A stretch of DNA of 64,000 nucleotides, taken from a bacterium. GTDB taxonomy: Bacteria; Patescibacteriota; Patescibacteriia; Patescibacteriales; UBA12465. Position numbers and translations under genes: made by a program. The stretch covers positions 2,766 through 66,765 of the forward strand of contig JAJZRB010000003.1 of NCBI GenBank assembly GCA_021806615.1, given 5' to 3'. Below, piece after piece: positions 1 through 64,000 of the stretch (the stretch's first letter is position 1; the number at the start of each line of letters is the position of its first letter). Below the pieces are notes generated by a model, which did not search any database, had not been told where the DNA came from, and worked only from the letters and a program-made list of their open reading frames with translations.

Positions 1-3000
1 AAGCGAAGCTGCCATAGCTCATATCCTGAGCCACATCAAATTTTGCGCCCGGATTCACGGCCCCGATTCCCACATTATCGCCGATAGTCGTCGGGTAGAC
101 ATAACTGCCGCTCCGGCTCCAATAGTTGCCGCCGCCAGCTGAAACTATATCCGCCCAAGAGACTTTACAATCGCCAGAGATACAAAGGCCGGTGCCATTG
201 ACCGTGCCGGAAGCGTTGACACTGCCGACGACGTCTAAAGTCGCCCCTGGGACAACCTTGGCAATGCCAACATTCCCGGCCGCGCTAATTACTAATTTTG
301 GCGTAGCGCTACCATTAGTTAAAAAGGCTAGAGATTCACTGCCACCGACAGAGATGCCGTGACGATAGCCGGCTCCATATCCTAAGGCATCTGCGCTATT
401 GTTTATATTGAAAGTAAATCCTCCATTACCGCCGCCAAGTAATCTAGCCACAGTACCATTGACCGTTCCAATATCAACATGTAGCCTCGCCGTAGGGTTC
501 GTCGTCCCGATACCGACGCTGCCGCCGTTAAAATAACTAACCGCCGATGAATAGGTATTAATTTGCAATGGGGCGGAAAGATTCACGCTCGGCGACGTTC
601 GAGTATAGGCCGTGAAGCTGCTCGGCGTGGCGACCTGTTCCTGTTGTGCTCTAGCTACCCAGACAGTCTCACCGGTGTTAAAGCTGTCCCAAGCATTACT
701 AGCAACGCTATTGGTCGTCGCGGTACAAGTTCCTTTATACCAACCGTTGCCATACGGCTCCCAAGTCGGCGTGCAATAAAGATTATCAAAAGTGAAATAA
801 ACCGTTGACGGCGCTGTTCCAGCCGCGTTTCTCATAATAAAGGTGCTAGAATAAGTCGTATTAACTTGATCCCTGAGATCTATCGGTAAATTTACCCAAC
901 ATTGGCTGGTTCCCTGAGTAACTTTTACAGTGGAAGACTGACCTTCAAAGCTATAAGTAGAATCCATGGCTCCGCTACAAGTACCGCCGCCCGTCCAGAA
1001 ACCCCAACCTGACACAGTACGACCAAGCGCTGCATCAATATTGGCAGCGCCATATTTATTGGTAGTGGCTGACGCATTAACACTCAATGAGGTGCTTAGT
1101 TCTGCACCTCCTCCAGATACTGATAACCTTTGGATCGGATTAACTGTCCCGACACCAACGTTATTATTAACAAAGAGGGCTGCCGCAGCTACTCCATTAG
1201 GTCGAACTGATAAACCGCCATTAACGGCATCATACGAAATATAAGAAAATGCGGAAGAGCCATGAGCCAATATCAATGCTCCGCCATATCCTGCGCGCGC
1301 ATCCCCGATAGTGACTGCCGGGGAGCTTGTAATATTTCCAACATCATCACCAACAACTAATTTCTGGTTTGGCGCTGTGGTTCCAATGCCAACGTTGCCA
1401 TTCGTATCTGCCTTATAGACTGTCGTGCCATTTACCGTCCATCCGCTCGTAGCGCCAACGCCACCCCAGTCTGTCTTACAGACTCCGGCGATACAGAGAC
1501 CGGTGCCGTTAACCGTTCCGGAGGCGTTGATACTGCCGACAACGTCTAGATTAGCGCCGGGGTTGGTTTTAGCTATACCAACGTTGCCTGAAGTATTCAT
1601 TACGATACCCGGGCTCCAAGTTATATCTCCTGTTCCGGAACCCGAATAACCTAATTCAAAATAATTAGAAGCCCCTCCCCATAATCCCCATCTGGGCAAA
1701 CCAAGCCTCATTGCGACAGATTCATGGGCAGTATCATCCCTATTCCAATGCCAACCAGAAGAATACGAAGCATAGGAATTTTGGGTTATGACAGCTGAAT
1801 TGGCGTTATAACCGCCATCATTAAGGCCGGCAAATCTTGCGTATTGGTTACCGCTACTAGTATAAAATCTTGCGCCGTTAAACTGCCCTTCAGACGCAAA
1901 TAACTGATTCTGCGAATTAAGAAAAGTACTGCCCGAAACATCTAGCTTCGCCCCTGGATTCGTCGTCCCCACTCCGACGTTGCCGTTTGCTTTTAAGGCC
2001 AGTGTATTGACTGAATAACTTTCTGTTCCCTTTGTCGCAACTGGCGCTCCAGTCTGGAATAATACACTATCTCCAGAGAGAACCATCTGATAAGCATAAA
2101 ATCCTCCTCCGCCTGTATTTCTATACATTCTTAAATTTGGATTTGCAGCATCATCAGTAACCATCCTAAATTCTCCTTCCCACCCTCCGCCCATATTAAA
2201 TATTGCTTGCGGAGTATTTACCACACCATCACCCTTTACTTCTAATTTCGCCCCCGGATTCGTCGTTCCGATACCGACATTTCCGCTCGTGTTAGATTTA
2301 TAAACGGTTGTCCCGTTCACATTCCACCCGGCGCTGGCTGCACCGACATCCGACCAAGAGACCTTGCAGTCTCCGGAAATACAAAGGCCGGTACCATTGA
2401 CCGTGCCGGAAGAATTGATGCTACCGACGACGTCTAAAGTCGCGCCGGGGTTAGTCTTAGCGATGCCGACGTTGCCGGATTGATCAATCAACATGCCAGC
2501 GTTCCAAACACCTTGCGTTCCACCCATTGTCTGAAATTGGAGGGAACTGCCCCAAGTCACTGTCGAATTCATGTTACTAACTATTCTAGACTGATAAGCA
2601 TCATAATGATCGCTCCTGCCGAAGCCTAGAGCTATCTGTCGATTTGTCCCATGATCCGCTGACAAATATAAATTAGTAGTTAAAGTATTATCGGCGCCAG
2701 CGGAGGCAACATCTAATTTAGTAAGTGGATTTACAGTCCCAATTCCGACGTTGCCACCATTTAATATGGTAAGATAATCGGCAAGACTTCCTCTCCCTAT
2801 TTTAAATGCGGGAGTTGCATCATTTGATATAAATACCTGCCATAAATTTGCTGCGGCATTGCTATTTTTAAATTGTAATCCGGCACCACCAGATGATGTG
2901 CTCTCAATAATCATTTGATCCGGACCCGCACTGTTCCAAGCATCTTGGATATGTAGCTTCGCCCCTGGCCCCGTCGTACCGATCCCGACGTTGCCAGTGC

Positions 3001-5410
3001 TTGCCACTCTTAATCTTTCGCCCCAACCTGTGGCGTTCCGAGTATAAAACGCGATATCTCCATAGCTATTAGCCTGGTCCGTTATTTGCGAGCCGATACC
3101 TGAAGCTATATTCCCGGAACCGTAAAAACTTATAGTGCTCCAAGCGCCATTCAGATTGGCGATATTTTTAAGTCCGAAACCGGTACCGCTGGCATTCCAA
3201 CCGATAGTCTGGGAATCGGAATATGAAACTGTAAATTTATCGCCAGGATACTTTGTCCCGATCCCCACATTCCCTGCCCCTGCGTCACCATTCCAGATAT
3301 TGCCATTTAAAGTACCGCCCCATAAATTACCTCCGCCGGCGGCTACGATTTCCGGCCAGCTGACTTTGCAGTCGCCAGAGATACAGAGGCCGATACCGTT
3401 TACTGTTCCGCTCGCATTGATGCCGCCTGTAACATCCAAGGTCTGACCGGGATTAAGTTTCGCAACTCCGATGTTGCCAGACGGATCTATTACCATATTT
3501 GTTCGAACTGTCGAGCCATTATTAGAGGAGTCAAAATATGTCCACCCGTGTGTACCTCCCTCATTAACAGCAAGAATCCTGGTTGCACCACCTACAGTGT
3601 TAAAAACTGAATATTGGGTCGGGGTTCCATCTCTCACAACTCGTAAACCATCAAAGAAATTATAGCCCCCTCCGCTCGCCTTATAAAGAGTAAGCCAATT
3701 TGTCGGCGTCGTCGTTCCAATTCCGACGTTGCCTGACGTAACAGCTAAATTGACAGCACCCGAGAATTGAGAGGCATTAGTAGTGTCAGCCACAACGATT
3801 CTTTTTTCTGAATACAAACCATAATCATTTGAAGCTATATAAATACCATTTCTTACAATGCCATTTCCTACGGCCAAAGAATAATTATCATTATTTCCGC
3901 TATTTACCCTCATCATGCCAGCGACATCCAGTTTTTGTCCAGGATTCGTCGTCCCGATGCCCACATTTCCAGAATTAACATTCCAAATTGCTCCGGTCGT
4001 TGTGCCGCTCCATAAACCGCCGCCGCCAGCGGCTACGATTTCCGGCCAGCTGACCTTGCAATCTCCGGAAATACAAAGGCCGATGCCGTTTACTGTTCCG
4101 CTCGCGTTTATGCCGCCGGTAACGTCTAAAGTTTGCGTCGGATTAGTGTTGGCGATACCGACATTGCCGGCCGTCGTTATTGTGCCGGTATATAAGGTAT
4201 CGTTAACGGGATAAGTAACTTCATTACTGCTATCAAAAATCAAAGTACCAGCCGGTACGCTTGAAGAATAGGCCGGATTATCATAAAGCACGGCGCCTGG
4301 ATTCTGCCAACCGAACTGATAATAGAGGACTTCAGCCGAACCATAGGGAATGGTAGAAGGAATATAGACATAGACATTACTGCTTCCATCTGCTTGGTTA
4401 TAAGCTTGGACATAGGCTCTAGGATTACCGCCCTCGTAATGCTTTACATACCAGAATCCGTTTCTCTGCCCCAGGGCGACTATCATTTTTCCCTTGCCTT
4501 GGACTTCGTTAGATTTCCCTGTCACTTCAACCATGACACCCTCGCCGGTTCCGCCGGTAGACGTCGGCAATTTCGCAATCAGATAATACCGGGCGGTATT
4601 TACATACATCGGGTCAAAGAATGTCTTCCTGGGCAGACCGGAAATAGAAGTGCTGTAAATACCTCCGGATACTTCTAGCTTGTACGTGGGATTCGTCGTC
4701 CCCACCCCGACGTTGCCGCCATTTGTTGCCAAACCAATACTATATGCACCACCATAGGTATTCATCGTCAAAACATTAGAAGAACTGAGCCATTGGATGT
4801 AGCCATTTTCTGTGTTTGTTGCGTCGCCAATTCTTATATAAGGATTATTCCCATTGTCAACTGTAGCAATTGCCCCTACAACTTCTAATTTATGCACAGG
4901 TGCGGTCGTCCCTATCCCCACATTCCCATTCGTATCTGCCTTATAAACCGTGGTGCCATTTACCGTCCAGCCGCTAGTTGACCCGACGCTCCCCCAGTCC
5001 GTCTTGCAGACTCCGGCGATGCAGAGGCCGGTGCCGTTGACTGTGCCGGTCGCGTCCAGGCTGCCGATGATATGCAGATTAGATTGCGGATTAGTCGTCC
5101 CGATACCGACGTTCCCAGTAGAGAATAAATTGGTCGTATTTATCGGTCCGTTGACTAATAATCCGGAAGCGGGCGCTGGAGCAGCGATACCGAGCGGGCC
5201 GTTCATGGAAACCGGCAGCCAAGTATTGACGAAATCGCTGAACAGGTCGTTCCAATTCTGCGAAGTCAAGGTATCGTTATAAAGCTTATCGTAACTGGAA
5301 GTCGCGTGATAAGCTTGCGCCTTCGGAACGTCGGACAACAACAAAAAACTACCGCTTAACAATAAAACGGCTGCTAAAATTTTGGATTTCCGTCTGGAAA
5401 ATAGGGACAT
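1..5410 (-). CDS. Giant secreted repeat protein, 5-prime partial in window (more than 1800 aa, C-terminus beyond the left edge). Tail-fibre-like GNVGIGT and C-I-x-G-x-C-K-x-x-W modules.
   Basis: ATG at complement 5408-5410, then a signal-like N-terminus MSLFSRRKSKILAAVLLLSGSFLLL. Manual minus-strand translation in this frame (checked only at 5410 downward and at 2-76) gives the same G-N-V-G-I-G-T-x-N-P-x-x-K-L motif at both ends. It is absent from the ORF track, as expected if the track lists only complete ORFs. The Pro-rich plus-strand ORFs are its antisense shadow. Confidence 0.8.
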   Translation of the reverse strand, partial: MSLFSRRKSKILAAVLLLSGSFLLLSDVPKAQAYHATSSYDKLYNDTLTSQNWNDLFSDFVNTWLPVSMNGPLGIAAPAPASGLLVNGPINTTNLFSTGNVGIGTTNPQSNLHIIGSLDATGTVNGTGLCIAGVCKTDWGSVGSTSGWTVNGTTVYKADTNGNVGIGTTAPVHKLEVVGAIATVDNGNNPYIRIGDATNTENGYIQWLSSSNVLTMNTYGGAYSIGLATNGGNVGVGTTNPTYKLEVSGGIYSTSISGLPRKTFFDPMYVNTARYYLIAKLPTSTGGTGEGVMVEVTGKSNEVQGKGKMIVALGQRNGFWYVKHYEGGNPRAYVQAYNQADGSSNVYVYIPSTIPYGSAEVLYYQFGWQNPGAVLYDNPAYSSSVPAGTLIFDSSNEVTYPVNDTLYTGTITTAGNVGIANTNPTQTLDVTGGINASGTVNGIGLCISGDCKVSWPEIVAAGGGGLWSGTTTGAIWNVNSGNVGIGTTNPGQKLDVAGMMRVNSGNNDNYSLAVGNGIVRNGIYIASNDYGLYSEKRIVVADTTNASQFSGAVNLAVTSGNVGIGTTTPTNWLTLYKASGGGYNFFDGLRVVRDGTPTQYSVFNTVGGATRILAVNEGGTHGWTYFDSSNNGSTVRTNMVIDPSGNIGVAKLNPGQTLDVTGGINASGTVNGIGLCISGDCKVSWPEIVAAGGGNLWGGTLNGNIWNGDAGAGNVGIGTKYPGDKFTVSYSDSQTIGWNASGTGFGLKNIANLNGAWSTISFYGSGNIASGIGSQITDQANSYGDIAFYTRNATGWGERLRVASTGNVGIGTTGPGAKLHIQDAWNSAGPDQMIIESTSSGGAGLQFKNSNAAANLWQVFISNDATPAFKIGRGSLADYLTILNGGNVGIGTVNPLTKLDVASAGADNTLTTNLYLSADHGTNRQIALGFGRSDHYDAYQSRIVSNMNSTVTWGSSLQFQTMGGTQGVWNAGMLIDQSGNVGIAKTNPGATLDVVGSINSSGTVNGTGLCISGDCKVSWSDVGAASAGWNVNGTTVYKSNTSGNVGIGTTNPGAKLEVKGDGVVNTPQAIFNMGGGWEGEFRMVTDDAANPNLRMYRNTGGGGFYAYQMVLSGDSVLFQTGAPVATKGTESYSVNTLALKANGNVGVGTTNPGAKLDVSGSTFLNSQNQLFASEGQFNGARFYTSSGNQYARFAGLNDGGYNANSAVITQNSYASYSSGWHWNRDDTAHESVAMRLGLPRWGLWGGASNYFELGYSGSGTGDITWSPGIVMNTSGNVGIAKTNPGANLDVVGSINASGTVNGTGLCIAGVCKTDWGGVGATSGWTVNGTTVYKADTNGNVGIGTTAPNQKLVVGDDVGNITSSPAVTIGDARAGYGGALILAHGSSAFSYISYDAVNGGLSVRPNGVAAAALFVNNNVGVGTVNPIQRLSVSGGGAELSTSLSVNASATTNKYGAANIDAALGRTVSGWGFWTGGGTCSGAMDSTYSFEGQSSTVKVTQGTSQCWVNLPIDLRDQVNTTYSSTFIMRNAAGTAPSTVYFTFDNLYCTPTWEPYGNGWYKGTCTATTNSVASNAWDSFNTGETVWVARAQQEQVATPSSFTAYTRTSPSVNLSAPLQINTYSSAVSYFNGGSVGIGTTNPTARLHVDIGTVNGTVARLLGGGNGGFTFNINNSADALGYGAGYRHGISVGGSESLAFLTNGSATPKLVISAAGNVGIAKVVPGATLDVVGSVNASGTVNGTGLCISGDCKVSWADIVSAGGGNYWSRSGSYVYPTTIGDNVGIGAVNPGAKFDVAQDMSYGSFA

Positions 5411-5488
5411 GTTTTTTCTGCCTAAATTATATCATTTTCCAGTTTGCTTGCCAAGGGAAAAATCGCCCAAAAAACCGCTAATTATAAA

Positions 5489-5845
5489 CTAATCGCCCAT
5501 ACGTATCTCCACGCTCCGTTTCGTGTTCTGGAATTCGCCTATGGACTGGAAGACAAGCGGCGGAAACTGGACGAAATAAACCTTATACGTGGCGCCGGAA
5601 GGCAGGGCGCCGCTGAAGATAATAGTATTTGATGGCTGATTATAGTCAGACCATCCGGTCTTGAGCTGATATAGGAAAAACTCCGCTCCGGTCTCGGCGG
5701 CATAATAGGCTTTGGTGGACTGTGATTGTATACCGCCCGCTTTTATTCCCAGCCAGATGACATAGGCGCCGCTCATCGCCACGATGAGCATGCCGGACAT
5801 GATGAACATGGTTAATATAAGAGCGCTGCCGGATTTATGAGCCAT
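5489..5845 (-). CDS. Type IV pilus minor pilin, PilX-like
   Basis: N-terminal hydrophobic segment GSALILTMFIMSGMLIVAMSG followed by AYYAAETGAE, typical of the PilX N-terminal domain. Last small gene of the minor-pilin run. Confidence 0.6.
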   Translation of the reverse strand: MAHKSGSALILTMFIMSGMLIVAMSGAYVIWLGIKAGGIQSQSTKAYYAAETGAEFFLYQLKTGWSDYNQPSNTIIFSGALPSGATYKVYFVQFPPLVFQSIGEFQNTKRSVEIRMGD

Positions 5846-5849
5846 AAAT

Positions 5850-6461
5850 TTAATTCTTGTAATAACGCGAGGTGATACTGGTCTGGATAGTGATATCCGA
5901 TTGGAATTTGTCGGTATTCAAGGAGTGGGCCTTGAGGTTGACGGTCACGGTCGGCTGTTCCGAAGAAACGTCGTTCAAGAGAAAATGCAGGGCGTCAACT
6001 TTTATCTTCGCCGGGGAAATGAGGTCGGAAACGCCGCCGCGGGTAATCTGGAATCGTTGGTTGTCGCCGTCAGCGACAACGGAATAAGTGACGCACTGGC
6101 CGTAATAATTCTTGAAAGACAGGTTGTCTCCGAGCGGGCCGGCGCTGACAGTATAGACTTTATTGGTCTGGACGAGCGGGCAGGTTCCTTGATTGACCTG
6201 GGCCATGCGTATTTCTTTACCGGTCACTTCCAAAAAATATTTCAAGCTTTCCTGCACGTTCTGCGAAGCGAGCGCGCTGCGCTGGCTGTCTATGACCAGC
6301 TTGAAAATCTCCGTAGCGGATAAGATGATCATGGAAAACAAAGCGACCGAGACGATGACCTCGATCAGCGAAAATCCTCTTTTCGCCGAAAAGGCTTTGC
6401 CCGTAAAAACCGGCGGCTGATTATTTCCAATTGTATAGAATCGTTTCCAAATCATAAGCAT
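5850..6461 (-). CDS. Minor pseudopilin with prepilin-type N-terminal cleavage/methylation motif (PilW/GspJ-like)
   Basis: Motif KRGFSLIEVIVSVALFSMIIL. The start codon is uncertain (M1 or M3), and the ORF overlaps the upstream gene end. Confidence 0.65.
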   Translation of the reverse strand: MLMIWKRFYTIGNNQPPVFTGKAFSAKRGFSLIEVIVSVALFSMIILSATEIFKLVIDSQRSALASQNVQESLKYFLEVTGKEIRMAQVNQGTCPLVQTNKVYTVSAGPLGDNLSFKNYYGQCVTYSVVADGDNQRFQITRGGVSDLISPAKIKVDALHFLLNDVSSEQPTVTVNLKAHSLNTDKFQSDITIQTSITSRYYKN

Positions 6462-6903
6462 AATTACGGTTACGGTCCAACCAGGTCACTCTGACCGTAA
6501 CTTGTACGAAAGTAGGGGTAGTCTGCAAGGTTATCAAGCGGGAAAATCCGCTGTCGCTTCCTCCCGCGCCGTGATAATAAAAGCCGTTTACATCCTGTTT
6601 CAGAATAAGCTCCGAGGATAAGCTGGGAATATGGATATGAGGCGCCGAATCGGTGTAATCCATATAGTATTGGCCGCTAGGCAGGATAAGGATAAGCGGT
6701 TTGTTGGCTCCGCGCCAATTAGAATCCCGTACTTTTCGGATAAGTTCTACTCCCTCCTGCGCTAATTGATAAGCGATAAGATTGCTCTTATTATATCCCT
6801 GGCTCTGGATATTCTGTATCAGAAGAGACAGGATGCCGACGAGCGCCAGAGAGACGATGAACAGGACGGTGATTATTTCTACTAGTGAAAATCCGCGTTT
6901 CAT
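6421..6903 (-). CDS. Minor pseudopilin (PilV/GspI-like)
   Basis: MKRGFSLVEIITVLFIVSLALVG prepilin leader plus methylation motif at the extreme N-terminus. Confidence 0.7.
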   Translation of the reverse strand: MKRGFSLVEIITVLFIVSLALVGILSLLIQNIQSQGYNKSNLIAYQLAQEGVELIRKVRDSNWRGANKPLILILPSGQYYMDYTDSAPHIHIPSLSSELILKQDVNGFYYHGAGGSDSGFSRLITLQTTPTFVQVTVRVTWLDRNRNYAYDLETILYNWK

Positions 6904-6910
6904 AGATTAT

Positions 6911-7510
6911 TTAATCGACGACTTCCGCTAAGCCCAAGAAGTTAACCCGCACGGTCTTAGTCGTATTATTCTGCGTTTCTTTCAATTTTATTTCCAAAGA
7001 AGTGCTGGTCGCTCCCGCGTCTACCCGGTAGATATTGGTCTGCGGATCGGGCGGCAGAAAAGTGACATTGACCCGCTGATTGAGCGCGCCGCTCGCCGTC
7101 TTCAGCTCTACTATCTGTATCTGCGACGGGAGCTGGGTCACGCGCGCTCCGTAACGGACATTCCCTTCTACGCTAGGGTCATACTGCATATAGCCGGAAG
7201 TGCTATACGGCGGCTGATCCAGATCGGCAAATAAGGTATAGCTGCTGCTGGAGGCATTCAAGCTTATCCCCCAGCCGCCCTCCGGTACGGCGTCGTTATA
7301 CTTCACTAAGCCTAGGGTATTATTCTGCGCTAAATGCAGATCAGCTACCAGGTTCTGGGCGGCCATGACCAGATCGGTCCGCCGGTCAGTAGAGTGGTAA
7401 TTCGCTATGAAAAGCGCAGTTATCATCACGATGATAGAAATGCTGACGACCATTTCTACCAACGTGAATCCGGAAAGCTTATGATGGACGGGCTGAAGAT
7501 ATTTGGACAT
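6911..7510 (-). CDS. Minor pseudopilin (FimT/GspH-like)
   Basis: SGFTLVEMVVSISIIVMITALF motif. Start moved to MSKYLQPVHHKLSGFTLVEM (ATG at complement 7508-7510) because the track start at 7597 overlaps the upstream gene. Confidence 0.65.
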   Translation of the reverse strand: MSKYLQPVHHKLSGFTLVEMVVSISIIVMITALFIANYHSTDRRTDLVMAAQNLVADLHLAQNNTLGLVKYNDAVPEGGWGISLNASSSSYTLFADLDQPPYSTSGYMQYDPSVEGNVRYGARVTQLPSQIQIVELKTASGALNQRVNVTFLPPDPQTNIYRVDAGATSTSLEIKLKETQNNTTKTVRVNFLGLAEVVD

Positions 7511-7521
7511 AGTTAAGATAT

Positions 7522-8919
7522 TTAATATTGTTCTGCTTTGACTTCGCGCCAAACCGGCAAGCCGAAATTGATATGCAGAGTCGTAGAGGTGCTGCAATAA
7601 TAATTGCTCACATCCGTCACGCGCAAGGTGATGGTATCGTCCACCGGCTTGAAAAACTGGATGGAAGTAGTCGCTTCGGTCGGATTGCTGATATTGTCGC
7701 CGGCGTTATTCGTCGTCCAGAGATAGGCAAAAGGATTATAAGCGCTACGCGGGAGGGGCGTTCCGCTGGAATAGTTGCTGACGAAGTTAGTCGTTTGGCC
7801 GACGACCGGAGCATAGGGGTCCCAAGTGAAATAGGGATTGGGAAATTCGTGGCTATAAGTATGGAAAATAAGGCCGCTCGTTCCGTCCGTATGCTCGTCC
7901 AGAGTCCCGCGATGTCCGTCGTTCAGGCCGTATTGATACCAGGCGGTCGGCTGATCAGTGCCGTCCCAAAGCTGTATCCACCAATAATAATCCGTCCCGT
8001 AGTCTGGAGTCCAAGCGCATAAGGGGCCGGGACAGATATATTGGGTCGCCGTACCGCTTATCTTCCCGCTGTCAAAAGCGGGGGTGGATGTGGAGTTCGC
8101 CGTATTCACTATTATCCGATAAGCCGTCTGCGTGCCGCTCTTCAGGTACCACTTCAAGACCGCCGTCCGGGCGCCGGAAGCGCAGGCCTGGCTATAGCTC
8201 CAATTCGGCGCTGATAAATGGCCGACTTGCAGATTGCTGACATAAACTTTATAGCTGCGCGTGGCGCAATTGCCGACGCTCGTGCCGTTCCATTCGCTCT
8301 CGCAGTTAAAGCTGGCCGTCTCGGTTGTCGTCGTCGCGTAACCGATGAAGTCTCCCGGCTGGATGCCGTGTCCGGGCAAGACCGAATTGCTCAGGTCCCA
8401 AGACTGCAGGGCGACCGGAGTCATGGTCGCGGTCGCCTGGCTATCAAGCTTTATCCAGGTTCCGTCGCCTAAGACGCGAGCCCAGCCATAAACTTGTTGC
8501 GTCGTTTCATTATAGCAGGCCGAACAACTATTGCTCGCGTTACAGGTGCTTAAGCAATGAGTATTAAAAGCGTAATTATCCGGCGGCGTGGAGGTCGCGG
8601 CAAAGGTCACGAGCCCTTTGGAATAATTCCAGGCACTGCCGGTAAAATTACCGTTATCGTCGATGGAAATGTGATGGACGATATTAGTACAGGGAGGAGA
8701 ATATAATTTAAATCCTGGCGGCGTCGTCAAGTTGCCAGTAACATCCAATTTATCGCCGGTCACGTCGTCCAGGCAATCCATATAAAGATACTGGTACTGG
8801 TCGCCCCACCAGACAGCGCCGCGGACATTAGAGACGGCAGATACGGTTTTAGCCATAAAAAAAAGCGCGACAAAAAAACCGGCCGCTAAGATTATCCTGG
8901 TTCTGCGCTTTATAATCAT
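7522..8919 (-). CDS. Secreted Cys-rich protein in the pilus locus, with an FN3-like middle region and a PKD-like C-terminal domain
   Basis: Signal peptide MIIKRRTRIILAAGFFVALFFMAKTVSA and many Cys residues. QTAYRIIV-type beta-sandwich signature. C-terminal TITLRVTDVSNYYCSTS resembles a PKD domain. Confidence 0.5.
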   Translation of the reverse strand: MIIKRRTRIILAAGFFVALFFMAKTVSAVSNVRGAVWWGDQYQYLYMDCLDDVTGDKLDVTGNLTTPPGFKLYSPPCTNIVHHISIDDNGNFTGSAWNYSKGLVTFAATSTPPDNYAFNTHCLSTCNASNSCSACYNETTQQVYGWARVLGDGTWIKLDSQATATMTPVALQSWDLSNSVLPGHGIQPGDFIGYATTTTETASFNCESEWNGTSVGNCATRSYKVYVSNLQVGHLSAPNWSYSQACASGARTAVLKWYLKSGTQTAYRIIVNTANSTSTPAFDSGKISGTATQYICPGPLCAWTPDYGTDYYWWIQLWDGTDQPTAWYQYGLNDGHRGTLDEHTDGTSGLIFHTYSHEFPNPYFTWDPYAPVVGQTTNFVSNYSSGTPLPRSAYNPFAYLWTTNNAGDNISNPTEATTSIQFFKPVDDTITLRVTDVSNYYCSTSTTLHINFGLPVWREVKAEQY

Positions 8920-8980
8920 GGCTTATAAGCCCTCAGACGGGCTATAATTTTCAATTTAATTATAGCACTTTCTGATGATT

Positions 8981-9463
8981 TTAAAAAATAAATTTTAAAA
9001 AATCTTTGCCTCTTTTTAGCATCTCCTGTCTTCCCTTTTCCGTCTTATCGTCATAGCCGGCGAGGTGGAGGAGCCCATGGACTAATAAGAAATAAAAAAG
9101 ATAAGAATCAGCCGCTTTCAGACCTAATTCCTTGAACATCTCCCGATATTTACCCATCCTTTTCGCCTCCTGGATATTGATGATTATCTCGCCCAAGTAT
9201 TTATCCGGCTTTAGCCTTGCTTGGCTTACTCCGGCCGGTTTTTCGATTGCCCTTAAATCGTCCGCTGCCGGAAAAGACAAAACGTCCGTCGTCTTATCTA
9301 TCCCCCGATATTCATGATTCAAGCGCCTCATGCGCGCGTCGCCGACTATCGCTAAAGATACTTCCCGGCCGGCTTTTTTATAAACGCGCAAGAATTCCTC
9401 GGCTATGTATTTAGTCTTCTTAAGATCTATCCTATGTTTCGTGGTATTGTTGATTTCTAACAT
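8981..9463 (-). CDS. ybeY: rRNA maturation endoribonuclease YbeY
   Basis: Zinc-binding motif HGLLHLAGYDD near the C-terminus; size about 160 aa. Confidence 0.85.
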   Translation of the reverse strand: MLEINNTTKHRIDLKKTKYIAEEFLRVYKKAGREVSLAIVGDARMRRLNHEYRGIDKTTDVLSFPAADDLRAIEKPAGVSQARLKPDKYLGEIIINIQEAKRMGKYREMFKELGLKAADSYLFYFLLVHGLLHLAGYDDKTEKGRQEMLKRGKDFLKFIF

Positions 9464-9464
9464 A

Positions 9465-10529
9465 TCAAGCTAATCTCCTTAAGCGTCTCAGGAAATTATA
9501 AAGATTATACAAGAAGGGGCGGAAGACGGCATCATAAGTACCGGGGTAGATTACGCGCCTACCGCCGAAGCCCAGCTTAAAACGCGTCACGCCCGGCCAT
9601 TTTTTCTCGTCCAGGCCGTAAAAATCATAATAACGGCGGCCCGCTTCCCGCGCTTCTTTGATCGCCGACCATTGGAGAAGATAAGGAGCCATCACGTTGC
9701 GGTATTCATTGTCCGAGGCGCCGTGGAGATAAGTCGCCTTATCGCCCCAAGAGCAGAATAAACCGGCGGCGATATTCTTCCCTTCGTATCGCGCTAGGAA
9801 TAACCTGATAAAATTATCCGGGGCTTGGAGCATCTTCTCGTAGTGGCGCGCTTCGTGGATCCGGAAATTATCCCGTTCGCCAGTCAGGCGCATCAAGCGC
9901 CAGAATTCGGAAAAATCCGCCGACGTCGCGGCTATTACTCTGACGCCTTTCTTTTCGGCTAAGCGGATATTATAACGCGTCTTCGGCTGCATGGCTTTTA
10001 ATAGCGCGTCTTCGCTTTTATCAAGATCTAACAATAGGGTCTGCGCCGGCTGCAAATCTATAGTTTTTTTAAAAGCCGGGCCTTCTATTTTCTCGCGCGG
10101 CTCCAGGCGGCAGAAAAGCGCCCGGCCGCGAAATCGGCTTATTTCGGAAAATAAGAAATCATTCAGCTCCCGTTGAGCCTGGCCGTTTTTTCCTGCTTGG
10201 CTCGGACTGAAAATCGGTCCGCGCGGCGCGTACCAATAAAAATAAGAAAAAAAGATCTTTTTCTTGACCAAGGTCGCCGCGGCCAGGATCCGTCCGTTAT
10301 TAGCGCCTCCGCCGCTAGTCTTCCCGCCCTTCTCCCCCTCTTCTCTCACGCCGACACGATAGATCTCTTCCCCTTCGGATCGCAAGATCTCTCCCCATTC
10401 CCATGATTGAAGATATTCCGCTCCGCTATTTAGGCTCGAGATAGCGCCCGACAGCGGATAACTAGCCGCTGGCCGCACGAAGTCGTCCCAGTCTTTTTTG
10501 TCCGTGAAATCAAATAATTCCATAATCAT
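9465..10529 (-). CDS. FemAB-family peptidoglycan interpeptide-bridge peptidyltransferase
   Basis: YLQSWEWGE, APRGPI and YLHGASDNEYRNVMAPYLLQW segments typical of the FemAB/MurM family; 354 aa. Confidence 0.75.
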   Translation of the reverse strand: MIMELFDFTDKKDWDDFVRPAASYPLSGAISSLNSGAEYLQSWEWGEILRSEGEEIYRVGVREEGEKGGKTSGGGANNGRILAAATLVKKKIFFSYFYWYAPRGPIFSPSQAGKNGQAQRELNDFLFSEISRFRGRALFCRLEPREKIEGPAFKKTIDLQPAQTLLLDLDKSEDALLKAMQPKTRYNIRLAEKKGVRVIAATSADFSEFWRLMRLTGERDNFRIHEARHYEKMLQAPDNFIRLFLARYEGKNIAAGLFCSWGDKATYLHGASDNEYRNVMAPYLLQWSAIKEAREAGRRYYDFYGLDEKKWPGVTRFKLGFGGRRVIYPGTYDAVFRPFLYNLYNFLRRLRRLA

Positions 10530-10585
10530 TATCCTAGCTCTGATTTTATGATTATAACAGAAAAAACTGAAAGCGAAAAACCAAA

Positions 10586-10620
10586 ATAAAAAACCCTGCC
10601 GCTGGAGTAGCGGTCAGGGT
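10586..10620 (-). terminator. Rho-independent terminator downstream of the major pilin gene
   Basis: Stem CCCTGCCGCT / AGCGGTCAGGG (10594-10619) with an A-run on the plus strand, giving a T-run on the minus strand after the hairpin. Confidence 0.6.
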
Positions 10621-10642
10621 TCTTAAGATGCCAAGGATGATT

Positions 10643-11086
10643 TTAGTAAATACCGGCCGGAGTGGCTGTTTGTAAAGCGTCGCCCGGGATGTTATTGACG
10701 CCTGCACCCAAGCAATAATTGATCGTGTAAGTGCCCCCTGCTCCGGTAGACGCCGTATAGACGTAGGTATAGTTAGGCTGCAAGGCCGGACAGGACGCAC
10801 CGTCAACCGGGGTCGGAGGGGTCGGTATCGCTCGGATATAAGTTCCGTTAGCGCTGTAAATAGGCGAACCGGCGACGACAGAAGCTGTCACCGGATAATT
10901 GCCGGTGTCATTATAATACATTTCCAGAGCAGTCTGGATCTGCTTGACGTCGGCTACGCGTTTTGCGTCGCGCGCCCGCGCTCTCGCTGAGTTCAAGGCT
11001 AGAATAGATAGAGTTGATAATAAGCCGATAATGGCTACGACGACAAGCAACTCGATCAAAGTGAAGCCCGATTTATTTTTTTGCAT
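10643..11086 (-). CDS. Type IV major pilin
   Basis: MQKNKSGFTLIELLVVVAIIGLLS prepilin leader/methylation motif, about 147 aa, own terminator. Start set at ATG complement 11084-11086. Confidence 0.85.
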   Translation of the reverse strand: MQKNKSGFTLIELLVVVAIIGLLSTLSILALNSARARARDAKRVADVKQIQTALEMYYNDTGNYPVTASVVAGSPIYSANGTYIRAIPTPPTPVDGASCPALQPNYTYVYTASTGAGGTYTINYCLGAGVNNIPGDALQTATPAGIY

Positions 11087-11232
11087 AGTCACCTCCCCTC
11101 TCAACTACGGAACGAATTTCAGGTCGCATCCGTAAATTGAAAATAGTTTAATAAAAAATATATAAATAAAAAAATATCTCTCGTTAATAGTATACCATTA
11201 TTCATTTTAGGGCGCAATAGTCGCAGCCCCTT

Positions 11233-12450
11233 TTAGAACTGGCTAGCCAGATTATACATCGGGAGCAGGACCGCGGCGACCATCACGCCGACGCCGAGAC
11301 CCATGATGACCATGATGACCGGCTCCATCAGCTTGCTGAGATTCTCTAACATATTGCTGCTCTCGCGCGAATAAAAACCGGTTATTCTATCCAGGACCGA
11401 ATCTATCTTTCCGGTCTTCTCGCCGACCGCGATCATCTGCGGCACCATTTTCGGTACGTAATTACTGGCTTCAAAGACAGTGGAAAACGGGTTGCCGTCA
11501 TTGATGGAATCCAAAGTGTCAAGGATAAGTTCGCGATAAATAGTATTTCCGACCACGTCCGCTACGATCTCCAGGCTGCGCGTGATCGTGACGCCGCCTT
11601 TCAGGAGCGTGGATAAGGAACGGGAAAAACGCATCAGATAAATATACTGGAACAGGATGCCGAAAATCGGCAGCCGCAATTTCAAGATATCTAGTTGGCG
11701 CTTGCCGTTATAAGTCTTCAGGTACAGGCGCAGGAGGATGGCTAGAATGACGAGGACGATGACGATAAGAATCGCGTAATTCCTTAGGAAGTCCGAGGTG
11801 CCGATGACTATCCGCGTGGAAAGCGGCAGGGTCGCTCCGGTCTCGGTCAGGATAGAAGTCAGATTAGGGATGACATAGACCATCAAGATGATGCCGACGC
11901 CGAATAAGGACGTGATGATGAACATCGGATAGATCATCGCGCCGCGGATCTTGGAATTCATGTCGTAGCTCTTCTCCATCTCGTCCGCCAGATAGCTCAG
12001 GACTTCGTCCAATTTTCCGGAGGTTTCTCCGGAGCGGATGATATTCACGAAAAATTCCGAGAAGACCTTCGGGTATTTGGCGAGCGCGTCGGATAGGAAG
12101 GCGCCGGCATTGACATCATAGGCTACGTCGGAAATCAGGTTTTTCAAAGACAGGTTGTCGGTCTGGTCAACCAGGATGAGCAGCGATTCCACGACCGGGA
12201 CGTTCGCCGAGATCATGACGGAAAACTGCCGGGCGAAAATGACGAGATCCTTGGATTTGATGGGCGCGATCAGGCGGGAAAAACGGCTGAGCGGGCTTTG
12301 CGTCACATCTTCCAGACTCAGGACGTTCAATTCCTTCTTATGCAATTTCAAAACCACTTCGCTTTCGGACAAGCCGACGACGTTACCGCTCTTTTTTTTG
12401 CCGTTCGCGTCTTCCGCGTGGTATTTGAAAATAGGCATATTAGCTTTCAA
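11233..12450 (-). CDS. pilC: Type IV pilus platform protein PilC (GspF family)
   Basis: 405 aa with two GspF-like repeats and three TM segments. Immediately downstream of pilB. Confidence 0.9.
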   Translation of the reverse strand: MKANMPIFKYHAEDANGKKKSGNVVGLSESEVVLKLHKKELNVLSLEDVTQSPLSRFSRLIAPIKSKDLVIFARQFSVMISANVPVVESLLILVDQTDNLSLKNLISDVAYDVNAGAFLSDALAKYPKVFSEFFVNIIRSGETSGKLDEVLSYLADEMEKSYDMNSKIRGAMIYPMFIITSLFGVGIILMVYVIPNLTSILTETGATLPLSTRIVIGTSDFLRNYAILIVIVLVILAILLRLYLKTYNGKRQLDILKLRLPIFGILFQYIYLMRFSRSLSTLLKGGVTITRSLEIVADVVGNTIYRELILDTLDSINDGNPFSTVFEASNYVPKMVPQMIAVGEKTGKIDSVLDRITGFYSRESSNMLENLSKLMEPVIMVIMGLGVGVMVAAVLLPMYNLASQF

Positions 12451-14197
12451 TGACCCTTAATACCTCCTCAATCGTCGTCTGCCCCTGCAAGACTTTTATT
12501 ATCCCGTCCTGCTTGATAGAACAGAAGTCTTCGATCTTCTTAACCATCTCAATATTTAAATTCTTATCGCCGCTATCGATTATTTCCCGCAATTTATCGT
12601 CTATTTCGATAACCTCAGCTATGGCGACCCGGCCCAGATAGCCGGTATTTTCACAGTGGGCGCAACCGACAGCCTTATATACTTTATGGTTGGCGGTTGG
12701 GTTATCCAGCGAAGCCAGGTCCGGGAGTTCCTCCTTGATGACCGCTTCGGGCGTATTTTTTAGTTCCGCGGTTATTTCTGAAAGCGCTTCTGCCGTCAGC
12801 GTCGTTTCCTGCTTGCAATTCTCGCAGAGGCGGCGCGCTAAGCGCTGGGCGACCAGGGTTTTCAAGGTAGAAGAAAGCAGGAAGCGCTCTATCTTCATAT
12901 CTAATAAACGGAAGACGGCGCCTAAAGCGTCGTTAGTATGCAAGGTGGAAAGGACCAAGTGTCCGGTCAGGGCGGCATTGATGGAAAGTTCAGCCGTTTC
13001 TTCATCGCGGATTTCGCCGACCATGATGATATTCGGATCCTGGCGCAATAGAGAACGCAAGCCGTTCGCGAAAGAAAAGCCGATTTTCGGCCGGACCTGC
13101 GACTGGTTTATGCCTTTTATCTCGTATTCAATCGGGTCTTCCAAGGTAGAAATATTCACTCCTTCCTTATTGAGCATGGTGAGAAGAGCGTACAGAGTCG
13201 TGGTTTTACCGGATCCGGTCGGACCGGTAACCAGGAAGATCCCGCTCGTCTTGGCAATGCCGCTCGCGATGCGGCGCAGAGCCAATTTATTGAAGCCTAA
13301 TTCCACGAGGCCGGGCGCCCCTTTGGAAACGTCCAGGATTCTCATGACGACTTTCTCATTATTGGCGAGCGGCAGAGTGGAGACGCGGAAATCTATTTCC
13401 TGCGCGTTGACGACTAGCCGGATACGGCCGTCCTGCGGCACGCGCGTTTCATCCAGCTTTAATTTCGCGAGCACTTTGATGCGGGCGATGATCGCTTTAT
13501 GGATGCTCTTCGGAAGAGTCAAGGAAGTGTGCAGGATGCCGTCAATGCGGTAACGGACGCGGCTCTCCTGAGCGTAAGGCTCGATATGGATATCGGAAGC
13601 GCGCGCTTCTACCGCGTGGCGTATGATGACGGAAACGATGCGGGAAACCGGCGCGCTGTTTATTTCTTCGCTATTCAGATCTTCCGTCTCTGTCTTGACG
13701 ACCGTGAGCTCTTCCCCTTCCTCCTTAGCTTTGACCTCTAAGGCGCTCGAGACTTCTTCTTCTATCTTCTGGTATTGCTTGAAGATCTTCTGCCAGCTGG
13801 TCGCGGAAATCAAGAAATATTGCGCTTGGAGCTTTTCATCCGCCGCCAGGAAATTCACGGCTTCCATCGCTTTCAGGTTCGGCTCTACCAAGCCGACTTT
13901 CAGCATCTTGTTATCCCTCCCGAAGCAGACGATCTTATAAGTCTTGGCGATTTCTTCCGGCAAAAAAGTCAGTATCGCTTCCGGCACGTCCGTATCGGTC
14001 AGATTCATATAAGATAAGCTGGCCAAAGAAGCTTTGAGCTCGGTCAGCTTTTCTTCGTCTATTATCTTCTGGCTTAATAGATAAGCGCTCAGGTCTTCCT
14101 TGTTCTTTAAGACGGCCTTCTTTATTTCCTCCGCTCGCGGGGCGTCAATAATCTGCTTGGCTACCAATAAGCCTAATAGTTGTTCATTCTTTTCCAT
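12440..14197 (-). CDS. pilB: Type IV pilus assembly ATPase PilB (GspE family)
   Basis: Walker A GPTGSGKTTT, Asp box, His box and a C-terminal tetracysteine CENC...CAHC; 585 aa. Confidence 0.9.
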   Translation of the reverse strand: MEKNEQLLGLLVAKQIIDAPRAEEIKKAVLKNKEDLSAYLLSQKIIDEEKLTELKASLASLSYMNLTDTDVPEAILTFLPEEIAKTYKIVCFGRDNKMLKVGLVEPNLKAMEAVNFLAADEKLQAQYFLISATSWQKIFKQYQKIEEEVSSALEVKAKEEGEELTVVKTETEDLNSEEINSAPVSRIVSVIIRHAVEARASDIHIEPYAQESRVRYRIDGILHTSLTLPKSIHKAIIARIKVLAKLKLDETRVPQDGRIRLVVNAQEIDFRVSTLPLANNEKVVMRILDVSKGAPGLVELGFNKLALRRIASGIAKTSGIFLVTGPTGSGKTTTLYALLTMLNKEGVNISTLEDPIEYEIKGINQSQVRPKIGFSFANGLRSLLRQDPNIIMVGEIRDEETAELSINAALTGHLVLSTLHTNDALGAVFRLLDMKIERFLLSSTLKTLVAQRLARRLCENCKQETTLTAEALSEITAELKNTPEAVIKEELPDLASLDNPTANHKVYKAVGCAHCENTGYLGRVAIAEVIEIDDKLREIIDSGDKNLNIEMVKKIEDFCSIKQDGIIKVLQGQTTIEEVLRVIES

Positions 14198-14200
14198 AGG

Positions 14201-14614
14201 CTATTTCGTCTTAACAATAAAAGGCAGATCATTGCCTTGTCGGCAATTGAAAGAGGCCGGCGCGGCCGGCGTTGAAGTCGCTTCCGTTCCCGTCGCCGCT
14301 ATCGCCGCGACGTTTTCCGGCGCCAGGACCGCCAGGTTATTGCGCGCCGTATCCGGCCGGAAACAGATATTATCGAAATCAAAATTGACGACGTAATTGA
14401 CCAGGGTCGTGAAAGGCTTAGTCTTTAGGATATCGGCGTCTATAGTATCGCGCGCCGCTAAAGTGATGGTCGTCGTCGCAAGTGGATTAGCCAGATCCAT
14501 CTGGTCCTTGAAATAAGAAAAAAGCTGGACGCGGAACAAGAATAATAAGAAAGCGGCCAGGAGCACGAGAGCGACCAGGGAGACTAAGACGATATTGTAG
14601 CTTTGTTTCATCAT
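14201..14614 (-). CDS. Membrane-anchored hypothetical protein of the pilus assembly operon
   Basis: Single N-terminal TM (IVLVSLVALVLLAAFLLFLF). Tightly packed between the pilO-like gene and pilB. Confidence 0.45.
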   Translation of the reverse strand: MMKQSYNIVLVSLVALVLLAAFLLFLFRVQLFSYFKDQMDLANPLATTTITLAARDTIDADILKTKPFTTLVNYVVNFDFDNICFRPDTARNNLAVLAPENVAAIAATGTEATSTPAAPASFNCRQGNDLPFIVKTK

Positions 14615-14615
14615 A

Positions 14616-15251
14616 TTATCGCAGAGCTTGATAATAGTAAGTGCTCAGATCCAGCTGCGCCGTAGCCGAAGAGGGGGAAAAATTGACGCGGGTGATATCG
14701 AAAAGACGCAGATTATTTTCAAATATTCTCAATAGGTTCTTAAAACCAGGGTAATCTATAGCCGCGACCGTGAGCTGCAAGTGATATTGGCCGAGGCGCG
14801 GATCCGACGGCGTCGTCGTGGCTGTTCCGAACGCGTTAGCGGCGCCGGCCGCTTTATTAGTGTTATCCTCAGGAGGGATTATCTTGAATTCCTTGACTAG
14901 CCACCCGCCCTGGGTAACCATCTCTTCTATTTCTCCGAACAGTCTTTCCGGGACGTAATCATCAGGCAGGACGCCGTTGAAGCGCTGCATATCGGAAGGA
15001 TTTATCTTCTGATAGACAGCGTTGATCGCCTGGTAGCTGGCTTTCTTTTTCAAACTGCTTAGGTATAGCCCTCGCTCGCTGTCTAGGTTAGCGCGGATGG
15101 CGTCCTGAGTGGCGGCGAATTTCGGCTCTAAGACGATAAAATAAGCCAAGGCCAGGAATAAAAGCAGGCTGGCGGCGATAATCGCCCGAAAGTATTCATT
15201 CAGGAAGATGTTCAGGGCGTTCTTGCTTTTTTGGCGGCGGTTATTAGCCAT
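14616..15251 (-). CDS. PilO-like pilus assembly protein
   Basis: Single TM after a basic N-terminus; positioned after the pilM and pilN-like genes. Confidence 0.5.
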   Translation of the reverse strand: MANNRRQKSKNALNIFLNEYFRAIIAASLLLFLALAYFIVLEPKFAATQDAIRANLDSERGLYLSSLKKKASYQAINAVYQKINPSDMQRFNGVLPDDYVPERLFGEIEEMVTQGGWLVKEFKIIPPEDNTNKAAGAANAFGTATTTPSDPRLGQYHLQLTVAAIDYPGFKNLLRIFENNLRLFDITRVNFSPSSATAQLDLSTYYYQALR

Positions 15252-15253
15252 AA

Positions 15254-15895
15254 TTATTTCTTAAAGATTTCCGGCTTTACTTTCAAGACCAGCTGGAAAT
15301 TTACTTTGCCGGGCTTGGTCTCGTCATCGCTCGCGGACTCGGCCTTAAGTACTTCCACTTTTTCCGTAAGCGGATCTTTAGTCAGGGCTTTGACTTGCCA
15401 AGAAATATCGGCGTAAGTCTGAGCCGTCGCTTCTAAAGTATAGGAGCCGTCCAGATTGCCGGAGAATTCTTGATATTTGACGGAGCTTAAGGTATTTTTC
15501 TCCAACCAGTTGAAAAAATTGCTCCAATAGATATGATTGTCCAAAAGATTGCTGAAGACAGCCGACTTGTCTTTATAGGCTAAGGCCGGACTGATGCTGT
15601 TCTTCAATTTGCTGACTTCGGCGTTAGTGGTATTGACTTGGGTCTCTATCGCCTGGGTCTGCTGGGCTTCCTGCGCCTCCCACTGGTCTAAGCCGAAATA
15701 TATTTCCGTGACGAAAAGGACGGCTAAGATCAGAACGAGGGCGAGAACCGAAAGATTCTGGCGCCAATCGAAAGATATCGCGACTTCGTCTTTGACCAGA
15801 TTCACTTCCAGAATCTTCGGATTCTGCAAGAACCCGCCGCCTTCCTCTTTCTTATTGTTTTTTTTCTTCAGTGAAAACATGGATTTTTTATTCAA
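15254..15895 (-). CDS. PilN-like pilus assembly protein
   Basis: Single TM LSVLALVLILAVLFVTEIYF. Start overlaps the pilM stop, which is the typical pilMN arrangement. Confidence 0.55.
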   Translation of the reverse strand: MNKKSMFSLKKKNNKKEEGGGFLQNPKILEVNLVKDEVAISFDWRQNLSVLALVLILAVLFVTEIYFGLDQWEAQEAQQTQAIETQVNTTNAEVSKLKNSISPALAYKDKSAVFSNLLDNHIYWSNFFNWLEKNTLSSVKYQEFSGNLDGSYTLEATAQTYADISWQVKALTKDPLTEKVEVLKAESASDDETKPGKVNFQLVLKVKPEIFKK

Positions 15896-16937
15896 TTTCC
15901 CGCATCGCCAAACCGATAGCGACGGCGAGGCGCGGCCCGACTTCGCTTAGGACCGGCTTCAATTCTGCCGGATAGCGGACGCGGTTCCACGGATCGCCAA
16001 CAATGACCTTCGTATTCAAGCGCTTAGTCAGGTATTCGCTAAGGTTCAGTAGCAAGGAGCCGCCGCCAGACAAGATTATTTTTTCCACTTCGCCGTTATT
16101 CTGCGACCGGAAAAAATCTATCATATATTGGATCTCTGTTACGATCGGTTCCAAAGTCTTGGCTACGAGCTGCGGCAATTCTTCCCCGCTGTCTCCTCCG
16201 AGCGCGACGCTCAAGTCAAATTTGAATTGTTCCGCCTGGACGAAAGGAAGGCCGAGCTTGTCGGCGAGCGCTTTAGTGACCGTGGATCCGCAGACGGCCA
16301 GGCTGCGATTCAAGACCGGGATGCTTTCTTTGACGATAGACAGGTCCGTGCTGTTCGCGCCTATCTCCACGATCATGACCGTTGACTTATCGTTACCCAC
16401 GAGAGAACGGACGAGAGAGAAAGTTTCCGTTTCCAGGCTGGCTAATTCTAATTTCGCCGCTTGGAAGATATCTATATATTTACGAACCAGCTTCTTCGGG
16501 CTGCCGGTCAAGAAAACTTGCAGGTCGCCTTTTCCGATCTTCCCTTTAGCGTCCGAAACTATTTTCCAATCCAGGGTCATCTCTTCCAAGGGAAGCGGGA
16601 TGACTTTTTTTGCCTCTTCATTTATTTCTTCAGCGATCCTTTTCTTGTCCGCGCCATTCACGTTGATGATGGAGGAAAAGACCGCGAAAGTCGGGAGGGA
16701 CGCCGTCACTTTAGTGGCGACAATCCCGGCTTCGGTCTTGACCTTATTTATCGCCCGCGCCAGGTAGTTGACATCGTCGACTTTCATGAAATTGACCTCG
16801 GAAACATTCTCGCTGAAAGCGTAGTTAGAAAGATAAATCTGGCGGTTCTTTTTCTTCAGTTCTACCATTTTCAAAGACGAATCGCCGATATCAACTCCCA
16901 AAAACAGATTGTCCCCGCCGAATGAAAACAAACTCAT
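15888..16937 (-). CDS. pilM: Type IV pilus assembly protein PilM (actin-like ATPase fold)
   Basis: LGVDIGDSSLKMVELKK phosphate-1 motif and ILSGGGSLL; 349 aa. Confidence 0.85.
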   Translation of the reverse strand: MSLFSFGGDNLFLGVDIGDSSLKMVELKKKNRQIYLSNYAFSENVSEVNFMKVDDVNYLARAINKVKTEAGIVATKVTASLPTFAVFSSIINVNGADKKRIAEEINEEAKKVIPLPLEEMTLDWKIVSDAKGKIGKGDLQVFLTGSPKKLVRKYIDIFQAAKLELASLETETFSLVRSLVGNDKSTVMIVEIGANSTDLSIVKESIPVLNRSLAVCGSTVTKALADKLGLPFVQAEQFKFDLSVALGGDSGEELPQLVAKTLEPIVTEIQYMIDFFRSQNNGEVEKIILSGGGSLLLNLSEYLTKRLNTKVIVGDPWNRVRYPAELKPVLSEVGPRLAVAIGLAMREIE

Positions 16938-17046
16938 AAGCTTAGTATAAAATTTTGTCGCTGGTTGGCCAGATTTAAATTGAATTATCTACCGGTTTAA
17001 TATATAATAAATTATACAATATCTAAAAACAATAAACAAGCGCGAT

Positions 17047-18279
17047 ATGAATTTTTTCAGCCGCTATAAAAAAATCTTTTTGATCCTCGGCTTCCTGATC
17101 CTCGTCGCCCTCATCGCTTATCTGCTCTGGTCGCTTTTCTTCAGTCCCAGCCCGACCACGCCGGCCGCCGTCACTCCTTCCGAAACCGGCGGCGGACTGC
17201 CGATAGCCGGACCGGGCGGAGAAATAACCGGCCAAGCGACGACGACTGGCGGACTGCCCGGAACGAGCGGCGCGCCCAGCCCGAATGAACCCAGCCAGGT
17301 GGCCTCGGGAGGCATTACCCAGACTACTCCCCTGACTCCGCGCCCGATAACGAATCCCACCCTGTCTAAAAACGGCGGCGTCCAATACTATAACCCGGGC
17401 GACGGTCTTTTTTACCAGATCGATAAGAATGGAAACGCGGTCGCTCTGAGCGACAAGGTCTTCCATAATGTCCAGAACGTAGTGTGGGCGCCGACCAAGG
17501 ATAAGGCCATCATTGAATATCCGGATGGCAATAAGATCCTCTATAATTTCCAGACGAAACAGCAGGTAACTCTGCCAGCCCACTGGGAAGATTTTTCCTT
17601 CTCGCCGACAAGCGGCCAGATAGTTTCCAAGAGCCTGGGGCTTGATCCGGAAAACCGTTGGCTCATGGTTTCCAGCGATGACGGTTCGCAAGCGAAGACT
17701 CTGGAGAATATCGGCACTAACGATAAGACAGTCTATCCGGCCTGGTCGCCGAACAACCAGATCGTCGCGATGTATACTCAGGGCGTCGACTTCAACCGCC
17801 AGGAAGTCTTCTTCGTCGGCTTGAACGGCGAAAATTTCAAATCAACCATTATTGAGGGCCGCGGCTTTGAGGGACAATGGTCAACGACCGGCGACCGATT
17901 GCTTTATAGCGTTTATAGCACGGATACGAATCTTAACCCCCAGCTATGGATCGTGGACGCGACGGCTGACACTATCGGCCAGGAACGCCGCGGTATCGGC
18001 TTGAGCACTTGGGCCGACAAATGTACTTTCGCGTCCAATACCGAAGTCTATTGCGCCGTACCGGAGAGTTTGGAAAAAGGCGCCGGCATGTTTCCGGAAC
18101 TGGCGGATAAAACTAAGGATAATCTATACCGTATAAATTTAGAAACCGGCGCGAAGGAGCTCATCGCTATTCCGAGCGGCGCTTATAATATCTCCCAGAT
18201 AATGGTCCCCGCGAGCGATAATTATTTATATTTTACCGACAAGAAGACTAACCAGCTATACCAAGTCCGCTTGCGCTAA
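17047..18279 (+). CDS. Membrane-anchored TolB-like beta-propeller (PD40 repeat) protein
   Basis: N-terminal TM, a Pro/Gly/Thr-rich linker, then repeated WSP/FSP-x-G-x-x-I motifs (AWSPNNQIVAMY, FSPTSGQIVSKS). Confidence 0.65.
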   Translation: MNFFSRYKKIFLILGFLILVALIAYLLWSLFFSPSPTTPAAVTPSETGGGLPIAGPGGEITGQATTTGGLPGTSGAPSPNEPSQVASGGITQTTPLTPRPITNPTLSKNGGVQYYNPGDGLFYQIDKNGNAVALSDKVFHNVQNVVWAPTKDKAIIEYPDGNKILYNFQTKQQVTLPAHWEDFSFSPTSGQIVSKSLGLDPENRWLMVSSDDGSQAKTLENIGTNDKTVYPAWSPNNQIVAMYTQGVDFNRQEVFFVGLNGENFKSTIIEGRGFEGQWSTTGDRLLYSVYSTDTNLNPQLWIVDATADTIGQERRGIGLSTWADKCTFASNTEVYCAVPESLEKGAGMFPELADKTKDNLYRINLETGAKELIAIPSGAYNISQIMVPASDNYLYFTDKKTNQLYQVRLR

Positions 18280-18289
18280 CCGTTTCTTA

Positions 18290-18943
18290 ATGTTGAAAAA
18301 ATTCTTGCTAGACCTGCTATTCCCCGTTGAATGTCTCGGCTGCCGCCAGGAGGGCGCCTGGCTTTGCGCCTCCTGCTTCAAGAAATTAAGATTCGGCGCG
18401 CCAGCTTACGCCTCAAGCCTCGCCATGCCCGGCTTAGACAAGATCCTTATGGCCGGCGACTATGACGACCCTTTATTAGCCGAGGCTATTAAAAGATTCA
18501 AATACGATCTGATCATTGATCTCGGCCCTATCTTGGGCCGTTTCTTGACTCTTTTCTGGCAAGGGCAAACCGCGCTTCCGGGAACTCCGGGCCTGATTTC
18601 TCCGCTTATCATCCCCTTGCCTCTTTCCAAAAAACGCTTCCGCTTCCGCGGCTTCAACCAAGCGGAAATCCTGGCGCGAGAATTAAGCGCGGCGCTAGGA
18701 TACCCTCTGAATCGAGACTTGGAGAGAATAAAGCATCAGCCGCCGCAAGCCGGCTTGGATGCTGATGAGCGGCATAAGAATATCCGGGGCGCTTTCGCCT
18801 GGAAAGGAGCCGATCTTCAAGGCCGCGATATCATCCTGCTAGACGATGTCATGACAACCGGCGCCACCCTCAGCGAAGCGGCGCTTATCTTAAAAACAGC
18901 CGGAGCGGGACGGATCTATGGCTTGGTCCTAGCCAAAGGCTGA
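18290..18943 (+). CDS. comF: ComF-family protein (phosphoribosyltransferase domain)
   Basis: N-terminal CxxC...CxxC zinc finger (CLGC, CASC) and PRPP-binding loop ILLDDVMTTGATL. Confidence 0.8.
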   Translation: MLKKFLLDLLFPVECLGCRQEGAWLCASCFKKLRFGAPAYASSLAMPGLDKILMAGDYDDPLLAEAIKRFKYDLIIDLGPILGRFLTLFWQGQTALPGTPGLISPLIIPLPLSKKRFRFRGFNQAEILARELSAALGYPLNRDLERIKHQPPQAGLDADERHKNIRGAFAWKGADLQGRDIILLDDVMTTGATLSEAALILKTAGAGRIYGLVLAKG

Positions 18944-18945
18944 GC

Positions 18946-18973
18946 TGGACAAAGCGCCGCGCCTGTTCTATAA
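18946..18973 (+). promoter_or_regulatory. Candidate sigma70-type promoter of the thrS leader
   Basis: TGGACA (18946-18951), 16-nt spacer, TATAAT (18968-18973). Confidence 0.45.
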
Positions 18974-18979
18974 TGAACT

Positions 18980-19212
18980 TACACTGATTGCCGCGCCTAC
19001 CAAGCGCGGACGGTCCGCAATCCAGCGATTTTATCAGCCGACTGGACCGAGAGTTTCTCCTAAGGTGCCCCAGAATAAGAGAGTTTCCGCCTCTATATAA
19101 AAGAGACGGGAAAAGCCGGGTGGAACCGCGAGACCTAAAGGGCGAAAGCCCGCCTGAGTCCCGTCCTGGCAAGAACAGTTTTTACTGTTTTTGCGAGGAG
19201 GGGACTTTTTTA
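18980..19212 (+). promoter_or_regulatory. T-box riboswitch leader upstream of thrS
   Basis: Conserved T-box sequence GGGTGGAACCGCG at 19118-19130 (consensus GGGUGGUACCGCG). AGAGA-containing stem I candidates at 19050-19100. Followed by a terminator hairpin and a U-run. Confidence 0.7.
19158..19211 (+). terminator. T-box leader intrinsic terminator
   Basis: Arms GTCCCGTCCTGG (19158-19169) and CGAGGAGGGGAC (19194-19205), followed by TTTTTT (19206-19211). Confidence 0.6.
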
Positions 19213-19251
19213 ATGCTCCGCGGATCAATTTTAATTTAAAATAATAATTAA

Positions 19252-21021
19252 ATGACCAACCATATGAAAGAAGAAGCTAATCTAGAAACCAAGCGCCATT
19301 CCCTGTCGCATCTTTTAGCCTATGCGGTTAAGGAGATATGGCCGAACGTGAAATTGGCGATCGGGCCGGCGATTGAAAACGGCTTTTATTACGACCTGGA
19401 CTTTGACGAGGGCAAGATAGGCGAGAACGACTTGAAAGAAATAGAAAAGAAAATGAACTATCTCGCCAAGCAGAATCTGAAATTCGAGCGGAGCGAAAAG
19501 AATATTGACGCCGCTCTGGCTGAGGCCCGCGAAAAAAATGATATCTATAAGGCTGAGCTCATCGCCGACCTGAAGAAGCAGGGCGAGACCGTAGTCAGCT
19601 ATTACAGCGTCGGAAAATTCACCGACTTATGCCGCGGCCCGCATGTCGCTAATACCAATCAGATAAAGCCCGGGAGCTTCAAGCTCCAGAAGCTGGCCGG
19701 CGCTTATTGGCGCGGCGATGAAAAGAATAAGATGCTAACCCGTATCTACGGCTTGGCTTTTGAAACGAAGGAAGAATTGACCGCCTATCTCAACCTCTTG
19801 GCGGAAGCCGAAAAAAGAGACCATCGGAAACTAGGCAAAGAGCTCGGGCTATTCGTCTTTTCCGACCTAGTCGGGCCCGGCCTCCCTCTATATACCTTCA
19901 AAGGAGCGATCGTCAGGAAAGAGATTATCAATTACTCTAACGAACTGCAGGCGGCCATCGGCTACCAGGAAGTCCATACTCCAAATATGAATAAGGCCGA
20001 ATTATTCCGGGTCTCCGGCCATTATGAAAAATATAAGGAAGATATGTTCCGGGTAATCTCCAATTACAGCGATGAAGAATACTTCCTCAAGCCGATGAAT
20101 TGCCCCCAGCATACCCAGATCTATGCTTCCCAGTCCCGCAGTTACAAGGACCTGCCTATCCGCATCGCCGATTTCGCCAACCTTTACCGCGATGAACGGC
20201 CGGGCGAATTGAACGGGCTGACCCGCTTACGCTGTTTCTGCCAGGATGACGGCCATAGTTTCTGCCGCGAAGATCAGATCAAGGAAGAATTCACGGCCGT
20301 CCTCGGAGCGATAAAGAAAGCGATGCTGACTTACGGCATGGAATATAAGATCCGCTTGTCTCTCTGGGATCCCGGCCAGCCGGAAAAATATTTGGGCGAA
20401 CCGGCCGTTTGGGAAAAAGCCCAGAAGATCTTAGAAGACATCTTGCTGGAGAATAAAGTTGATTTCTTCAAAGCGGTCGGCGAGGCCGCGATTTACGGTC
20501 CGAAAATGGATCTGATTTCCCAAGACTCTTTAGGCCGGGAGTGGCAGATATCCACTATCCAATTAGATTTCATCATGCCGCAGAGATTCCAGCTGGAGTA
20601 TACCGATTCGGACGGCAAGAAAAAGACTCCGGTGATGGTCCATCGCGCGATAATCGGCTCTCCGGAAAGATTCCTGGGCGTCATTATCGAGCATTATGCC
20701 GGCGCATTTCCGGTTTGGCTCGCGCCAGTCCAAGTCAAGATAGTCTCGGTGGCCGAAACCCATATCGCCGCGAGCGAAAAGCTGGCTGATGAATTCCGAT
20801 CTGTCGGCATCCGCGTGGAAGTGGATGACGCGAACGAAACGGTCGGCAACAAGATAAGGAAAGCGGCCAATGAAAAAGTTCCCTATATGCTCGTTATCGG
20901 CGATAAGGAAAGCGGCGCGGCGGCTCTTAGCGTCCGCGATCGCGGCGCCAAAGAAACGCGGGAAATAAAAAAAGAAAAATTCATCGCCGAAGTCCTGGAC
21001 AAGATAAAAAACCGCGCCTAG
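19252..21021 (+). CDS. thrS: Threonyl-tRNA synthetase
   Basis: 589 aa with SAD-domain HxxxH (RHSLSHLLA), class II motifs (FRDERPGEL, GAFPVWLAP) and an anticodon-binding C-terminus. The start may be the downstream MKEE. Confidence 0.9.
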   Translation: MTNHMKEEANLETKRHSLSHLLAYAVKEIWPNVKLAIGPAIENGFYYDLDFDEGKIGENDLKEIEKKMNYLAKQNLKFERSEKNIDAALAEAREKNDIYKAELIADLKKQGETVVSYYSVGKFTDLCRGPHVANTNQIKPGSFKLQKLAGAYWRGDEKNKMLTRIYGLAFETKEELTAYLNLLAEAEKRDHRKLGKELGLFVFSDLVGPGLPLYTFKGAIVRKEIINYSNELQAAIGYQEVHTPNMNKAELFRVSGHYEKYKEDMFRVISNYSDEEYFLKPMNCPQHTQIYASQSRSYKDLPIRIADFANLYRDERPGELNGLTRLRCFCQDDGHSFCREDQIKEEFTAVLGAIKKAMLTYGMEYKIRLSLWDPGQPEKYLGEPAVWEKAQKILEDILLENKVDFFKAVGEAAIYGPKMDLISQDSLGREWQISTIQLDFIMPQRFQLEYTDSDGKKKTPVMVHRAIIGSPERFLGVIIEHYAGAFPVWLAPVQVKIVSVAETHIAASEKLADEFRSVGIRVEVDDANETVGNKIRKAANEKVPYMLVIGDKESGAAALSVRDRGAKETREIKKEKFIAEVLDKIKNRA

Positions 21022-21054
21022 ACCGAAACTGCCAAAAAATGTTATGATAGACAT

Positions 21055-21402
21055 ATGAAAAATCTGAAAAAATACCAAACGCTTATCATAGTTATCATCG
21101 TCCTCTTGATTATCGGCGGCGCGGTCTTCTTCCTGCGCCAGCCGAAAATGATCCTCTTCTATAGCGAAACCTGTCCCCACTGCAAGATAGTCGAGGATTA
21201 TATCGCCGCTAATCATATCAAGGATAGATATCAATTCCGGGAACTAGAAGTCTCTCAGGATCAAGCTAACGCCGCTCTCCTGGCCAAAAAAGCCAGCCAA
21301 TGCGGCTTAGACCCGAACCAGGGGCTCGGCGTTCCCTTCTTCTTTGACGGCGAAAAATGCTTAATGGGCGATCAGGAAATAATCGACTATTTTAAGAAAT
21401 AA
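21055..21402 (+). CDS. Membrane-anchored thioredoxin/glutaredoxin-fold protein
   Basis: N-terminal TM, then a CPHC active-site motif (FYSETCPHCKIVEDY). Confidence 0.65.
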   Translation: MKNLKKYQTLIIVIIVLLIIGGAVFFLRQPKMILFYSETCPHCKIVEDYIAANHIKDRYQFRELEVSQDQANAALLAKKASQCGLDPNQGLGVPFFFDGEKCLMGDQEIIDYFKK

Positions 21403-21449
21403 GGCTTAAAACGGCCGGCCTCGCTCCGGCGAGGCGCCGCACCAATATT

Positions 21450-21956
21450 ATGAAAAGACTACTTTATATACTGACGCCCGCTTTATTCCTGGCCGCTCTT
21501 CCCGCGCGGGCGGTCTGTCCCGTTTGCGTCATCGCCGTCGGCGCGGGCTTAGGACTGAGCGAATATCTGGGCATTGACAATACCATCGCCGGCCTTTGGA
21601 TAGGCGGTCTCTTAGTCGCTACGGCCGCCTGGACCATCAATTGGCTAAATAAAAAAAATTGGCTCAGCGGCAGTAAGAATCTGCGCGACGCTTTGGTCGT
21701 CATCCTCTACTACGGCCTGACTTTCTGGCCTCTCTGGGAAAAGAACTTGATCGGCCAGCCGGCGAGTCGCCTCTGGGGGATAGACAAGGTCATGCTCGGG
21801 ACATTTATCGGCAGTGCGGCCTTCCTGGCCATGACGCTCTGGTATAATAGTATGAAGAAACGCCGTGGCCAGGCGCACTTCCCCTACGAAAAAGTCGTCA
21901 TGCCGGTCAGCGTTCTGATTCTTCTGAGCTTCGTCTTTTATCTTATAACCTATTAA
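21450..21956 (+). CDS. Integral membrane protein, function unknown
   Basis: Signal-like N-terminus with CPVC, then four or more hydrophobic segments. Confidence 0.45.
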   Translation: MKRLLYILTPALFLAALPARAVCPVCVIAVGAGLGLSEYLGIDNTIAGLWIGGLLVATAAWTINWLNKKNWLSGSKNLRDALVVILYYGLTFWPLWEKNLIGQPASRLWGIDKVMLGTFIGSAAFLAMTLWYNSMKKRRGQAHFPYEKVVMPVSVLILLSFVFYLITY

Positions 21957-21966
21957 GAATAACCAT

Positions 21967-22488
21967 ATGACAGAAAATATCTTAAGCCTCCAGGAGATGA
22001 TTGAAAAAGTCGATAAGCTGAAGAAAGATAATGTCCTGGACCTTTCTTCTGACCAGGACCTTAGTATCGCTATCATGAACCTGGTCAGCATTGAAGAACA
22101 TTTCTTCTTTACCGGATCTAAGACCGGCAATCCGAAATATTATGATTTATTGGCTGAGGTGCGGGAGATGCGCAAATCTCTCTTAAAGAGGATAATCAAG
22201 GAATACGAGGGCGAAGTCTGGTGCATTTCCAAGCACCTATTAGCCGCCTCCTATCGCTTGATGGAAGTCGGGACCAAGGCCCAGGGCAAGGGGCAATCTG
22301 AAGACGCCCAGGAAATGTTCAAAAAAGCTTACGACCTCTATTCCCTGTTCTGGGGATTGAACATGAAATTAATAGATCTGGGCACCGTCAAAAAGATAGA
22401 CGACGACGCTTTGAATACTAAAAAAAAGGGCCTAGCCGGACGGCTGGGCGAACTGGTCAAAAAAGTCGTGGACTGCTGTATTGAATAG
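21967..22488 (+). CDS. Hypothetical protein
   Basis: 173-aa ORF tightly spaced after the preceding gene. No recognisable motif. Confidence 0.4.
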   Translation: MTENILSLQEMIEKVDKLKKDNVLDLSSDQDLSIAIMNLVSIEEHFFFTGSKTGNPKYYDLLAEVREMRKSLLKRIIKEYEGEVWCISKHLLAASYRLMEVGTKAQGKGQSEDAQEMFKKAYDLYSLFWGLNMKLIDLGTVKKIDDDALNTKKKGLAGRLGELVKKVVDCCIE

Positions 22489-22489
22489 G

Positions 22490-23191
22490 CTATTTGCTAA
22501 TCACGATCATATTCTTCTCCAGGGGGCCGAACGGCAGCTTATTGCCGGTCTTATAATCGCGTATGGCATCAAAGAAGATTTTCTCTGGATAACGATAGCT
22601 CTCGCCATATCTGGTACCAGGATCATTGGTGATGAACTCCTTAGACGCATAGTCATAACCTTTGACGAGGACCATGTGGCGCTCCGGGCCGGGCGCGCTA
22701 TAGTGAGGATTTTTCAGTTTCCGGCCATTCATCGGCGTCAGGACGATATTTCCCTTCTCTAATTCAGAGATTATATCCGCGGCCTTAGCCACCGACCTAA
22801 CGGCCGCTTTTTGATAATGGAAATAATCCTTAAATAGCCAGGCGACGATATTGTGAAGAGCGACATCCCGATACTCGCCATATTTTTTATTTTCAAAAGT
22901 AGACAAGATAAGGATCCTTAATCGCCAATCCGCCCGGCTGATATTCTTTTCCCCGCCGACGAAAGCCATGGCCATGGCCGCCGAAGCTTCTTCGCAGCCG
23001 TCCTGTTGTCTTTCATCCCTCCATTCGCCGAGCGGCGCCTGGGATGTAAAAGGTACCGGGAGGTTCAGGATCTTCTGAGAACCTGCGGCCGGGAAAGAGG
23101 CCGCCGCCTGGACGCCAGAAGGCGCGGATACCGGCAGGAGGCTCGCGCTTATCACGATAAACGAAATAATGATATTCTGGGCTCTCTTCAT
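22490..23191 (-). CDS. Secreted C39-like cysteine peptidase family protein
   Basis: Signal peptide, then FTSQAPLGEW...QDGCEEASAAMA resembling the Peptidase_C39_2 Q...C catalytic region. Confidence 0.5.
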   Translation of the reverse strand: MKRAQNIIISFIVISASLLPVSAPSGVQAAASFPAAGSQKILNLPVPFTSQAPLGEWRDERQQDGCEEASAAMAMAFVGGEKNISRADWRLRILILSTFENKKYGEYRDVALHNIVAWLFKDYFHYQKAAVRSVAKAADIISELEKGNIVLTPMNGRKLKNPHYSAPGPERHMVLVKGYDYASKEFITNDPGTRYGESYRYPEKIFFDAIRDYKTGNKLPFGPLEKNMIVISK

Positions 23192-23424
23192 AAAAAATTT
23201 TTCTTAACCCGTTCTCTGTCGGCCGCTATTTGCTTTTCCGTCCAATATCTTTCATTCTCGCTGTCTATCACTTTCTCAATATATTCGTGATGCGAAATCT
23301 TACGCCGGGCCGGACGGCGGCGCCATCTATCCAGGCGATCGGCCAGGTTGATGAATTTTTTCTCCTTGCCGAGTACGTAGCTGATATAGCTTAATAGTAA
23401 TAAGACGCCGATGACTTGTTCCAT
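23188..23424 (-). CDS. Small membrane protein, hypothetical
   Basis: 78 aa with an N-terminal TM. Overlaps the downstream gene start by 4 nt. Confidence 0.35.
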   Translation of the reverse strand: MEQVIGVLLLLSYISYVLGKEKKFINLADRLDRWRRRPARRKISHHEYIEKVIDSENERYWTEKQIAADRERVKKNFL

Positions 23425-23429
23425 ATGAT

Positions 23430-24797
23430 TTATTTTTCTTTTATGGCGGCAGAAGGCGCCGCGGCCGCTAAAATTTCTTCCTTGGTGCTGCCTGGCTTAT
23501 AGATTATCAGGTCTTCGCTATCCATTTCCCAGGCGCGCTGGACAGCGTCTAGTATCCGCCAAGTTTCCAGGACTTCGTCGCTCGTCGTGAACAGGCTGTG
23601 ATCGGAATTAAAAGCATTGAACAAGACCTGCTCATAGGCATCCGGGAGGTTAGCATAATATTCTTGGAAAGCGAATTTCAAAGGATGCCGGCTGACCGCA
23701 TGATCATAACCGGGGCGCTTGGCAAAAAGACAGAGTTCCACTCCTTCGTCCGGCTGCAGATGCAAAGTCAGCTGGTTAGCTTCATCTTCTTTCTCCTGCC
23801 GGTAAGAAATGATTATTCCGGTGAATTTCCGATCCAAGGCTTTCCCGGTAGTCAGCGTTATAGGCACGCCGCGCCACTTTGGATCATCCGACTCCAGGCT
23901 TAAGGAGACGAAGGTTTCCACGGCGCTGCCGATATTCTTAACTTCGGCCTGATAACCTTCATACTGCCCGCGGCGAGCGTAATCGGTCGCTGGCGCGCCT
24001 TCCGGAAAATGGAGCTGACGCAAGGCGGCTAAGCGGCGAATAGGTATTTCTTCTGTCTTATCATCCGAAGAAATGTCCATCAAAGCCAAGGCGGCGAGCT
24101 GCAGCAAATGGCTCTGGACCAGGTCGCGCAGCGCGCCCGTTTGTTCATAAAAGACCGCCCGGCCTTCAATCCCGATTTCTTCAGTGGCGACTATCTCTAG
24201 GCGGGAAATAAAATCCCGATTCCAAGTTTTTTTAAATAAAGCGTTATTCTTCCGAAAGATTATTATATTCTGCGCCGTCTCTCTGGCTAAATAATGGTCG
24301 ATGCGGTAAATCTGGTCCGCCTGGAAATACTGGCCGATATATTGGACTAATTCCGCGGCGCTTCCCAGATCAACGCCGAAAGGCTTCTCCAATAATAATT
24401 TAGCCTGACCGAGAGCGGCTAAGCCGGAAACGCCGAGCCTCTCTATTATCGGCCGGGAAACTTGCGGCGGGACGGCTAGATAGAATAGGCGCTGAGCCGG
24501 CTGTCCTAATTCATCTTCTATCTTACTCAGCTCCGCCTTTAATTTCTCATAATCTTCGTCCGCGGTCAGATCCATCGCGAAGAGCTGGATATGCTCGCGC
24601 AAATAAGCGGTCTTTTTGGTTTTAGTAAAGAGGCTGTCAACCTTGATATCCGGTCGGCGAGTAATCCCTAAAATACGGAAGTGATCTGGCAGCGCGCCGG
24701 CGGCCGCCATCTGGCTTATCGCCGGCAATAGCTTGCGGACAGACAAATCTCCGGTTACCCCGATGATGATCAGTATTGTCGCTTGAGATGCTTTCAT
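23430..24797 (-). CDS. zwf: Glucose-6-phosphate 1-dehydrogenase
   Basis: GVTGDLSVRKLLPA dinucleotide-binding motif and the active-site RIDHYLARE (consensus RIDHYLGKE). Confidence 0.9.
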   Translation of the reverse strand: MKASQATILIIIGVTGDLSVRKLLPAISQMAAAGALPDHFRILGITRRPDIKVDSLFTKTKKTAYLREHIQLFAMDLTADEDYEKLKAELSKIEDELGQPAQRLFYLAVPPQVSRPIIERLGVSGLAALGQAKLLLEKPFGVDLGSAAELVQYIGQYFQADQIYRIDHYLARETAQNIIIFRKNNALFKKTWNRDFISRLEIVATEEIGIEGRAVFYEQTGALRDLVQSHLLQLAALALMDISSDDKTEEIPIRRLAALRQLHFPEGAPATDYARRGQYEGYQAEVKNIGSAVETFVSLSLESDDPKWRGVPITLTTGKALDRKFTGIIISYRQEKEDEANQLTLHLQPDEGVELCLFAKRPGYDHAVSRHPLKFAFQEYYANLPDAYEQVLFNAFNSDHSLFTTSDEVLETWRILDAVQRAWEMDSEDLIIYKPGSTKEEILAAAAPSAAIKEK

Positions 24798-24829
24798 GAT
24801 TTGATGATCTTATATTCGATGATCTTTTG

Positions 24830-25732
24830 TTATTTATTCAATTTATGCCCGCCGAAAGCCTGGCGCATGGCCGCGAGCAGCTTAGTCGCGAAATTAATTT
24901 GCCCCTTTTGCGACGCCAGACGGACATCAAAGGCCGCTTGGATGGAGGGCATATCAATATTCAGTTCTTTGGCCGCCTGAAGCGCCCAGCGCGCCTCGCC
25001 CGATTCCGCTACATAACCGTCAACACCTTTTAGCTCCGGATTCTCCCGCAGAGCATCGCGCGTCAATTCGTTCAGCCAGGAGGTGATGACGCTATGATGC
25101 TGCCAGACTTCGCCGGCCGCCGCTAAATCTAAATTATCATAAGGACCTTCTTTCAACAAGCGGTAGCCTTCGGCCAAGCTTTCCATCATGCCGTATTCAA
25201 TGGCATTATGGACCATTTTTACATAATGGCCGGCACCGGCCGGACCGAAAAATTGATAGGCGCCGGCAGGGGCTGCTAGAATTTTCAAAATCGGCTCAAT
25301 AGTGCGATAAGCCAGCTCCGTACCGCCGGCCATCATGGAAAAACCATTCTGGTATCCCCAGACGCCGCCGCTCGTCCCGACATCCAAGAGAATGCTGCCC
25401 TTCTCCGCGACCAAGGCGGCTTGCGTCTTAGTATCCCGAAAATCAGAATTGCCGCCGTCTATCAGGATGCTTCCGGCCGGGACCAGTTTCAACCATTCCA
25501 CTAATTCGCTCGGAACAGCCGAAGCCGGGACCATGAGCCAGACGATGATCGTTTCATCCTTGAAGAAACTGACGGCCTCTTCTTTGGAATAAGCCGGCAA
25601 TAGGCCGAGAGCTTTCATTTCGTCAACCGATTCGCGGCTGCGATTATGGGCGACGACTGTCTGCCCGCCCTCATGTAGCTTGCGGGCGATCTGGCCGCCC
25701 ATTTTTCCTAATCCGCTAATTATTATTTTCAT
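24830..25732 (-). CDS. gnd: 6-phosphogluconate dehydrogenase, short (about 300 aa) decarboxylating form
   Basis: MKIIISGLGKMGGQIARKL Rossmann motif and GHYVKMVHNAIEYG signature. Confidence 0.8.
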   Translation of the reverse strand: MKIIISGLGKMGGQIARKLHEGGQTVVAHNRSRESVDEMKALGLLPAYSKEEAVSFFKDETIIVWLMVPASAVPSELVEWLKLVPAGSILIDGGNSDFRDTKTQAALVAEKGSILLDVGTSGGVWGYQNGFSMMAGGTELAYRTIEPILKILAAPAGAYQFFGPAGAGHYVKMVHNAIEYGMMESLAEGYRLLKEGPYDNLDLAAAGEVWQHHSVITSWLNELTRDALRENPELKGVDGYVAESGEARWALQAAKELNIDMPSIQAAFDVRLASQKGQINFATKLLAAMRQAFGGHKLNK

Positions 25733-26384
25733 ATTGGTAATCGCTAAATATAGTTGATTGACCAGCTTGCTTCAACGCTTGCGCCGGTTGTTTATTAATT
25801 TCTAGATTTTCCTTCAGTTGCATTAAAGCGGGCCATTTTTCTCGTCCGACCGCATAGACGACCGCTTCGCTCAAACGGCCTATGACGCGGGGGGTAATAG
25901 TAATACGCTGGAAAGGCCCGGCTTCATAGAAACAGGCCGGATCCGGAGAAGAGACGGCCGGACTGGACGGCAGAATGCCGGCGGTATGCCCGTCGGCGCC
26001 GAGACCGAATAATCCGGCAATATGATCGGATCGCTCTAATTCCTGCGCTAAGAATTTACTGAAAGAACGGACAGTATCACTTTGGCTCGCGCCGCTTAAA
26101 ACTGGAAAAGATTCCGCCTGCGGAAGGCTGAATCCGGCCGCTAATAGCTGGCGCCAATTAGAGTCAGCGTGGCCGACAGCGCCATAGCGTTCATCAGTCA
26201 AAGTGACCGCTAATCTATGATGCGGATAAAGAGCGATCTTTTGGGCGGCTAAGACAGCCACACTGATAGCTGAGCCGCCCGGCACGAGCCACAAGACCCT
26301 CTTGCCCTTTTTTAAAGCGCTGATAATAGGCTGAGCGATAAAATCAGCCGCCTCGGATATATTTTTAAAATTTCTAAAATCCAT
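25716..26384 (-). CDS. pgl: 6-phosphogluconolactonase
   Basis: GGSAISV, LTDERYG and GLGADGHTAGILP motifs of the 6PGL/NagB family. Adjacent to gnd and zwf. Confidence 0.75.
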   Translation of the reverse strand: MDFRNFKNISEAADFIAQPIISALKKGKRVLWLVPGGSAISVAVLAAQKIALYPHHRLAVTLTDERYGAVGHADSNWRQLLAAGFSLPQAESFPVLSGASQSDTVRSFSKFLAQELERSDHIAGLFGLGADGHTAGILPSSPAVSSPDPACFYEAGPFQRITITPRVIGRLSEAVVYAVGREKWPALMQLKENLEINKQPAQALKQAGQSTIFSDYQYENNN

Positions 26385-26385
26385 A

Positions 26386-27918
26386 TCATTTTATTATATG
26401 GATGACGCCCCCGCTAGCATCAACCTCTATCAAGTCCCCGTCGTGCAGAGTCGCCGTGGCTCCTTGAACGCCGACTAAGCTCGGTATTTTCAATTCGCGC
26501 GAAACGATGGCGGCGTGGCAGGTCAAGCCGCCTTCCTCGGAAACTATGGCGCCGGCCATTTTCATGATTGGCATATATTCCGGCCGCGTGTTCGGCGCGA
26601 CCAGAATGTTCCCCGGCCGCATCTTTGAAAAATCATGCTTATCTTTTATTATCCTGACTATTCCCCGAACCAGGCCCGGACAAGCCGGCTGGCCGCGGAA
26701 ACCGTTCTTAGCCACTGATCTAGCCTTAAGTTCTTGATCAAAACGCACGATATCCTTGCCAAAAAACTCCGTAAACTGCGCAGGGCCGACGATGTGGCAG
26801 AAAGCCGGAGTCTGCCGGCGCCGCTTAGCTAAACGATCCAAAAAAACCTTGCTTTGTCGTAAATCAAATAACTCCCAAAAAAATAGATGCTCCAAATCGG
26901 TCGCCGACAGTTTTTCGCGGCGGGCGAATTCCCTGACGAATTTAAGCAAGACGCGGGAAGCCATCTGATTATAGCTTTTCCGGGCATCGCGGAAATTACC
27001 TAAGAGCCCCAGATAACGGCCGCAATCCGCTAAATCCTGGCTTAAACCATATCGGCGGATAATGCTCGCCTGACGGCGGCTTAAAAGAGCCAATTCCCTC
27101 TTCATCTCTCTTTCCTCGCGCAGCTTCTCGCTATCTATGACCAAGCGCCTCACCTGCCGATAATAATAGGCGGGCGATAAATATTCTACGCTCGTAAAAT
27201 CGTTTATCAGCCAATGGAAATCCCGGCTTATTTTTTCCAGCTCTTCCCTCAGCCAGAAGAATTTATCGGGCAAGGCGGTCAAGCTCCGGCCGCGTCTTAT
27301 CGCCGCCGCGTCTTTCGGCCGGATAAGTATCCGTTCTGTGAGGCGCAAGATAGCCAAACGTGAATTCTGGGAAAATGAGGGGCGGGGCGGAGCCGTTAAG
27401 ATAGCCGAGTCCGCGGATGAAAGCGCCAGCGCTCTTTCGTCTTTCCTTTTCTCCGACTCCAATATTATCTCTCCATAATAGTCGTAAGCATCCAAGAAAA
27501 TCGCTTCCTGCCACAGACGCAGATAAACATCCGAATAGTCCCTAAAAATCCCAAACAGATCTCCGTCCGGCAAGCTGCGCAAATCAGCGCCCAATAAACG
27601 CCGATTGAAGGCCAGATAAGGACGGACGAAGTCCCGGCGCCAAGCGGCCATGAACTCAGCCATGAACCCGCGATCGGCCTTCTGCCGGCCGTAATAATAA
27701 AGAGCCACCTGCCGCAAGGACTTCTTGGATAAATAATCATCCATGAAATCCTTGGTAAAGGTGGCTTGAAGGTTATATCTGACGGGTATCTTTTTTCGGC
27801 CGATTCTGAAATCTAAACAAGCAAAAAAAGGATAAGAAATATATAAACGTTTGGCGGCGGCGGCCTGTAAATACCAGTCCTCACGCCGCAGACGAGTTTT
27901 GACTTGCGAAAAAGTCAT
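26386..27918 (-). CDS. Protein with a C-terminal PEP-utilizing-enzyme mobile (phosphohistidine swivel) domain
   Basis: C-terminal GGLTCHAAIVSRELKIPSLVG swivel-domain motif. The N-terminal roughly 400 aa have no motif I recognise. Confidence 0.6.
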   Translation of the reverse strand: MTFSQVKTRLRREDWYLQAAAAKRLYISYPFFACLDFRIGRKKIPVRYNLQATFTKDFMDDYLSKKSLRQVALYYYGRQKADRGFMAEFMAAWRRDFVRPYLAFNRRLLGADLRSLPDGDLFGIFRDYSDVYLRLWQEAIFLDAYDYYGEIILESEKRKDERALALSSADSAILTAPPRPSFSQNSRLAILRLTERILIRPKDAAAIRRGRSLTALPDKFFWLREELEKISRDFHWLINDFTSVEYLSPAYYYRQVRRLVIDSEKLREEREMKRELALLSRRQASIIRRYGLSQDLADCGRYLGLLGNFRDARKSYNQMASRVLLKFVREFARREKLSATDLEHLFFWELFDLRQSKVFLDRLAKRRRQTPAFCHIVGPAQFTEFFGKDIVRFDQELKARSVAKNGFRGQPACPGLVRGIVRIIKDKHDFSKMRPGNILVAPNTRPEYMPIMKMAGAIVSEEGGLTCHAAIVSRELKIPSLVGVQGATATLHDGDLIEVDASGGVIHIIK

Positions 27919-27937
27919 ATAGCTCTGGACCTTTATC

Positions 27938-28519
27938 TTAAACCATCTGGCGATAAAACTCTAATACTTTAGCCACATCCACTTCTTGCGGCAGATCGCC
28001 TGCGGCCGGCTGTCCTAAAAATTTTCCACCATGATTATCATAAAGCAAGTGCCCGAACATGACTCCGGCTTGCCGATTATTTTCCATGTCCGTTAAGAAC
28101 GCCGGTTTCTTCAAGAGTTTAGCATTAGCGCTGACCGTCTGTCCGGACTTCAGGATATAGGAAGGGATATCAACTTTTTTCCCATCAACTAATATATGGC
28201 CATGGTTCACCAGCTGGCGAGCCCCTCCCCGCGTTTTACTCAGTCCGAGACGGAAGACGATGTTGTCCAGACGGCTTTCCAGCGTCTGTAATAATTCTAC
28301 CGGCAGGTCTCCGCGATGCTCGAAGACTTCGCGCACATAGCGCTTCATCTGGCGCTCCATGACGCCATAAATGAATTTCAACTTCTGCTTTTCTTCCAAA
28401 CGGGCGGCATAATCCGACTTCCGGCGCGGCTTAACCTGCTGGCGGCGGATACTGGCGCTCATAGGCGCAAGGCCGAATTTCTGCTTCTTGCGCAGTTTCG
28501 GTCCGATATATCTACTCAT
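27938..28519 (-). CDS. rpsD: 30S ribosomal protein S4
   Basis: MSRYIGPKLRKKQKFG N-terminus and an S4 RNA-binding domain (RLDNIVFRLGL...ARQLVNHGHILVDGKKV). Confidence 0.9.
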   Translation of the reverse strand: MSRYIGPKLRKKQKFGLAPMSASIRRQQVKPRRKSDYAARLEEKQKLKFIYGVMERQMKRYVREVFEHRGDLPVELLQTLESRLDNIVFRLGLSKTRGGARQLVNHGHILVDGKKVDIPSYILKSGQTVSANAKLLKKPAFLTDMENNRQAGVMFGHLLYDNHGGKFLGQPAAGDLPQEVDVAKVLEFYRQMV

Positions 28520-28644
28520 AAAATTTATGAAATTAATGATTAGTTTATAAAACCAATATTTATAGTACGAAGGCGGCTTAAATTATCTTTAAGCCGGCGC
28601 AACGTGCCATGATAATAACAGAAATAAAAAAATTTTGCTAGTGT

Positions 28645-29082
28645 TCAGCTTAGATCCATTGACAAGAATATTGCTATTTCCCGCGCTTGGTTAGAGTAAT
28701 AACGGTCATTATAACCACATTTACGAAAACCGTTCTTCTTATATAGCTTGAGGACTGGGTTTGAGGACGGCGCCTCGGCTATCAGCGATCTGACCCTTTT
28801 CCCCCGAGCTAAAACTATAAGCCTCTGCACCAATTTATCGGCTAACCCTTGCCGCCGATAGTCCGGATGAACAAAGATATCGATTATCTTGGCCGTATTA
28901 TTCCAGCGGCTCAAATGAAGCCCGGAAAAAGCGATTATTTCCTGGCCGTGTTCTATAACCAGCAACGTATCCTCTCGACTTTCTGCCAACGCCTTAAAAT
29001 CTCGCGCTTCGTGAAAATATTTCTTATTCAAGCGCTTGATCTGGACTAAGTCGGATATCTTGGCTTTCCTGATTTTTATCAT
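28645..29082 (-). CDS. GNAT-family N-acetyltransferase
   Basis: HPDYRRQGLADKL acetyl-CoA-binding motif; 145 aa. Confidence 0.75.
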   Translation of the reverse strand: MIKIRKAKISDLVQIKRLNKKYFHEARDFKALAESREDTLLVIEHGQEIIAFSGLHLSRWNNTAKIIDIFVHPDYRRQGLADKLVQRLIVLARGKRVRSLIAEAPSSNPVLKLYKKNGFRKCGYNDRYYSNQAREIAIFLSMDLS

Positions 29083-29094
29083 ATTATTTATCTT

Positions 29095-29685
29095 TCAGAT
29101 ATTTGCGCCAATGAATTCCTGAAATCTTTTAAGCCCTGAATGGGGATCCTCCCAACAGATAGTAGCCATACCGAGCTCGCTGGCCTCATCAATATTTTCC
29201 GGAGAATCATCCATGAATAAACAATCTTCCGGCTTGACGCCCAACTTCTGCGTCGCTAGCTCATAAATACGCGGATCAGGCTTTCTGACGCCCTCGATGG
29301 CCGAGGATACGAAGACGTCAAAAATATCATCCAGATGATATTTATCTTTAAATTTAGGCAGTGTCAAAGACGTCCCATTATTGACGACAGCCAATTTATA
29401 TCTTTTCCTTATGGCGGGAAGCAGTGCCCAGAGAGGTTCGAACGGTTCATACTTATCAATAATCCGATCTAAGATAAGATTAAATCCATCTTCATTAAGA
29501 TTATATCTTTTAATCGTTTCATTCTTGAATAGCCTATCATCAATTATTTCCCCGATGGCGCGGTCGATTTCATCTATTATCGTATCCTGCTTATAATCAG
29601 CTCGAGAAAAAAGTAAAACGCCCATGAAATCGAAGAGAATAGCTTTAATTTTTTTAGGTTTAGCGGACATATGGCGGATGGTCAA
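29095..29685 (-). CDS. HAD-superfamily hydrolase
   Basis: Motif I AILFDFMGVL, motif III K, motif IV FMDDSPENI. Confidence 0.75.
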   Translation of the reverse strand: MTIRHMSAKPKKIKAILFDFMGVLLFSRADYKQDTIIDEIDRAIGEIIDDRLFKNETIKRYNLNEDGFNLILDRIIDKYEPFEPLWALLPAIRKRYKLAVVNNGTSLTLPKFKDKYHLDDIFDVFVSSAIEGVRKPDPRIYELATQKLGVKPEDCLFMDDSPENIDEASELGMATICWEDPHSGLKRFQEFIGANI

Positions 29686-29809
29686 TATTCCTTGTCATGC
29701 TTCCATCGGCCTAGTCTTATGATCTTCTGGCCTGGATTCATAGTTCGGACAATTATTTTAATCTTTGATTCATTAAATTAAAGCCCCTGGTTGTATTATC
29801 GTCCAATAT

Positions 29810-30550
29810 CTACTTTTTAATTATGCCATATGACGACCAACCCGATCTTTTATTTTTCCCAGCAACAACATTTAAGCCCATCCCTTGCAAATATTTTAAC
29901 GATTCGTCTTCAATCCGACTCACAAGAATTAATTCCTCTTTTCTTTCATCATCAGTCCAATCTTTAGGATTTTTCTGGTGCAACTCTTCATACCTTTTAT
30001 ATTTCTCTTTAATAAAATAAAAAAATAATGGGCTGATCCTAGCCTCTCCTCCGGTTTTAAGCATTCTTAATACTTCCTTTAGAGAAAAATCAAAATCTTC
30101 TTTATTCCTAGAAACAGCCGATATGGCCGGCGGCCCAGCGTGCGCGATTAGCAAATCTATAGAACTGTCCGCTATCTGAGGCACGCCTTGTCTAATATCT
30201 GCCACAATACCCCTTTTTACGTCTGGTCTCTTGGACAATACATAATCCCTCTTATCTACTGACAAAACTTCGCCAGAATCTTTGATAGTGGCCGCTCTTT
30301 CAATTATTTGCGTAGCTGAACCTAAGTCTACAACTTTTTTATTCTTTAGATCATCTAAAGTCAGCCCCAAATCATCAAGCATGTCTGTCGCCATGGTTAT
30401 TATTTCATCATCTGATAAACTATCAATATAATTAGCCATATTTTCCATTTTTTCTCTGATTTCTTCTCTCCGCCTATTCTCATTATTTTGGGACATGTTT
30501 TCTATGTTCATTTTTTTAGTATTATTTTTATTTATTTTAATAATAATCAA
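29810..30550 (-). CDS. Hypothetical protein, possible class I SAM-dependent methyltransferase fold
   Basis: VVDLGSATQ (motif I-like) and LKTGGEARI segments. Very AT-rich gene. Weak call. Confidence 0.35.
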   Translation of the reverse strand: MIIIKINKNNTKKMNIENMSQNNENRRREEIREKMENMANYIDSLSDDEIITMATDMLDDLGLTLDDLKNKKVVDLGSATQIIERAATIKDSGEVLSVDKRDYVLSKRPDVKRGIVADIRQGVPQIADSSIDLLIAHAGPPAISAVSRNKEDFDFSLKEVLRMLKTGGEARISPLFFYFIKEKYKRYEELHQKNPKDWTDDERKEELILVSRIEDESLKYLQGMGLNVVAGKNKRSGWSSYGIIKK

Positions 30551-30589
30551 CTGGCACGAGGCGGAATAGCTTAAAGACGTGAAAAATGG

Positions 30590-31795
30590 CTACTTCAAAT
30601 TTCTTATTAAAATATTCAAACCTTCCTCTAAAAGTTCCGGCGGGATGGAAAGAGGCGGCATAATCTGCATATTATCTTTGCTGCCGACAACCACATGAAG
30701 CCCGTCAGCGAAACAGGCTTTCTGGATTCTAGAACATGTCTCAGCATCTTTGAATCGGGCGCCGATTTCTAAGCCCAGCCCTCGCACATCAACCAATGCT
30801 TCTCCGATATGGGTCTTTAATCTTTCTTTGAGATAATTTCCTTTTTTCTCCGCCATTTCCCAGACCTTGTCTCTCAGATGAATCTGCAAAACCTTCAAGG
30901 ATGCGGCGCAGGCAATCGGAGCCCAGCCGAATGTCGAGACTAAGATAGATTCGGAAAAAGCTTTCTCAAATATTTCTGATTTCCCGACAACCGCCCCGAT
31001 AGCGGCGGCTCCATTGGACATGCCTTTGGCTAAAGCGATCATATCCGGAACAACACCCTCATGCTGTATGCCAAAGAGCTTGCCCGTCCGAGAAAACCCC
31101 GTGCCCACCTCATCAACGATAAGCAACGTTCCATACTTTGCAGCGAGCTCTCGTAGTTTTACCAGAAACCCCGGGTAAGCAACGAGCGTTGAACCCCAAC
31201 CGGTGATAATTCCCGGCTCCGTGATAACGGCGGCGACGTCTTCCTTGGCAAGCATTCCCTCAAGCTCTAAAAGAAATTTCTGCCAATCATCTTCGCTGAT
31301 CTTATCATGAGGAAAGGCGATAGGCGCAATGTCCGGGACTAAAGGCTCTAGCTTCGGATGTGAATTTTTAAGATATCCGATAGCTAAGGTGGCGAATAAC
31401 TGCCCGTGATATTGGGCGTTGAAGCCGATAACTTTGCTTCTACCGGTATAGACGCGAGCGACTTTAATGGCCGCCTCTACAGATTCAGTCCCGCTGGTTT
31501 CTTTAATACAGGCATCCAGCTCTTTCGGCAACGCTCCAGTCAGCGCTTTAGCATACTCCTCTTGGATTGGATCAGAACCCCAAAGAAGCCCTTGTACATT
31601 TTTCTTGGCCTGTTCAACTATCGCGTCGCTGACTTCGGGGTTATTCCAGCCTAGATTAGTTACATTCCAAGCGGATGAAAAATCAATATATCTCTTTCCG
31701 CCTCTATCCCAAATTAAAGAGCCTTCGGCTTTTGAAAGCGGGAGATAATCATATTTGCCCTTAAAATCTCGATAAACGATGCTATTTTCAATCAT
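30590..31795 (-). CDS. Class III pyridoxal-phosphate-dependent aminotransferase
   Basis: LIVDEVGTGFSRTGKLFG and ALAKGMSNG (PLP lysine) motifs; 401 aa. Confidence 0.8.
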   Translation of the reverse strand: MIENSIVYRDFKGKYDYLPLSKAEGSLIWDRGGKRYIDFSSAWNVTNLGWNNPEVSDAIVEQAKKNVQGLLWGSDPIQEEYAKALTGALPKELDACIKETSGTESVEAAIKVARVYTGRSKVIGFNAQYHGQLFATLAIGYLKNSHPKLEPLVPDIAPIAFPHDKISEDDWQKFLLELEGMLAKEDVAAVITEPGIITGWGSTLVAYPGFLVKLRELAAKYGTLLIVDEVGTGFSRTGKLFGIQHEGVVPDMIALAKGMSNGAAAIGAVVGKSEIFEKAFSESILVSTFGWAPIACAASLKVLQIHLRDKVWEMAEKKGNYLKERLKTHIGEALVDVRGLGLEIGARFKDAETCSRIQKACFADGLHVVVGSKDNMQIMPPLSIPPELLEEGLNILIRNLK

Positions 31796-31829
31796 ATTTG
31801 AGTAAATATTACGATACTAAATTATCTTG

Positions 31830-31856
31830 GCGGAGAGGGCGGAACGTAGTTGGAAC
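31830..31856 (-). repeat. Cassette-boundary repeat, tRNA-mimic half only (copy 1)
   Basis: GCGGAGAGGGCGGAACGTAGTTGGAAC, immediately after the HIT gene stop. Confidence 0.7.
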
Positions 31857-31873
31857 AGCAATCATGAATACAC

Positions 31874-32308
31874 TTAATTTAAATTTGTCTTAATAATCTT
31901 GGTAATTTCGTTTAGCTCTGCATCGGGTGACTCATCCCTGCTCCCTGGCCTGTAGAGAAACTTTCGCGGCTCATATTCGTAAACACCGCCATCTCCGGTC
32001 TTTCTTGGCACAACATGTATATGCAAATGGTCCACCGACTGCCCCGCAGTTGTTCCTTCGTTCCAGGCGATATTGAATCCTTCTGCCCCGAAAGACTTAA
32101 TAAGGCTACCTTTTAATTGAACAATGCTGTTTCTAAGCGCGCTTAATTCTTCGTTGGATAATTGATCAATCGTACTAATATGTCTTATCGGGCATATTAG
32201 TACATGCCCAGGAGTTATGGGGATATTGGTCGGAAAAACCATGATTAGGTTGTTTTGAAAGATAATTCTGGACTGTAGAGTTGTTTTATCACAGTATGGG
32301 CAAATCAT
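31874..32308 (-). CDS. HIT-family hydrolase (cassette gene)
   Basis: Histidine triad HLHIHVVPR and an N-terminal CxxC. Start moved to MICPYC (complement 32306-32308) because the track start at 32329 lies inside the intergenic repeat and its -10 box. Confidence 0.8.
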   Translation of the reverse strand: MICPYCDKTTLQSRIIFQNNLIMVFPTNIPITPGHVLICPIRHISTIDQLSNEELSALRNSIVQLKGSLIKSFGAEGFNIAWNEGTTAGQSVDHLHIHVVPRKTGDGGVYEYEPRKFLYRPGSRDESPDAELNEITKIIKTNLN

Positions 32309-32328
32309 ATAGTAATTATAACATTTCA

Positions 32329-32408
32329 TTCCAAAGCGATAAACTCCCTATTAAAAATAGCTCCCATTTAGAGCTATTTGCAAACTTCGTGGGGGGCGCT
32401 CAGAACAC
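32329..32408 (-). repeat. Cassette-boundary composite repeat (copy 2, degenerate tRNA-mimic half)
   Basis: TTCCAAAGCGATAAACTCCCTATTAAAAATAGCTCCCATTTAGAGCTATTTG, followed by CGTGGGGGGCGCTCAGAACAC. Confidence 0.65.
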
Positions 32409-32437
32409 TGCCATACTAAAGCTATGAGGTAAAAATT

Positions 32438-33118
32438 TTAACCCAATCTCCTTTTTTTACGACTAATAGTAATTTCTGTGATTTCTATTTGCTTTGGTAA
32501 TTTTAGCAAATACAAAATTATATCAGCTACATCGATGGGGTCCATCCATTCTTCTGGATTATCTATTTTCAATCCGTAATCCTTTTCATGCATTCTGGTA
32601 TTCATGCCGCCACAATGAACATATATCATTCTGCTTTTTGTTTTTGCTAATTCTAACCCGATATTATAAGAGCCTCCTCTTAGACCGTATTTAGTTGAAG
32701 TGTACGCTAATTGATCATTGAATCCGGCTTTTAAATCCGCCGTTGTGCCGATATTTAATATGTCGGCTTCATTTTTTACTATGTTATCAAATAGAAGAGA
32801 TAATAAATACAATGGAGCAATAGTATTAATTTTAAACGCTCTTTCAAATTTAGAATATGTAATTTCATTAATTTTCTCCATAGCTACAATAGCGGCGCAA
32901 TTAATAATAGCATCGAAATCATTATATTTTTCTTTTATTAAATTACTAGTATTGTTAATATCTTCTTCTATGGATAAGTCGCAAGCAAGATTAACAACGC
33001 CTGGTATGTCGCAAGCAGTCCTGCTTACATTGATCACTTCTATTTTTTCTTTTAAGCACAAACTAGCGATTGCCTTACCGAGTCCGTCGCTAGCTCCTAA
33101 TATAATAATTTTTTTCAT
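32438..33118 (-). CDS. Short-chain dehydrogenase/reductase (cassette gene)
   Basis: KKIIILGASDGLGKA cofactor motif and the YTSTK catalytic YxxxK. Confidence 0.8.
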   Translation of the reverse strand: MKKIIILGASDGLGKAIASLCLKEKIEVINVSRTACDIPGVVNLACDLSIEEDINNTSNLIKEKYNDFDAIINCAAIVAMEKINEITYSKFERAFKINTIAPLYLLSLLFDNIVKNEADILNIGTTADLKAGFNDQLAYTSTKYGLRGGSYNIGLELAKTKSRMIYVHCGGMNTRMHEKDYGLKIDNPEEWMDPIDVADIILYLLKLPKQIEITEITISRKKRRLG

Positions 33119-33154
33119 ATGTTTCTATAGCTATTTTGCTAATATTATAGCATG

Positions 33155-33238
33155 CCGTTTCAAAGCGATAAACTCCCTATTAAAAATAGCCCGTGTTTAG
33201 GGCTATTTGAACACTGCGGAGGGGGCGTAGTTGGAACG
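33155..33238 (-). repeat. Cassette-boundary composite repeat (copy 3, complete)
   Basis: CCGTTTCAAAGCGATAAACTCCCTATTAAAAATAGCCCGTGTTTAGGGCTATTTGAACACTGCGGAGGGGGCGTAGTTGGAACG. Hairpin stem at 33184-33192 / 33200-33208. Confidence 0.8.
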
Positions 33239-33241
33239 ACT

Positions 33242-33988
33242 CTATTTAGTTTGCCCAAAATCCAATAATAATGCTAAATGATCAGAAACTTCATCTGGAA
33301 GAACCTGAAATTTATTTATTTTGATGTCTTTTGATGCAAAGGCATAATCGGCGAAGGGCAATATTTCAAATTTATTATAACTACTGTTTCGAGTCGTTTT
33401 AAACCCACCATCTTTAACTAAATTTTGCAGTCGATTTTCTAATTTTAAAATTGCTTCCGTATTCATATCCAAATTAAAGTCTCCAACTAAAATTTGGGAC
33501 TTCGTGCTACCATTAATAATTTTTAACAAACGATCCGTTTGCAACTCTCTTTCTGGCGTATCTTTTTTGGAATTTCCTGGAATACCATGAAAATTATGAA
33601 TTATTAAATCATTATTTTTCAAATAAACTGATTGAATCACGCGCGGATAGTACTTATCCCCATTAGGCATCGCTAAGTGCTCGGTCTCTTGGGATGTTAA
33701 AATTTGTGCTGATTCTATTTTTTCTACTTCAATATTATTATGGATAAAAGACGCTATTCCAACACCTGGAGCCATTTCTGTAAAATAACCTACAAAATCA
33801 GGCAATATATTTTTTAAATCTTCAAAAAGATTCGTCCTTTCGGCCGCTTCTTCAGCTTGATCTAAATATTTCCCATTTCTTATCTCCTGAAAACAAAAAA
33901 AATCTACATCTTTGGATTGATGTTTTAAGAATTCTTTTAATAATTCAAATTTTATTCCGTTCCAAGCGTTTAAAGAGATTAATTTCAT
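33242..33988 (-). CDS. Endonuclease/exonuclease/phosphatase (EEP) family protein (cassette gene)
   Basis: FFCFQE near the N-terminus, GDFN, and a C-terminal SDH motif. Confidence 0.7.
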   Translation of the reverse strand: MKLISLNAWNGIKFELLKEFLKHQSKDVDFFCFQEIRNGKYLDQAEEAAERTNLFEDLKNILPDFVGYFTEMAPGVGIASFIHNNIEVEKIESAQILTSQETEHLAMPNGDKYYPRVIQSVYLKNNDLIIHNFHGIPGNSKKDTPERELQTDRLLKIINGSTKSQILVGDFNLDMNTEAILKLENRLQNLVKDGGFKTTRNSSYNKFEILPFADYAFASKDIKINKFQVLPDEVSDHLALLLDFGQTK

Positions 33989-34029
33989 ATTTGATATATT
34001 ATTCAGTTTATTCTGATATTAGCACCAAT

Positions 34030-34117
34030 CGTTCCGAAGTTCAATTCTCACTACAAAAAATAGCCCGTGTTTAGGGCTATTGAAAATCCGCGGAGAGAGT
34101 GGGGCGCAGTTGGAACG
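34030..34117 (-). repeat. Cassette-boundary composite repeat (copy 4, complete)
   Basis: CGTTCCGAAG...AAAAATAGCCCGTGTTTAGGGCTATTG...GCGGAGAGAGTGGGGCGCAGTTGGAACG. Confidence 0.8.
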
Positions 34118-34120
34118 ATT

Positions 34121-34567
34121 TTACTTTTGTCCCCAATCAATGAGCTCGGTAAATCTTAGATAAAATCCGAATGGGTCAACCATACGAAAATCTTTCCAAA
34201 TATGGCCATGGTCTTCCAGCTCTTTCAGTTCTCGCACAATATTATCTTTTAAATTATCAGAGGCTAATTTGTAAATACTTTCAATGTTATCAGTTACTAT
34301 GGTAATCTCAGTGGCATACCCACATTTCGTATCTTTGGGAAATTGCTTGAAAAAAGATTGATCATATACCCTTTCATCTCCTCCATAAAAATTTAACATC
34401 GTATTGCCTAGCCCATCTTCCCTGGTCATAGTTAAATAACCCAGGTTTTTTTCATTTAACTTATCATCCATGCTTATTTTGAAACCAAGCTTGGAATAAA
34501 AATTTTTCACTATCTCCAAATCGGGAACATGGAGCTCAATAATTAAATTGTTTTTTATTGGTTTCAT
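34121..34567 (-). CDS. VOC/glyoxalase/bleomycin-resistance-fold protein (cassette gene)
   Basis: 148 aa with a paired beta-alpha-beta-beta-beta pattern (IIELHVPDLEIVKNFYSKLGFKI ... DPFGFYLRF). Confidence 0.55.
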   Translation of the reverse strand: MKPIKNNLIIELHVPDLEIVKNFYSKLGFKISMDDKLNEKNLGYLTMTREDGLGNTMLNFYGGDERVYDQSFFKQFPKDTKCGYATEITIVTDNIESIYKLASDNLKDNIVRELKELEDHGHIWKDFRMVDPFGFYLRFTELIDWGQK

Positions 34568-34634
34568 ACAATACGGGGATTAAGAAAAAACATTTTTGTT
34601 TTTCTTGTTTTCCTTAATGTTTATAAGGCTCAAT

Positions 34635-34684
34635 CCGTTCCAAAGTTTGCGTTTTTGCGGAGAGGGCGGGACGTAGTTGGAGCG
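34635..34684 (-). repeat. Cassette-boundary repeat (copy 5, minimal form without the inner hairpin)
   Basis: CCGTTCCAAAGTTTGCGTTTTTGCGGAGAGGGCGGGACGTAGTTGGAGCG. Confidence 0.75.
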
Positions 34685-34685
34685 C

Positions 34686-35282
34686 TTATTGCTCAATAAT
34701 AACGAAATCGCCCTCCTCTAAAGCATGGATTGGCAAAGATTCATTTCCATATTTCTCCAATTTTTTATAGGCGCCTTCCCAGTCTATAGAGCCTCTAGGG
34801 TCGTCTTGCCCGTACGATGATTTATAATGAGGTATAAACTTAATGGGTAATATTCCTAAGCCATCCATACATTGACGCCAATCACTAGTCCAAAATTGTT
34901 TAACCAAGACATCTGAACCAGCAGAACTACCAGCCACAACTTTATCTTCCCATATTTCTGGTAAATTATACTGCTTTAGCCAATATAATAGTAGCTTATC
35001 GTCTCCACCATGTATTATAATGGCGTCATTATTTTTCATCTGATCAATAAATTTATCCGGAAGAGCCAATTCAAACTTTGGTTTGACGCCTTCATCCATT
35101 GTCTCCAAAAAATGATCTGCGTGCCGAGCAAATTTTTCTTCCCAATGTTCGCGAGGAACCGCAAAATAACACAATAAAATATTGGGTGTTTTACTCAATT
35201 TTTTGACTATTTCCTTATTAAATTTTTTTGCTTTTTCGGGGAAATTTTTTAGTCCGCCAGAATTAAGAATATACTTCGTCAT
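34686..35282 (-). CDS. Peptidase S51 / class I glutamine-amidotransferase-like protein (cassette gene)
   Basis: IIIHGGDDKLLLYWLKQ and AGSSAGSDVL resemble the S51 GGN-x-x-x-L and G-x-SAG motifs. Confidence 0.55.
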   Translation of the reverse strand: MTKYILNSGGLKNFPEKAKKFNKEIVKKLSKTPNILLCYFAVPREHWEEKFARHADHFLETMDEGVKPKFELALPDKFIDQMKNNDAIIIHGGDDKLLLYWLKQYNLPEIWEDKVVAGSSAGSDVLVKQFWTSDWRQCMDGLGILPIKFIPHYKSSYGQDDPRGSIDWEGAYKKLEKYGNESLPIHALEEGDFVIIEQ

Positions 35283-35312
35283 AAATATTAATTTATTTAA
35301 TTATAGCACAAA

Positions 35313-35367
35313 CCGTTCCAAAATGATAAACTCCCTATTAAAAATAGCCCATGCCTAGGGCTATTTT
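35313..35367 (-). repeat. Cassette-boundary repeat (copy 6, hairpin half only)
   Basis: CCGTTCCAAAATGATAAACTCCCTATTAAAAATAGCCCATGCCTAGGGCTATTTTT. The matching tRNA-mimic half lies on the other side of the Fic gene. Confidence 0.75.
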
Positions 35368-35421
35368 TAGTCTAATGTCTTATTATTATAGGCTCTACGC
35401 CAAAAAATTTAAATATTTGCC

Positions 35422-35448
35422 TTAATCGTATCAATATGATACGATTAA
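35422..35448. promoter_or_regulatory. Perfect 12-3-12 palindrome overlapping the first ATG of the Fic ORF (candidate operator)
   Basis: TTAATCGTATCA-ATA-TGATACGATTAA read directly at 35422-35448. Confidence 0.5.
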
Positions 35449-36530
35449 ATCATAATAATGATACGAAAAAAAATATGAAAAAAATAACAAAAAATGAACA
35501 AAATATCCTTAAATTGCTGATCGGCGGAGCTGTTTTAGCATCCTCCGCCATTCATCAGGAGATTATTAAAAATAAAGAAAATCTAGCTTTAATTACCGTT
35601 AAAAGGCTTCTGTCGCAAATGCTTAAGGCTGATTTATTAACGATAACCGGTTCGGGACGTTCCACCAAATACTCGATAAGTACCAGAGGGCGAGTTTTAG
35701 CCGATATCAAGGCACAGGAATATTGCGCCATTGAACCTGATAAAAGAACTGGCTTGCATAATTATAATTTTTCTTTGCTAGCTAAGATGCCCGAAGATAT
35801 TTTTAATCCAGAGGAATTAATGCGGCTGCAAACGGCTACCGCTGAATATCACGAACGGACTCGAGATTTGTCGGCGGTCTTGGCTAAAAAAGAATTAGAA
35901 CGATTGATTATTGAATTGTCCTGGAAATCATCTAAGATTGAAGGCAATACCTATACTCTCTTGGATACGGAAAAATTGATTTTAGAAAATAAAGAAGCGC
36001 CCGGACATGATAAAGCGGAAACGCAGATGATTCTTAACCATAAGGAGGCTTTTGATTATGTACGCCGATACGCCGGACAATTCAAAACCTTGACGCGCAA
36101 AAATCTGGAAGAATTGCATTCTTTGCTGGTAAAAGATTTAGGCGTCCAGTCGGGCTTGCGCCGAAAACCGGTCGGGGTTTTAGGTTCTATTTACCGCCCC
36201 TTGGATAACGGCCAGCAAATCGCCGAAGCGGTCGAAGCTTTAAGCCAAGCGGTCGCTAACATGACTAATCCCTACGCCAAAGCGCTCTTGGCCATTCTGG
36301 GTTTGAGCTATATCCAGCCCTTTGAAGACGGTAACAAACGGACTTCGCGCTTATTGGCCAATGCCCTGCTCTTGGCCCATGGTTGCGCGCCCTTGTCTTA
36401 TCGCAGCGTCGATGAAAATCAATACCGCGAAGCTATGCTGGTATTTTATGAATTGAACTCCTTGATACCTTTCAAGGAAATATTTATCGCTCAATATGAA
36501 TTCGCCGCTAAAAATTACGCGGTAAAATAA
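35436..36530 (+). CDS. Fic-family protein with an N-terminal winged-helix-like region and a degenerate Fic motif
   Basis: Motif QPFEDGNKRTSR at the position of the canonical HPFx(D/E)GNGRxxR. It is the only plus-strand gene in the cassette block. The real start may be the downstream MKKITK. Confidence 0.75.
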   Translation: MIRLNHNNDTKKNMKKITKNEQNILKLLIGGAVLASSAIHQEIIKNKENLALITVKRLLSQMLKADLLTITGSGRSTKYSISTRGRVLADIKAQEYCAIEPDKRTGLHNYNFSLLAKMPEDIFNPEELMRLQTATAEYHERTRDLSAVLAKKELERLIIELSWKSSKIEGNTYTLLDTEKLILENKEAPGHDKAETQMILNHKEAFDYVRRYAGQFKTLTRKNLEELHSLLVKDLGVQSGLRRKPVGVLGSIYRPLDNGQQIAEAVEALSQAVANMTNPYAKALLAILGLSYIQPFEDGNKRTSRLLANALLLAHGCAPLSYRSVDENQYREAMLVFYELNSLIPFKEIFIAQYEFAAKNYAVK

Positions 36531-36607
36531 TACTATCCCCCTTAAGTTCGAATCTGCCAACCGTCGCATATAAAAATAATCCGGCATTCGCTGGATTATT
36601 TTTATTA

Positions 36608-36624
36608 GCGGAGAGGGTGGGATT
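36608..36624 (-). repeat. 17-nt exact copy of the tRNA-Ser(UGA) 3-prime end (copy 7a)
   Basis: GCGGAGAGGGTGGGATT is identical to 61002-61018. It is preceded at about 36580-36603 by the hairpin AATAATCCGG/CTGGATTATT (G-T wobble). Confidence 0.8.
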
Positions 36625-36818
36625 TCCGCCTCATTCGCTCGCCGTCGCTCGCTCATTCGTTGCCCAGAACTTGCGTCCGACCTGCCCCCGGCAGGTCGTC
36701 CGACGCTCGCTGCAATATTCGCCTGCTGGCGAATATCTAGCTCGCTTCAAGTTTGTTCGAATCCCTTCTATCTTCCACGCATACAAAAGAAGCAGTATTT
36801 TATACTGCTTCTTTTATA

Positions 36819-36847
36819 TGCGGAGAGGGTGGGACGTAGTTGGAATG
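36819..36847 (-). repeat. Cassette-boundary repeat, tRNA-mimic half (copy 7b)
   Basis: TGCGGAGAGGGTGGGACGTAGTTGGAATG. The first 16 nt are identical to 61000-61015. Preceded by a 13-bp-stem hairpin at 36785-36815. Confidence 0.8.
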
Positions 36848-36886
36848 GTCTTAAATATTCGGGACTATTATTTTTATAATAAAACA

Positions 36887-37411
36887 TTAGATAATTAACT
36901 CATTCAAATTTTTTCGCTGTCTGGGCTTAGGTTCTTCATCTGAATAACCGCAAGGAATTATTATTATCGGGCGTAAATTTTTTGGCAAAGATAGGACACT
37001 TCTTACATCTTCTTCCACAAAAGATCCCACCCAAACCGAAGCCAATCCTTTGGCGGTAATTGCCAATTGAAGATAGGCGGCGAAAATTGTCGCGTCTTGT
37101 ACGGCATAAAGATCACTACCCCTGGTCTTAAAAACTTTTTCTGATTCCATTTGATCAGCACAAATCACAAAAAGTACTGGGGCACTTAAAACTGATTCTT
37201 GCTTAATAAAACTACGAGTAAAGGTAGCTTCTTTTAACTTTATTTTTCCGTCCTCTGTTTTGACAATTTTTATTTTATAGGCCTGTAAATTGCCGGCCGA
37301 AGGAGCTAGCTGAGCCAAATTTAAAATTTCTCGAATGGTTTCATCGGAAATTTCAGTTGATTTAAACTTTCTAATTGATTGACGATTTGCTAAAACTTGA
37401 TCGAAATCCAT
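36887..37411 (-). CDS. Nitroreductase-family protein (cassette gene)
   Basis: RQSIRKF N-terminal FMN-binding motif and PSAGNLQ; 174 aa. Confidence 0.75.
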   Translation of the reverse strand: MDFDQVLANRQSIRKFKSTEISDETIREILNLAQLAPSAGNLQAYKIKIVKTEDGKIKLKEATFTRSFIKQESVLSAPVLFVICADQMESEKVFKTRGSDLYAVQDATIFAAYLQLAITAKGLASVWVGSFVEEDVRSVLSLPKNLRPIIIIPCGYSDEEPKPRQRKNLNELII

Positions 37412-37438
37412 AAATAATACCTTTAAATTTTCTTTTGA

Positions 37439-38245
37439 TTAACTTTTGATTTCTCTAACCTTTTTTGACTTTTTTATCCTCGTACTTGCCTTTCCAATTG
37501 CGTCAGGCGTAGGGAGTTCTTCTGGCATAGTGCCCCCGAGATTAGCAATAGTATTGCGAACTTTTTGACCAACCTCGTAGTGTGCTAAATTCGCATTCAT
37601 TTGACCTTTAATATTATCACGCTTTATTTTTGCATCAGTTTGGGTAGCCCGAAACAAATTAGCGGCCAGCTCCTCGCTATTCATATGATCAAGAATTTTT
37701 TGAGATTTTGTTAATCGTTTTCTAACGTGAATATCTTGCATTGTCAGGCCGCCATACAAACCCTTATAACCATAATTCTGAAAAATAGCATAATTTTCAA
37801 CACCGGCCAACGACGCAGTTTTTGTTAAGGAGGTATTGTGTTTTTTCATTTCAGCTCGCAAAAAAACACGGTTATTATCCTCTATTAAACTATCTTTATT
37901 CTCTTGTCTTCTGGTCTGAATTGCAAAATAGGTTTGCCCCTTAGCCACCACTACTTTGGTGGGGTTTGAATTTTGCACGATTAAATAACATGCGTACCTA
38001 GAAAGATAAACGGTATCAACCGGTTTTTCCGCGCCTGAGCCGATTTCCACCATTTCGTTGGCTTCAACGAAATGGTTGTGGATAATTTCATCACTGTTTT
38101 CACAGGCTATTTTTGCCTTTTCGATCACTCCGAGAAAATTACGATAATCAGTATATTCCAATACTTTTGACAAATCTCTTGAAGACCAGTATTCCTTGCC
38201 ATTATCATCAATCCGTTTAATTGTTTCAAACACATTTTCTGACAT
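37439..38245 (-). CDS. DNA-damage-inducible protein D (DinD)-like protein
   Basis: The N-terminus FETIKRIDDNGKEYWSSRDLSKVLEYTDYRNF resembles the DinD / BRO-N-like family as I recall it. Not searched. Confidence 0.5.
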   Translation of the reverse strand: MSENVFETIKRIDDNGKEYWSSRDLSKVLEYTDYRNFLGVIEKAKIACENSDEIIHNHFVEANEMVEIGSGAEKPVDTVYLSRYACYLIVQNSNPTKVVVAKGQTYFAIQTRRQENKDSLIEDNNRVFLRAEMKKHNTSLTKTASLAGVENYAIFQNYGYKGLYGGLTMQDIHVRKRLTKSQKILDHMNSEELAANLFRATQTDAKIKRDNIKGQMNANLAHYEVGQKVRNTIANLGGTMPEELPTPDAIGKASTRIKKSKKVREIKS

Positions 38246-38454
38246 ATATTTTAAAATAATTGTTTATACTTATTGATAAAATAGCACAAAATACCTCAAA
38301 AATCAACAAAGTTGGTTAACTTTGGAACAATTATTTTATACATAAATATTAGCTAAAAAGTCGCACTATTTAATAATATTTTTGCTTACTGCCTACCCGG
38401 CTTTGGAACTTTTGAGCACCAAAAAATAAGGCTTAACCTTATTTTTGTCTTAGT

Positions 38455-38481
38455 GCGGAGAGTCCGGGACTATATCCGAAC
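38455..38481 (-). repeat. Cassette-boundary repeat, divergent tRNA-mimic half (copy 8)
   Basis: GCGGAGAGTCCGGGACTATATCCGAAC, preceded by the hairpin AAATAAGG/CCTTATTT. Lies just after the stop of the P-type ATPase gene. Confidence 0.55.
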
Positions 38482-38532
38482 TGAAATAAGACAAAATGCC
38501 AATAAAAGTTAAAATTCAACTTATTTAAGTAC

Positions 38533-40521
38533 CTATTTAAATTTATACAAACTCAACCCATTTAAAACTACCAACAAGGTAACGCCAACATCAGCAAAAA
38601 TAGCTAAAGATAGACTACTTAGTCCTGTAGTCGCTAAAGCTAAAAATACAAATTTTGTACCAAGGGCAAAATAGGTATTAAATTTAATTTTACTAACCGT
38701 TTTTCGACTTAATTCGACTAAGAAAGGAATAAGTTTTAAATCATCATTCATAAGGGCGATATCGGCACTTTCAATTGCTATGTCTGATCCAAGAGACCCC
38801 ATGGCAATGCCAACACTGGCAATTGCTAACGACGGTGCATCATTAACACCATCTCCAACCATCGCTACTCTAATGTTTTGCTTGGCTTTATCCGCTATTA
38901 TATTAGATTTATCTTCAGGCATTCTTTCGGAATATACTTCAGATATACCTAACGCTCGGGAAACATATTTAGCCGCCCCGTCGTTATCGCCAGTCACCAT
39001 GTAGCAGTTTATACCTAGATTTTTCAGTTTAGATATCGTTGATTTGGAATCATTCTTTATTTTATCGGACAAGGCGATTAATCCTTTAATTGTTTTTTCT
39101 CCGCCTAAAAATATCACAGTTTTTCCTTCTTTTTCCAATCTATTTTTTTCGCTTTTCATTTGCTGACTGATTTCAGTATTATCAAACTGACTTTCAATCA
39201 AGCCCATTTTCCCTAGGCAATGCCTTGTATCAGTGCAAACCGTGCAATCTCCCAGAACGCCCTCCCCCTGCATTGATTTAAAATTGTTAAACTGATGAAT
39301 TGTTACTTCTTGAGTTTTTGCTTTTTCGACAACACTTTGAGACAGAGGATGTTCAGAAAATTTCCCCAGCCCGGCAGAACAACTCAGCACTTCTTCCATC
39401 GTAAAACCGTTGAAAGGAATAATATCGGTCACTTCAGGCTTCCCGACAGTTAATGTTTTCGTCTTATCGAATCCGATCTCTTTTATTTGTGATAAATTTT
39501 CAATAATTTTGCCGCCTTTAATCAAGGCCCCTTTTTGACTGGCGTTGCCGAGTGCTGAGAATACTGAAATTGGCGTTGATATTACTAAAGCACATGGACA
39601 GGCAATAAGAAGTATAGTAAGAGATTGCACCAGCCAAAATTGAATTGAACCGCTAAAAACAAAAACTGGAATGACGAATAAAGTAATGGCAAAAATGGTT
39701 ACCGCGGGCGTATAGTAGCGCGCAAATTCTTCAATAAATTTTTGCGAATTTGCCTTTTTTTTAACCGCCTCTCCGGTCATCTGAATAATTTTATTTAATG
39801 TTGAATCCCTGGCCTCCTTCGACACCTTAATCTCTAAATAGCCACCGCTATTGACTGAGCCGGCGTAAATCTTATCACCAACCATTTTGCTTTTAGGCAA
39901 CGGTTCTCCTGTAATCATTGACTCATCAACCAGACTATCCCCCAAGACTATTTCGCCATCAAGCCCAACTTTGTCGCCCGGCCTGATGATGATAATTTCC
40001 CCAATTCTAACTTTTTCTATTTCAATTTTCTTATTACTGGACTTAAGTTCAACTGTTTTGGGGGAGCTATTTATTAAGTTTTCCAGAGCTAAACGGCTTC
40101 GTCTTATACCGTATTCTTCTAAAGCTTCCCCTAGACCGAATAAAATAACGATAATTGAGGCCTCCTCAAATTTTTGCAGAAAAATAGCCCCAATAATAGC
40201 GATACTCATTAATAAGTTGATGTCAGCAAAATTAAAATTGAACAGACTTTTAAACCCGCTCAAAAATATTTTTTTGCCAAAAATAAAAATTATGCCGATA
40301 AAAAATGGTAACTTGATCCATAAACTAAAATCAATGGAAAAAAGTGAGAGTATTTCAAGTGGGACAATAAAAAACAAGGAGATTATTAACCACCAAATTT
40401 TATTATTTTTTGTTTTTTCTTTCTTATCGCCGACTGCACTTTCTTCTTCGCAAGAGCAACCGTAAGCGTTGCAATTATCCATATATTTTCCATTAATAAA
40501 TAATCTTAATAGTGCACGCAC
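38533..40521 (-). CDS. Heavy-metal-translocating P1B-type ATPase (Zn/Cd/Co-type candidate)
   Basis: CPC in a TM helix (ACPCALVISTP), TGEP, phosphorylation motif DKTKTLT (G to K variant), and GDGVNDAP. Cys-rich N-terminus CNAYGCSCEEE. The start may be the internal MDNC at 40482. Confidence 0.85.
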   Translation of the reverse strand: MRALLRLFINGKYMDNCNAYGCSCEEESAVGDKKEKTKNNKIWWLIISLFFIVPLEILSLFSIDFSLWIKLPFFIGIIFIFGKKIFLSGFKSLFNFNFADINLLMSIAIIGAIFLQKFEEASIIVILFGLGEALEEYGIRRSRLALENLINSSPKTVELKSSNKKIEIEKVRIGEIIIIRPGDKVGLDGEIVLGDSLVDESMITGEPLPKSKMVGDKIYAGSVNSGGYLEIKVSKEARDSTLNKIIQMTGEAVKKKANSQKFIEEFARYYTPAVTIFAITLFVIPVFVFSGSIQFWLVQSLTILLIACPCALVISTPISVFSALGNASQKGALIKGGKIIENLSQIKEIGFDKTKTLTVGKPEVTDIIPFNGFTMEEVLSCSAGLGKFSEHPLSQSVVEKAKTQEVTIHQFNNFKSMQGEGVLGDCTVCTDTRHCLGKMGLIESQFDNTEISQQMKSEKNRLEKEGKTVIFLGGEKTIKGLIALSDKIKNDSKSTISKLKNLGINCYMVTGDNDGAAKYVSRALGISEVYSERMPEDKSNIIADKAKQNIRVAMVGDGVNDAPSLAIASVGIAMGSLGSDIAIESADIALMNDDLKLIPFLVELSRKTVSKIKFNTYFALGTKFVFLALATTGLSSLSLAIFADVGVTLLVVLNGLSLYKFK

Positions 40522-40820
40522 CTAGAAAGCTCCTTTGAGGTGTTGCTTAAAATTTTATCCGCAAGAGCCATAATATCTTTTATTTCTTTCATTGAAACTT
40601 GGTAGATAACTTCTTGTCCATTTTTTTTCTTTTGTACAAGCCCACATTCTAAAAGGCAGGCTAAATGAGCCGAAGTATTGGGTTGAGAAAGTTTAACTGC
40701 CTTAACAATTTCCGAAACAGTTTTTGGACTATTTATAATTGTGTTTAAAATAGCCAGTCGAGACTGGTCGGAAAAACCTTTGTATAATTTAGCTTTTATT
40801 TGTAGATTTGTTTTAGGCAT
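40506..40820 (-). CDS. ArsR/SmtB-family metalloregulator
   Basis: Winged-HTH SQPNTSAHLACLLECGLV and the LFKGFSD-type N-terminus; 104 aa. Confidence 0.8.
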   Translation of the reverse strand: MPKTNLQIKAKLYKGFSDQSRLAILNTIINSPKTVSEIVKAVKLSQPNTSAHLACLLECGLVQKKKNGQEVIYQVSMKEIKDIMALADKILSNTSKELSRCVHY

Positions 40821-40917
40821 AGTTATATAATTACATAAACATATAATTATATATTATCTCTAATAAAATTTTAAGTCAAGTGTGATTTAGATATCTGTAT
40901 ACACTTAAGCAAGTCAA

Positions 40918-41850
40918 TTAGAATATTATGAATTTATTGAGCACACTTTTGTACACTCTATAAGGTTTCGGTCCGACAAATGCTTTGCCATTGATAAACA
41001 CAGTGGGTGTTCCGTATAGATGTGTTTTTCTTAATTGATTGACCTGATTAGTCACAGCTTCTTTTGTTGCGGAGTCATTAACGCAATCATTTATTTTACT
41101 GATATCAAAATCAAAATTTTTCAATATCGTATTAATGTATTCAGACTGATAGATTTCCACTTTATCAACAGTAAATAGGTAGTCATTAAAAGACCAAAAT
41201 CTATCTCCATATTCCTTATAAACGCAATAACCGATTTCAGACAGAAAATTGGTATTTTCTTTGGCCGGATAATGGGCAAAGATATAATTGGTCTTTTTTT
41301 CTCGTACTAACTTTTGAATATCAGGATAAGCCTTTCTTGTGTAGTCACATTCATAACAACCAACCAAAACTACCGTATCTTTAGAATCGACTTGTTTAGT
41401 CGGAAAGGATGATAAGTCAACGCCGTCTAACGATACATTTTTCTCTGATTTTTCTTCAATTCCGCAAGAAGCATTTATTTCAGTCACTTTATTGTTTTCT
41501 CCCTTGGGATCGAAAGCGCAAAATCCGCTCTGGTTTAATCCATTACAACTGCCATAGAGATAATAATTATAACCACCCTTAACGACATAGAATGTACTGA
41601 CAATCATGAGAACAAAAAATATCCAGGCGAACACTTCGTAATAACGATTAAAAGCCCGGGCCAAAAAAGCCGACCGATTAAGCAGTTTGGCAACCATTTG
41701 GCTTTTTATTTTTTCTTTGAAGCCGGTATTGCACGGGCGCAATGTCACTCGCCTAAATACACAATCCAAGGCCTCCTTGGCCATTTGCCTGTGAGTCGCG
41801 CTGAAAATACCAAGTACGGAAAATATTATTAAAGCTACAATACAAATCAT
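40918..41850 (-). CDS. Membrane-anchored DsbA/thioredoxin-fold protein
   Basis: N-terminal TM segments, a CYEC (CxxC) motif and a C-terminal GTPTVFINGK typical of the DsbA fold. Confidence 0.6.
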   Translation of the reverse strand: MICIVALIIFSVLGIFSATHRQMAKEALDCVFRRVTLRPCNTGFKEKIKSQMVAKLLNRSAFLARAFNRYYEVFAWIFFVLMIVSTFYVVKGGYNYYLYGSCNGLNQSGFCAFDPKGENNKVTEINASCGIEEKSEKNVSLDGVDLSSFPTKQVDSKDTVVLVGCYECDYTRKAYPDIQKLVREKKTNYIFAHYPAKENTNFLSEIGYCVYKEYGDRFWSFNDYLFTVDKVEIYQSEYINTILKNFDFDISKINDCVNDSATKEAVTNQVNQLRKTHLYGTPTVFINGKAFVGPKPYRVYKSVLNKFIIF

Positions 41851-43052
41851 ATTATTTTCATTATTTTATTAATACCCTCAATAAAGATTTTCGCCTCCTC
41901 TAAAGTATTGTAGAAATATAGCGATACTCTGGCGGAATTATAAATTTTTTTATCATTAAACCAAGAATGAACACAGTGTTGTCCCGATCGGATCATAACA
42001 TTAGACATCTCATCGAGCATTAAGGCGAATTGGTGCATGTCCACGCCGTCAATATAAAAAGAAATTATACCTGATCTTAAGGCCGGATCACCGGGGCCGA
42101 TGATCTTTATTTTTTGCCACCTACTGATCTCATCCGTTATATATTTATTAAGTTCATATTCCTGTTTTTTTATACTATCAAATCCCACAGCTTCGAGATA
42201 TTTAACTGCTTCGCCGAGTCCGATAATTCCAGCGTAATCCTGCAGACCAGCTTCAAATTTCTCCGGCGCTTTAAGCATTTTATAATCAGTATAAGTCGAA
42301 TATTCAACCGTATTACCACCCACCATAAATGATTCGAGTGTTTCCAACAAATCATGCTTGGCATAAAACACTCCCGTGCCAGTTGGCCCAAGCATTTTAT
42401 GACCAGAAAACGCTAAAAAATCTACGTCCAAATCTTTGACATCGACTTTCTGATGCGCCACGCCTTGCGCCGCATCCAAAAAAACTAAGGCCCCATGTTC
42501 ATGAGCAGTCCTAATTATTTCCTTAGCCGGAATTGTTGTACCATCTAGATTAGAGGTTAATACCATGGCCACCAATTTGACTCCATTTATATTTTCATTG
42601 TAACTATCAAGATCAAATGTCCCATCCTCTTTTGACCTAATTATTTGATGTTTAATGCCCTTCTTTTTAACAAGCGCCTGCCATGGAACTAAATTTGAAT
42701 TATGTTCCTTGTCGGTAGCCAATACGATGTCGCCAGCCTTAAAGTCAAAAGAATTAGCCAATAGATTTATGCCCTCAGTCGTATTTCTGGTAAAAATGAT
42801 TTCATTTTCATTAGCATTGATAAAACGTGCAATGGAGATTCTTGCCTCCTTAACCTTTTGAGTCACTATCTCTCCTAATTTATGATGGCTCCGGCCGGCA
42901 CAAGCTGGATATTCATAATAATATTCATCCATTGCCTCAATTACTTGTCGAGGCTTCAAACTCATGCAAGCATTATCAAAATAAACAATTTTTTTGCCTT
43001 TTATTTCTTTGCTCAATATCGGAAAGTCATGTTGTATTTTTTTCATATCCAT
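41847..43052 (-). CDS. Class V aminotransferase / cysteine desulfurase (SufS/CsdA-like)
   Basis: SGHKMLGPTGTGV PLP-lysine motif and RSGQHC active-site Cys loop. Start set to MDMKK (43052) to avoid overlap with the upstream gene; the track start is 43091. Confidence 0.8.
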   Translation of the reverse strand: MDMKKIQHDFPILSKEIKGKKIVYFDNACMSLKPRQVIEAMDEYYYEYPACAGRSHHKLGEIVTQKVKEARISIARFINANENEIIFTRNTTEGINLLANSFDFKAGDIVLATDKEHNSNLVPWQALVKKKGIKHQIIRSKEDGTFDLDSYNENINGVKLVAMVLTSNLDGTTIPAKEIIRTAHEHGALVFLDAAQGVAHQKVDVKDLDVDFLAFSGHKMLGPTGTGVFYAKHDLLETLESFMVGGNTVEYSTYTDYKMLKAPEKFEAGLQDYAGIIGLGEAVKYLEAVGFDSIKKQEYELNKYITDEISRWQKIKIIGPGDPALRSGIISFYIDGVDMHQFALMLDEMSNVMIRSGQHCVHSWFNDKKIYNSARVSLYFYNTLEEAKIFIEGINKIMKII

Positions 43053-43069
43053 ATTTAGCCGATTAAAAA

Positions 43070-43675
43070 TTAATGCTTGCCACAACCGCAACCGCCGCCC
43101 TTAGCGGTTCCACAACTAGGACTGCCGCAATTGCCATTACAACCACCACCTTTCGGCAAATCATTGATTGAGTTGGCCGATGCCATTCCAGATGGCTGCG
43201 AACCATCTTCAGTTATTACGAACTTACCCCAAACCATTCTCATCCCGCAAGAAAATCTGACTTCATTCTCACCATAGGGGACTGAAAATTCAATAACATT
43301 TTTCCCAACCTCCAAGCTTTTCTTTATTCCTAATGATTCAATCATAATCTCATTGGTACAGCCGGTCATTTGCTTAACATCTATATTCCAGCGCACGGGA
43401 ATTCCTTTTTTGATGTAAATTACATTCGGACTATAACCATCATAAGTGAGATCCATAGACACCTCCTGAAATTTGCTTTTATCAACTGGGGCAATGTTCC
43501 TCGAGCCTGTAGAATTAACAGATTTAACAATACCAAAACCGTTAAATGCAAAAACGAATAGTGCTATCCCTATTAAAGCTAATGAAGTATAAACAAGCTT
43601 AGAGTTGCCCGCTCTCGCTCTTTCAACTATTTGATGGAGGCCTCCGCTAAATATATTTTTAATTTTATTCATCAT
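43070..43675 (-). CDS. Membrane-anchored cupredoxin-like domain protein with a Cys/Gly-rich C-terminal tail
   Basis: N-terminal TM; a beta-sandwich region (IYIKKGIPVRWNIDVKQMTGCTNEI ... FSCGMRMVWGKFVI); tail GGGCNGNCGSPSCGTAKGGGCGCGKH. Confidence 0.55.
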   Translation of the reverse strand: MMNKIKNIFSGGLHQIVERARAGNSKLVYTSLALIGIALFVFAFNGFGIVKSVNSTGSRNIAPVDKSKFQEVSMDLTYDGYSPNVIYIKKGIPVRWNIDVKQMTGCTNEIMIESLGIKKSLEVGKNVIEFSVPYGENEVRFSCGMRMVWGKFVITEDGSQPSGMASANSINDLPKGGGCNGNCGSPSCGTAKGGGCGCGKH

Positions 43676-43741
43676 ACTATTAACAATTTAGCCTGATCAA
43701 TCAGTCGGGGAACAACTCGCCCGACTGATTGAAATATATTA

Positions 43742-44761
43742 TTATTGGCCGCAACCAGCGCCCCCGGAGCCGCCTGATGGCGCCACCCCTGCACCAAATC
43801 CTGGCGTTGGAGAGTCACTGGTTAACTCAGTTGAACATTCCTTTGGAGGGTTATTGAAAGCTGAGCAAATCGACTTTAATAAGCTCTTACTATCCCGGCC
43901 GCTATTACTTTGTGCACCATTAATGACTAAGGTCGGAGAACCGCCTACGTTATATTTTTCATTATCAGCTTTAAAAATTTCAAATCCGGCATAACTACCT
44001 TTAAAGCCAGCCTTATTATTGAAATTTTCAAGTACTTTAAACTCTTTATCTGTTTTTGTGACACAACCATTTAACTTATTCTTGTCAATTTTGGCATTAC
44101 TAAGGCAACTCTCAATACCGCTATCACCATCTTTAGTAAAACATCCTAAATATGCCATATACTTATCAGATTGTTCCTTTTGGATACAGTACTGGCTCAA
44201 TTGTTCTTTGAGCTCCTTTTCGCCATGCATAGCGTAATCATTAAACTTGATTTTGAAATCAATCTTGTCTCCCAAGGCCTTTACCACCGGGATAATTCCT
44301 TTTTCCATTTGTAGGCCATAAGGGCAATGACTCATAACAAAAAGTTCAATCACCGGCTTATCTGATTTTTTTTCAACATTATCAACTACCGGGCTTGAAT
44401 CCGTGCCCCCTTTTTTTACATTGCTCTCAGTATTCTTGCCTTCAGAAATATCCATGGCCTGTGGAAAGAATCTTTTACCGTCCTTAGAAATATACGAAGG
44501 AATCTTCTGTCCGTTATAATCAACCTCTAGCTTATACATACTGCCCTCTCGACCAACAACACTAACCGTTGCCTTGCCTTGCTGTATTAATTTCGTGTTT
44601 ACATAATCGGTTGCCCTTGTTTTAATGTCTTGCTCTGAAAGCCATGATGTTTTTTCTTTCTGAGCATTAACGGAATATACTACAAATCCAGCAATGCTTG
44701 CTAATATTACCCCGGCCAGTAAACCAGTTAATACTTGTTTATTTAATATTGTTTTGTTCAT
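43742..44761 (-). CDS. Membrane-anchored thioredoxin-fold protein with a Gly/Cys C-terminal tail
   Basis: N-terminal TM, FVMSHCPYG motif, GGSPTLVINGA, and tail APSGGSGGAGCGQ. Confidence 0.5.
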   Translation of the reverse strand: MNKTILNKQVLTGLLAGVILASIAGFVVYSVNAQKEKTSWLSEQDIKTRATDYVNTKLIQQGKATVSVVGREGSMYKLEVDYNGQKIPSYISKDGKRFFPQAMDISEGKNTESNVKKGGTDSSPVVDNVEKKSDKPVIELFVMSHCPYGLQMEKGIIPVVKALGDKIDFKIKFNDYAMHGEKELKEQLSQYCIQKEQSDKYMAYLGCFTKDGDSGIESCLSNAKIDKNKLNGCVTKTDKEFKVLENFNNKAGFKGSYAGFEIFKADNEKYNVGGSPTLVINGAQSNSGRDSKSLLKSICSAFNNPPKECSTELTSDSPTPGFGAGVAPSGGSGGAGCGQ

Positions 44762-44830
44762 AAAATTTATTAATATTTAGTCAATTAAAAAACCGCCAGA
44801 GCAATAAAAAGGCAGTTTAAAACTAAAATA

Positions 44831-45211
44831 TTAATAAATTTTTGGGTGCAATACGCCCTTGGCAAACAGATCAATCAATTTGTTATACCCGCGAGAGTAA
44901 TTTCTGATAAGCGCTTTAAACCGAAAACAGAACTGCAATAATAACGAACTGCGATTAAGCAATAAGACAAAAACAAAAAATAAAAGAGACAACTGAATCA
45001 AGGTTTGGTTATCCCTAATTATGACCATTAAAAAACTTGCTCTTTCCTGTAAATGACTGCCCATGTCTTCATTAATGCAGTTTCCGTCAATACATACCTG
45101 GTTTTGTGGTGCAAAAAAACAACCATCAGGTAAACAAACTTGCTGGTTACTTATAATAACAAAAAGAGATGCTATTACAGATAAAATTGTGGCAACATAT
45201 AGCTTTTTCAT
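44831..45211 (-). CDS. Hypothetical membrane protein with a Cys-rich N-terminal region
   Basis: 126 aa with a signal/TM segment plus a second TM. No known motif. Confidence 0.35.
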   Translation of the reverse strand: MKKLYVATILSVIASLFVIISNQQVCLPDGCFFAPQNQVCIDGNCINEDMGSHLQERASFLMVIIRDNQTLIQLSLLFFVFVLLLNRSSLLLQFCFRFKALIRNYSRGYNKLIDLFAKGVLHPKIY

Positions 45212-45340
45212 TATTAATTTATCAACTAAACATTAAAACTAAACCAATCGTTTGTATTGTATTTTCACATACATTCTAACATTTTTTATATAAAACACAA
45301 AGAACTGGCTAATCGGCATTAAAAATGATTTTAATATTTA

Positions 45341-47188
45341 TTATTGTTTGCCGTAAAGCATATAGCCCGCTTCTTTTAATTTTTCTTTGCCAATCAGGTC
45401 GTCTACCAATAACGGTAATGGAACAATCGGGGCAGTGAAACGTCTGTCCATTTCCGCAAGATATTTTTCCTGCATCGCCTTTCTTTGTTTTAAGTAATCG
45501 TTGGTCACGATTGATTCGGGCAGGATGAAATTGGCCACGACAAGGCTGGTGGGAACGCCAATGGTCAAAAGCTCGTCCATTGCCCGTGACGCTTCCTCTA
45601 TAGGCGTAGATTCCGGATACATCACGAAGCTGAATGTTGTCTGATTGATGTCCTGAATCATATCGATGACTTCCTTGAAGCGCGACTTGGTAATTTTATC
45701 CACTTCTGTTTCGCCGGTTGAGGTAAAGGTTTTGATTTCTATCTGCTTACTCCAGTCAATAGGCAATTCAAGAAGGCGCAACGTGTGACCAGTCGGGGCA
45801 GTGTCAAAAACGATCACCTCGAAATCTTTTCGGGTGGCAAAATCAATAAATTTCTCAAAAGTGGCCATTTCTTCCGTGCAAGGAGAATTGAGTTCCTCCT
45901 CAATAGCCGTGATTCTTTGGGCGTCATATTTTTTTCGCGCTTCAACAAGAATTTTCTCTTTATATTCATTTGTAGCCTTAACCGGATCAATGCGGCTTGC
46001 CCATAATTTTTTCTCCCCGTTAATGAGAGTCGGCTGGTCGGATACATCCTGCTCAAATATCTGGCTCAAATGAGAGGCAGGGTCAGTCGTCAAAAGCAAG
46101 GTCTTGTATCCCTGCTCGGCAATCCAAAGAGCGGTTGCTGCTGCTACCGACGTTTTCCCGACGCCTCCCTTGCCGGCGAAAAATATCGTGCGGCGTTTAC
46201 TGTCATTGGGTGATAAAAGTGATTTAATTCTCTCATCTATGGCCGGAAAATTATTTGTACCAGTGTCAGCGCCCCTATCAATTTTGACCGGGGTGTAATC
46301 TTTTAGGTTTATTGGCGCTTCATAAAGTTTTTTACCGAGCTTGGCCAATTGTTCTTTGCCTTTGATTTCCTGCGGTTCAAGCTCAATAAGAGTTATAGGA
46401 ACAGAAAACTTATTTTTAATCAGCTCCAAAAATTCCTGCTGTTTAGCAAAACGTGCCAGCATAAATGGATTATCGCAGGCGCTTTGAGGATAGATGCCGT
46501 TGATGATGAGTTCTTGCGAAATTATCTTGAGTTTCAAAAGCTCGGCGATTGAGCGTTCTGCTTCATAAATTGGGGTAACTTCGGGACGCAGGACAAAAAT
46601 AAAGGTAGTCCTGGATGTGTCCCTCATGACTTCAATGGCTTTGTCGAATTTCGCTTTCGATTCGGCAAGCGCGGCGGCCGGGCCGATGCAGGTTTGTCCG
46701 CCATCTCCTTCCTTGGCCGCTTTTTCTATCACACCACTCCATTCTACGGGCAATTCCAAAAGTCGGAGGGTATGGCCGGTCGGAGCCGTATCAAAAATAA
46801 CCACATCATATTCCGGCTCTTGCAAAAAATCCGTGAAGCGGTCAAAGGCGGCCATTTCCGCCGTGCATGGCGAATTCAATTGCTCCTCCAAAACCGCAAA
46901 GCTCTCAACGGGAATCAGTCCGCGGAGAGGAGAGAGCGTCCGTTCCTTGTATTCGGCTGTCGCAACATCAGGATCGAGCTCCATTGCTAATAGATTTGGC
47001 ACGCCGTTAATGTCCGTAACCTTATGGCCAATTTTTTGTTCAAAAACATCGGCTAAATTTGAAGCCGGATCGGTGGTGATAATAAGCGTCTTTTTGCCCT
47101 GGCCGGCAAAATACATAGCGCTTGAGGCGGCCATTGTGGTTTTGCCAACGCCACCCTTTCCCGAAAAGAAATAAAATTTTGTATTCAT
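45341..47188 (-). CDS. arsA: Arsenite/antimonite-stimulated ATPase ArsA (two-domain form)
   Basis: Duplicated GKGGVGKTT/S P-loops and duplicated DTAPTGHTLRLLELP signal-transduction motifs; 615 aa. Confidence 0.9.
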   Translation of the reverse strand: MNTKFYFFSGKGGVGKTTMAASSAMYFAGQGKKTLIITTDPASNLADVFEQKIGHKVTDINGVPNLLAMELDPDVATAEYKERTLSPLRGLIPVESFAVLEEQLNSPCTAEMAAFDRFTDFLQEPEYDVVIFDTAPTGHTLRLLELPVEWSGVIEKAAKEGDGGQTCIGPAAALAESKAKFDKAIEVMRDTSRTTFIFVLRPEVTPIYEAERSIAELLKLKIISQELIINGIYPQSACDNPFMLARFAKQQEFLELIKNKFSVPITLIELEPQEIKGKEQLAKLGKKLYEAPINLKDYTPVKIDRGADTGTNNFPAIDERIKSLLSPNDSKRRTIFFAGKGGVGKTSVAAATALWIAEQGYKTLLLTTDPASHLSQIFEQDVSDQPTLINGEKKLWASRIDPVKATNEYKEKILVEARKKYDAQRITAIEEELNSPCTEEMATFEKFIDFATRKDFEVIVFDTAPTGHTLRLLELPIDWSKQIEIKTFTSTGETEVDKITKSRFKEVIDMIQDINQTTFSFVMYPESTPIEEASRAMDELLTIGVPTSLVVANFILPESIVTNDYLKQRKAMQEKYLAEMDRRFTAPIVPLPLLVDDLIGKEKLKEAGYMLYGKQ

Positions 47189-47190
47189 AG

Positions 47191-47496
47191 TTATTTATTG
47201 ATAAAAGTTTCGAACTCTTTCAGTGTCGGGTATGCGCCGGTTTTAACAACTTTCCCGTCGCAAGTGGTGATCGGCAGGGCTTTTAATTGCTGTTCCTGAA
47301 TGAGCCTTATGATTTCCGGATTATCCTTGAACGCCTGCGGGCTCTGGGTAATGAGGTAGCGTTCGACTTCCGCACCCATATTTCTAATTTTTTCCAATGT
47401 ATCTTGAAGATTAATAAGCGCCTGATCAGGATTCGGACCGCATACGCCGGACGAACAGCACATTGGAGGATCATAAATAACAAATTTATTTTTCAT
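47191..47496 (-). CDS. arsD: Arsenical resistance metallochaperone/repressor ArsD
   Basis: N-terminal YDPPMCCSSGVCGP motif and thioredoxin-like fold size (101 aa). Directly upstream of arsA. Confidence 0.85.
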   Translation of the reverse strand: MKNKFVIYDPPMCCSSGVCGPNPDQALINLQDTLEKIRNMGAEVERYLITQSPQAFKDNPEIIRLIQEQQLKALPITTCDGKVVKTGAYPTLKEFETFINK

Positions 47497-47542
47497 ATTA
47501 TTGGATATTAATTAATAAAAAATTTATAGCCTAGAGATAAAA

Positions 47543-47830
47543 CTACCCGCAACAACCATTATTATCCTTTTTATCGCCGCAACATTTGGAATTATTTTGA
47601 TTTGGCTGACATTTTATATTGCCAGCACTGCCACCACCACAACACCCACCAGAACTATAGCTGGCGGCAAGATTTTTTATAAAATCAAGGGTAGAGATAT
47701 TTTGTTTAATTTCTTTTGACCCACATTTTGGACAAATAAATTTTTTACCCCCTTCTTCTTTTTCTTGCAATGTTGCTTCGATGTCAAAAACATTCCCGCA
47801 ATTTTGACATTGATAACTATATGTTGGCAT
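47543..47830 (-). CDS. FmdB-family zinc-ribbon protein with a Cys-rich C-terminal tail
   Basis: MPTYSYQCQNCG...CPKCGS zinc ribbon; tail GGCCGGGSAGNIKCQPNQNNSKCCGDKKDNNGCCG. Confidence 0.65.
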   Translation of the reverse strand: MPTYSYQCQNCGNVFDIEATLQEKEEGGKKFICPKCGSKEIKQNISTLDFIKNLAASYSSGGCCGGGSAGNIKCQPNQNNSKCCGDKKDNNGCCG

Positions 47831-47862
47831 ATTTTTTGATAAATTATTTATTATTTAAAAAT

Positions 47863-48165
47863 TTAACACTTGGATTTAGTTTCCTTTGCAAAAATTATTT
47901 TTTCTATAAATTCTTGCAATTTAGCTATTTTTTTTCTATTAAGCGAATAATAAACCCATTTGCCGTCCCTGTTCATTTCAACTAAATCACTTTCCTTTAG
48001 CACTTTCAAATGATGGGAAACAATGCTTTGTTTTAATTTTAATTTTTCAAATATTTCGCAAACACATTTAGGCCCCGTGGCCAAAAGTAAAACAATATCA
48101 AAACGAACAACGTCGCCTAAGGTTTTTAAAATCAGAAAATATGTATCTTTTTTATTATTTTTCAT
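47863..48165 (-). CDS. ArsR/SmtB-family metalloregulator
   Basis: CVCEIFEKLKLKQSIVSHHLKVLKESDLV: a metal-binding CxC in helix 3 plus a winged HTH. Confidence 0.8.
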   Translation of the reverse strand: MKNNKKDTYFLILKTLGDVVRFDIVLLLATGPKCVCEIFEKLKLKQSIVSHHLKVLKESDLVEMNRDGKWVYYSLNRKKIAKLQEFIEKIIFAKETKSKC

Positions 48166-48235
48166 AATTTCATATTAATTTATATTAATATGTTATCAAA
48201 TTAATAATTATTAATCAAGTATTGAAAAATTGTAT

Positions 48236-48262
48236 AAAAACTGGCCTTTTAGACCAGTTTTT
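48236..48262. terminator. Bidirectional hairpin terminator downstream of copA
   Basis: AAAAACTGG / CCAGTTTTT 9-bp stem flanked by A- and T-runs. Confidence 0.5.
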
Positions 48263-48359
48263 ATTTAAAAAATATGTTACCAGACGCAATAATAAATTAC
48301 TTTTTTATTAGCACACCAAATTTTCCCATGAATCATTTTTTGTCTTGATTCTTGAAGAT

Positions 48360-50456
48360 TTATTTTTTCCCTTTTAACAACTTAGCCGAGTTAAGAAATA
48401 CGGCTACATCAGGGAGAGATTGTGCCGCCGCCGCTAGAATTGGTGGCAAGAAACCAAACGCAGCTAGACTGATTCCAATTATATCGAAACCGATACCAAA
48501 CGCCATATTTTGCTTGATCGTTGAAAAAGTACGACGAGCTATTTTTATAGCTTGTGGTACTTCACGCCAGTCATCTTTCATTAAAGCGATATCCGCCGCC
48601 TCTAAGGCGACATCTGTTCCGGTAATTCCCATGGCGATACCGACATCGGCTTTAGTCAAAGCCGGTGCATCATTTACGCCGTCGCCAACCATCACCACCG
48701 TATAGCTTTGTTTTTGCAACTCTTCCACGACAGCAATTTTATCATGTGGTAAAAGCTCGGCTCTATATTCGATATCCAGCTCTTTGGCAATCGCCTCGGC
48801 AATGTGTTTATTGTCGCCGGTAAGCATGATGATTTTCTTAAATCCTAATCGCTTTAATTCCTTTATCGCTTCTTTTGCTTCCTGTCTTATGACATCCTGT
48901 ACCGCTAAAAATCCCAAAATTCCAGAAGTCTTTTTAGCTAAAATCAAAACGGTTTTTCCTGCGACCTCAAAAGTTTTTATTTGTTCTAAGATTGATTTGG
49001 AAATCTCAATTTTGTACTCATCCAGCAACTTTTTGTTTCCTAAAACAAAGTCTTCGTGATTAATCGTGGCGATTACTCCCATGCCAGCTTCGACTTTAAA
49101 TTTTTCAGGATCAATCAGAGTAGCTTGCTCGTCTTTGGCCTTATCCAAAACTGCCTTAGATAAAATATGTTCCGAATATTTTTCTATTGAGCCAGCTAAA
49201 GCGATAATTTCTTTTTCTGATTGACCGGCAAGCGGGATAATATCAGTTATTTTCGGCTGTCCAAAAGTTAAGGTGCCGGTCTTGTCAACTAAAATTACAT
49301 TGGCTTTGGCTAAAATTTCCAGATATTTTCCGCCTTTGATCAAAATACCTTGCTTAGCAGACCGTCCGACAGCGGCGACTACAGCCATTGGGGTGGCTAA
49401 GGCAATGGCACAGGGGCAAGCTACCACCAGAACGGCTATGGTAGCAGATAAATTTCTTGATATTAAATAGGTTAAAATAGCAACTAAAATCACAAACGGC
49501 AAATAGAGCGCACTAAAGCGATCGGCGAATTTCTGGACTGGAGCTTTATGACTTTCCGCCTCCTCAACTAAGGTGATGATTTTCCCCAAAGTGGTATCCG
49601 CCCCAATACGGGTAACCTCAACCTCTAAAACACCTCTCTGGTTTATTGTACCGGCATAGACTTCACCACCAATGTGTTTTTCAACCGGTAGCGATTCTCC
49701 GGTAATAGCTGATTGATCAACCGCACTGGTTCCTTTCATAACCTTGCCGTCGGTAGGGATATTTGTGCCCGGTTTAATGATAATAATATCGCCGACTTTC
49801 AATTCGCCGATTGGAATTTCAAATTCAGCATGATCTCTTTTGACGATGGCAGTTTTTGGGGAGAGTTTTATAAGTTCTTTGATTGCTTGGCGTGAACGAT
49901 CGACAGTGAAAGTTTCTAAAAAATGAGCAATTCTTACAAAAAATACAATCAGAAGTGCGGCCGAGAATTCTTGGGCGAAGGCAGCGGCGCCAATGCCAAC
50001 GCTCATTATTAAATCGGTAGTTACTGATTTATTAATCAAATTTTTGAAAGCATTCTTGAAAATCGGATATCCTCCAACTAAAGTCGCAGCTAAAAGAACC
50101 CAGTATGGCACCGCCAAAAATGCTTGTTCTAAAATCCCCAAACGCTCCAAAATAATTTCAACAAGAACAAGGACGGCCAGAATGCTAACAAAGGCAAAGA
50201 TAATAGTATTGGCTAAATCTCTTTTTTCGTATTTTTTTTCTCCGTCCTCTATTTTGTAACCTAATTTTTGGATTTCTTGTTTTATTATTTCAAGATTAAT
50301 TTCATTTTCATCATAGCTTAAAGCCAGCTTTTCCGAAGAATACATAAAACTGTAATTCTTTACGCCTGGCAATTCCTTTATTTTTTTCTCAATACCAGTG
50401 GCACAGTCAGGACAATCCATGCCCTTGATTTTTAATATATTTTCTTTTTGATTCAT
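48360..50456 (-). CDS. copA: Copper-translocating P1B-type ATPase
   Basis: N-terminal HMA domain GMDCPDCA, CPC in a TM helix, DKTGTLT, GDGVNDAP; 698 aa. Confidence 0.9.
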   Translation of the reverse strand: MNQKENILKIKGMDCPDCATGIEKKIKELPGVKNYSFMYSSEKLALSYDENEINLEIIKQEIQKLGYKIEDGEKKYEKRDLANTIIFAFVSILAVLVLVEIILERLGILEQAFLAVPYWVLLAATLVGGYPIFKNAFKNLINKSVTTDLIMSVGIGAAAFAQEFSAALLIVFFVRIAHFLETFTVDRSRQAIKELIKLSPKTAIVKRDHAEFEIPIGELKVGDIIIIKPGTNIPTDGKVMKGTSAVDQSAITGESLPVEKHIGGEVYAGTINQRGVLEVEVTRIGADTTLGKIITLVEEAESHKAPVQKFADRFSALYLPFVILVAILTYLISRNLSATIAVLVVACPCAIALATPMAVVAAVGRSAKQGILIKGGKYLEILAKANVILVDKTGTLTFGQPKITDIIPLAGQSEKEIIALAGSIEKYSEHILSKAVLDKAKDEQATLIDPEKFKVEAGMGVIATINHEDFVLGNKKLLDEYKIEISKSILEQIKTFEVAGKTVLILAKKTSGILGFLAVQDVIRQEAKEAIKELKRLGFKKIIMLTGDNKHIAEAIAKELDIEYRAELLPHDKIAVVEELQKQSYTVVMVGDGVNDAPALTKADVGIAMGITGTDVALEAADIALMKDDWREVPQAIKIARRTFSTIKQNMAFGIGFDIIGISLAAFGFLPPILAAAAQSLPDVAVFLNSAKLLKGKK

Positions 50457-50486
50457 AAATTTATTTATTAAATATTAAATCCGGAG

Positions 50487-50969
50487 TTATTTTTTACAAG
50501 CATTATCCACGCAACTTTGGCAATTTTCTTTTTTCTGTAACCAGAAATAACCGATCACAACGGAAATGATGGTTAGAATAGCAACTATTGGCTTAGTTAA
50601 TCCCAAGAAAGATGCTCCGAATAAGCCTAGATAAACGGCCAACATCGGCGAGCCACAACAACCGACTAAAAAACAACCAAAGATATATAAAATTGTGACC
50701 AGTGACAACCCTCCAAAGACCCCTTTATACCCGCCTTTGTTTCGATCCAAAACCTTCAGGAAAGAAAAGGTGAGAAAGGCTAACGCTAGGGCATAAGAAA
50801 AACCCATGAAATAATCTTTTTGTTCAAAATAGCCTCTTAGAATAAGATCGTTTTGTGATCCCACTGTAACCCATGGAGAAAACCATGTTTTGCTTAAATA
50901 AAAATAAACAAGATGGCTTAAAAAGACTATGAAAAAAACAATCAGTGGGATGTAAATATTCTTTTTCAT
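50487..50969 (-). CDS. Integral membrane protein with an intramembrane CC-x-x-P motif (MerT/MerC-like candidate metal transporter)
   Basis: Four TM segments, FLVGCCGSPMLAV, and a C-terminal CQSCVDNAC. Confidence 0.4.
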   Translation of the reverse strand: MKKNIYIPLIVFFIVFLSHLVYFYLSKTWFSPWVTVGSQNDLILRGYFEQKDYFMGFSYALALAFLTFSFLKVLDRNKGGYKGVFGGLSLVTILYIFGCFLVGCCGSPMLAVYLGLFGASFLGLTKPIVAILTIISVVIGYFWLQKKENCQSCVDNACKK

Positions 50970-51394
50970 TGTGATTTAACTTCGGTTGCCTTAATTAGCA
51001 ACTTACCGTCATTGCTCTGGGATACTTTTCCTGTAGCAATTACAAAATCTTTTACATTCGGCATTGAACCAGAATAAGCCACAGGAATTTGATTAATAGC
51101 ACAGGTTACCACGCCACAACTGGCATATTCTTTGTTATCTATTAAAACAATCATTTGACTTTCAGGATACACAAAAGATACAACGCCCTTGAGCTGTATT
51201 TCCTTGCCTAGATAGGAATATGGATTTTTTGCAAACCCCTCCACATCAACAACATTGTTATAATTTTTTTGGCTGGTTATAGCGGCGGAAGAAGTTTGAT
51301 TCAATTTTTCTACCAAGCTTTTCATTCCGAACGCACTTCCGATAGTAATGATTACTAAACCAATTAATATAACCGTTTGTTTATTTTTAATCAT
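50966..51394 (-). CDS. Secreted or membrane-anchored hypothetical protein
   Basis: N-terminal TM/signal segment. Translationally coupled to the downstream membrane protein. Confidence 0.4.
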   Translation of the reverse strand: MIKNKQTVILIGLVIITIGSAFGMKSLVEKLNQTSSAAITSQKNYNNVVDVEGFAKNPYSYLGKEIQLKGVVSFVYPESQMIVLIDNKEYASCGVVTCAINQIPVAYSGSMPNVKDFVIATGKVSQSNDGKLLIKATEVKSQ

Positions 51395-51417
51395 AATTAT
51401 GGTGATTTATTATAAAT

Positions 51418-51741
51418 TTAATATCTTGTGCATTTGTAAATATTGTCCGATGATGTTTTTAAAATTTTTTGCCCAAGTTTTAAGAGATTTGCGATGTTTT
51501 TGTTGGTTAAGCTGTAAAAAACTTGTTTGCCATCCTGTTTGCTTTTAACAAGATGGCATTCTTTAAGGCAACTTAAATGAGCTGAGACATTGGGTTGAGA
51601 TAGACCAGTTTTTTTTACAATTTCATTTACAGGTTGTTTATCTTTAATCAATGTTTTTAGGATTGCTAGTCGTGAGGGATCGGAAAATCCATTAAACAAC
51701 CTCGATTCTAATTGGATTGTGTCGTTACTCTTTAATTTCAT
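51418..51741 (-). CDS. ArsR/SmtB-family metalloregulator
   Basis: LFNGFSDPSRLAILKTL and SQPNVSAHLSCLKECHLV. Paralogous to 40506..40820. Confidence 0.8.
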   Translation of the reverse strand: MKLKSNDTIQLESRLFNGFSDPSRLAILKTLIKDKQPVNEIVKKTGLSQPNVSAHLSCLKECHLVKSKQDGKQVFYSLTNKNIANLLKLGQKILKTSSDNIYKCTRY

Positions 51742-51915
51742 AGTTTATATTATATAATCATATAAGCACTTGTTTATATGATACACCTAGTAAAATTTAT
51801 CGTCAACATTTATTTATCCACATAAGTTTTAAAAAACAACCACCGCTTATAGCCCCTTTGTGTTCTTGCCTTTCGTTTTTGTTTCGTTTATAATATCAAT
51901 ATAACAAACAAAACT

Positions 51916-52524
51916 ATGTCTACACTTACTAAAAAACAAAAGCAAATTTACGATTTTATTCGTGAATACACGGGAAAAAACGGTTATGCCCCTTCCCTGA
52001 CAGAAATTGGGAACGAGTTCGGAGTCTCAACGGCCTCGACTATCCACAAGCACATTTCCAATCTTATTGAAAAAGGACTCGTCAAAAGAATTAAAGGGGT
52101 GGCACGGAGCATCGAACTGGTCGGCAAAAAAACGGTTGATTTTATGGCCATACCGATTATAGGAACCATCGCTGCGGGTCGGCCGATTGAAGCAATAGAG
52201 GTTTCGGAAGACGTCGTGGAAATAGCTAAAGACAGACGTTTCCAAAACGGCGAACTTTACGCTCTTAAAGTCAAAGGAAATTCAATGATAGGCGACGGCA
52301 TATTCGACGGCGATATCGCAATCATTAAAAAACAGGAGTGGGCCGATAATGGCGATACCGCTGTGGCGATCATCGACGATAACGAGGCCACTCTTAAAAA
52401 ATTCTATAAAGAGAAAGGGCGAATAAGACTGCAGCCGGCAAATCCCGTTTTCCAGCCGATATTTAGAAAAAGAGTGGAAATAAGAGGGATAGCGGTAAAA
52501 ATAATCAGAGATTTGCACAGATAA
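51916..52524 (+). CDS. lexA: LexA repressor (S24 autopeptidase)
   Basis: LexA-type winged-HTH N-terminus (LTKKQKQIYDFIREY...APSLTEIG), an Ala-Gly cleavage site in TIAAGRPI, the catalytic Ser in GNSM and Lys in ATLKKF. Confidence 0.85.
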   Translation: MSTLTKKQKQIYDFIREYTGKNGYAPSLTEIGNEFGVSTASTIHKHISNLIEKGLVKRIKGVARSIELVGKKTVDFMAIPIIGTIAAGRPIEAIEVSEDVVEIAKDRRFQNGELYALKVKGNSMIGDGIFDGDIAIIKKQEWADNGDTAVAIIDDNEATLKKFYKEKGRIRLQPANPVFQPIFRKRVEIRGIAVKIIRDLHR

Positions 52525-52625
52525 CCCCGACTTTTTATTTATTTTTTAAAAAAATTTTAAGTTTTCTTAATACCTCTTTTGCTATAATGGAATAAAGGGA
52601 CCTATCAAAATTTTATATAAACAAT

Positions 52626-53423
52626 ATGCCCTCCAACGTCAAAGAGTTGAGGGCCGAACTGAAGAATTTATCTTCTTCTTTTTTGGAAGAAGAAAATGTT
52701 TTTCGCAAGTCGGTAATAGTCTTTAATTTCGTCGAAACGATTTTAAAAAATAAAGAAGCGAAAAAAGCGTTCGACTCTCTCGTTGCCGAAGCCGCCGAAG
52801 AAATAAATTCCGCGGAGACCGGAAGCGAAGAAGACATTTTAAAAACAAAGCTTTGTTGCGGAAGCCGCTTTTGGCGTCATTTCGCCGACCTGGACGCCGT
52901 TCATTCGATCATGAAAAAAATGCGACGCGACAAAGATCGCCGCGCTTTAAAAAAATTGGACGATATAATTTGCCAACCATATTCCGCGAATTTGTTTCAT
53001 GCGGCCTTTCAGGTCGTCGGCGGCTGCGTTTTGGAAAAAATGGAACAGGAAGAATTTTTGAAATGGGCCGATAAATCAGGTCTGACTTGGTTTGACGAAA
53101 AAAGAAGCGTTCTTTATATAAAGGGACTCAAAGTTTATATAAACAAACAAGACAAGGAAACTAACGCCCACAAAATATTGAAATATATTTTCAAAGACCA
53201 TAGGGATGACTTGAAAGATAATTTTTTCTATTCCGAAATAGCGGAGGACGTCTTTGAAGACTTGGAATATAAGATAGACCAAAATTCCTGGCAAAAATAT
53301 TACGATACTTGCAAGAGAATAAACGAAAAAATTGTTAGCGGCACCAAAAATGCTGTGGAAAACTTTTTAATCTTTAACTCCGGAAAAAGAGGGTGTCTAA
53401 AAATCAACCCCGAATATCTATGA
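52626..53423 (+). CDS. Hypothetical protein (prophage-associated)
   Basis: 265-aa ORF with no recognisable motif, between lexA and the inovirus structural module. Confidence 0.4.
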   Translation: MPSNVKELRAELKNLSSSFLEEENVFRKSVIVFNFVETILKNKEAKKAFDSLVAEAAEEINSAETGSEEDILKTKLCCGSRFWRHFADLDAVHSIMKKMRRDKDRRALKKLDDIICQPYSANLFHAAFQVVGGCVLEKMEQEEFLKWADKSGLTWFDEKRSVLYIKGLKVYINKQDKETNAHKILKYIFKDHRDDLKDNFFYSEIAEDVFEDLEYKIDQNSWQKYYDTCKRINEKIVSGTKNAVENFLIFNSGKRGCLKINPEYL

Positions 53424-53601
53424 TTCATTGGCAAAAAATCAAAAACCTTGGACTAAACATTTAGCTAAACTTTGTCCAAACCGACTTTCATACAATAGCC
53501 TCATAACGATTATGAGGCTTTTTTTATTAAGCCCCAAAACCGCTATCGCCGCATAAAGGTCGAGGCGCGAAAACTAATTAATAAGATTAAAAAAAGCTTC
53601 T

Positions 53602-53871
53602 ATGTTTTACATTAAAGGAACAATAAAAGACGACAAGATAGAAAGTTTCACTCGCAAAGACGGGACTCCCGGACAAAAAAGATTGCTTTACATCGAGCCG
53701 TTAAACAGCATTTACCCGATAACCGTAAACGTGCCGATTGGCAAAGACTACGGCAAGATCGGCGCCAAAGTGGAAATTGAAGTTAGAGTCTATCCTTTCT
53801 CTTTCGTCAACAAGGAAAGACAAAAAGCGTTTCTTTCGGTTTACGTTCCGGAAGAAGACGACAAGAAATAA
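53602..53871 (+). CDS. Candidate ssDNA-binding protein (inovirus gpV-like, OB-fold size)
   Basis: 89 aa, predicted beta-rich, acidic C-terminal tail EEDDKK. Sits directly upstream of the small coat-protein genes, as gene V does in Ff phages. Positional inference. Confidence 0.4.
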   Translation: MFYIKGTIKDDKIESFTRKDGTPGQKRLLYIEPLNSIYPITVNVPIGKDYGKIGAKVEIEVRVYPFSFVNKERQKAFLSVYVPEEDDKK

Positions 53872-53879
53872 AAACTCAT

Positions 53880-54041
53880 ATGGATTTTATAATCGCCACT
53901 ACAACCGCAACTTCGACTATTTATCGCCTGACCGACGAGGCTTTGAATCTCCTGAATTTCAATTATCAATTCTGGACACTATTCGTCTGCGCGGCTTTCG
54001 GATTCGCGACAACATTCTTAATCATTAAAATCTGCGAATAA
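53880..54041 (+). CDS. Small hydrophobic protein (53 aa), candidate minor coat/assembly protein
   Basis: Hand-translated MDFIIATTTATSTIYRLTDEALNLLNFNYQFWTLFVCAAFGFATTFLIIKICE with a C-terminal TM. Below the ORF-track length cutoff. Confidence 0.4.
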   Translation: MDFIIATTTATSTIYRLTDEALNLLNFNYQFWTLFVCAAFGFATTFLIIKICE

Positions 54042-54042
54042 T

Positions 54043-54147
54043 ATGCATGCAGCGATTATAAATTTCTTCGAGTCTCTCGGGAACATCGTCGTCCCCGTCC
54101 TGGCAATCGCCATGATAGCCAAATTATTCATAAAAATTAGCAGATAA
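54043..54147 (+). CDS. Small hydrophobic protein (34 aa), candidate gpVII/gpIX-like
   Basis: Hand-translated MHAAIINFFESLGNIVVPVLAIAMIAKLFIKISR. Starts 1 nt after the previous stop. Confidence 0.35.
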   Translation: MHAAIINFFESLGNIVVPVLAIAMIAKLFIKISR

Positions 54148-54154
54148 TAAAATT

Positions 54155-54298
54155 ATGTGCTCCGCAGCAATACTAGCTTCAAATTCTTGTTTTCTGGATA
54201 ACTGGGTCAATATCACACACTCACTATCCACTAGCTTGGTTATGGGCGCGTTTCTCGGAGCAACGGTCGGCATAATTATATTATTTTTTAAGAAATAA
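54155..54298 (+). CDS. Small hydrophobic protein (47 aa)
   Basis: Hand-translated MCSAAILASNSCFLDNWVNITHSLSTSLVMGAFLGATVGIIILFFKK, a single C-terminal TM with a basic end. Confidence 0.35.
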   Translation: MCSAAILASNSCFLDNWVNITHSLSTSLVMGAFLGATVGIIILFFKK

Positions 54299-54313
54299 TT
54301 TAACTTTACTTCT

Positions 54314-54565
54314 ATGATCAAAAACATCACGAAGAAAATTAAAGTCGGCTTAATGGCTTTGCTGGGGGTTATCGGTTTCAGCGCCGGTTCCGCTTTCGCG
54401 GCGATGGATGCGGATATCGCTTCCACCACCAACGGAATGGCGACGACCGTCAAGGACAACTTGATGGGCGTGTTAATCGCTAACTTGCCGACCATCGTCA
54501 TAGTCGGCGTGGCCGTTTTGGCCATCGGGTTCATTTGGAGATTGTTCCGCCGTTTCGCTAAATAG
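54314..54565 (+). CDS. Inovirus major coat protein (gpVIII-like)
   Basis: 83 aa: signal peptide ending AFA-AM, an acidic/neutral N-terminal segment, one TM (IVIVGVAVLAIGFIW) and a basic C-terminus RLFRRFAK. Confidence 0.7.
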   Translation: MIKNITKKIKVGLMALLGVIGFSAGSAFAAMDADIASTTNGMATTVKDNLMGVLIANLPTIVIVGVAVLAIGFIWRLFRRFAK

Positions 54566-54635
54566 CCCTCAGGCCGTCCGAGCTTCTCTCTCCTCGGGCG
54601 GCTTACTGGGATATTAAGCCCTTTAATTAAATTCT

Positions 54636-56735
54636 ATGAAAAAGTTAAATATCACAATCGGGCTGCTTTTTCTTTTCTTGTTCGGAATATTTTTTGACTC
54701 AGGAGTTGCCGAAGCTTCCGGGGGAATATATTTAGACAGCACCGGATACGTTTTTAAAAAGAATTCCGACGACGGAAACGGAAACTTCACTTTTTCAAAT
54801 ACCATCGGAACGTCGTGCAGTAACCGTCTTCTGATGGCTTTTGTTTCTACTTACACCGACGGTGCCGGTTGGGGAGACGCAGCTTACGGAGGATTCACGA
54901 TGACGGACAGCGGAATCGGAAGCCAGGCTTATGTTGGACAAGTTCGTCATATGCGCTGGCAAACTTTTATTCTTATTAATCCTCCTGTTGGAACGCAAAA
55001 TTTCCATGTCAGAAACACGCGCGGCCAATATTCCGATCCGGCGACGATAGTTTTAAAAACTTTTTGCAACGTCGATCAAACAACGCCGCTTGATTTCGTC
55101 CGCGGCGGTTTAAGCAATTACAGCGGAAACGGCATAGGCAGCGGCTATTTTAATATCACCAACAACGACAGCCTGGTTTTATTTAATTACATACTGGCGA
55201 CTGGCGGAACTGTTTCCGGAACGGCCGGATTTTCTTCCAGTTCTTTAAACGCTTACGATTACGCCGGGCAACAAATTTATAATTTCTTTACGGCGATAGT
55301 CGATAAAAAAACGGCCACAGATTATTACTATGTGGGCGGAACCGATACCGACTGGGCACGCTCGCTAGATATTTTTGTTTTAAACGCGGCCGCTCCGACT
55401 TCAAACATAACAATTACTTCACACAGCGTAAATCACGCCAACGGCAACGTATCAATAGCCGGAACCTGCGACACTATCGGAACCGGACAAAATCAGCTTG
55501 ATATTTACGCCAATTCTCTGGGCGATCCGAAATTATTTGTCGTCGACTGCATAAGTAATTCTTTCTCCGCCGTATACCCGGGCATGGATTACGGCACGTC
55601 GACGATTTATGTTATAGACGCGCTTAATAACGCCACCGTTAATCGGGCGAGCTTTGCGGAAACCAGAAACAGGCCGGAATCGAAAATCGAAATCATGTAT
55701 CCAGAAGCCAGCTTTACCAAGCGCGGCCGAACGCAAGAATTCGTCGGCTATTGCGAACCGTTTTACAGCGGCGGACTGGATAAAGAAGATGCTGTCCCAA
55801 ATACATTGACTATTCAAGCCGGCTCCTCGCTGCCTCCCGTGGCTCCTTCTTGCACCTGCACGCCGAGCGAAAATGATTTTACCTGGGGAACTTTTTCCTG
55901 TTGGTATACGGCTCGAGCGGTCGGAGACGTCAACGTCTGCGTCATAGACACGAAAGACTACAACAACGTCGATTGTCTGCAAATGGGTTTTACCGACTAC
56001 AATGCGACAACAATTGCTTTTTATCCTTATTTTCAATGGTCTTTCGATTCTGGGGCCGGAGCTAAGTTTCAACAATCATCAATGGATATTTACGACACGC
56101 AAGGAATAAGCCAAAATGCCGTGCCGCTTTATTTCACTTTTTCGGAAGACGTTTATAACGCCTCGTCGACTTATGTTTTCAAGCTGGAAGATTACACCGT
56201 CGGCACCACTACGCCGCAAGTTATCGCCTCGTCCACAGTTGCCGATTTGGATCTCAATCAATTTCGCCAAATCGGTTTTGAACGGGATTTGTCTATTTTA
56301 AACAAACGGACTCTATACGCATCTCTATCCAGCGCGACCGGAACCGTAAAAATTTATCAGGGCGTAAATTTGTTTATCACTTATCATCCTTTCTATTATC
56401 CCACTCCGCCCATAGACTTCGGCAGCATATTTCCGCGAATGAAAAGCACTCTCTCGGAAAAATTTATCTTTCACCAATTTTTTCAGGCTTACGACATTCT
56501 GCTCGCCAATTTTACCAAAGTAATCCCGGAAGTCGTGCCGCAATTCCCGATGAAATTCATGACCGGAAACAATCAATTCAATTTGAGCATTCCAGCTCTT
56601 GATTTTGAAAGCGCGCCCGTCAAATATTTCGCTCAGCATTTAAGACCGATGGGCGACGGCTTGCTGTGGCTCGGCTTCATCGTTTACGTGTTTTTTAGAA
56701 TCTTGGGCGCTTTCAGCCCCAATGATAAAAATTAA
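54636..56735 (+). CDS. Large virion-associated adsorption protein (gpIII-like)
   Basis: 699 aa with an N-terminal signal peptide and a C-terminal membrane anchor LLWLGFIVYVFFRILGAF. Sits between the coat and gpVI-like genes. Confidence 0.55.
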   Translation: MKKLNITIGLLFLFLFGIFFDSGVAEASGGIYLDSTGYVFKKNSDDGNGNFTFSNTIGTSCSNRLLMAFVSTYTDGAGWGDAAYGGFTMTDSGIGSQAYVGQVRHMRWQTFILINPPVGTQNFHVRNTRGQYSDPATIVLKTFCNVDQTTPLDFVRGGLSNYSGNGIGSGYFNITNNDSLVLFNYILATGGTVSGTAGFSSSSLNAYDYAGQQIYNFFTAIVDKKTATDYYYVGGTDTDWARSLDIFVLNAAAPTSNITITSHSVNHANGNVSIAGTCDTIGTGQNQLDIYANSLGDPKLFVVDCISNSFSAVYPGMDYGTSTIYVIDALNNATVNRASFAETRNRPESKIEIMYPEASFTKRGRTQEFVGYCEPFYSGGLDKEDAVPNTLTIQAGSSLPPVAPSCTCTPSENDFTWGTFSCWYTARAVGDVNVCVIDTKDYNNVDCLQMGFTDYNATTIAFYPYFQWSFDSGAGAKFQQSSMDIYDTQGISQNAVPLYFTFSEDVYNASSTYVFKLEDYTVGTTTPQVIASSTVADLDLNQFRQIGFERDLSILNKRTLYASLSSATGTVKIYQGVNLFITYHPFYYPTPPIDFGSIFPRMKSTLSEKFIFHQFFQAYDILLANFTKVIPEVVPQFPMKFMTGNNQFNLSIPALDFESAPVKYFAQHLRPMGDGLLWLGFIVYVFFRILGAFSPNDKN

Positions 56736-57051
56736 TCATATGACCGGATATCCATTCGATTGGGCGATAAACGCCTTCATAAAATTCTGCGGCGAGTTCT
56801 TCGACTCCATGCTGGCTTTTGTCTTTTCTTTTCTTCCCTCGAACGAAACATTCGCCGGCTGGATAAGCATAGATACCGAAAAGCTTGATTATGCCACGCA
56901 AAAAATAGCCGACACGATCAGTTATTTCAACATTGTCTTTCCGTTCGATACCCTGTTTTTGATAATGTCGTTTATGCTCGTCTTCGAGACGGTTCTTTTG
57001 TTCTTCAAGATTACAATTTTCATCATCGGCCTCTTGCGCGGTGGGCACTAA
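56722..57051 (+). CDS. Small multi-TM protein (gpVI-like)
   Basis: 109 aa with three hydrophobic segments. Overlaps both neighbouring genes. Confidence 0.45.
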   Translation: MIKINHMTGYPFDWAINAFIKFCGEFFDSMLAFVFSFLPSNETFAGWISIDTEKLDYATQKIADTISYFNIVFPFDTLFLIMSFMLVFETVLLFFKITIFIIGLLRGGH

Positions 57052-57721
57052 CAATATGATAAATATCGTCGTCGGCAAGCCCGGCTCGGGGAAAACATAT
57101 TATCTGGTCAGGAAAGCTCATAAATTCTTGCGGCAAGGTCGCGACGTTTATTCTAATTTTTTTATAGACTTCAAATCGTATGACGAAGAAACAAGAAAAA
57201 AACCTATTAACCGTTGGCTGGACAGGTTTTATAATCTTCCTTTTATTAGGGATGTTCGCGCTAAATTGTTTCATAACAAAAATAGACAATTCGGAAAACT
57301 CTATTTCTGGAACGAACTCGAGGACTTGCTCGAAATAAGAGGCGGCGAAATTTTAATCGACGAGTGCCAAATATATTTTAACTCGCGCTCCTGGAAGAAA
57401 CTTCCTTTTCGTCTGCAATACAAACTGCAGCAGCACCGCAAGCATATCAGAAAGAACGGAGACGGTTCTTTTATGGCTTTGAATATTTGGGGTGCGGTTC
57501 AAAACGTGAAGCGCATCGATACCGTCGTCCGGGAATTGGTTAATAACATTTATTCGCTAAAGAAAATTGGGCCTTTATTCAGGGCTTGCTTATACGACAT
57601 CGAAGACATCGATAAAGAGAAGCGCAAACCCTATAAAATCAGTCTGTTCTTATTCAGCAAAAAATTGGCGGCTTGTTATGACACTTTTCAGGAAATAATC
57701 GGATTTAAAGAAAATAAATAG
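57041..57721 (+). CDS. Zot / gpI-like inovirus assembly ATPase
   Basis: N-terminal P-loop IVVGKPGSGKTYYLV and Walker B ILIDECQ; 226 aa, at the position of gene I. Confidence 0.8.
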   Translation: MGTNNMINIVVGKPGSGKTYYLVRKAHKFLRQGRDVYSNFFIDFKSYDEETRKKPINRWLDRFYNLPFIRDVRAKLFHNKNRQFGKLYFWNELEDLLEIRGGEILIDECQIYFNSRSWKKLPFRLQYKLQQHRKHIRKNGDGSFMALNIWGAVQNVKRIDTVVRELVNNIYSLKKIGPLFRACLYDIEDIDKEKRKPYKISLFLFSKKLAACYDTFQEIIGFKENK

Positions 57722-57724
57722 TTG

Positions 57725-57799
57725 ACCGGCCGCATCCAATTTTTTTATTTGTCGGCGAGTTCTGCTAACGAGCCGACAAATAAAAATGACGCGGCCGGT
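57725..57799. repeat. Nested inverted repeat in the Zot-Rep intergenic region (candidate origin, packaging signal or terminator)
   Basis: Outer 9-bp arms ACCGGCCGC (57725-57733) / GCGGCCGGT (57791-57799). Inner perfect 15-bp arms TTTTTATTTGTCGGC (57742-57756) / GCCGACAAATAAAAA (57772-57786). Confidence 0.6.
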
Positions 57800-58069
57800 A
57801 AATGAGATTTTAGAAAATATAATATTAGATAATTAACTTGACCATACGCACACACCGGCAGAAAAAAATCAATATGATTTACAAAAACATCAAATATGAA
57901 TTTGAATACATCCTCTGGCTTAGAGGAAGAATTAAAGCTCTGCGCTTCGGAATAAGCCATAGAGTCAAAACGGACAGCACCGATGATTACGAACTTCTGG
58001 CTCGCAAACTTAAATCATATAATGAGGAGTTTAATTCTGTCATAGACGAATTGACCTCCCTATTGAGAA

Positions 58070-58801
58070 ATGGCGACTTATCGGCACAAACTGATAATAT
58101 CGGGCAAGAAAGCGGAGCTCTACGAATACGAAGCTCCTATTCGGAGCGGCAAGAAAAAGAAACCGGGGAAAAAGGCCAAACGGCGCACCAAAGAGGAAGT
58201 GATAGCGGAAGCGAAACGGAACGAAAAAACCGCTTTCCGGATGGAAGTGATGCGAGACTTCTCTTTGCGGCGCACCAGAGCAAGAATAGTTCGCCTCATA
58301 GATTCCAACCCAGACTTGAAGGTCTTTATAACCCTGACTTTCGCCGATAATATCAAGGAACTGAAAGAGGCAAACATAATTTTTAAAAAATTTATTCTGC
58401 GCTTAAAATACGGGCGAGAAAATCTTAAATATTTGGCCGTGCCCGAATTTCAAAAGCGCGGCGCGGTTCATTACCACTTGCTGATAAATTTTGAAATCGC
58501 CAACGATGAGCTAGCAAAAATATGGCAACAAGGATTTGTTATGATAAACCGAGTAAAGCACATCAATAATTTAGGATTATATATTTCAAAGTATGTCGGA
58601 AAAAATTTGTTCGACATCCGCTATTTCGGAATGCGAAAGATATTGGCTTCAAAAAATCTTGAGCAGCCGATCATAATAACAGCTTTTAAAGAAGTCAAAG
58701 AATTCTTAGTAAACGCCATCGGAAATATCCCTCCCCTTTTCAGCAAGACCTATCGCTCAGACTGGTTCGGACGGATAGATTACCGGCTTTACGGGACTTA
58801 A
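58070..58801 (+). CDS. Rolling-circle replication initiator (HUH endonuclease, gpII-like)
   Basis: Motif 1 FITLTF, HUH motif VHYHLLI and the Tyr motif YISKYVGK, in canonical order. Confidence 0.8.
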   Translation: MATYRHKLIISGKKAELYEYEAPIRSGKKKKPGKKAKRRTKEEVIAEAKRNEKTAFRMEVMRDFSLRRTRARIVRLIDSNPDLKVFITLTFADNIKELKEANIIFKKFILRLKYGRENLKYLAVPEFQKRGAVHYHLLINFEIANDELAKIWQQGFVMINRVKHINNLGLYISKYVGKNLFDIRYFGMRKILASKNLEQPIIITAFKEVKEFLVNAIGNIPPLFSKTYRSDWFGRIDYRLYGT

Positions 58802-58838
58802 TAATACCTTTGGTTAAAACATAGTCGCAGGACTATGT

Positions 58839-59033
58839 ATGAACATAAAAAAAGAGCACGTTGACAAATTTATCAGCGTTTACGAAAAAACCTTCCGCGA
58901 TAAGGTCGCTTATCGGGAAGCATTCGAGCAATGCCTGCAGCTGGTGCTTTTACTAAGCGCGATTTATCACCCCATGACGCCCGAAGATTTCAAACGCGTC
59001 CAGGAAAGACGCCGCAAAACCGGCGATCTTTAA
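58839..59033 (+). CDS. Hypothetical small protein
   Basis: 64-aa ORF downstream of Rep. No motif. Confidence 0.3.
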   Translation: MNIKKEHVDKFISVYEKTFRDKVAYREAFEQCLQLVLLLSAIYHPMTPEDFKRVQERRRKTGDL

Positions 59034-59071
59034 GGCCTTGAAAAAATAGGCCGTTATGGTAATATATTGGT

Positions 59072-59176
59072 GAGACCCAACTAAATAACATCCGCCAGAG
59101 GATTTTTTATACTCGCCCCCAAAAAGGGACGGTTCTGCCGACGAGTATTGCCTTTGGCGATATTTAGTTGGGTCTC
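59072..59176. repeat. Long imperfect hairpin of about 105 nt upstream of the integrase module
   Basis: Perfect 16-bp arms GAGACCCAACTAAATA (59072-59087) / TATTTAGTTGGGTCTC (59161-59176), with nested arms GCCAGAGG/CCTTTGGC and ATACTCG/CGAGTAT. Confidence 0.65.
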
Positions 59177-59196
59177 CAGGACCGCCCCTTTTTGTT

Positions 59197-59404
59197 ATGA
59201 AAAAACCAAAAACCGAAAACAAAAAATCGAACATAGGCTGCAAAACGTTGCTTAATATGGCCGAAGCTCTCAACGAAATTCGGTTAGATTTTGAATTGCC
59301 GGACGAACATCTCGACCGGGAAAGCAAAGCGGAAACGCTGAAAGAAATCCGGGACGACTTGATAAGCATTTTTTGGAATTATGACTTGGTAAAAAGGAAC
59401 AAAT

Positions 59405-59433
<29 letters not shown>
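59197..59433 (+). CDS. Hypothetical small protein, candidate recombination directionality factor by position
   Basis: 78-aa ORF overlapping the integrase start by 29 nt. No motif; the call is by position only. Confidence 0.3.
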
Positions 59434-61087
<1,654 letters not shown>

Positions 61088-61196
61088 TATCTGAACCGAC
61101 GGACTTTAATTTTCTAAAAACCACTCTAGCATGTTTTTTGTTAATTTTCAATAAAAATGATAAAATAACAACAAAATAAAGTAAAGGCATAAAAAT

Positions 61197-61907
61197 ATGT
61201 TCAATATCCTTAATCTATTCAAAAATATTCCTGATACCAGTAATGGCAATTCATTGAGCGCCAGCAAGGCGGAGCGCGACGAATTATGCACGACGATAAT
61301 CAATTCTTCGGCCTTGAAAGGCGGTTTCTACCTCTTGATAATACTGTCTACTTTCATCGTAACGGTCGGATTATTGAAAAATAATCTTATTCTGACTATA
61401 GGCGGAATGCTGGTCGCTCCTTTGCTTTCACCGATAATGTCAATCTCCTTATCTATTACTATCTTGAACTTAAGGGTTTTCTTGCGATCAATCCGGATCT
61501 TTATCATCTCGGCCCTGGCTTCCCTGCTCGTCTCTTATATCTTGGGACTAATAGCTAATTTTTCTCTCTCCCGGATAGAATTGATAGACTTAATGAAGGC
61601 TACCGGCCTGACCACGCTCCTAATCCCCATCGCCGCTGGCGCTGCCGCCAGCTTTACCTGGGCCAAGAAGGATTTAAACAGCTCTTTGCCTGGCGTAGCA
61701 ATCACAGTTACCTTATTGCCGCCTCTTACGGTCATGGGGCTAGCTCTGGCCGCCAAAGATCTCTTGATATTCAAAGAAGCCCTCGATGTTTATCTTCTGA
61801 ATGTCGCGGGAATCATTATCGGCAGCTTGGTTATCTTCGTCCTGATGGGATTCTATAAGTCCGCCAAGAAAATAATCGCCCAAGTGGAAGAAGAGGAAAA
61901 GAACTAA
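61197..61907 (+). CDS. DUF389-family integral membrane protein
   Basis: GGMLVAPLLSPIMSISL matches the conserved DUF389 signature as I recall it; multiple TM segments. Confidence 0.55.
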   Translation: MFNILNLFKNIPDTSNGNSLSASKAERDELCTTIINSSALKGGFYLLIILSTFIVTVGLLKNNLILTIGGMLVAPLLSPIMSISLSITILNLRVFLRSIRIFIISALASLLVSYILGLIANFSLSRIELIDLMKATGLTTLLIPIAAGAAASFTWAKKDLNSSLPGVAITVTLLPPLTVMGLALAAKDLLIFKEALDVYLLNVAGIIIGSLVIFVLMGFYKSAKKIIAQVEEEEKN

Positions 61908-61925
61908 TGATAATTCGGATAATAA

Positions 61926-61952
61926 TAAAAACTACCCATTAAGGGTAGTTTT
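61926..61952. terminator. Bidirectional hairpin terminator
   Basis: AAAAACTACCC / GGGTAGTTTTT 11-bp stem with a 5-nt loop, between convergent genes. Confidence 0.6.
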
Positions 61953-61982
61953 TATTATCAATTTTTCTTATTTTCTACGGTA

Positions 61983-62846
61983 TTAGTTGCTGGTCGCGGT
62001 ATCCATGACATTCTCACTGCCATCGTTAATCATTATTTCTCCCGACATCGAGCTAGAACTGTCTGTCTGCGGAGTAGATGTGGCGCTTAAGGCTGGACGG
62101 CAAGACTTGAGGCTATCCTTATAAGTCTTCCAGATCGACTCCTGCGCTAATTTAGCTGTCTTGGCGATTTGGTCGTGCGTATCCTGGAAAGTATTGATGC
62201 AGGCGTCTAAAGCATCGTGCTGATTAGCCGTGGTTTGGATGGCCGCCTGCTGGCAGGTGCTCCGCGTATTGATAGCCGCTTGCAAATCTGTCATGGTTGT
62301 CGCCAATTTCGCGACTAAAGCCTGATCCTTAGTATTAATCGCGGCCGTAACGCAAGCCACTGCATCGCCGCTGACAATAGCCGAGGTGGAAGAAGCGCGG
62401 CCCGGCATATTTTCCTCTTCATTATCGTTATTATTATCTTGGCCATTATCATCTTTCCTTATCCCCCAGAGAGCATTGCCTTTTTCCTGTATTTTCTCGT
62501 ATAAATGGATGAAAGCCGGAGCGGGGATCTTTTCTAAAATCTTTTTGGCTTTATTGACCAGCGCCCCGGGAGATACTTTATCCGTGCTGGTTCCACTTAA
62601 TTCCTGGCTGCTGCCTAGGTTGCCCTGGGCCGCTCCATTATCCTGGCCAAGGCCAGCATTCAGGCGAATGCCATATAAAGCGTTACCGACACGCTTCATC
62701 ACCCTGAATTCCTTGATGTATTCGGGCGATAGGATCTTCTCTAACTCATCGGCTCGTGCCGGCAGAAAAGCGGCAAAAGCGAAAATTAGCGAAGCTAAAA
62801 CTAACAAAGATGTCATTTTTTTCATAATTTTTACCCTAAGGGTCAA
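61983..62846 (-). CDS. Secreted hypothetical protein
   Basis: Signal peptide MKKMTSLLVLASLIFAFAAFLPARA. An internal duplication of a KI..P...I..YE/F.....GNALWGIR-like segment. Confidence 0.45.
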   Translation of the reverse strand: MTLRVKIMKKMTSLLVLASLIFAFAAFLPARADELEKILSPEYIKEFRVMKRVGNALYGIRLNAGLGQDNGAAQGNLGSSQELSGTSTDKVSPGALVNKAKKILEKIPAPAFIHLYEKIQEKGNALWGIRKDDNGQDNNNDNEEENMPGRASSTSAIVSGDAVACVTAAINTKDQALVAKLATTMTDLQAAINTRSTCQQAAIQTTANQHDALDACINTFQDTHDQIAKTAKLAQESIWKTYKDSLKSCRPALSATSTPQTDSSSSMSGEIMINDGSENVMDTATSN

Positions 62847-62876
62847 TTAAAAAAATAAATAAATTATATAAAGGAT

Positions 62877-63290
62877 CTAATTGCCGTATTTGCGTTTGAA
62901 ATCAGCCTCATCGCCAAAAGGCGAAAAATCCTGTTCTATCTGGCTCGCCTGGGCCTTGAAACCCGGCTTATTCTCGTGCATGATGCCGCACCAATACTTT
63001 TCTGTCCGTCCGGCGATTTCCTTCAGGTATAATAAGACCCCATTAGCGTAGCCGCAGTACATGCAGTCAATCTTTTCCAGCGGAGTCAGGTAAGCCAGTT
63101 TATTCCTGTCCCGCACCAAGATATAGGCGGAACGCTTCACTTTCGGAAGATGGTAAATAGGGAAACAGACCGCCTGATACAGGGACGTCAACAGGTCTAG
63201 AAATATGAGCCCGATAAAAGGCAGCCAGATAAACGGCGCGGAAAGAAGGTGCCCCAAGAACCTCTGCGAGCGGAAATGGCGGTAATCCAT
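62877..63290 (-). CDS. Hypothetical membrane protein
   Basis: 137 aa with two N-terminal TM segments and a CMYCGY motif. Confidence 0.4.
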   Translation of the reverse strand: MDYRHFRSQRFLGHLLSAPFIWLPFIGLIFLDLLTSLYQAVCFPIYHLPKVKRSAYILVRDRNKLAYLTPLEKIDCMYCGYANGVLLYLKEIAGRTEKYWCGIMHENKPGFKAQASQIEQDFSPFGDEADFKRKYGN

Positions 63291-63403
63291 AGCCAGAAAA
63301 AATAAATAATAGTTATGATAAAACAGCTATGATCTTATTATAACAAAATTACGGAGAGTTTTCTACCCATACTCGTTAGAATATTAAAAACGCTAAGAAC
63401 GGT

Positions 63404-63847
63404 CTAGGTTTTAGCCTGGAAATCAGCTAAATCCCTCAGGACCTCCGCAGCGTGTTCTAGAGGATCAACGTCGTCATAAACTTTCGCTATCCGTCCGCTA
63501 GGATCGATAAGATAAGAAATACGGCTGAATAACCCGCCGGCGCCATAGTCCTTGACGATCTTATGGTCGTCGTCTGAAAGCAGGATAAAAGGCAAGGAAA
63601 ACTCTTGAGCGAATTTTTCATGGCTGACGACCGAATCCTTGCTGACGCCGAGGACGACCGTTTCCAATTCCTGGAATTTCGGATACTTGTCCCGGAAGGC
63701 GCAGGCCTCCTTCGTACAGCCCGGAGTATTATCGCGCGGATAAAAATATAGGATAACCCAGCGGCCGCGGTAGTCAGACAGGCGATGTAACTGGCCAGTC
63801 TGGTCCTTAGCCTCCGCTTCCGGGGCATAGATGCCTGTTTTAAGCAT
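63404..63847 (-). CDS. bcp: Thiol peroxidase, Bcp-type peroxiredoxin
   Basis: PRDNTPGCTKEAC peroxidatic-Cys motif; 147 aa. Confidence 0.85.
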   Translation of the reverse strand: MLKTGIYAPEAEAKDQTGQLHRLSDYRGRWVILYFYPRDNTPGCTKEACAFRDKYPKFQELETVVLGVSKDSVVSHEKFAQEFSLPFILLSDDDHKIVKDYGAGGLFSRISYLIDPSGRIAKVYDDVDPLEHAAEVLRDLADFQAKT

Positions 63848-64000
63848 AAATTTACAAAAAATTAATAAAGCTTATTTTATTAATACGCCTGGACGGAAAT
63901 AAATGATACAAAATAAAAAATCCCGTCTTTTCGGCGGGATTGGAATCGTTTCTTGGCGGCTCAATATTATTTTAAATAAACATTCAGCTTATGCCAGAAT

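Follow-up and report, generated by a model that had tools for sequence, protein, structure and literature searches.

The two copies of a tRNA-Ser(TGA) 3' end found at 36608-36624 and 36819-36834 in the window (the whole stretch of 64,000 nucleotides analyzed here) appear to stem from two separate insertions at the same tRNA gene, one of a 24,180-bp island and an earlier one of a mini-element that would be non-autonomous and carry a site used as a folded single strand. Taken as a whole, we give this reading a probability of roughly 70%. tRNA 3' ends are classic landing sites of islands and prophages, and displaced tRNA fragments found there are usually taken as island borders.

The intact tRNA-Ser(TGA) gene is located on the minus strand at 61000-61087 (ARAGORN; 59 bits in Rfam). 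Exact copies of the 15-mer GCGGAGAGGGTGGGA are present at 36608-36622, 36820-36834 and 61000-61014, and with up to three mismatches allowed there are 9 matches against 0.95 expected, a number reached in none of 100 shuffles. The repeat copies are the reverse complement of the last 16-17 nt of the tRNA-Ser. The first one (36608-36624, minus strand) is a displaced tRNA-Ser 3' end that matches 61000-61016 exactly over 17 nt and spans the discriminator+1, the acceptor 3' strand, the T-stem 3' strand and the AAT of the T-loop; it forms the outer direct repeat of the mini-element. The second one, TGCGGAGAGGGTGGGA (36819-36834, minus strand), is identical to 60999-61014 and constitutes the attL core of the island, the attR core being the last 15 nt of the tRNA-Ser (61000-61014) together with the base at 60999. 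Both exact matches had been described in the original prediction, with 61002-61018 and 61000-61015 as partners; these reference coordinates are 1-2 nt off, and the remainder of the observation is correct.

The end of the island could be located with a metagenome contig, L011, which contains the unoccupied site and reads in order Fic, the 36608 copy, the GC-rich segment, a 14-bp hairpin, an intact tRNA-Ser and DUF389. Positions 1-1736 of L011 are 99.94% identical to 35099-36834 of the window, positions 1717-4722 are 98.4% identical to 60995-64000, and the two alignments overlap by 20 nt at the att core 36819-36834. The contig keeps 36608-36834 whole and is devoid of 36835-61014 alone, joining 36834 to 61015 via one core copy, which is the structure expected of the unoccupied site of a tRNA-integrated island. 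Since 36835-61014 is what L011 lacks, the mobile unit is, judged by this sequence comparison, 24,180 bp long, with the second copy (36819-36834) as its distal att. At the level of the aligned contigs this demonstrates both the island boundary and the presence of the mini-element segment directly behind tRNA-Ser when the island is missing. The segment had been suggested to be chromosomal DNA lying beside tRNA-Ser at unoccupied sites, and this is what is seen in L011.

It had also been suggested that the 36608 copy is the distal att, with the GC-rich segment as the inner end of a unit of about 24.4 kb (36.6-61.0 kb) that moves as one. The 36608 copy is indeed the longer exact match (17 nt), and the contigs of three assemblies end exactly at 36608, with an overlap of approximately 142 nt with a fourth contig. 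However, L011 retains 36608-36834 and loses 36835-61014 alone, which puts the island end at 36819-36834, and the contig ends at 36608 have a counterpart at 36749 in the same sample, the overlap between them being near the assembly k, which fits a repeated body and not an island end. We read these breaks as a second copy of the body with other flanks, and consider a 24.4-kb unit highly improbable. The 36608 copy, which is also present in L011, is probably older and would belong to an earlier insertion much smaller than the island; the anatomy of this left copy is directly visible, and its history as a remnant of such an insertion is what we deduce. A contig search via the DUF389 neighbour gave one 75%-identical MAG alone, without the tRNA. 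No chromosome of this species without the mini-element was found, and the insertion at this tRNA-Ser is therefore deduced from its anatomy and its relatives. The practical consequence is that the best-conserved nearest copy may belong to a smaller resident element, so that island borders drawn from repeats alone can err; the error here would be 212-227 bp and the wrong att copy.

The cargo of the island (36835-61014) is in brief a filamentous prophage, metal-resistance genes and a large serine recombinase; Pfam identifies a nitroreductase, a Bro-N protein, two P-type ATPases, ArsA and a LexA-like repressor, and the filamentous-phage genes comprise Zot and a G2P-type Rep. The recombinase gene (59405-61036, plus strand; domains Resolvase, Recombinase and Zn_ribbon_recom by Pfam and translation) has a reading frame that extends 37 nt into the antisense of tRNA-Ser, and its relatives in L039 and L136 likewise abut a tRNA end. 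Directly after the attL core follows the island-derived P' arm CGTAGTTGGAAT (36835-36846, plus strand), which resembles the TTCGAAC of the tRNA shifted 5 bp outward. In large serine integrases the ZD motif of attB is placed 5 bp nearer to the centre than that of attP (PMC3783163). The right half-site, GGGA-TTCGAAC in attB versus GGGA-CGTAG-TTGGAAT in the island, fits this 5-bp ZD shift; the left half-site has no clear motif. Large serine integrases recombine at a 2-bp crossover, which is predicted here to lie near GCG|GA|GAGG. Excision of the island would produce a circle with the predicted junction ...CCGTCCCTGTCTGCGGAGAGGGTGGGACGTAGTTGGAATGG.... The P arm of the island itself was considered as the site of an inverted T-loop and this was rejected, as AGGTTCGAAC at 60929 encodes the recombinase C-terminal R-F-E and L136 has TTAGAAC.

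The same P' arm is found after the att cores in five other contigs (L044, L051, L039, L100 and L046) and after degenerate copies at 31830, 34090 and 34657 in the window. The last of these, 34657-34683 (plus strand), consists of GCGGAGAGGGCGGGA followed by CGTAGTTGGAGC; similar copies are located at 34090-34116 and 31830-31856, and an internal one at 38455-38481. The mismatches of the att copies grow with the distance from the tRNA (0, 0, 1, 2, 2), and we read the degenerate copies as probable relics of earlier insertions at the same tRNA.

The GC content is 0.589 in 36625-36770 compared to 0.391 in 36835-60999 and 0.386 in 28600-36607 (59% versus 39%), in agreement with the original prediction of a segment that is GC-richer than its surroundings and dense in hairpins. 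Folded as the minus strand the segment has a z-score of -6.8, folded as the plus strand one of -7.25; none of 200 shuffles folds as well. The perfect hairpin with a CCC loop, CGACCTGCC-CCC-GGCAGGTCG, was recovered at 36678-36698, as was the forward T-loop-like motif GTTCGAATCCC at 36755-36765 (plus strand). A second hairpin at 36715-36736, ATATTCGCC-TGCT-GGCGAATAT, has a loop of 4 nt (TGCT) where a TGC loop had been proposed, and the terminator-like hairpin at 36785-36815, AAAAGAAGCAGTAT-TTT-ATACTGCTTCTTTT, has an A-run and a T-run on its flanks and contains 14 pairs in place of the 13 bp previously assigned to its stem. Two mechanical ORFs overlap the segment, 36351-36656 (minus strand) and 36617-36898 (plus strand, GTG start, 93 aa), and neither appears credible; the 93-aa ORF crosses the hairpins and the att copy.

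From the order in L011, where the sequence of the 36785-36815 hairpin is followed by GTAT and then by the intact tRNA-Ser, this hairpin is evidently the former terminator of tRNA-Ser, parted from the tRNA by insertion of the island. A simple terminator scan makes no call here, presumably because the T-run sits within the stem. Just outside the first tRNA-end copy, sequence and fold reveal another, AT-rich hairpin, AAAAATAATCCGGC-ATTC-GCTGGATTATTTTT (36572-36603), which is unchanged in L011 and also closes the Fic gene; it would be the original tRNA-Ser terminator from before the arrival of the mini-element. The tRNA-Ser(gct) gene of the same genome has a plain terminator, no body and no T-arm copy.

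The T-loop-like motif and a tRNA acceptor-like start could suggest that the segment is a decayed tRNA, as had been proposed, or a tmRNA fragment. However, neither ARAGORN nor Rfam (at the gathering score or with E up to 10) finds a tRNA or tmRNA in 36500-36900, a search of the window copy against Rfam 15 gives hairpin noise alone with all scores far under the gathering scores, and no 5' T-stem strand precedes the T-loop copy. An integron attC in a cassette array might likewise come to mind, as the adjoining genes are single, on the same strand and parted by imperfect palindromes. Against this, the ends read TTCCAAC...TTCGAAC on the cassette strand, are not inverse, and by eye do not fit RYYYAAC...GTTRRRY; the repeats bear the arm of a serine-recombinase island, and no IntI-type tyrosine integrase is found among the Pfam-scanned part of the ORFs of 7.5-61 kb. 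We attach next to no weight to any of these tRNA, tmRNA or attC identities.

The anatomy of the segment instead points to a mini-element, a non-coding insert of approximately 210 bp (36625-36836 in the empty site) that would have rebuilt the tRNA end. Its order is a GC-rich folded body, a tRNA-sense copy of the T-loop and 3' T-stem, a spacer, the terminator hairpin and the replacement tRNA end, the latter being a copy of the last 17 nt of the tRNA. The body (36617-36769, plus strand) is matched by a covariance model with 166.6 bits (E 6e-36). Its closing helix pairs 36619-24 with 36760-65, and a long-range helix between 36668-73 and 36748-53 encloses the hairpins 36678-98 and 36715-36. RNAalifold on the homologues predicts 41 pairs, 22 of which have double-sided changes; none of 500 shuffles reaches this covariation, and slid controls give 3-9 double-sided pairs. 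A structured element had been one of the original suggestions, and the homology near tRNA-Ser and the covariance support on which its survival was made to depend are both found. On the strand opposite to the tRNA gene, GTTCGAATCCCTT (36755-36767, plus strand) repeats G53, the T-loop and the 3' strand of the T-stem in tRNA sense; its predicted pairing partner is either 36619-24 or the T-arm region in the tRNA-end copy next to it. In the window this T-arm copy reads CCCTT, where tRNA-Ser(TGA) has CCCAC. No recombinase is encoded in or next to the mini-element. Since its inner arm is without the TTGGAAC motif of the island P' arm, the resident serine recombinase appears unlikely to move it.

Homologues of the insert with 71-94% identity are present behind tRNA-Ser, Cys, Gly, Ala and Glu genes and also in att arrays, and shorter relatives are found behind Leu, Gln, Val and Asn genes. 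Covariance-model matches comprise three tandem bodies behind tRNA-Glu and shorter forms behind Leu, Ser(cga) and Glu. The common layout comprises a repeat of 17-22 nt from the end of the local tRNA, a body that folds, the T-loop of the local tRNA in inverted copy and a terminator hairpin, and it is mainly this shared architecture that links the short and long forms. The equivalents of the 36608 copy in the relatives are 17-22 nt repeats of each one's own tRNA. At 12 of the 14 tRNA-linked loci such a repeat of the local tRNA is accompanied by a sense T-arm copy of 11-14 nt matching the local tRNA, and the mean match of the T-arm copy over all 14 loci is 11.1 nt compared to 6.2 nt for non-cognate pairs. 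The original prediction had noticed the T-loop-like motif, and missed both its matching of the neighbouring tRNA in relatives and the occurrence of the element behind many different tRNA genes. Donor inheritance alone fails to explain a T-arm copy that tracks each new tRNA when the bodies are nearly identical. Among 120 metagenome loci with the 19-mer hairpin of the body, 31 have it 13-360 nt downstream of a tRNA, in the same orientation in 30 of these 31 and with 14 isoacceptors represented; as the metagenome relatives were all collected via one 19-mer, the invariance of the hairpin is an artefact of the collection. The near-identical tRNA-Gly loci L097, L025 and L062 differ in unit number and body type. 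Across the array in L062 ARAGORN called an odd permuted tmRNA.

These relatives bear on whether the segment could be an inert scar, made of att arms that a decayed island left behind and that by themselves neither function nor move. It is placed in an array of degenerate att relics (31830, 34090, 34657), it contains no gene or recombinase, and 36546-36575 resembles the last codons of a lost serine recombinase gene. A scar would decay, however, and the homologues hold their fold via compensatory changes; moreover the long form is found behind at least 5 tRNA species, there are tandem units with different bodies, and copies also occur in chromosomal flanks with housekeeping neighbours alone. We therefore regard an inert scar as unlikely.

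A somewhat different possibility is that the segment is primarily a small RNA gene, for instance with a product that pairs with the neighbouring tRNA 3' end, in which case the tRNA linkage would reflect function. The covarying GC-rich fold ends in a plus-strand terminator-like hairpin, the plus strand bears 17 nt antisense to the tRNA 3' end, and 10 G-U compared to 6 A-C are counted when the closing helix is set aside, a slight lean towards the plus strand. On the other hand no conserved promoter is seen by eye upstream of the segment copies, a consensus scan of the window gives matches at chance level alone, no Rfam family matches, and the body of most copies is preceded, at a distance of 0-25 nt, by a terminator hairpin. 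Insertions are suggested by the direct repeats of tRNA ends, by the tandem units and by near-identical loci that differ in copy number. It is rather unlikely that an RNA product is the primary role, and the small RNA and mobile-element readings are not exclusive of each other.

Searches for a carrier or a partner were negative within their scope. ORF clustering around all 120 hairpin loci gave no shared recombinase, only synteny of related contigs and spurious ORFs that span the repeat, and no larger integrative parent carrying the body was found, the inner arm being different from the P' arm of the serine-recombinase islands. A scan of viral contigs for the attL 26-mer and the 19-mer hairpin gave no matches, and nothing was found by blastn in a plasmid collection (segment and short-form relative) or in a phage collection (segment). 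Rfam returned tRNAs alone on the loci of seven relatives. In the literature, no paper with the hairpin sequence turned up in a full-text search, and a keyword search gave nothing relevant; a Bradyrhizobium REP paper is unrelated. Collectively, the mini-element and its relatives make up an apparently undescribed family of small folded non-coding elements at tRNA 3' ends, in convergent orientation to the tRNA genes.

The mini-element would move as a non-autonomous integrative element, entering the tRNA at its 3' end through Campbell-type, site-specific recombination inside the repeat of 17-22 nt, with a recombinase supplied in trans. The conserved base-pairing would act in a single-stranded form, either DNA or RNA, and the inverted T-arm copy would pair with the tRNA-end copy so that the recombination site takes the form of a hairpin consisting of duplex, bubble and duplex. 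When excised, the mini-element is predicted to be a circle of 212 nt joining ...GGGTGGGATT to TCCGCCTCATTCG; this hypothetical circle (long form) folds with -87.4 kcal/mol, a z-score of about -8 and 66% of its bases paired.

Other routes and identities were rejected. Insertion of the body into the T-loop with a direct target duplication conflicts with the non-palindromic T-loops (Ala, TTCAAGT), which reveal an inverted orientation of the inner copy. Copying of a primer-binding site from the mature tRNA does not fit, as the repeat follows the gene sequence and not CCA where the two differ. A retron ncRNA was dismissed since the window copy has no neighbouring reverse transcriptase; that of L100 lies within the next island and on the opposite strand. 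Bridge RNA, omega RNA and a group II intron were discarded for want of a partner gene, for the wrong size or for misfitting flanking repeats.

The resident element is in any case not junk, as its conserved fold is met again, in unrelated hosts, behind many tRNA species. Provided that it moves, it would be a tRNA-targeting element of very small size and without a protein product, its target-tracking arms would point to an undescribed route of recombination or copying, and annotation would repeatedly derive false pseudo-tRNA, tmRNA and att calls from it. More tentatively, and with considerable doubt, the family may represent a widespread non-coding mobile class in distant bacteria (hosts with 36-70% GC) that homes to tRNA genes at their T-loop and 3' end and rebuilds the tRNA end, with both direct and inverted copies of the target T-arm. 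Should this be true, it would imply target-copying or folded single-strand integration, neither of which is described for tRNA-targeting elements.

Compared with known systems, the 24.18-kb unit resembles the Islander-type islands by having an intact tRNA, a displaced 16-nt copy of its 3' end, a recombinase gene inside the unit near the tRNA and an empty site, and the 17-nt copy of the mini-element likewise runs from the middle of the T-loop to the tRNA end. They differ in that the enzyme of the island is a large serine recombinase and not the usual tyrosine integrase, and in that the mini-element is approximately 210 bp and encodes nothing. The domain set of the island recombinase agrees with the A118/LI integrase model (PMC3783163), as does the tRNA-side motif 5 bp further out in the island arm, judged from the one half-site compared. 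Unlike the sites of large serine integrases, the 16-nt identity is far above what the enzyme needs, presumably since it rebuilds the tRNA end.

Cis-mobilizable elements (CIMEs) are att-flanked stretches with no recombinase of their own that stay behind, or are mobilised, at an integration hot spot; they derive from ICEs by deletion and occur at a single site. As in tandem accretion and CIMEs, the att array decays outward from the tRNA, and the mini-element, which contains no recombinase, is bracketed by att-type copies (17 nt at 36608 and 16 nt at 36819) with no credible ORF between them. In contrast to CIMEs, it has a covarying fold, many tRNA sites and an inverted copy of the target T-arm.

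The attP(+) of CTX phage and integron attC resemble the mini-element in geometry alone, i.e. in an imperfect hairpin with two inverted site copies paired around a central bubble; the folded site of the mini-element is modelled as a duplex of 11-13 bp, a bubble of about 11/11-15 nt and a hairpin. They also share tandem units and an inverted site copy approximately 70-90 nt inside one element end, whereas the mini-element has neither a dif-like nor an attC consensus. Sites of this kind work only when folded from one strand, and replication resolves the exchange of that strand. By this analogy of predicted folds, the site of the mini-element may be used in single-stranded form.

Finally, the mini-element is similar to MITEs and REP/BIME sequences in being small, non-coding, hairpin-rich and multicopy, with inverted ends and often located 3' of transcription units. 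Its inverted ends, however, come from the target tRNA and not from a transposon end; the arms differ by locus and copy the local T-arm, with no parent transposon found in the plasmid and phage collections, and the flanking repeat is 17-22 nt of tRNA and not a short duplication, in a fixed orientation at tRNA 3' ends.

It is clear from an unoccupied site where the island ends. A search for contigs encoding exactly the Fic protein led to L011 (ENA ERZ27237541), in which Fic, its hairpin, the tRNA-Ser end copy of 36608, an identical GC-rich segment, a 14-bp hairpin, GTAT, an intact tRNA-Ser(TGA) and the DUF389 gene found at 61197 in the window follow one another. By megablast, L011 1-1736 corresponds to window 35099-36834 with one mismatch, and L011 1717-4722 to window 60995-64000. 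Since L011 joins both flanks without the stretch between them, the inserted unit is 36835-61014, 24,180 bp. The distal att site of the island is the second copy (36819-36834), the hairpin at 36785-36815 is the terminator-like hairpin of tRNA-Ser itself, moved 24 kb off, and the GC-rich segment is resident DNA. This bears out the alternative, raised in the original prediction, that the segment is original chromosomal sequence next to the tRNA, since it adjoins tRNA-Ser in L011, while the integrative unit of 36.6-61.0 kb also proposed there had to be abandoned, as L011 keeps the 36608 copy and the segment and lacks 36835-61014. Another contig, L009, carries at 11056-12048 Fic, the same element, the hairpin and a tRNA-Ser whose anticodon is CGA, and continues into DNA of approximately 65% GC with ribosomal protein L21. 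Either this contig is an assembly chimera, joined at the tRNA end and element common to both parts, or two tRNA-Ser loci have truly been rearranged.

The tRNA-Ser(tga) gene lies on the minus strand at 61000-61087 (ARAGORN; Rfam 59 bits). The reverse complement of its final 15 nt, GCGGAGAGGGTGGGA on the plus strand, is present exactly at 36608, 36820 and 61000, and with up to three mismatches it has nine matches in the window versus 0.95 expected. The 17-mer 36608-36624 equals 61000-61016 and the 16-mer 36819-36834 equals 60999-61014; the repeat copies first predicted are thus real and otherwise correctly described, except that their reference coordinates missed by 1-2 nt. All three hairpins, and also the forward GTTCGAATCCC, were read from the sequence just where they had been placed. 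GC content is 0.589 in 36625-36770 versus 0.39 on either side, and both strands fold far better than shuffles (z -6.8 and -7.25).

Degenerate tRNA-Ser end copies at 31830-31856, 34090-34116 and 34657-34683 are each followed by an island arm resembling CGTAGTTGGAAC, an extension that is not tRNA sequence and is common to the copies at 36820, 34657, 34090 and 31830. The mismatches of the copies to the tRNA rise with distance (0, 0, 1, 2, 2), a graded decay of the kind that repeated insertion at one tRNA would leave. Left of the GC-rich segment, single minus-strand genes, with Fic as the sole plus-strand exception, are interspersed with these copies as far as rpsD (27938-28519), and the copies set apart groups of one to three small genes (HIT, SDR and EEP; a 148-aa hypothetical; S51 peptidase and Fic). 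The arrangement looks like a stack of decayed serine-recombinase islands, with a superficial likeness to an integron cassette array. The site at 34657, compact and symmetric, is attP-like (CGTTCCAA-N33-TTGGAGCG). At 36546-36575, AAGTTCGAATCTGCCAACCGTCGCATATAA reads KFESANRRI*, similar to the recombinase C-terminal ...RFELAN..RR..., and may represent the final codons of the lost recombinase gene of an older, Fic-containing unit.

The island encodes a large serine recombinase (59405-61036; Resolvase, Recombinase and Zn_ribbon_recom domains) whose frame enters the tRNA. Leftward from it lie filamentous-phage genes (G2P-type Rep, Zot), a LexA-like repressor, ArsA and two P-type ATPases, and a Bro-N protein with a nitroreductase; the phage module also includes a 699-aa protein without Pfam match, and the arsenic/heavy-metal cargo a DsbA-like and a cysteine desulfurase-like protein. 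It is unusual for an inovirus to be combined with a large serine recombinase. An att-like copy with a hairpin ahead of it (38455-38481, GCGGAGAGTCCGGGA-CTATA-TCCGAAC), placed between the genes for the Bro-N protein and a P-type ATPase, suggests that the island is itself composite.

The recombination sites read ...TTTTGTATGCGGAGAGGGTGGGA-TTCGAACC (attB), ...TTTTATATGCGGAGAGGGTGGGA-CGTAGTTGGAATGG (attL) and ...CCCTGTCTGCGGAGAGGGTGGGA-TTCGAACC (attR). The island arm resembles the tRNA arm with 5 bp added ahead of TTSGAAY, and the longer arm recurs at the att cores of the relatives L044, L051, L039, L100 and L046. In large serine integrases the ZD motif is at 16-24 in attP versus 11-19 in attB, a 5-bp shift (PMC3783163). 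Judged from one half-site, the difference between the two arms would agree with this shift, which would put the crossover near the discriminator end of the tRNA. The recombinase frame runs on across the att core, enters sequence antisense to the tRNA (60999-61036) and ends ...RRGWDSNPRYP*, while the tail predicted for the excised form is ...RRGWDVVGMVLNIRDYYFYNKTLDN*, so integration alters the recombinase C-terminus. Relatives of the recombinase also end inside a tRNA, one in L039 (reverse strand, approximately 2786-2830; tRNA-Ser again) and one, with 56% identity, in the viral contig L136 (4560-4640) at a different, putative tRNA.

A metagenome scan with the 19-mer of the central, CCC-loop hairpin of the body gave at least 120 loci, and window 36540-36870 was compared by blastn with the 120 loci listed. 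Among these, homologues of the whole segment were L044 (84% over 264 nt), L100, L114 (92%), L051, L097/L025, L062/L030, L099, L046 and L039, all from AT-rich hosts (33-41% GC). The element lies immediately downstream of, and convergent with, tRNAs for Cys (L114), Gly (L097, L062), Ala (L099) and Glu (L024, with three tandem bodies). Read antisense to the tRNA, one layout recurs throughout: first the final 17-22 nt of the local tRNA in reverse complement, ending mid T-loop; then the body; next G53, T-loop and 3' T-stem strand, copied in tRNA sense; and last a spacer of approximately 10-15 nt and a terminator hairpin, followed by the tRNA. The sense copy follows the local tRNA sequence, being GTTCGAATCCC for Ser, GTTCGACTCCC for Cys, GTTCGATTCCCCT for Gly, GTTCAAGTCCCTT for Ala, GTTCGACTCCCC for Glu, GTTCGAGTCCCAC for Leu and TTCGAATCCAGGT for Gln, and matches it over 11-14 nt in 12 of 14 loci (mean of all 14, 11.1 nt versus 6.2 nt for non-cognate pairs). 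Direct target duplication was ruled out as its source, because the Ala loop is non-palindromic and the copy there is inverted relative to the gene. The control tRNA-Ser(gct) in L011 has a plain terminator only, with body and T-arm copy absent.

Pairing is clearly conserved in this mini-element. In nine distinct copies aligned by MAFFT and folded by RNAalifold, the two tRNA-derived arms pair as a closing helix, followed by a small first hairpin and by a long-range helix (AACTTG/CAAGTT in the window versus GGTTGG/CCAACC, AGATGG/CCATCT and GGGCAG/CTGCCC in other copies) that encloses the CCC-loop hairpin and a second hairpin. Double-sided changes occur in 22 of 41 pairs with 89% of cells paired; none of 500 shuffles reached this covariation, and sliding the partners by 1-3 columns reduced double-sided pairs to 3-9. 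In the divergent bodies L062b and L024 the central stem differs and the CCC loop is kept. On the plus strand, the cells outside the closing helix include 10 G-U versus 6 A-C. A covariance model from the nine copies finds a single copy in the window (36617-36769, 166.6 bits).

Recurrence at many tRNAs is equally clear. The 19-mer lies 13-360 nt downstream of a tRNA 3' end in 31 of the 120 loci listed, many of which are orthologous, with the CCC-loop strand antisense to the tRNA in 30 of these 31; they cover 14 isoacceptors and host GC from 36 to 70%. As the loci were collected through the 19-mer, its own invariance carries no meaning. Identifiable neighbour genes of the tRNA-linked loci are housekeeping genes (DnaX, UvrD, SOD and others), and none of them encodes a recombinase. 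A short body of approximately 66 nt (L088, L081, L098 and L016, for example) hardly differs between its copies behind genes for Ser(cga), Glu, Leu and Val, with a local tRNA repeat of 13-22 nt and in most cases a matched inverted T-arm copy, weak in L016 (Val). Common architecture and modest model scores of 31-41 bits (hairpin alone approximately 20) suggest kinship of short and long forms. In seven GC-rich metagenome loci (L022, L041, L042, L078, L107, L110, L133) the hairpin sits within a partial tRNA-Ser-like 5' half, ordered acceptor and D-arm, insert, anticodon arm, directly upstream of a complete tRNA-Ser(tga), another kind of tRNA linkage for this hairpin. In L023, L054, L056, L132 and similar loci of GC-rich hosts genes for tRNA-Gly(tcc), Glu, Thr(cgt) or Met are followed at once by a hairpin whose tip is the 19-mer and whose lower stem is an inverted copy of the final 5-8 nt of the tRNA; L023 has CCGCCTAGCATTCGCTCGC, near to CCGCCTCATTCGCTCGCC of the window.

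Several loci carry signs of recent change. Near-identical tRNA-Gly loci differ in their units: L097 has one, L025 has two or more that are identical, and L062/L030 have two whose bodies differ and whose arm-and-hairpin module is the same. L114 has a second element with another body behind its tRNA-Glu. Nitroreductase-side contigs end exactly at 36608, the first base of the copy, in three independent MEGAHIT assemblies (L002, L003, L006), and the Fic-side contig L010, from the same sample as one of these, ends at 36749. The breaks overlap by 142 nt, which nearly equals the assembler k of 141, suggesting a second exact copy of 36608-36749 with other flanks in those communities. Over the tandem units of L062 (8292-8993) ARAGORN calls an implausible 700-nt permuted tmRNA behind tRNA-Gly; mini-elements can mislead annotation into calling a tmRNA or pseudo-tRNA where there is none. 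In L100, the island abutting the mini-element begins with a gene (2564-3391) for a 275-aa reverse transcriptase (RVT_1), which lies on the other strand than the CCC loop and is probably cargo, e.g. a retron or defence gene.

As to its history, the unit of approximately 210 bp would have entered tRNA-Ser by recombination inside the 17-nt repeat, pushing out the old tRNA end (36608-36624) and old terminator (36572-36603) and bringing the present tRNA end and hairpin, and the rebuilt tRNA would afterwards have been used by the 24-kb island. Plain inheritance from the donor does not explain how an inverted copy can match every new tRNA when the bodies hardly differ. The inverted copy in the window has CCCTT, the T-stem of tRNA-Ser(GCT), as in L044, versus CCCAC in the adjacent tRNA-Ser(TGA), which hints at a jump between isoacceptors. 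Since the mini-element encodes nothing, a recombinase would have to act in trans; the serine recombinase of the island is unlikely to be the one, because the inner arm of the mini-element, TCCGCCTCATTCG, lacks the TTGGAAC motif of the island. Folded as a single strand, the mini-element would pair its inverted T-arm copy with the tRNA-end copy over 9-13 bp. The acceptor part would stand opposite a spacer that is about as long and not complementary to it, and the tip would be closed by the terminator stem, giving a duplex, bubble, duplex hairpin; a hypothetical 212-nt circle folds at -87.4 kcal/mol (z approximately -8). Because this predicted geometry is like that of CTX-phage attP(+) and integron attC, we propose a folded single-strand site as the possible substrate.

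By the tests applied, the GC-rich segment is no tRNA or tmRNA, Rfam family, attC or classical MITE. A description of the mini-element was found neither in Rfam nor in the searched literature, an absence that is weak evidence, and we regard a truly distinct class of tRNA-homing non-coding elements as doubtful, at roughly three chances in ten. The island belongs to a known kind, the tRNA-integrated elements with a large serine recombinase, and is ordinary among them. The mini-element falls under the bare definition of an att-flanked element without recombinase (CIME-like), from which it differs in that its fold is conserved, it targets many tRNAs and its inverted arm matches the target.
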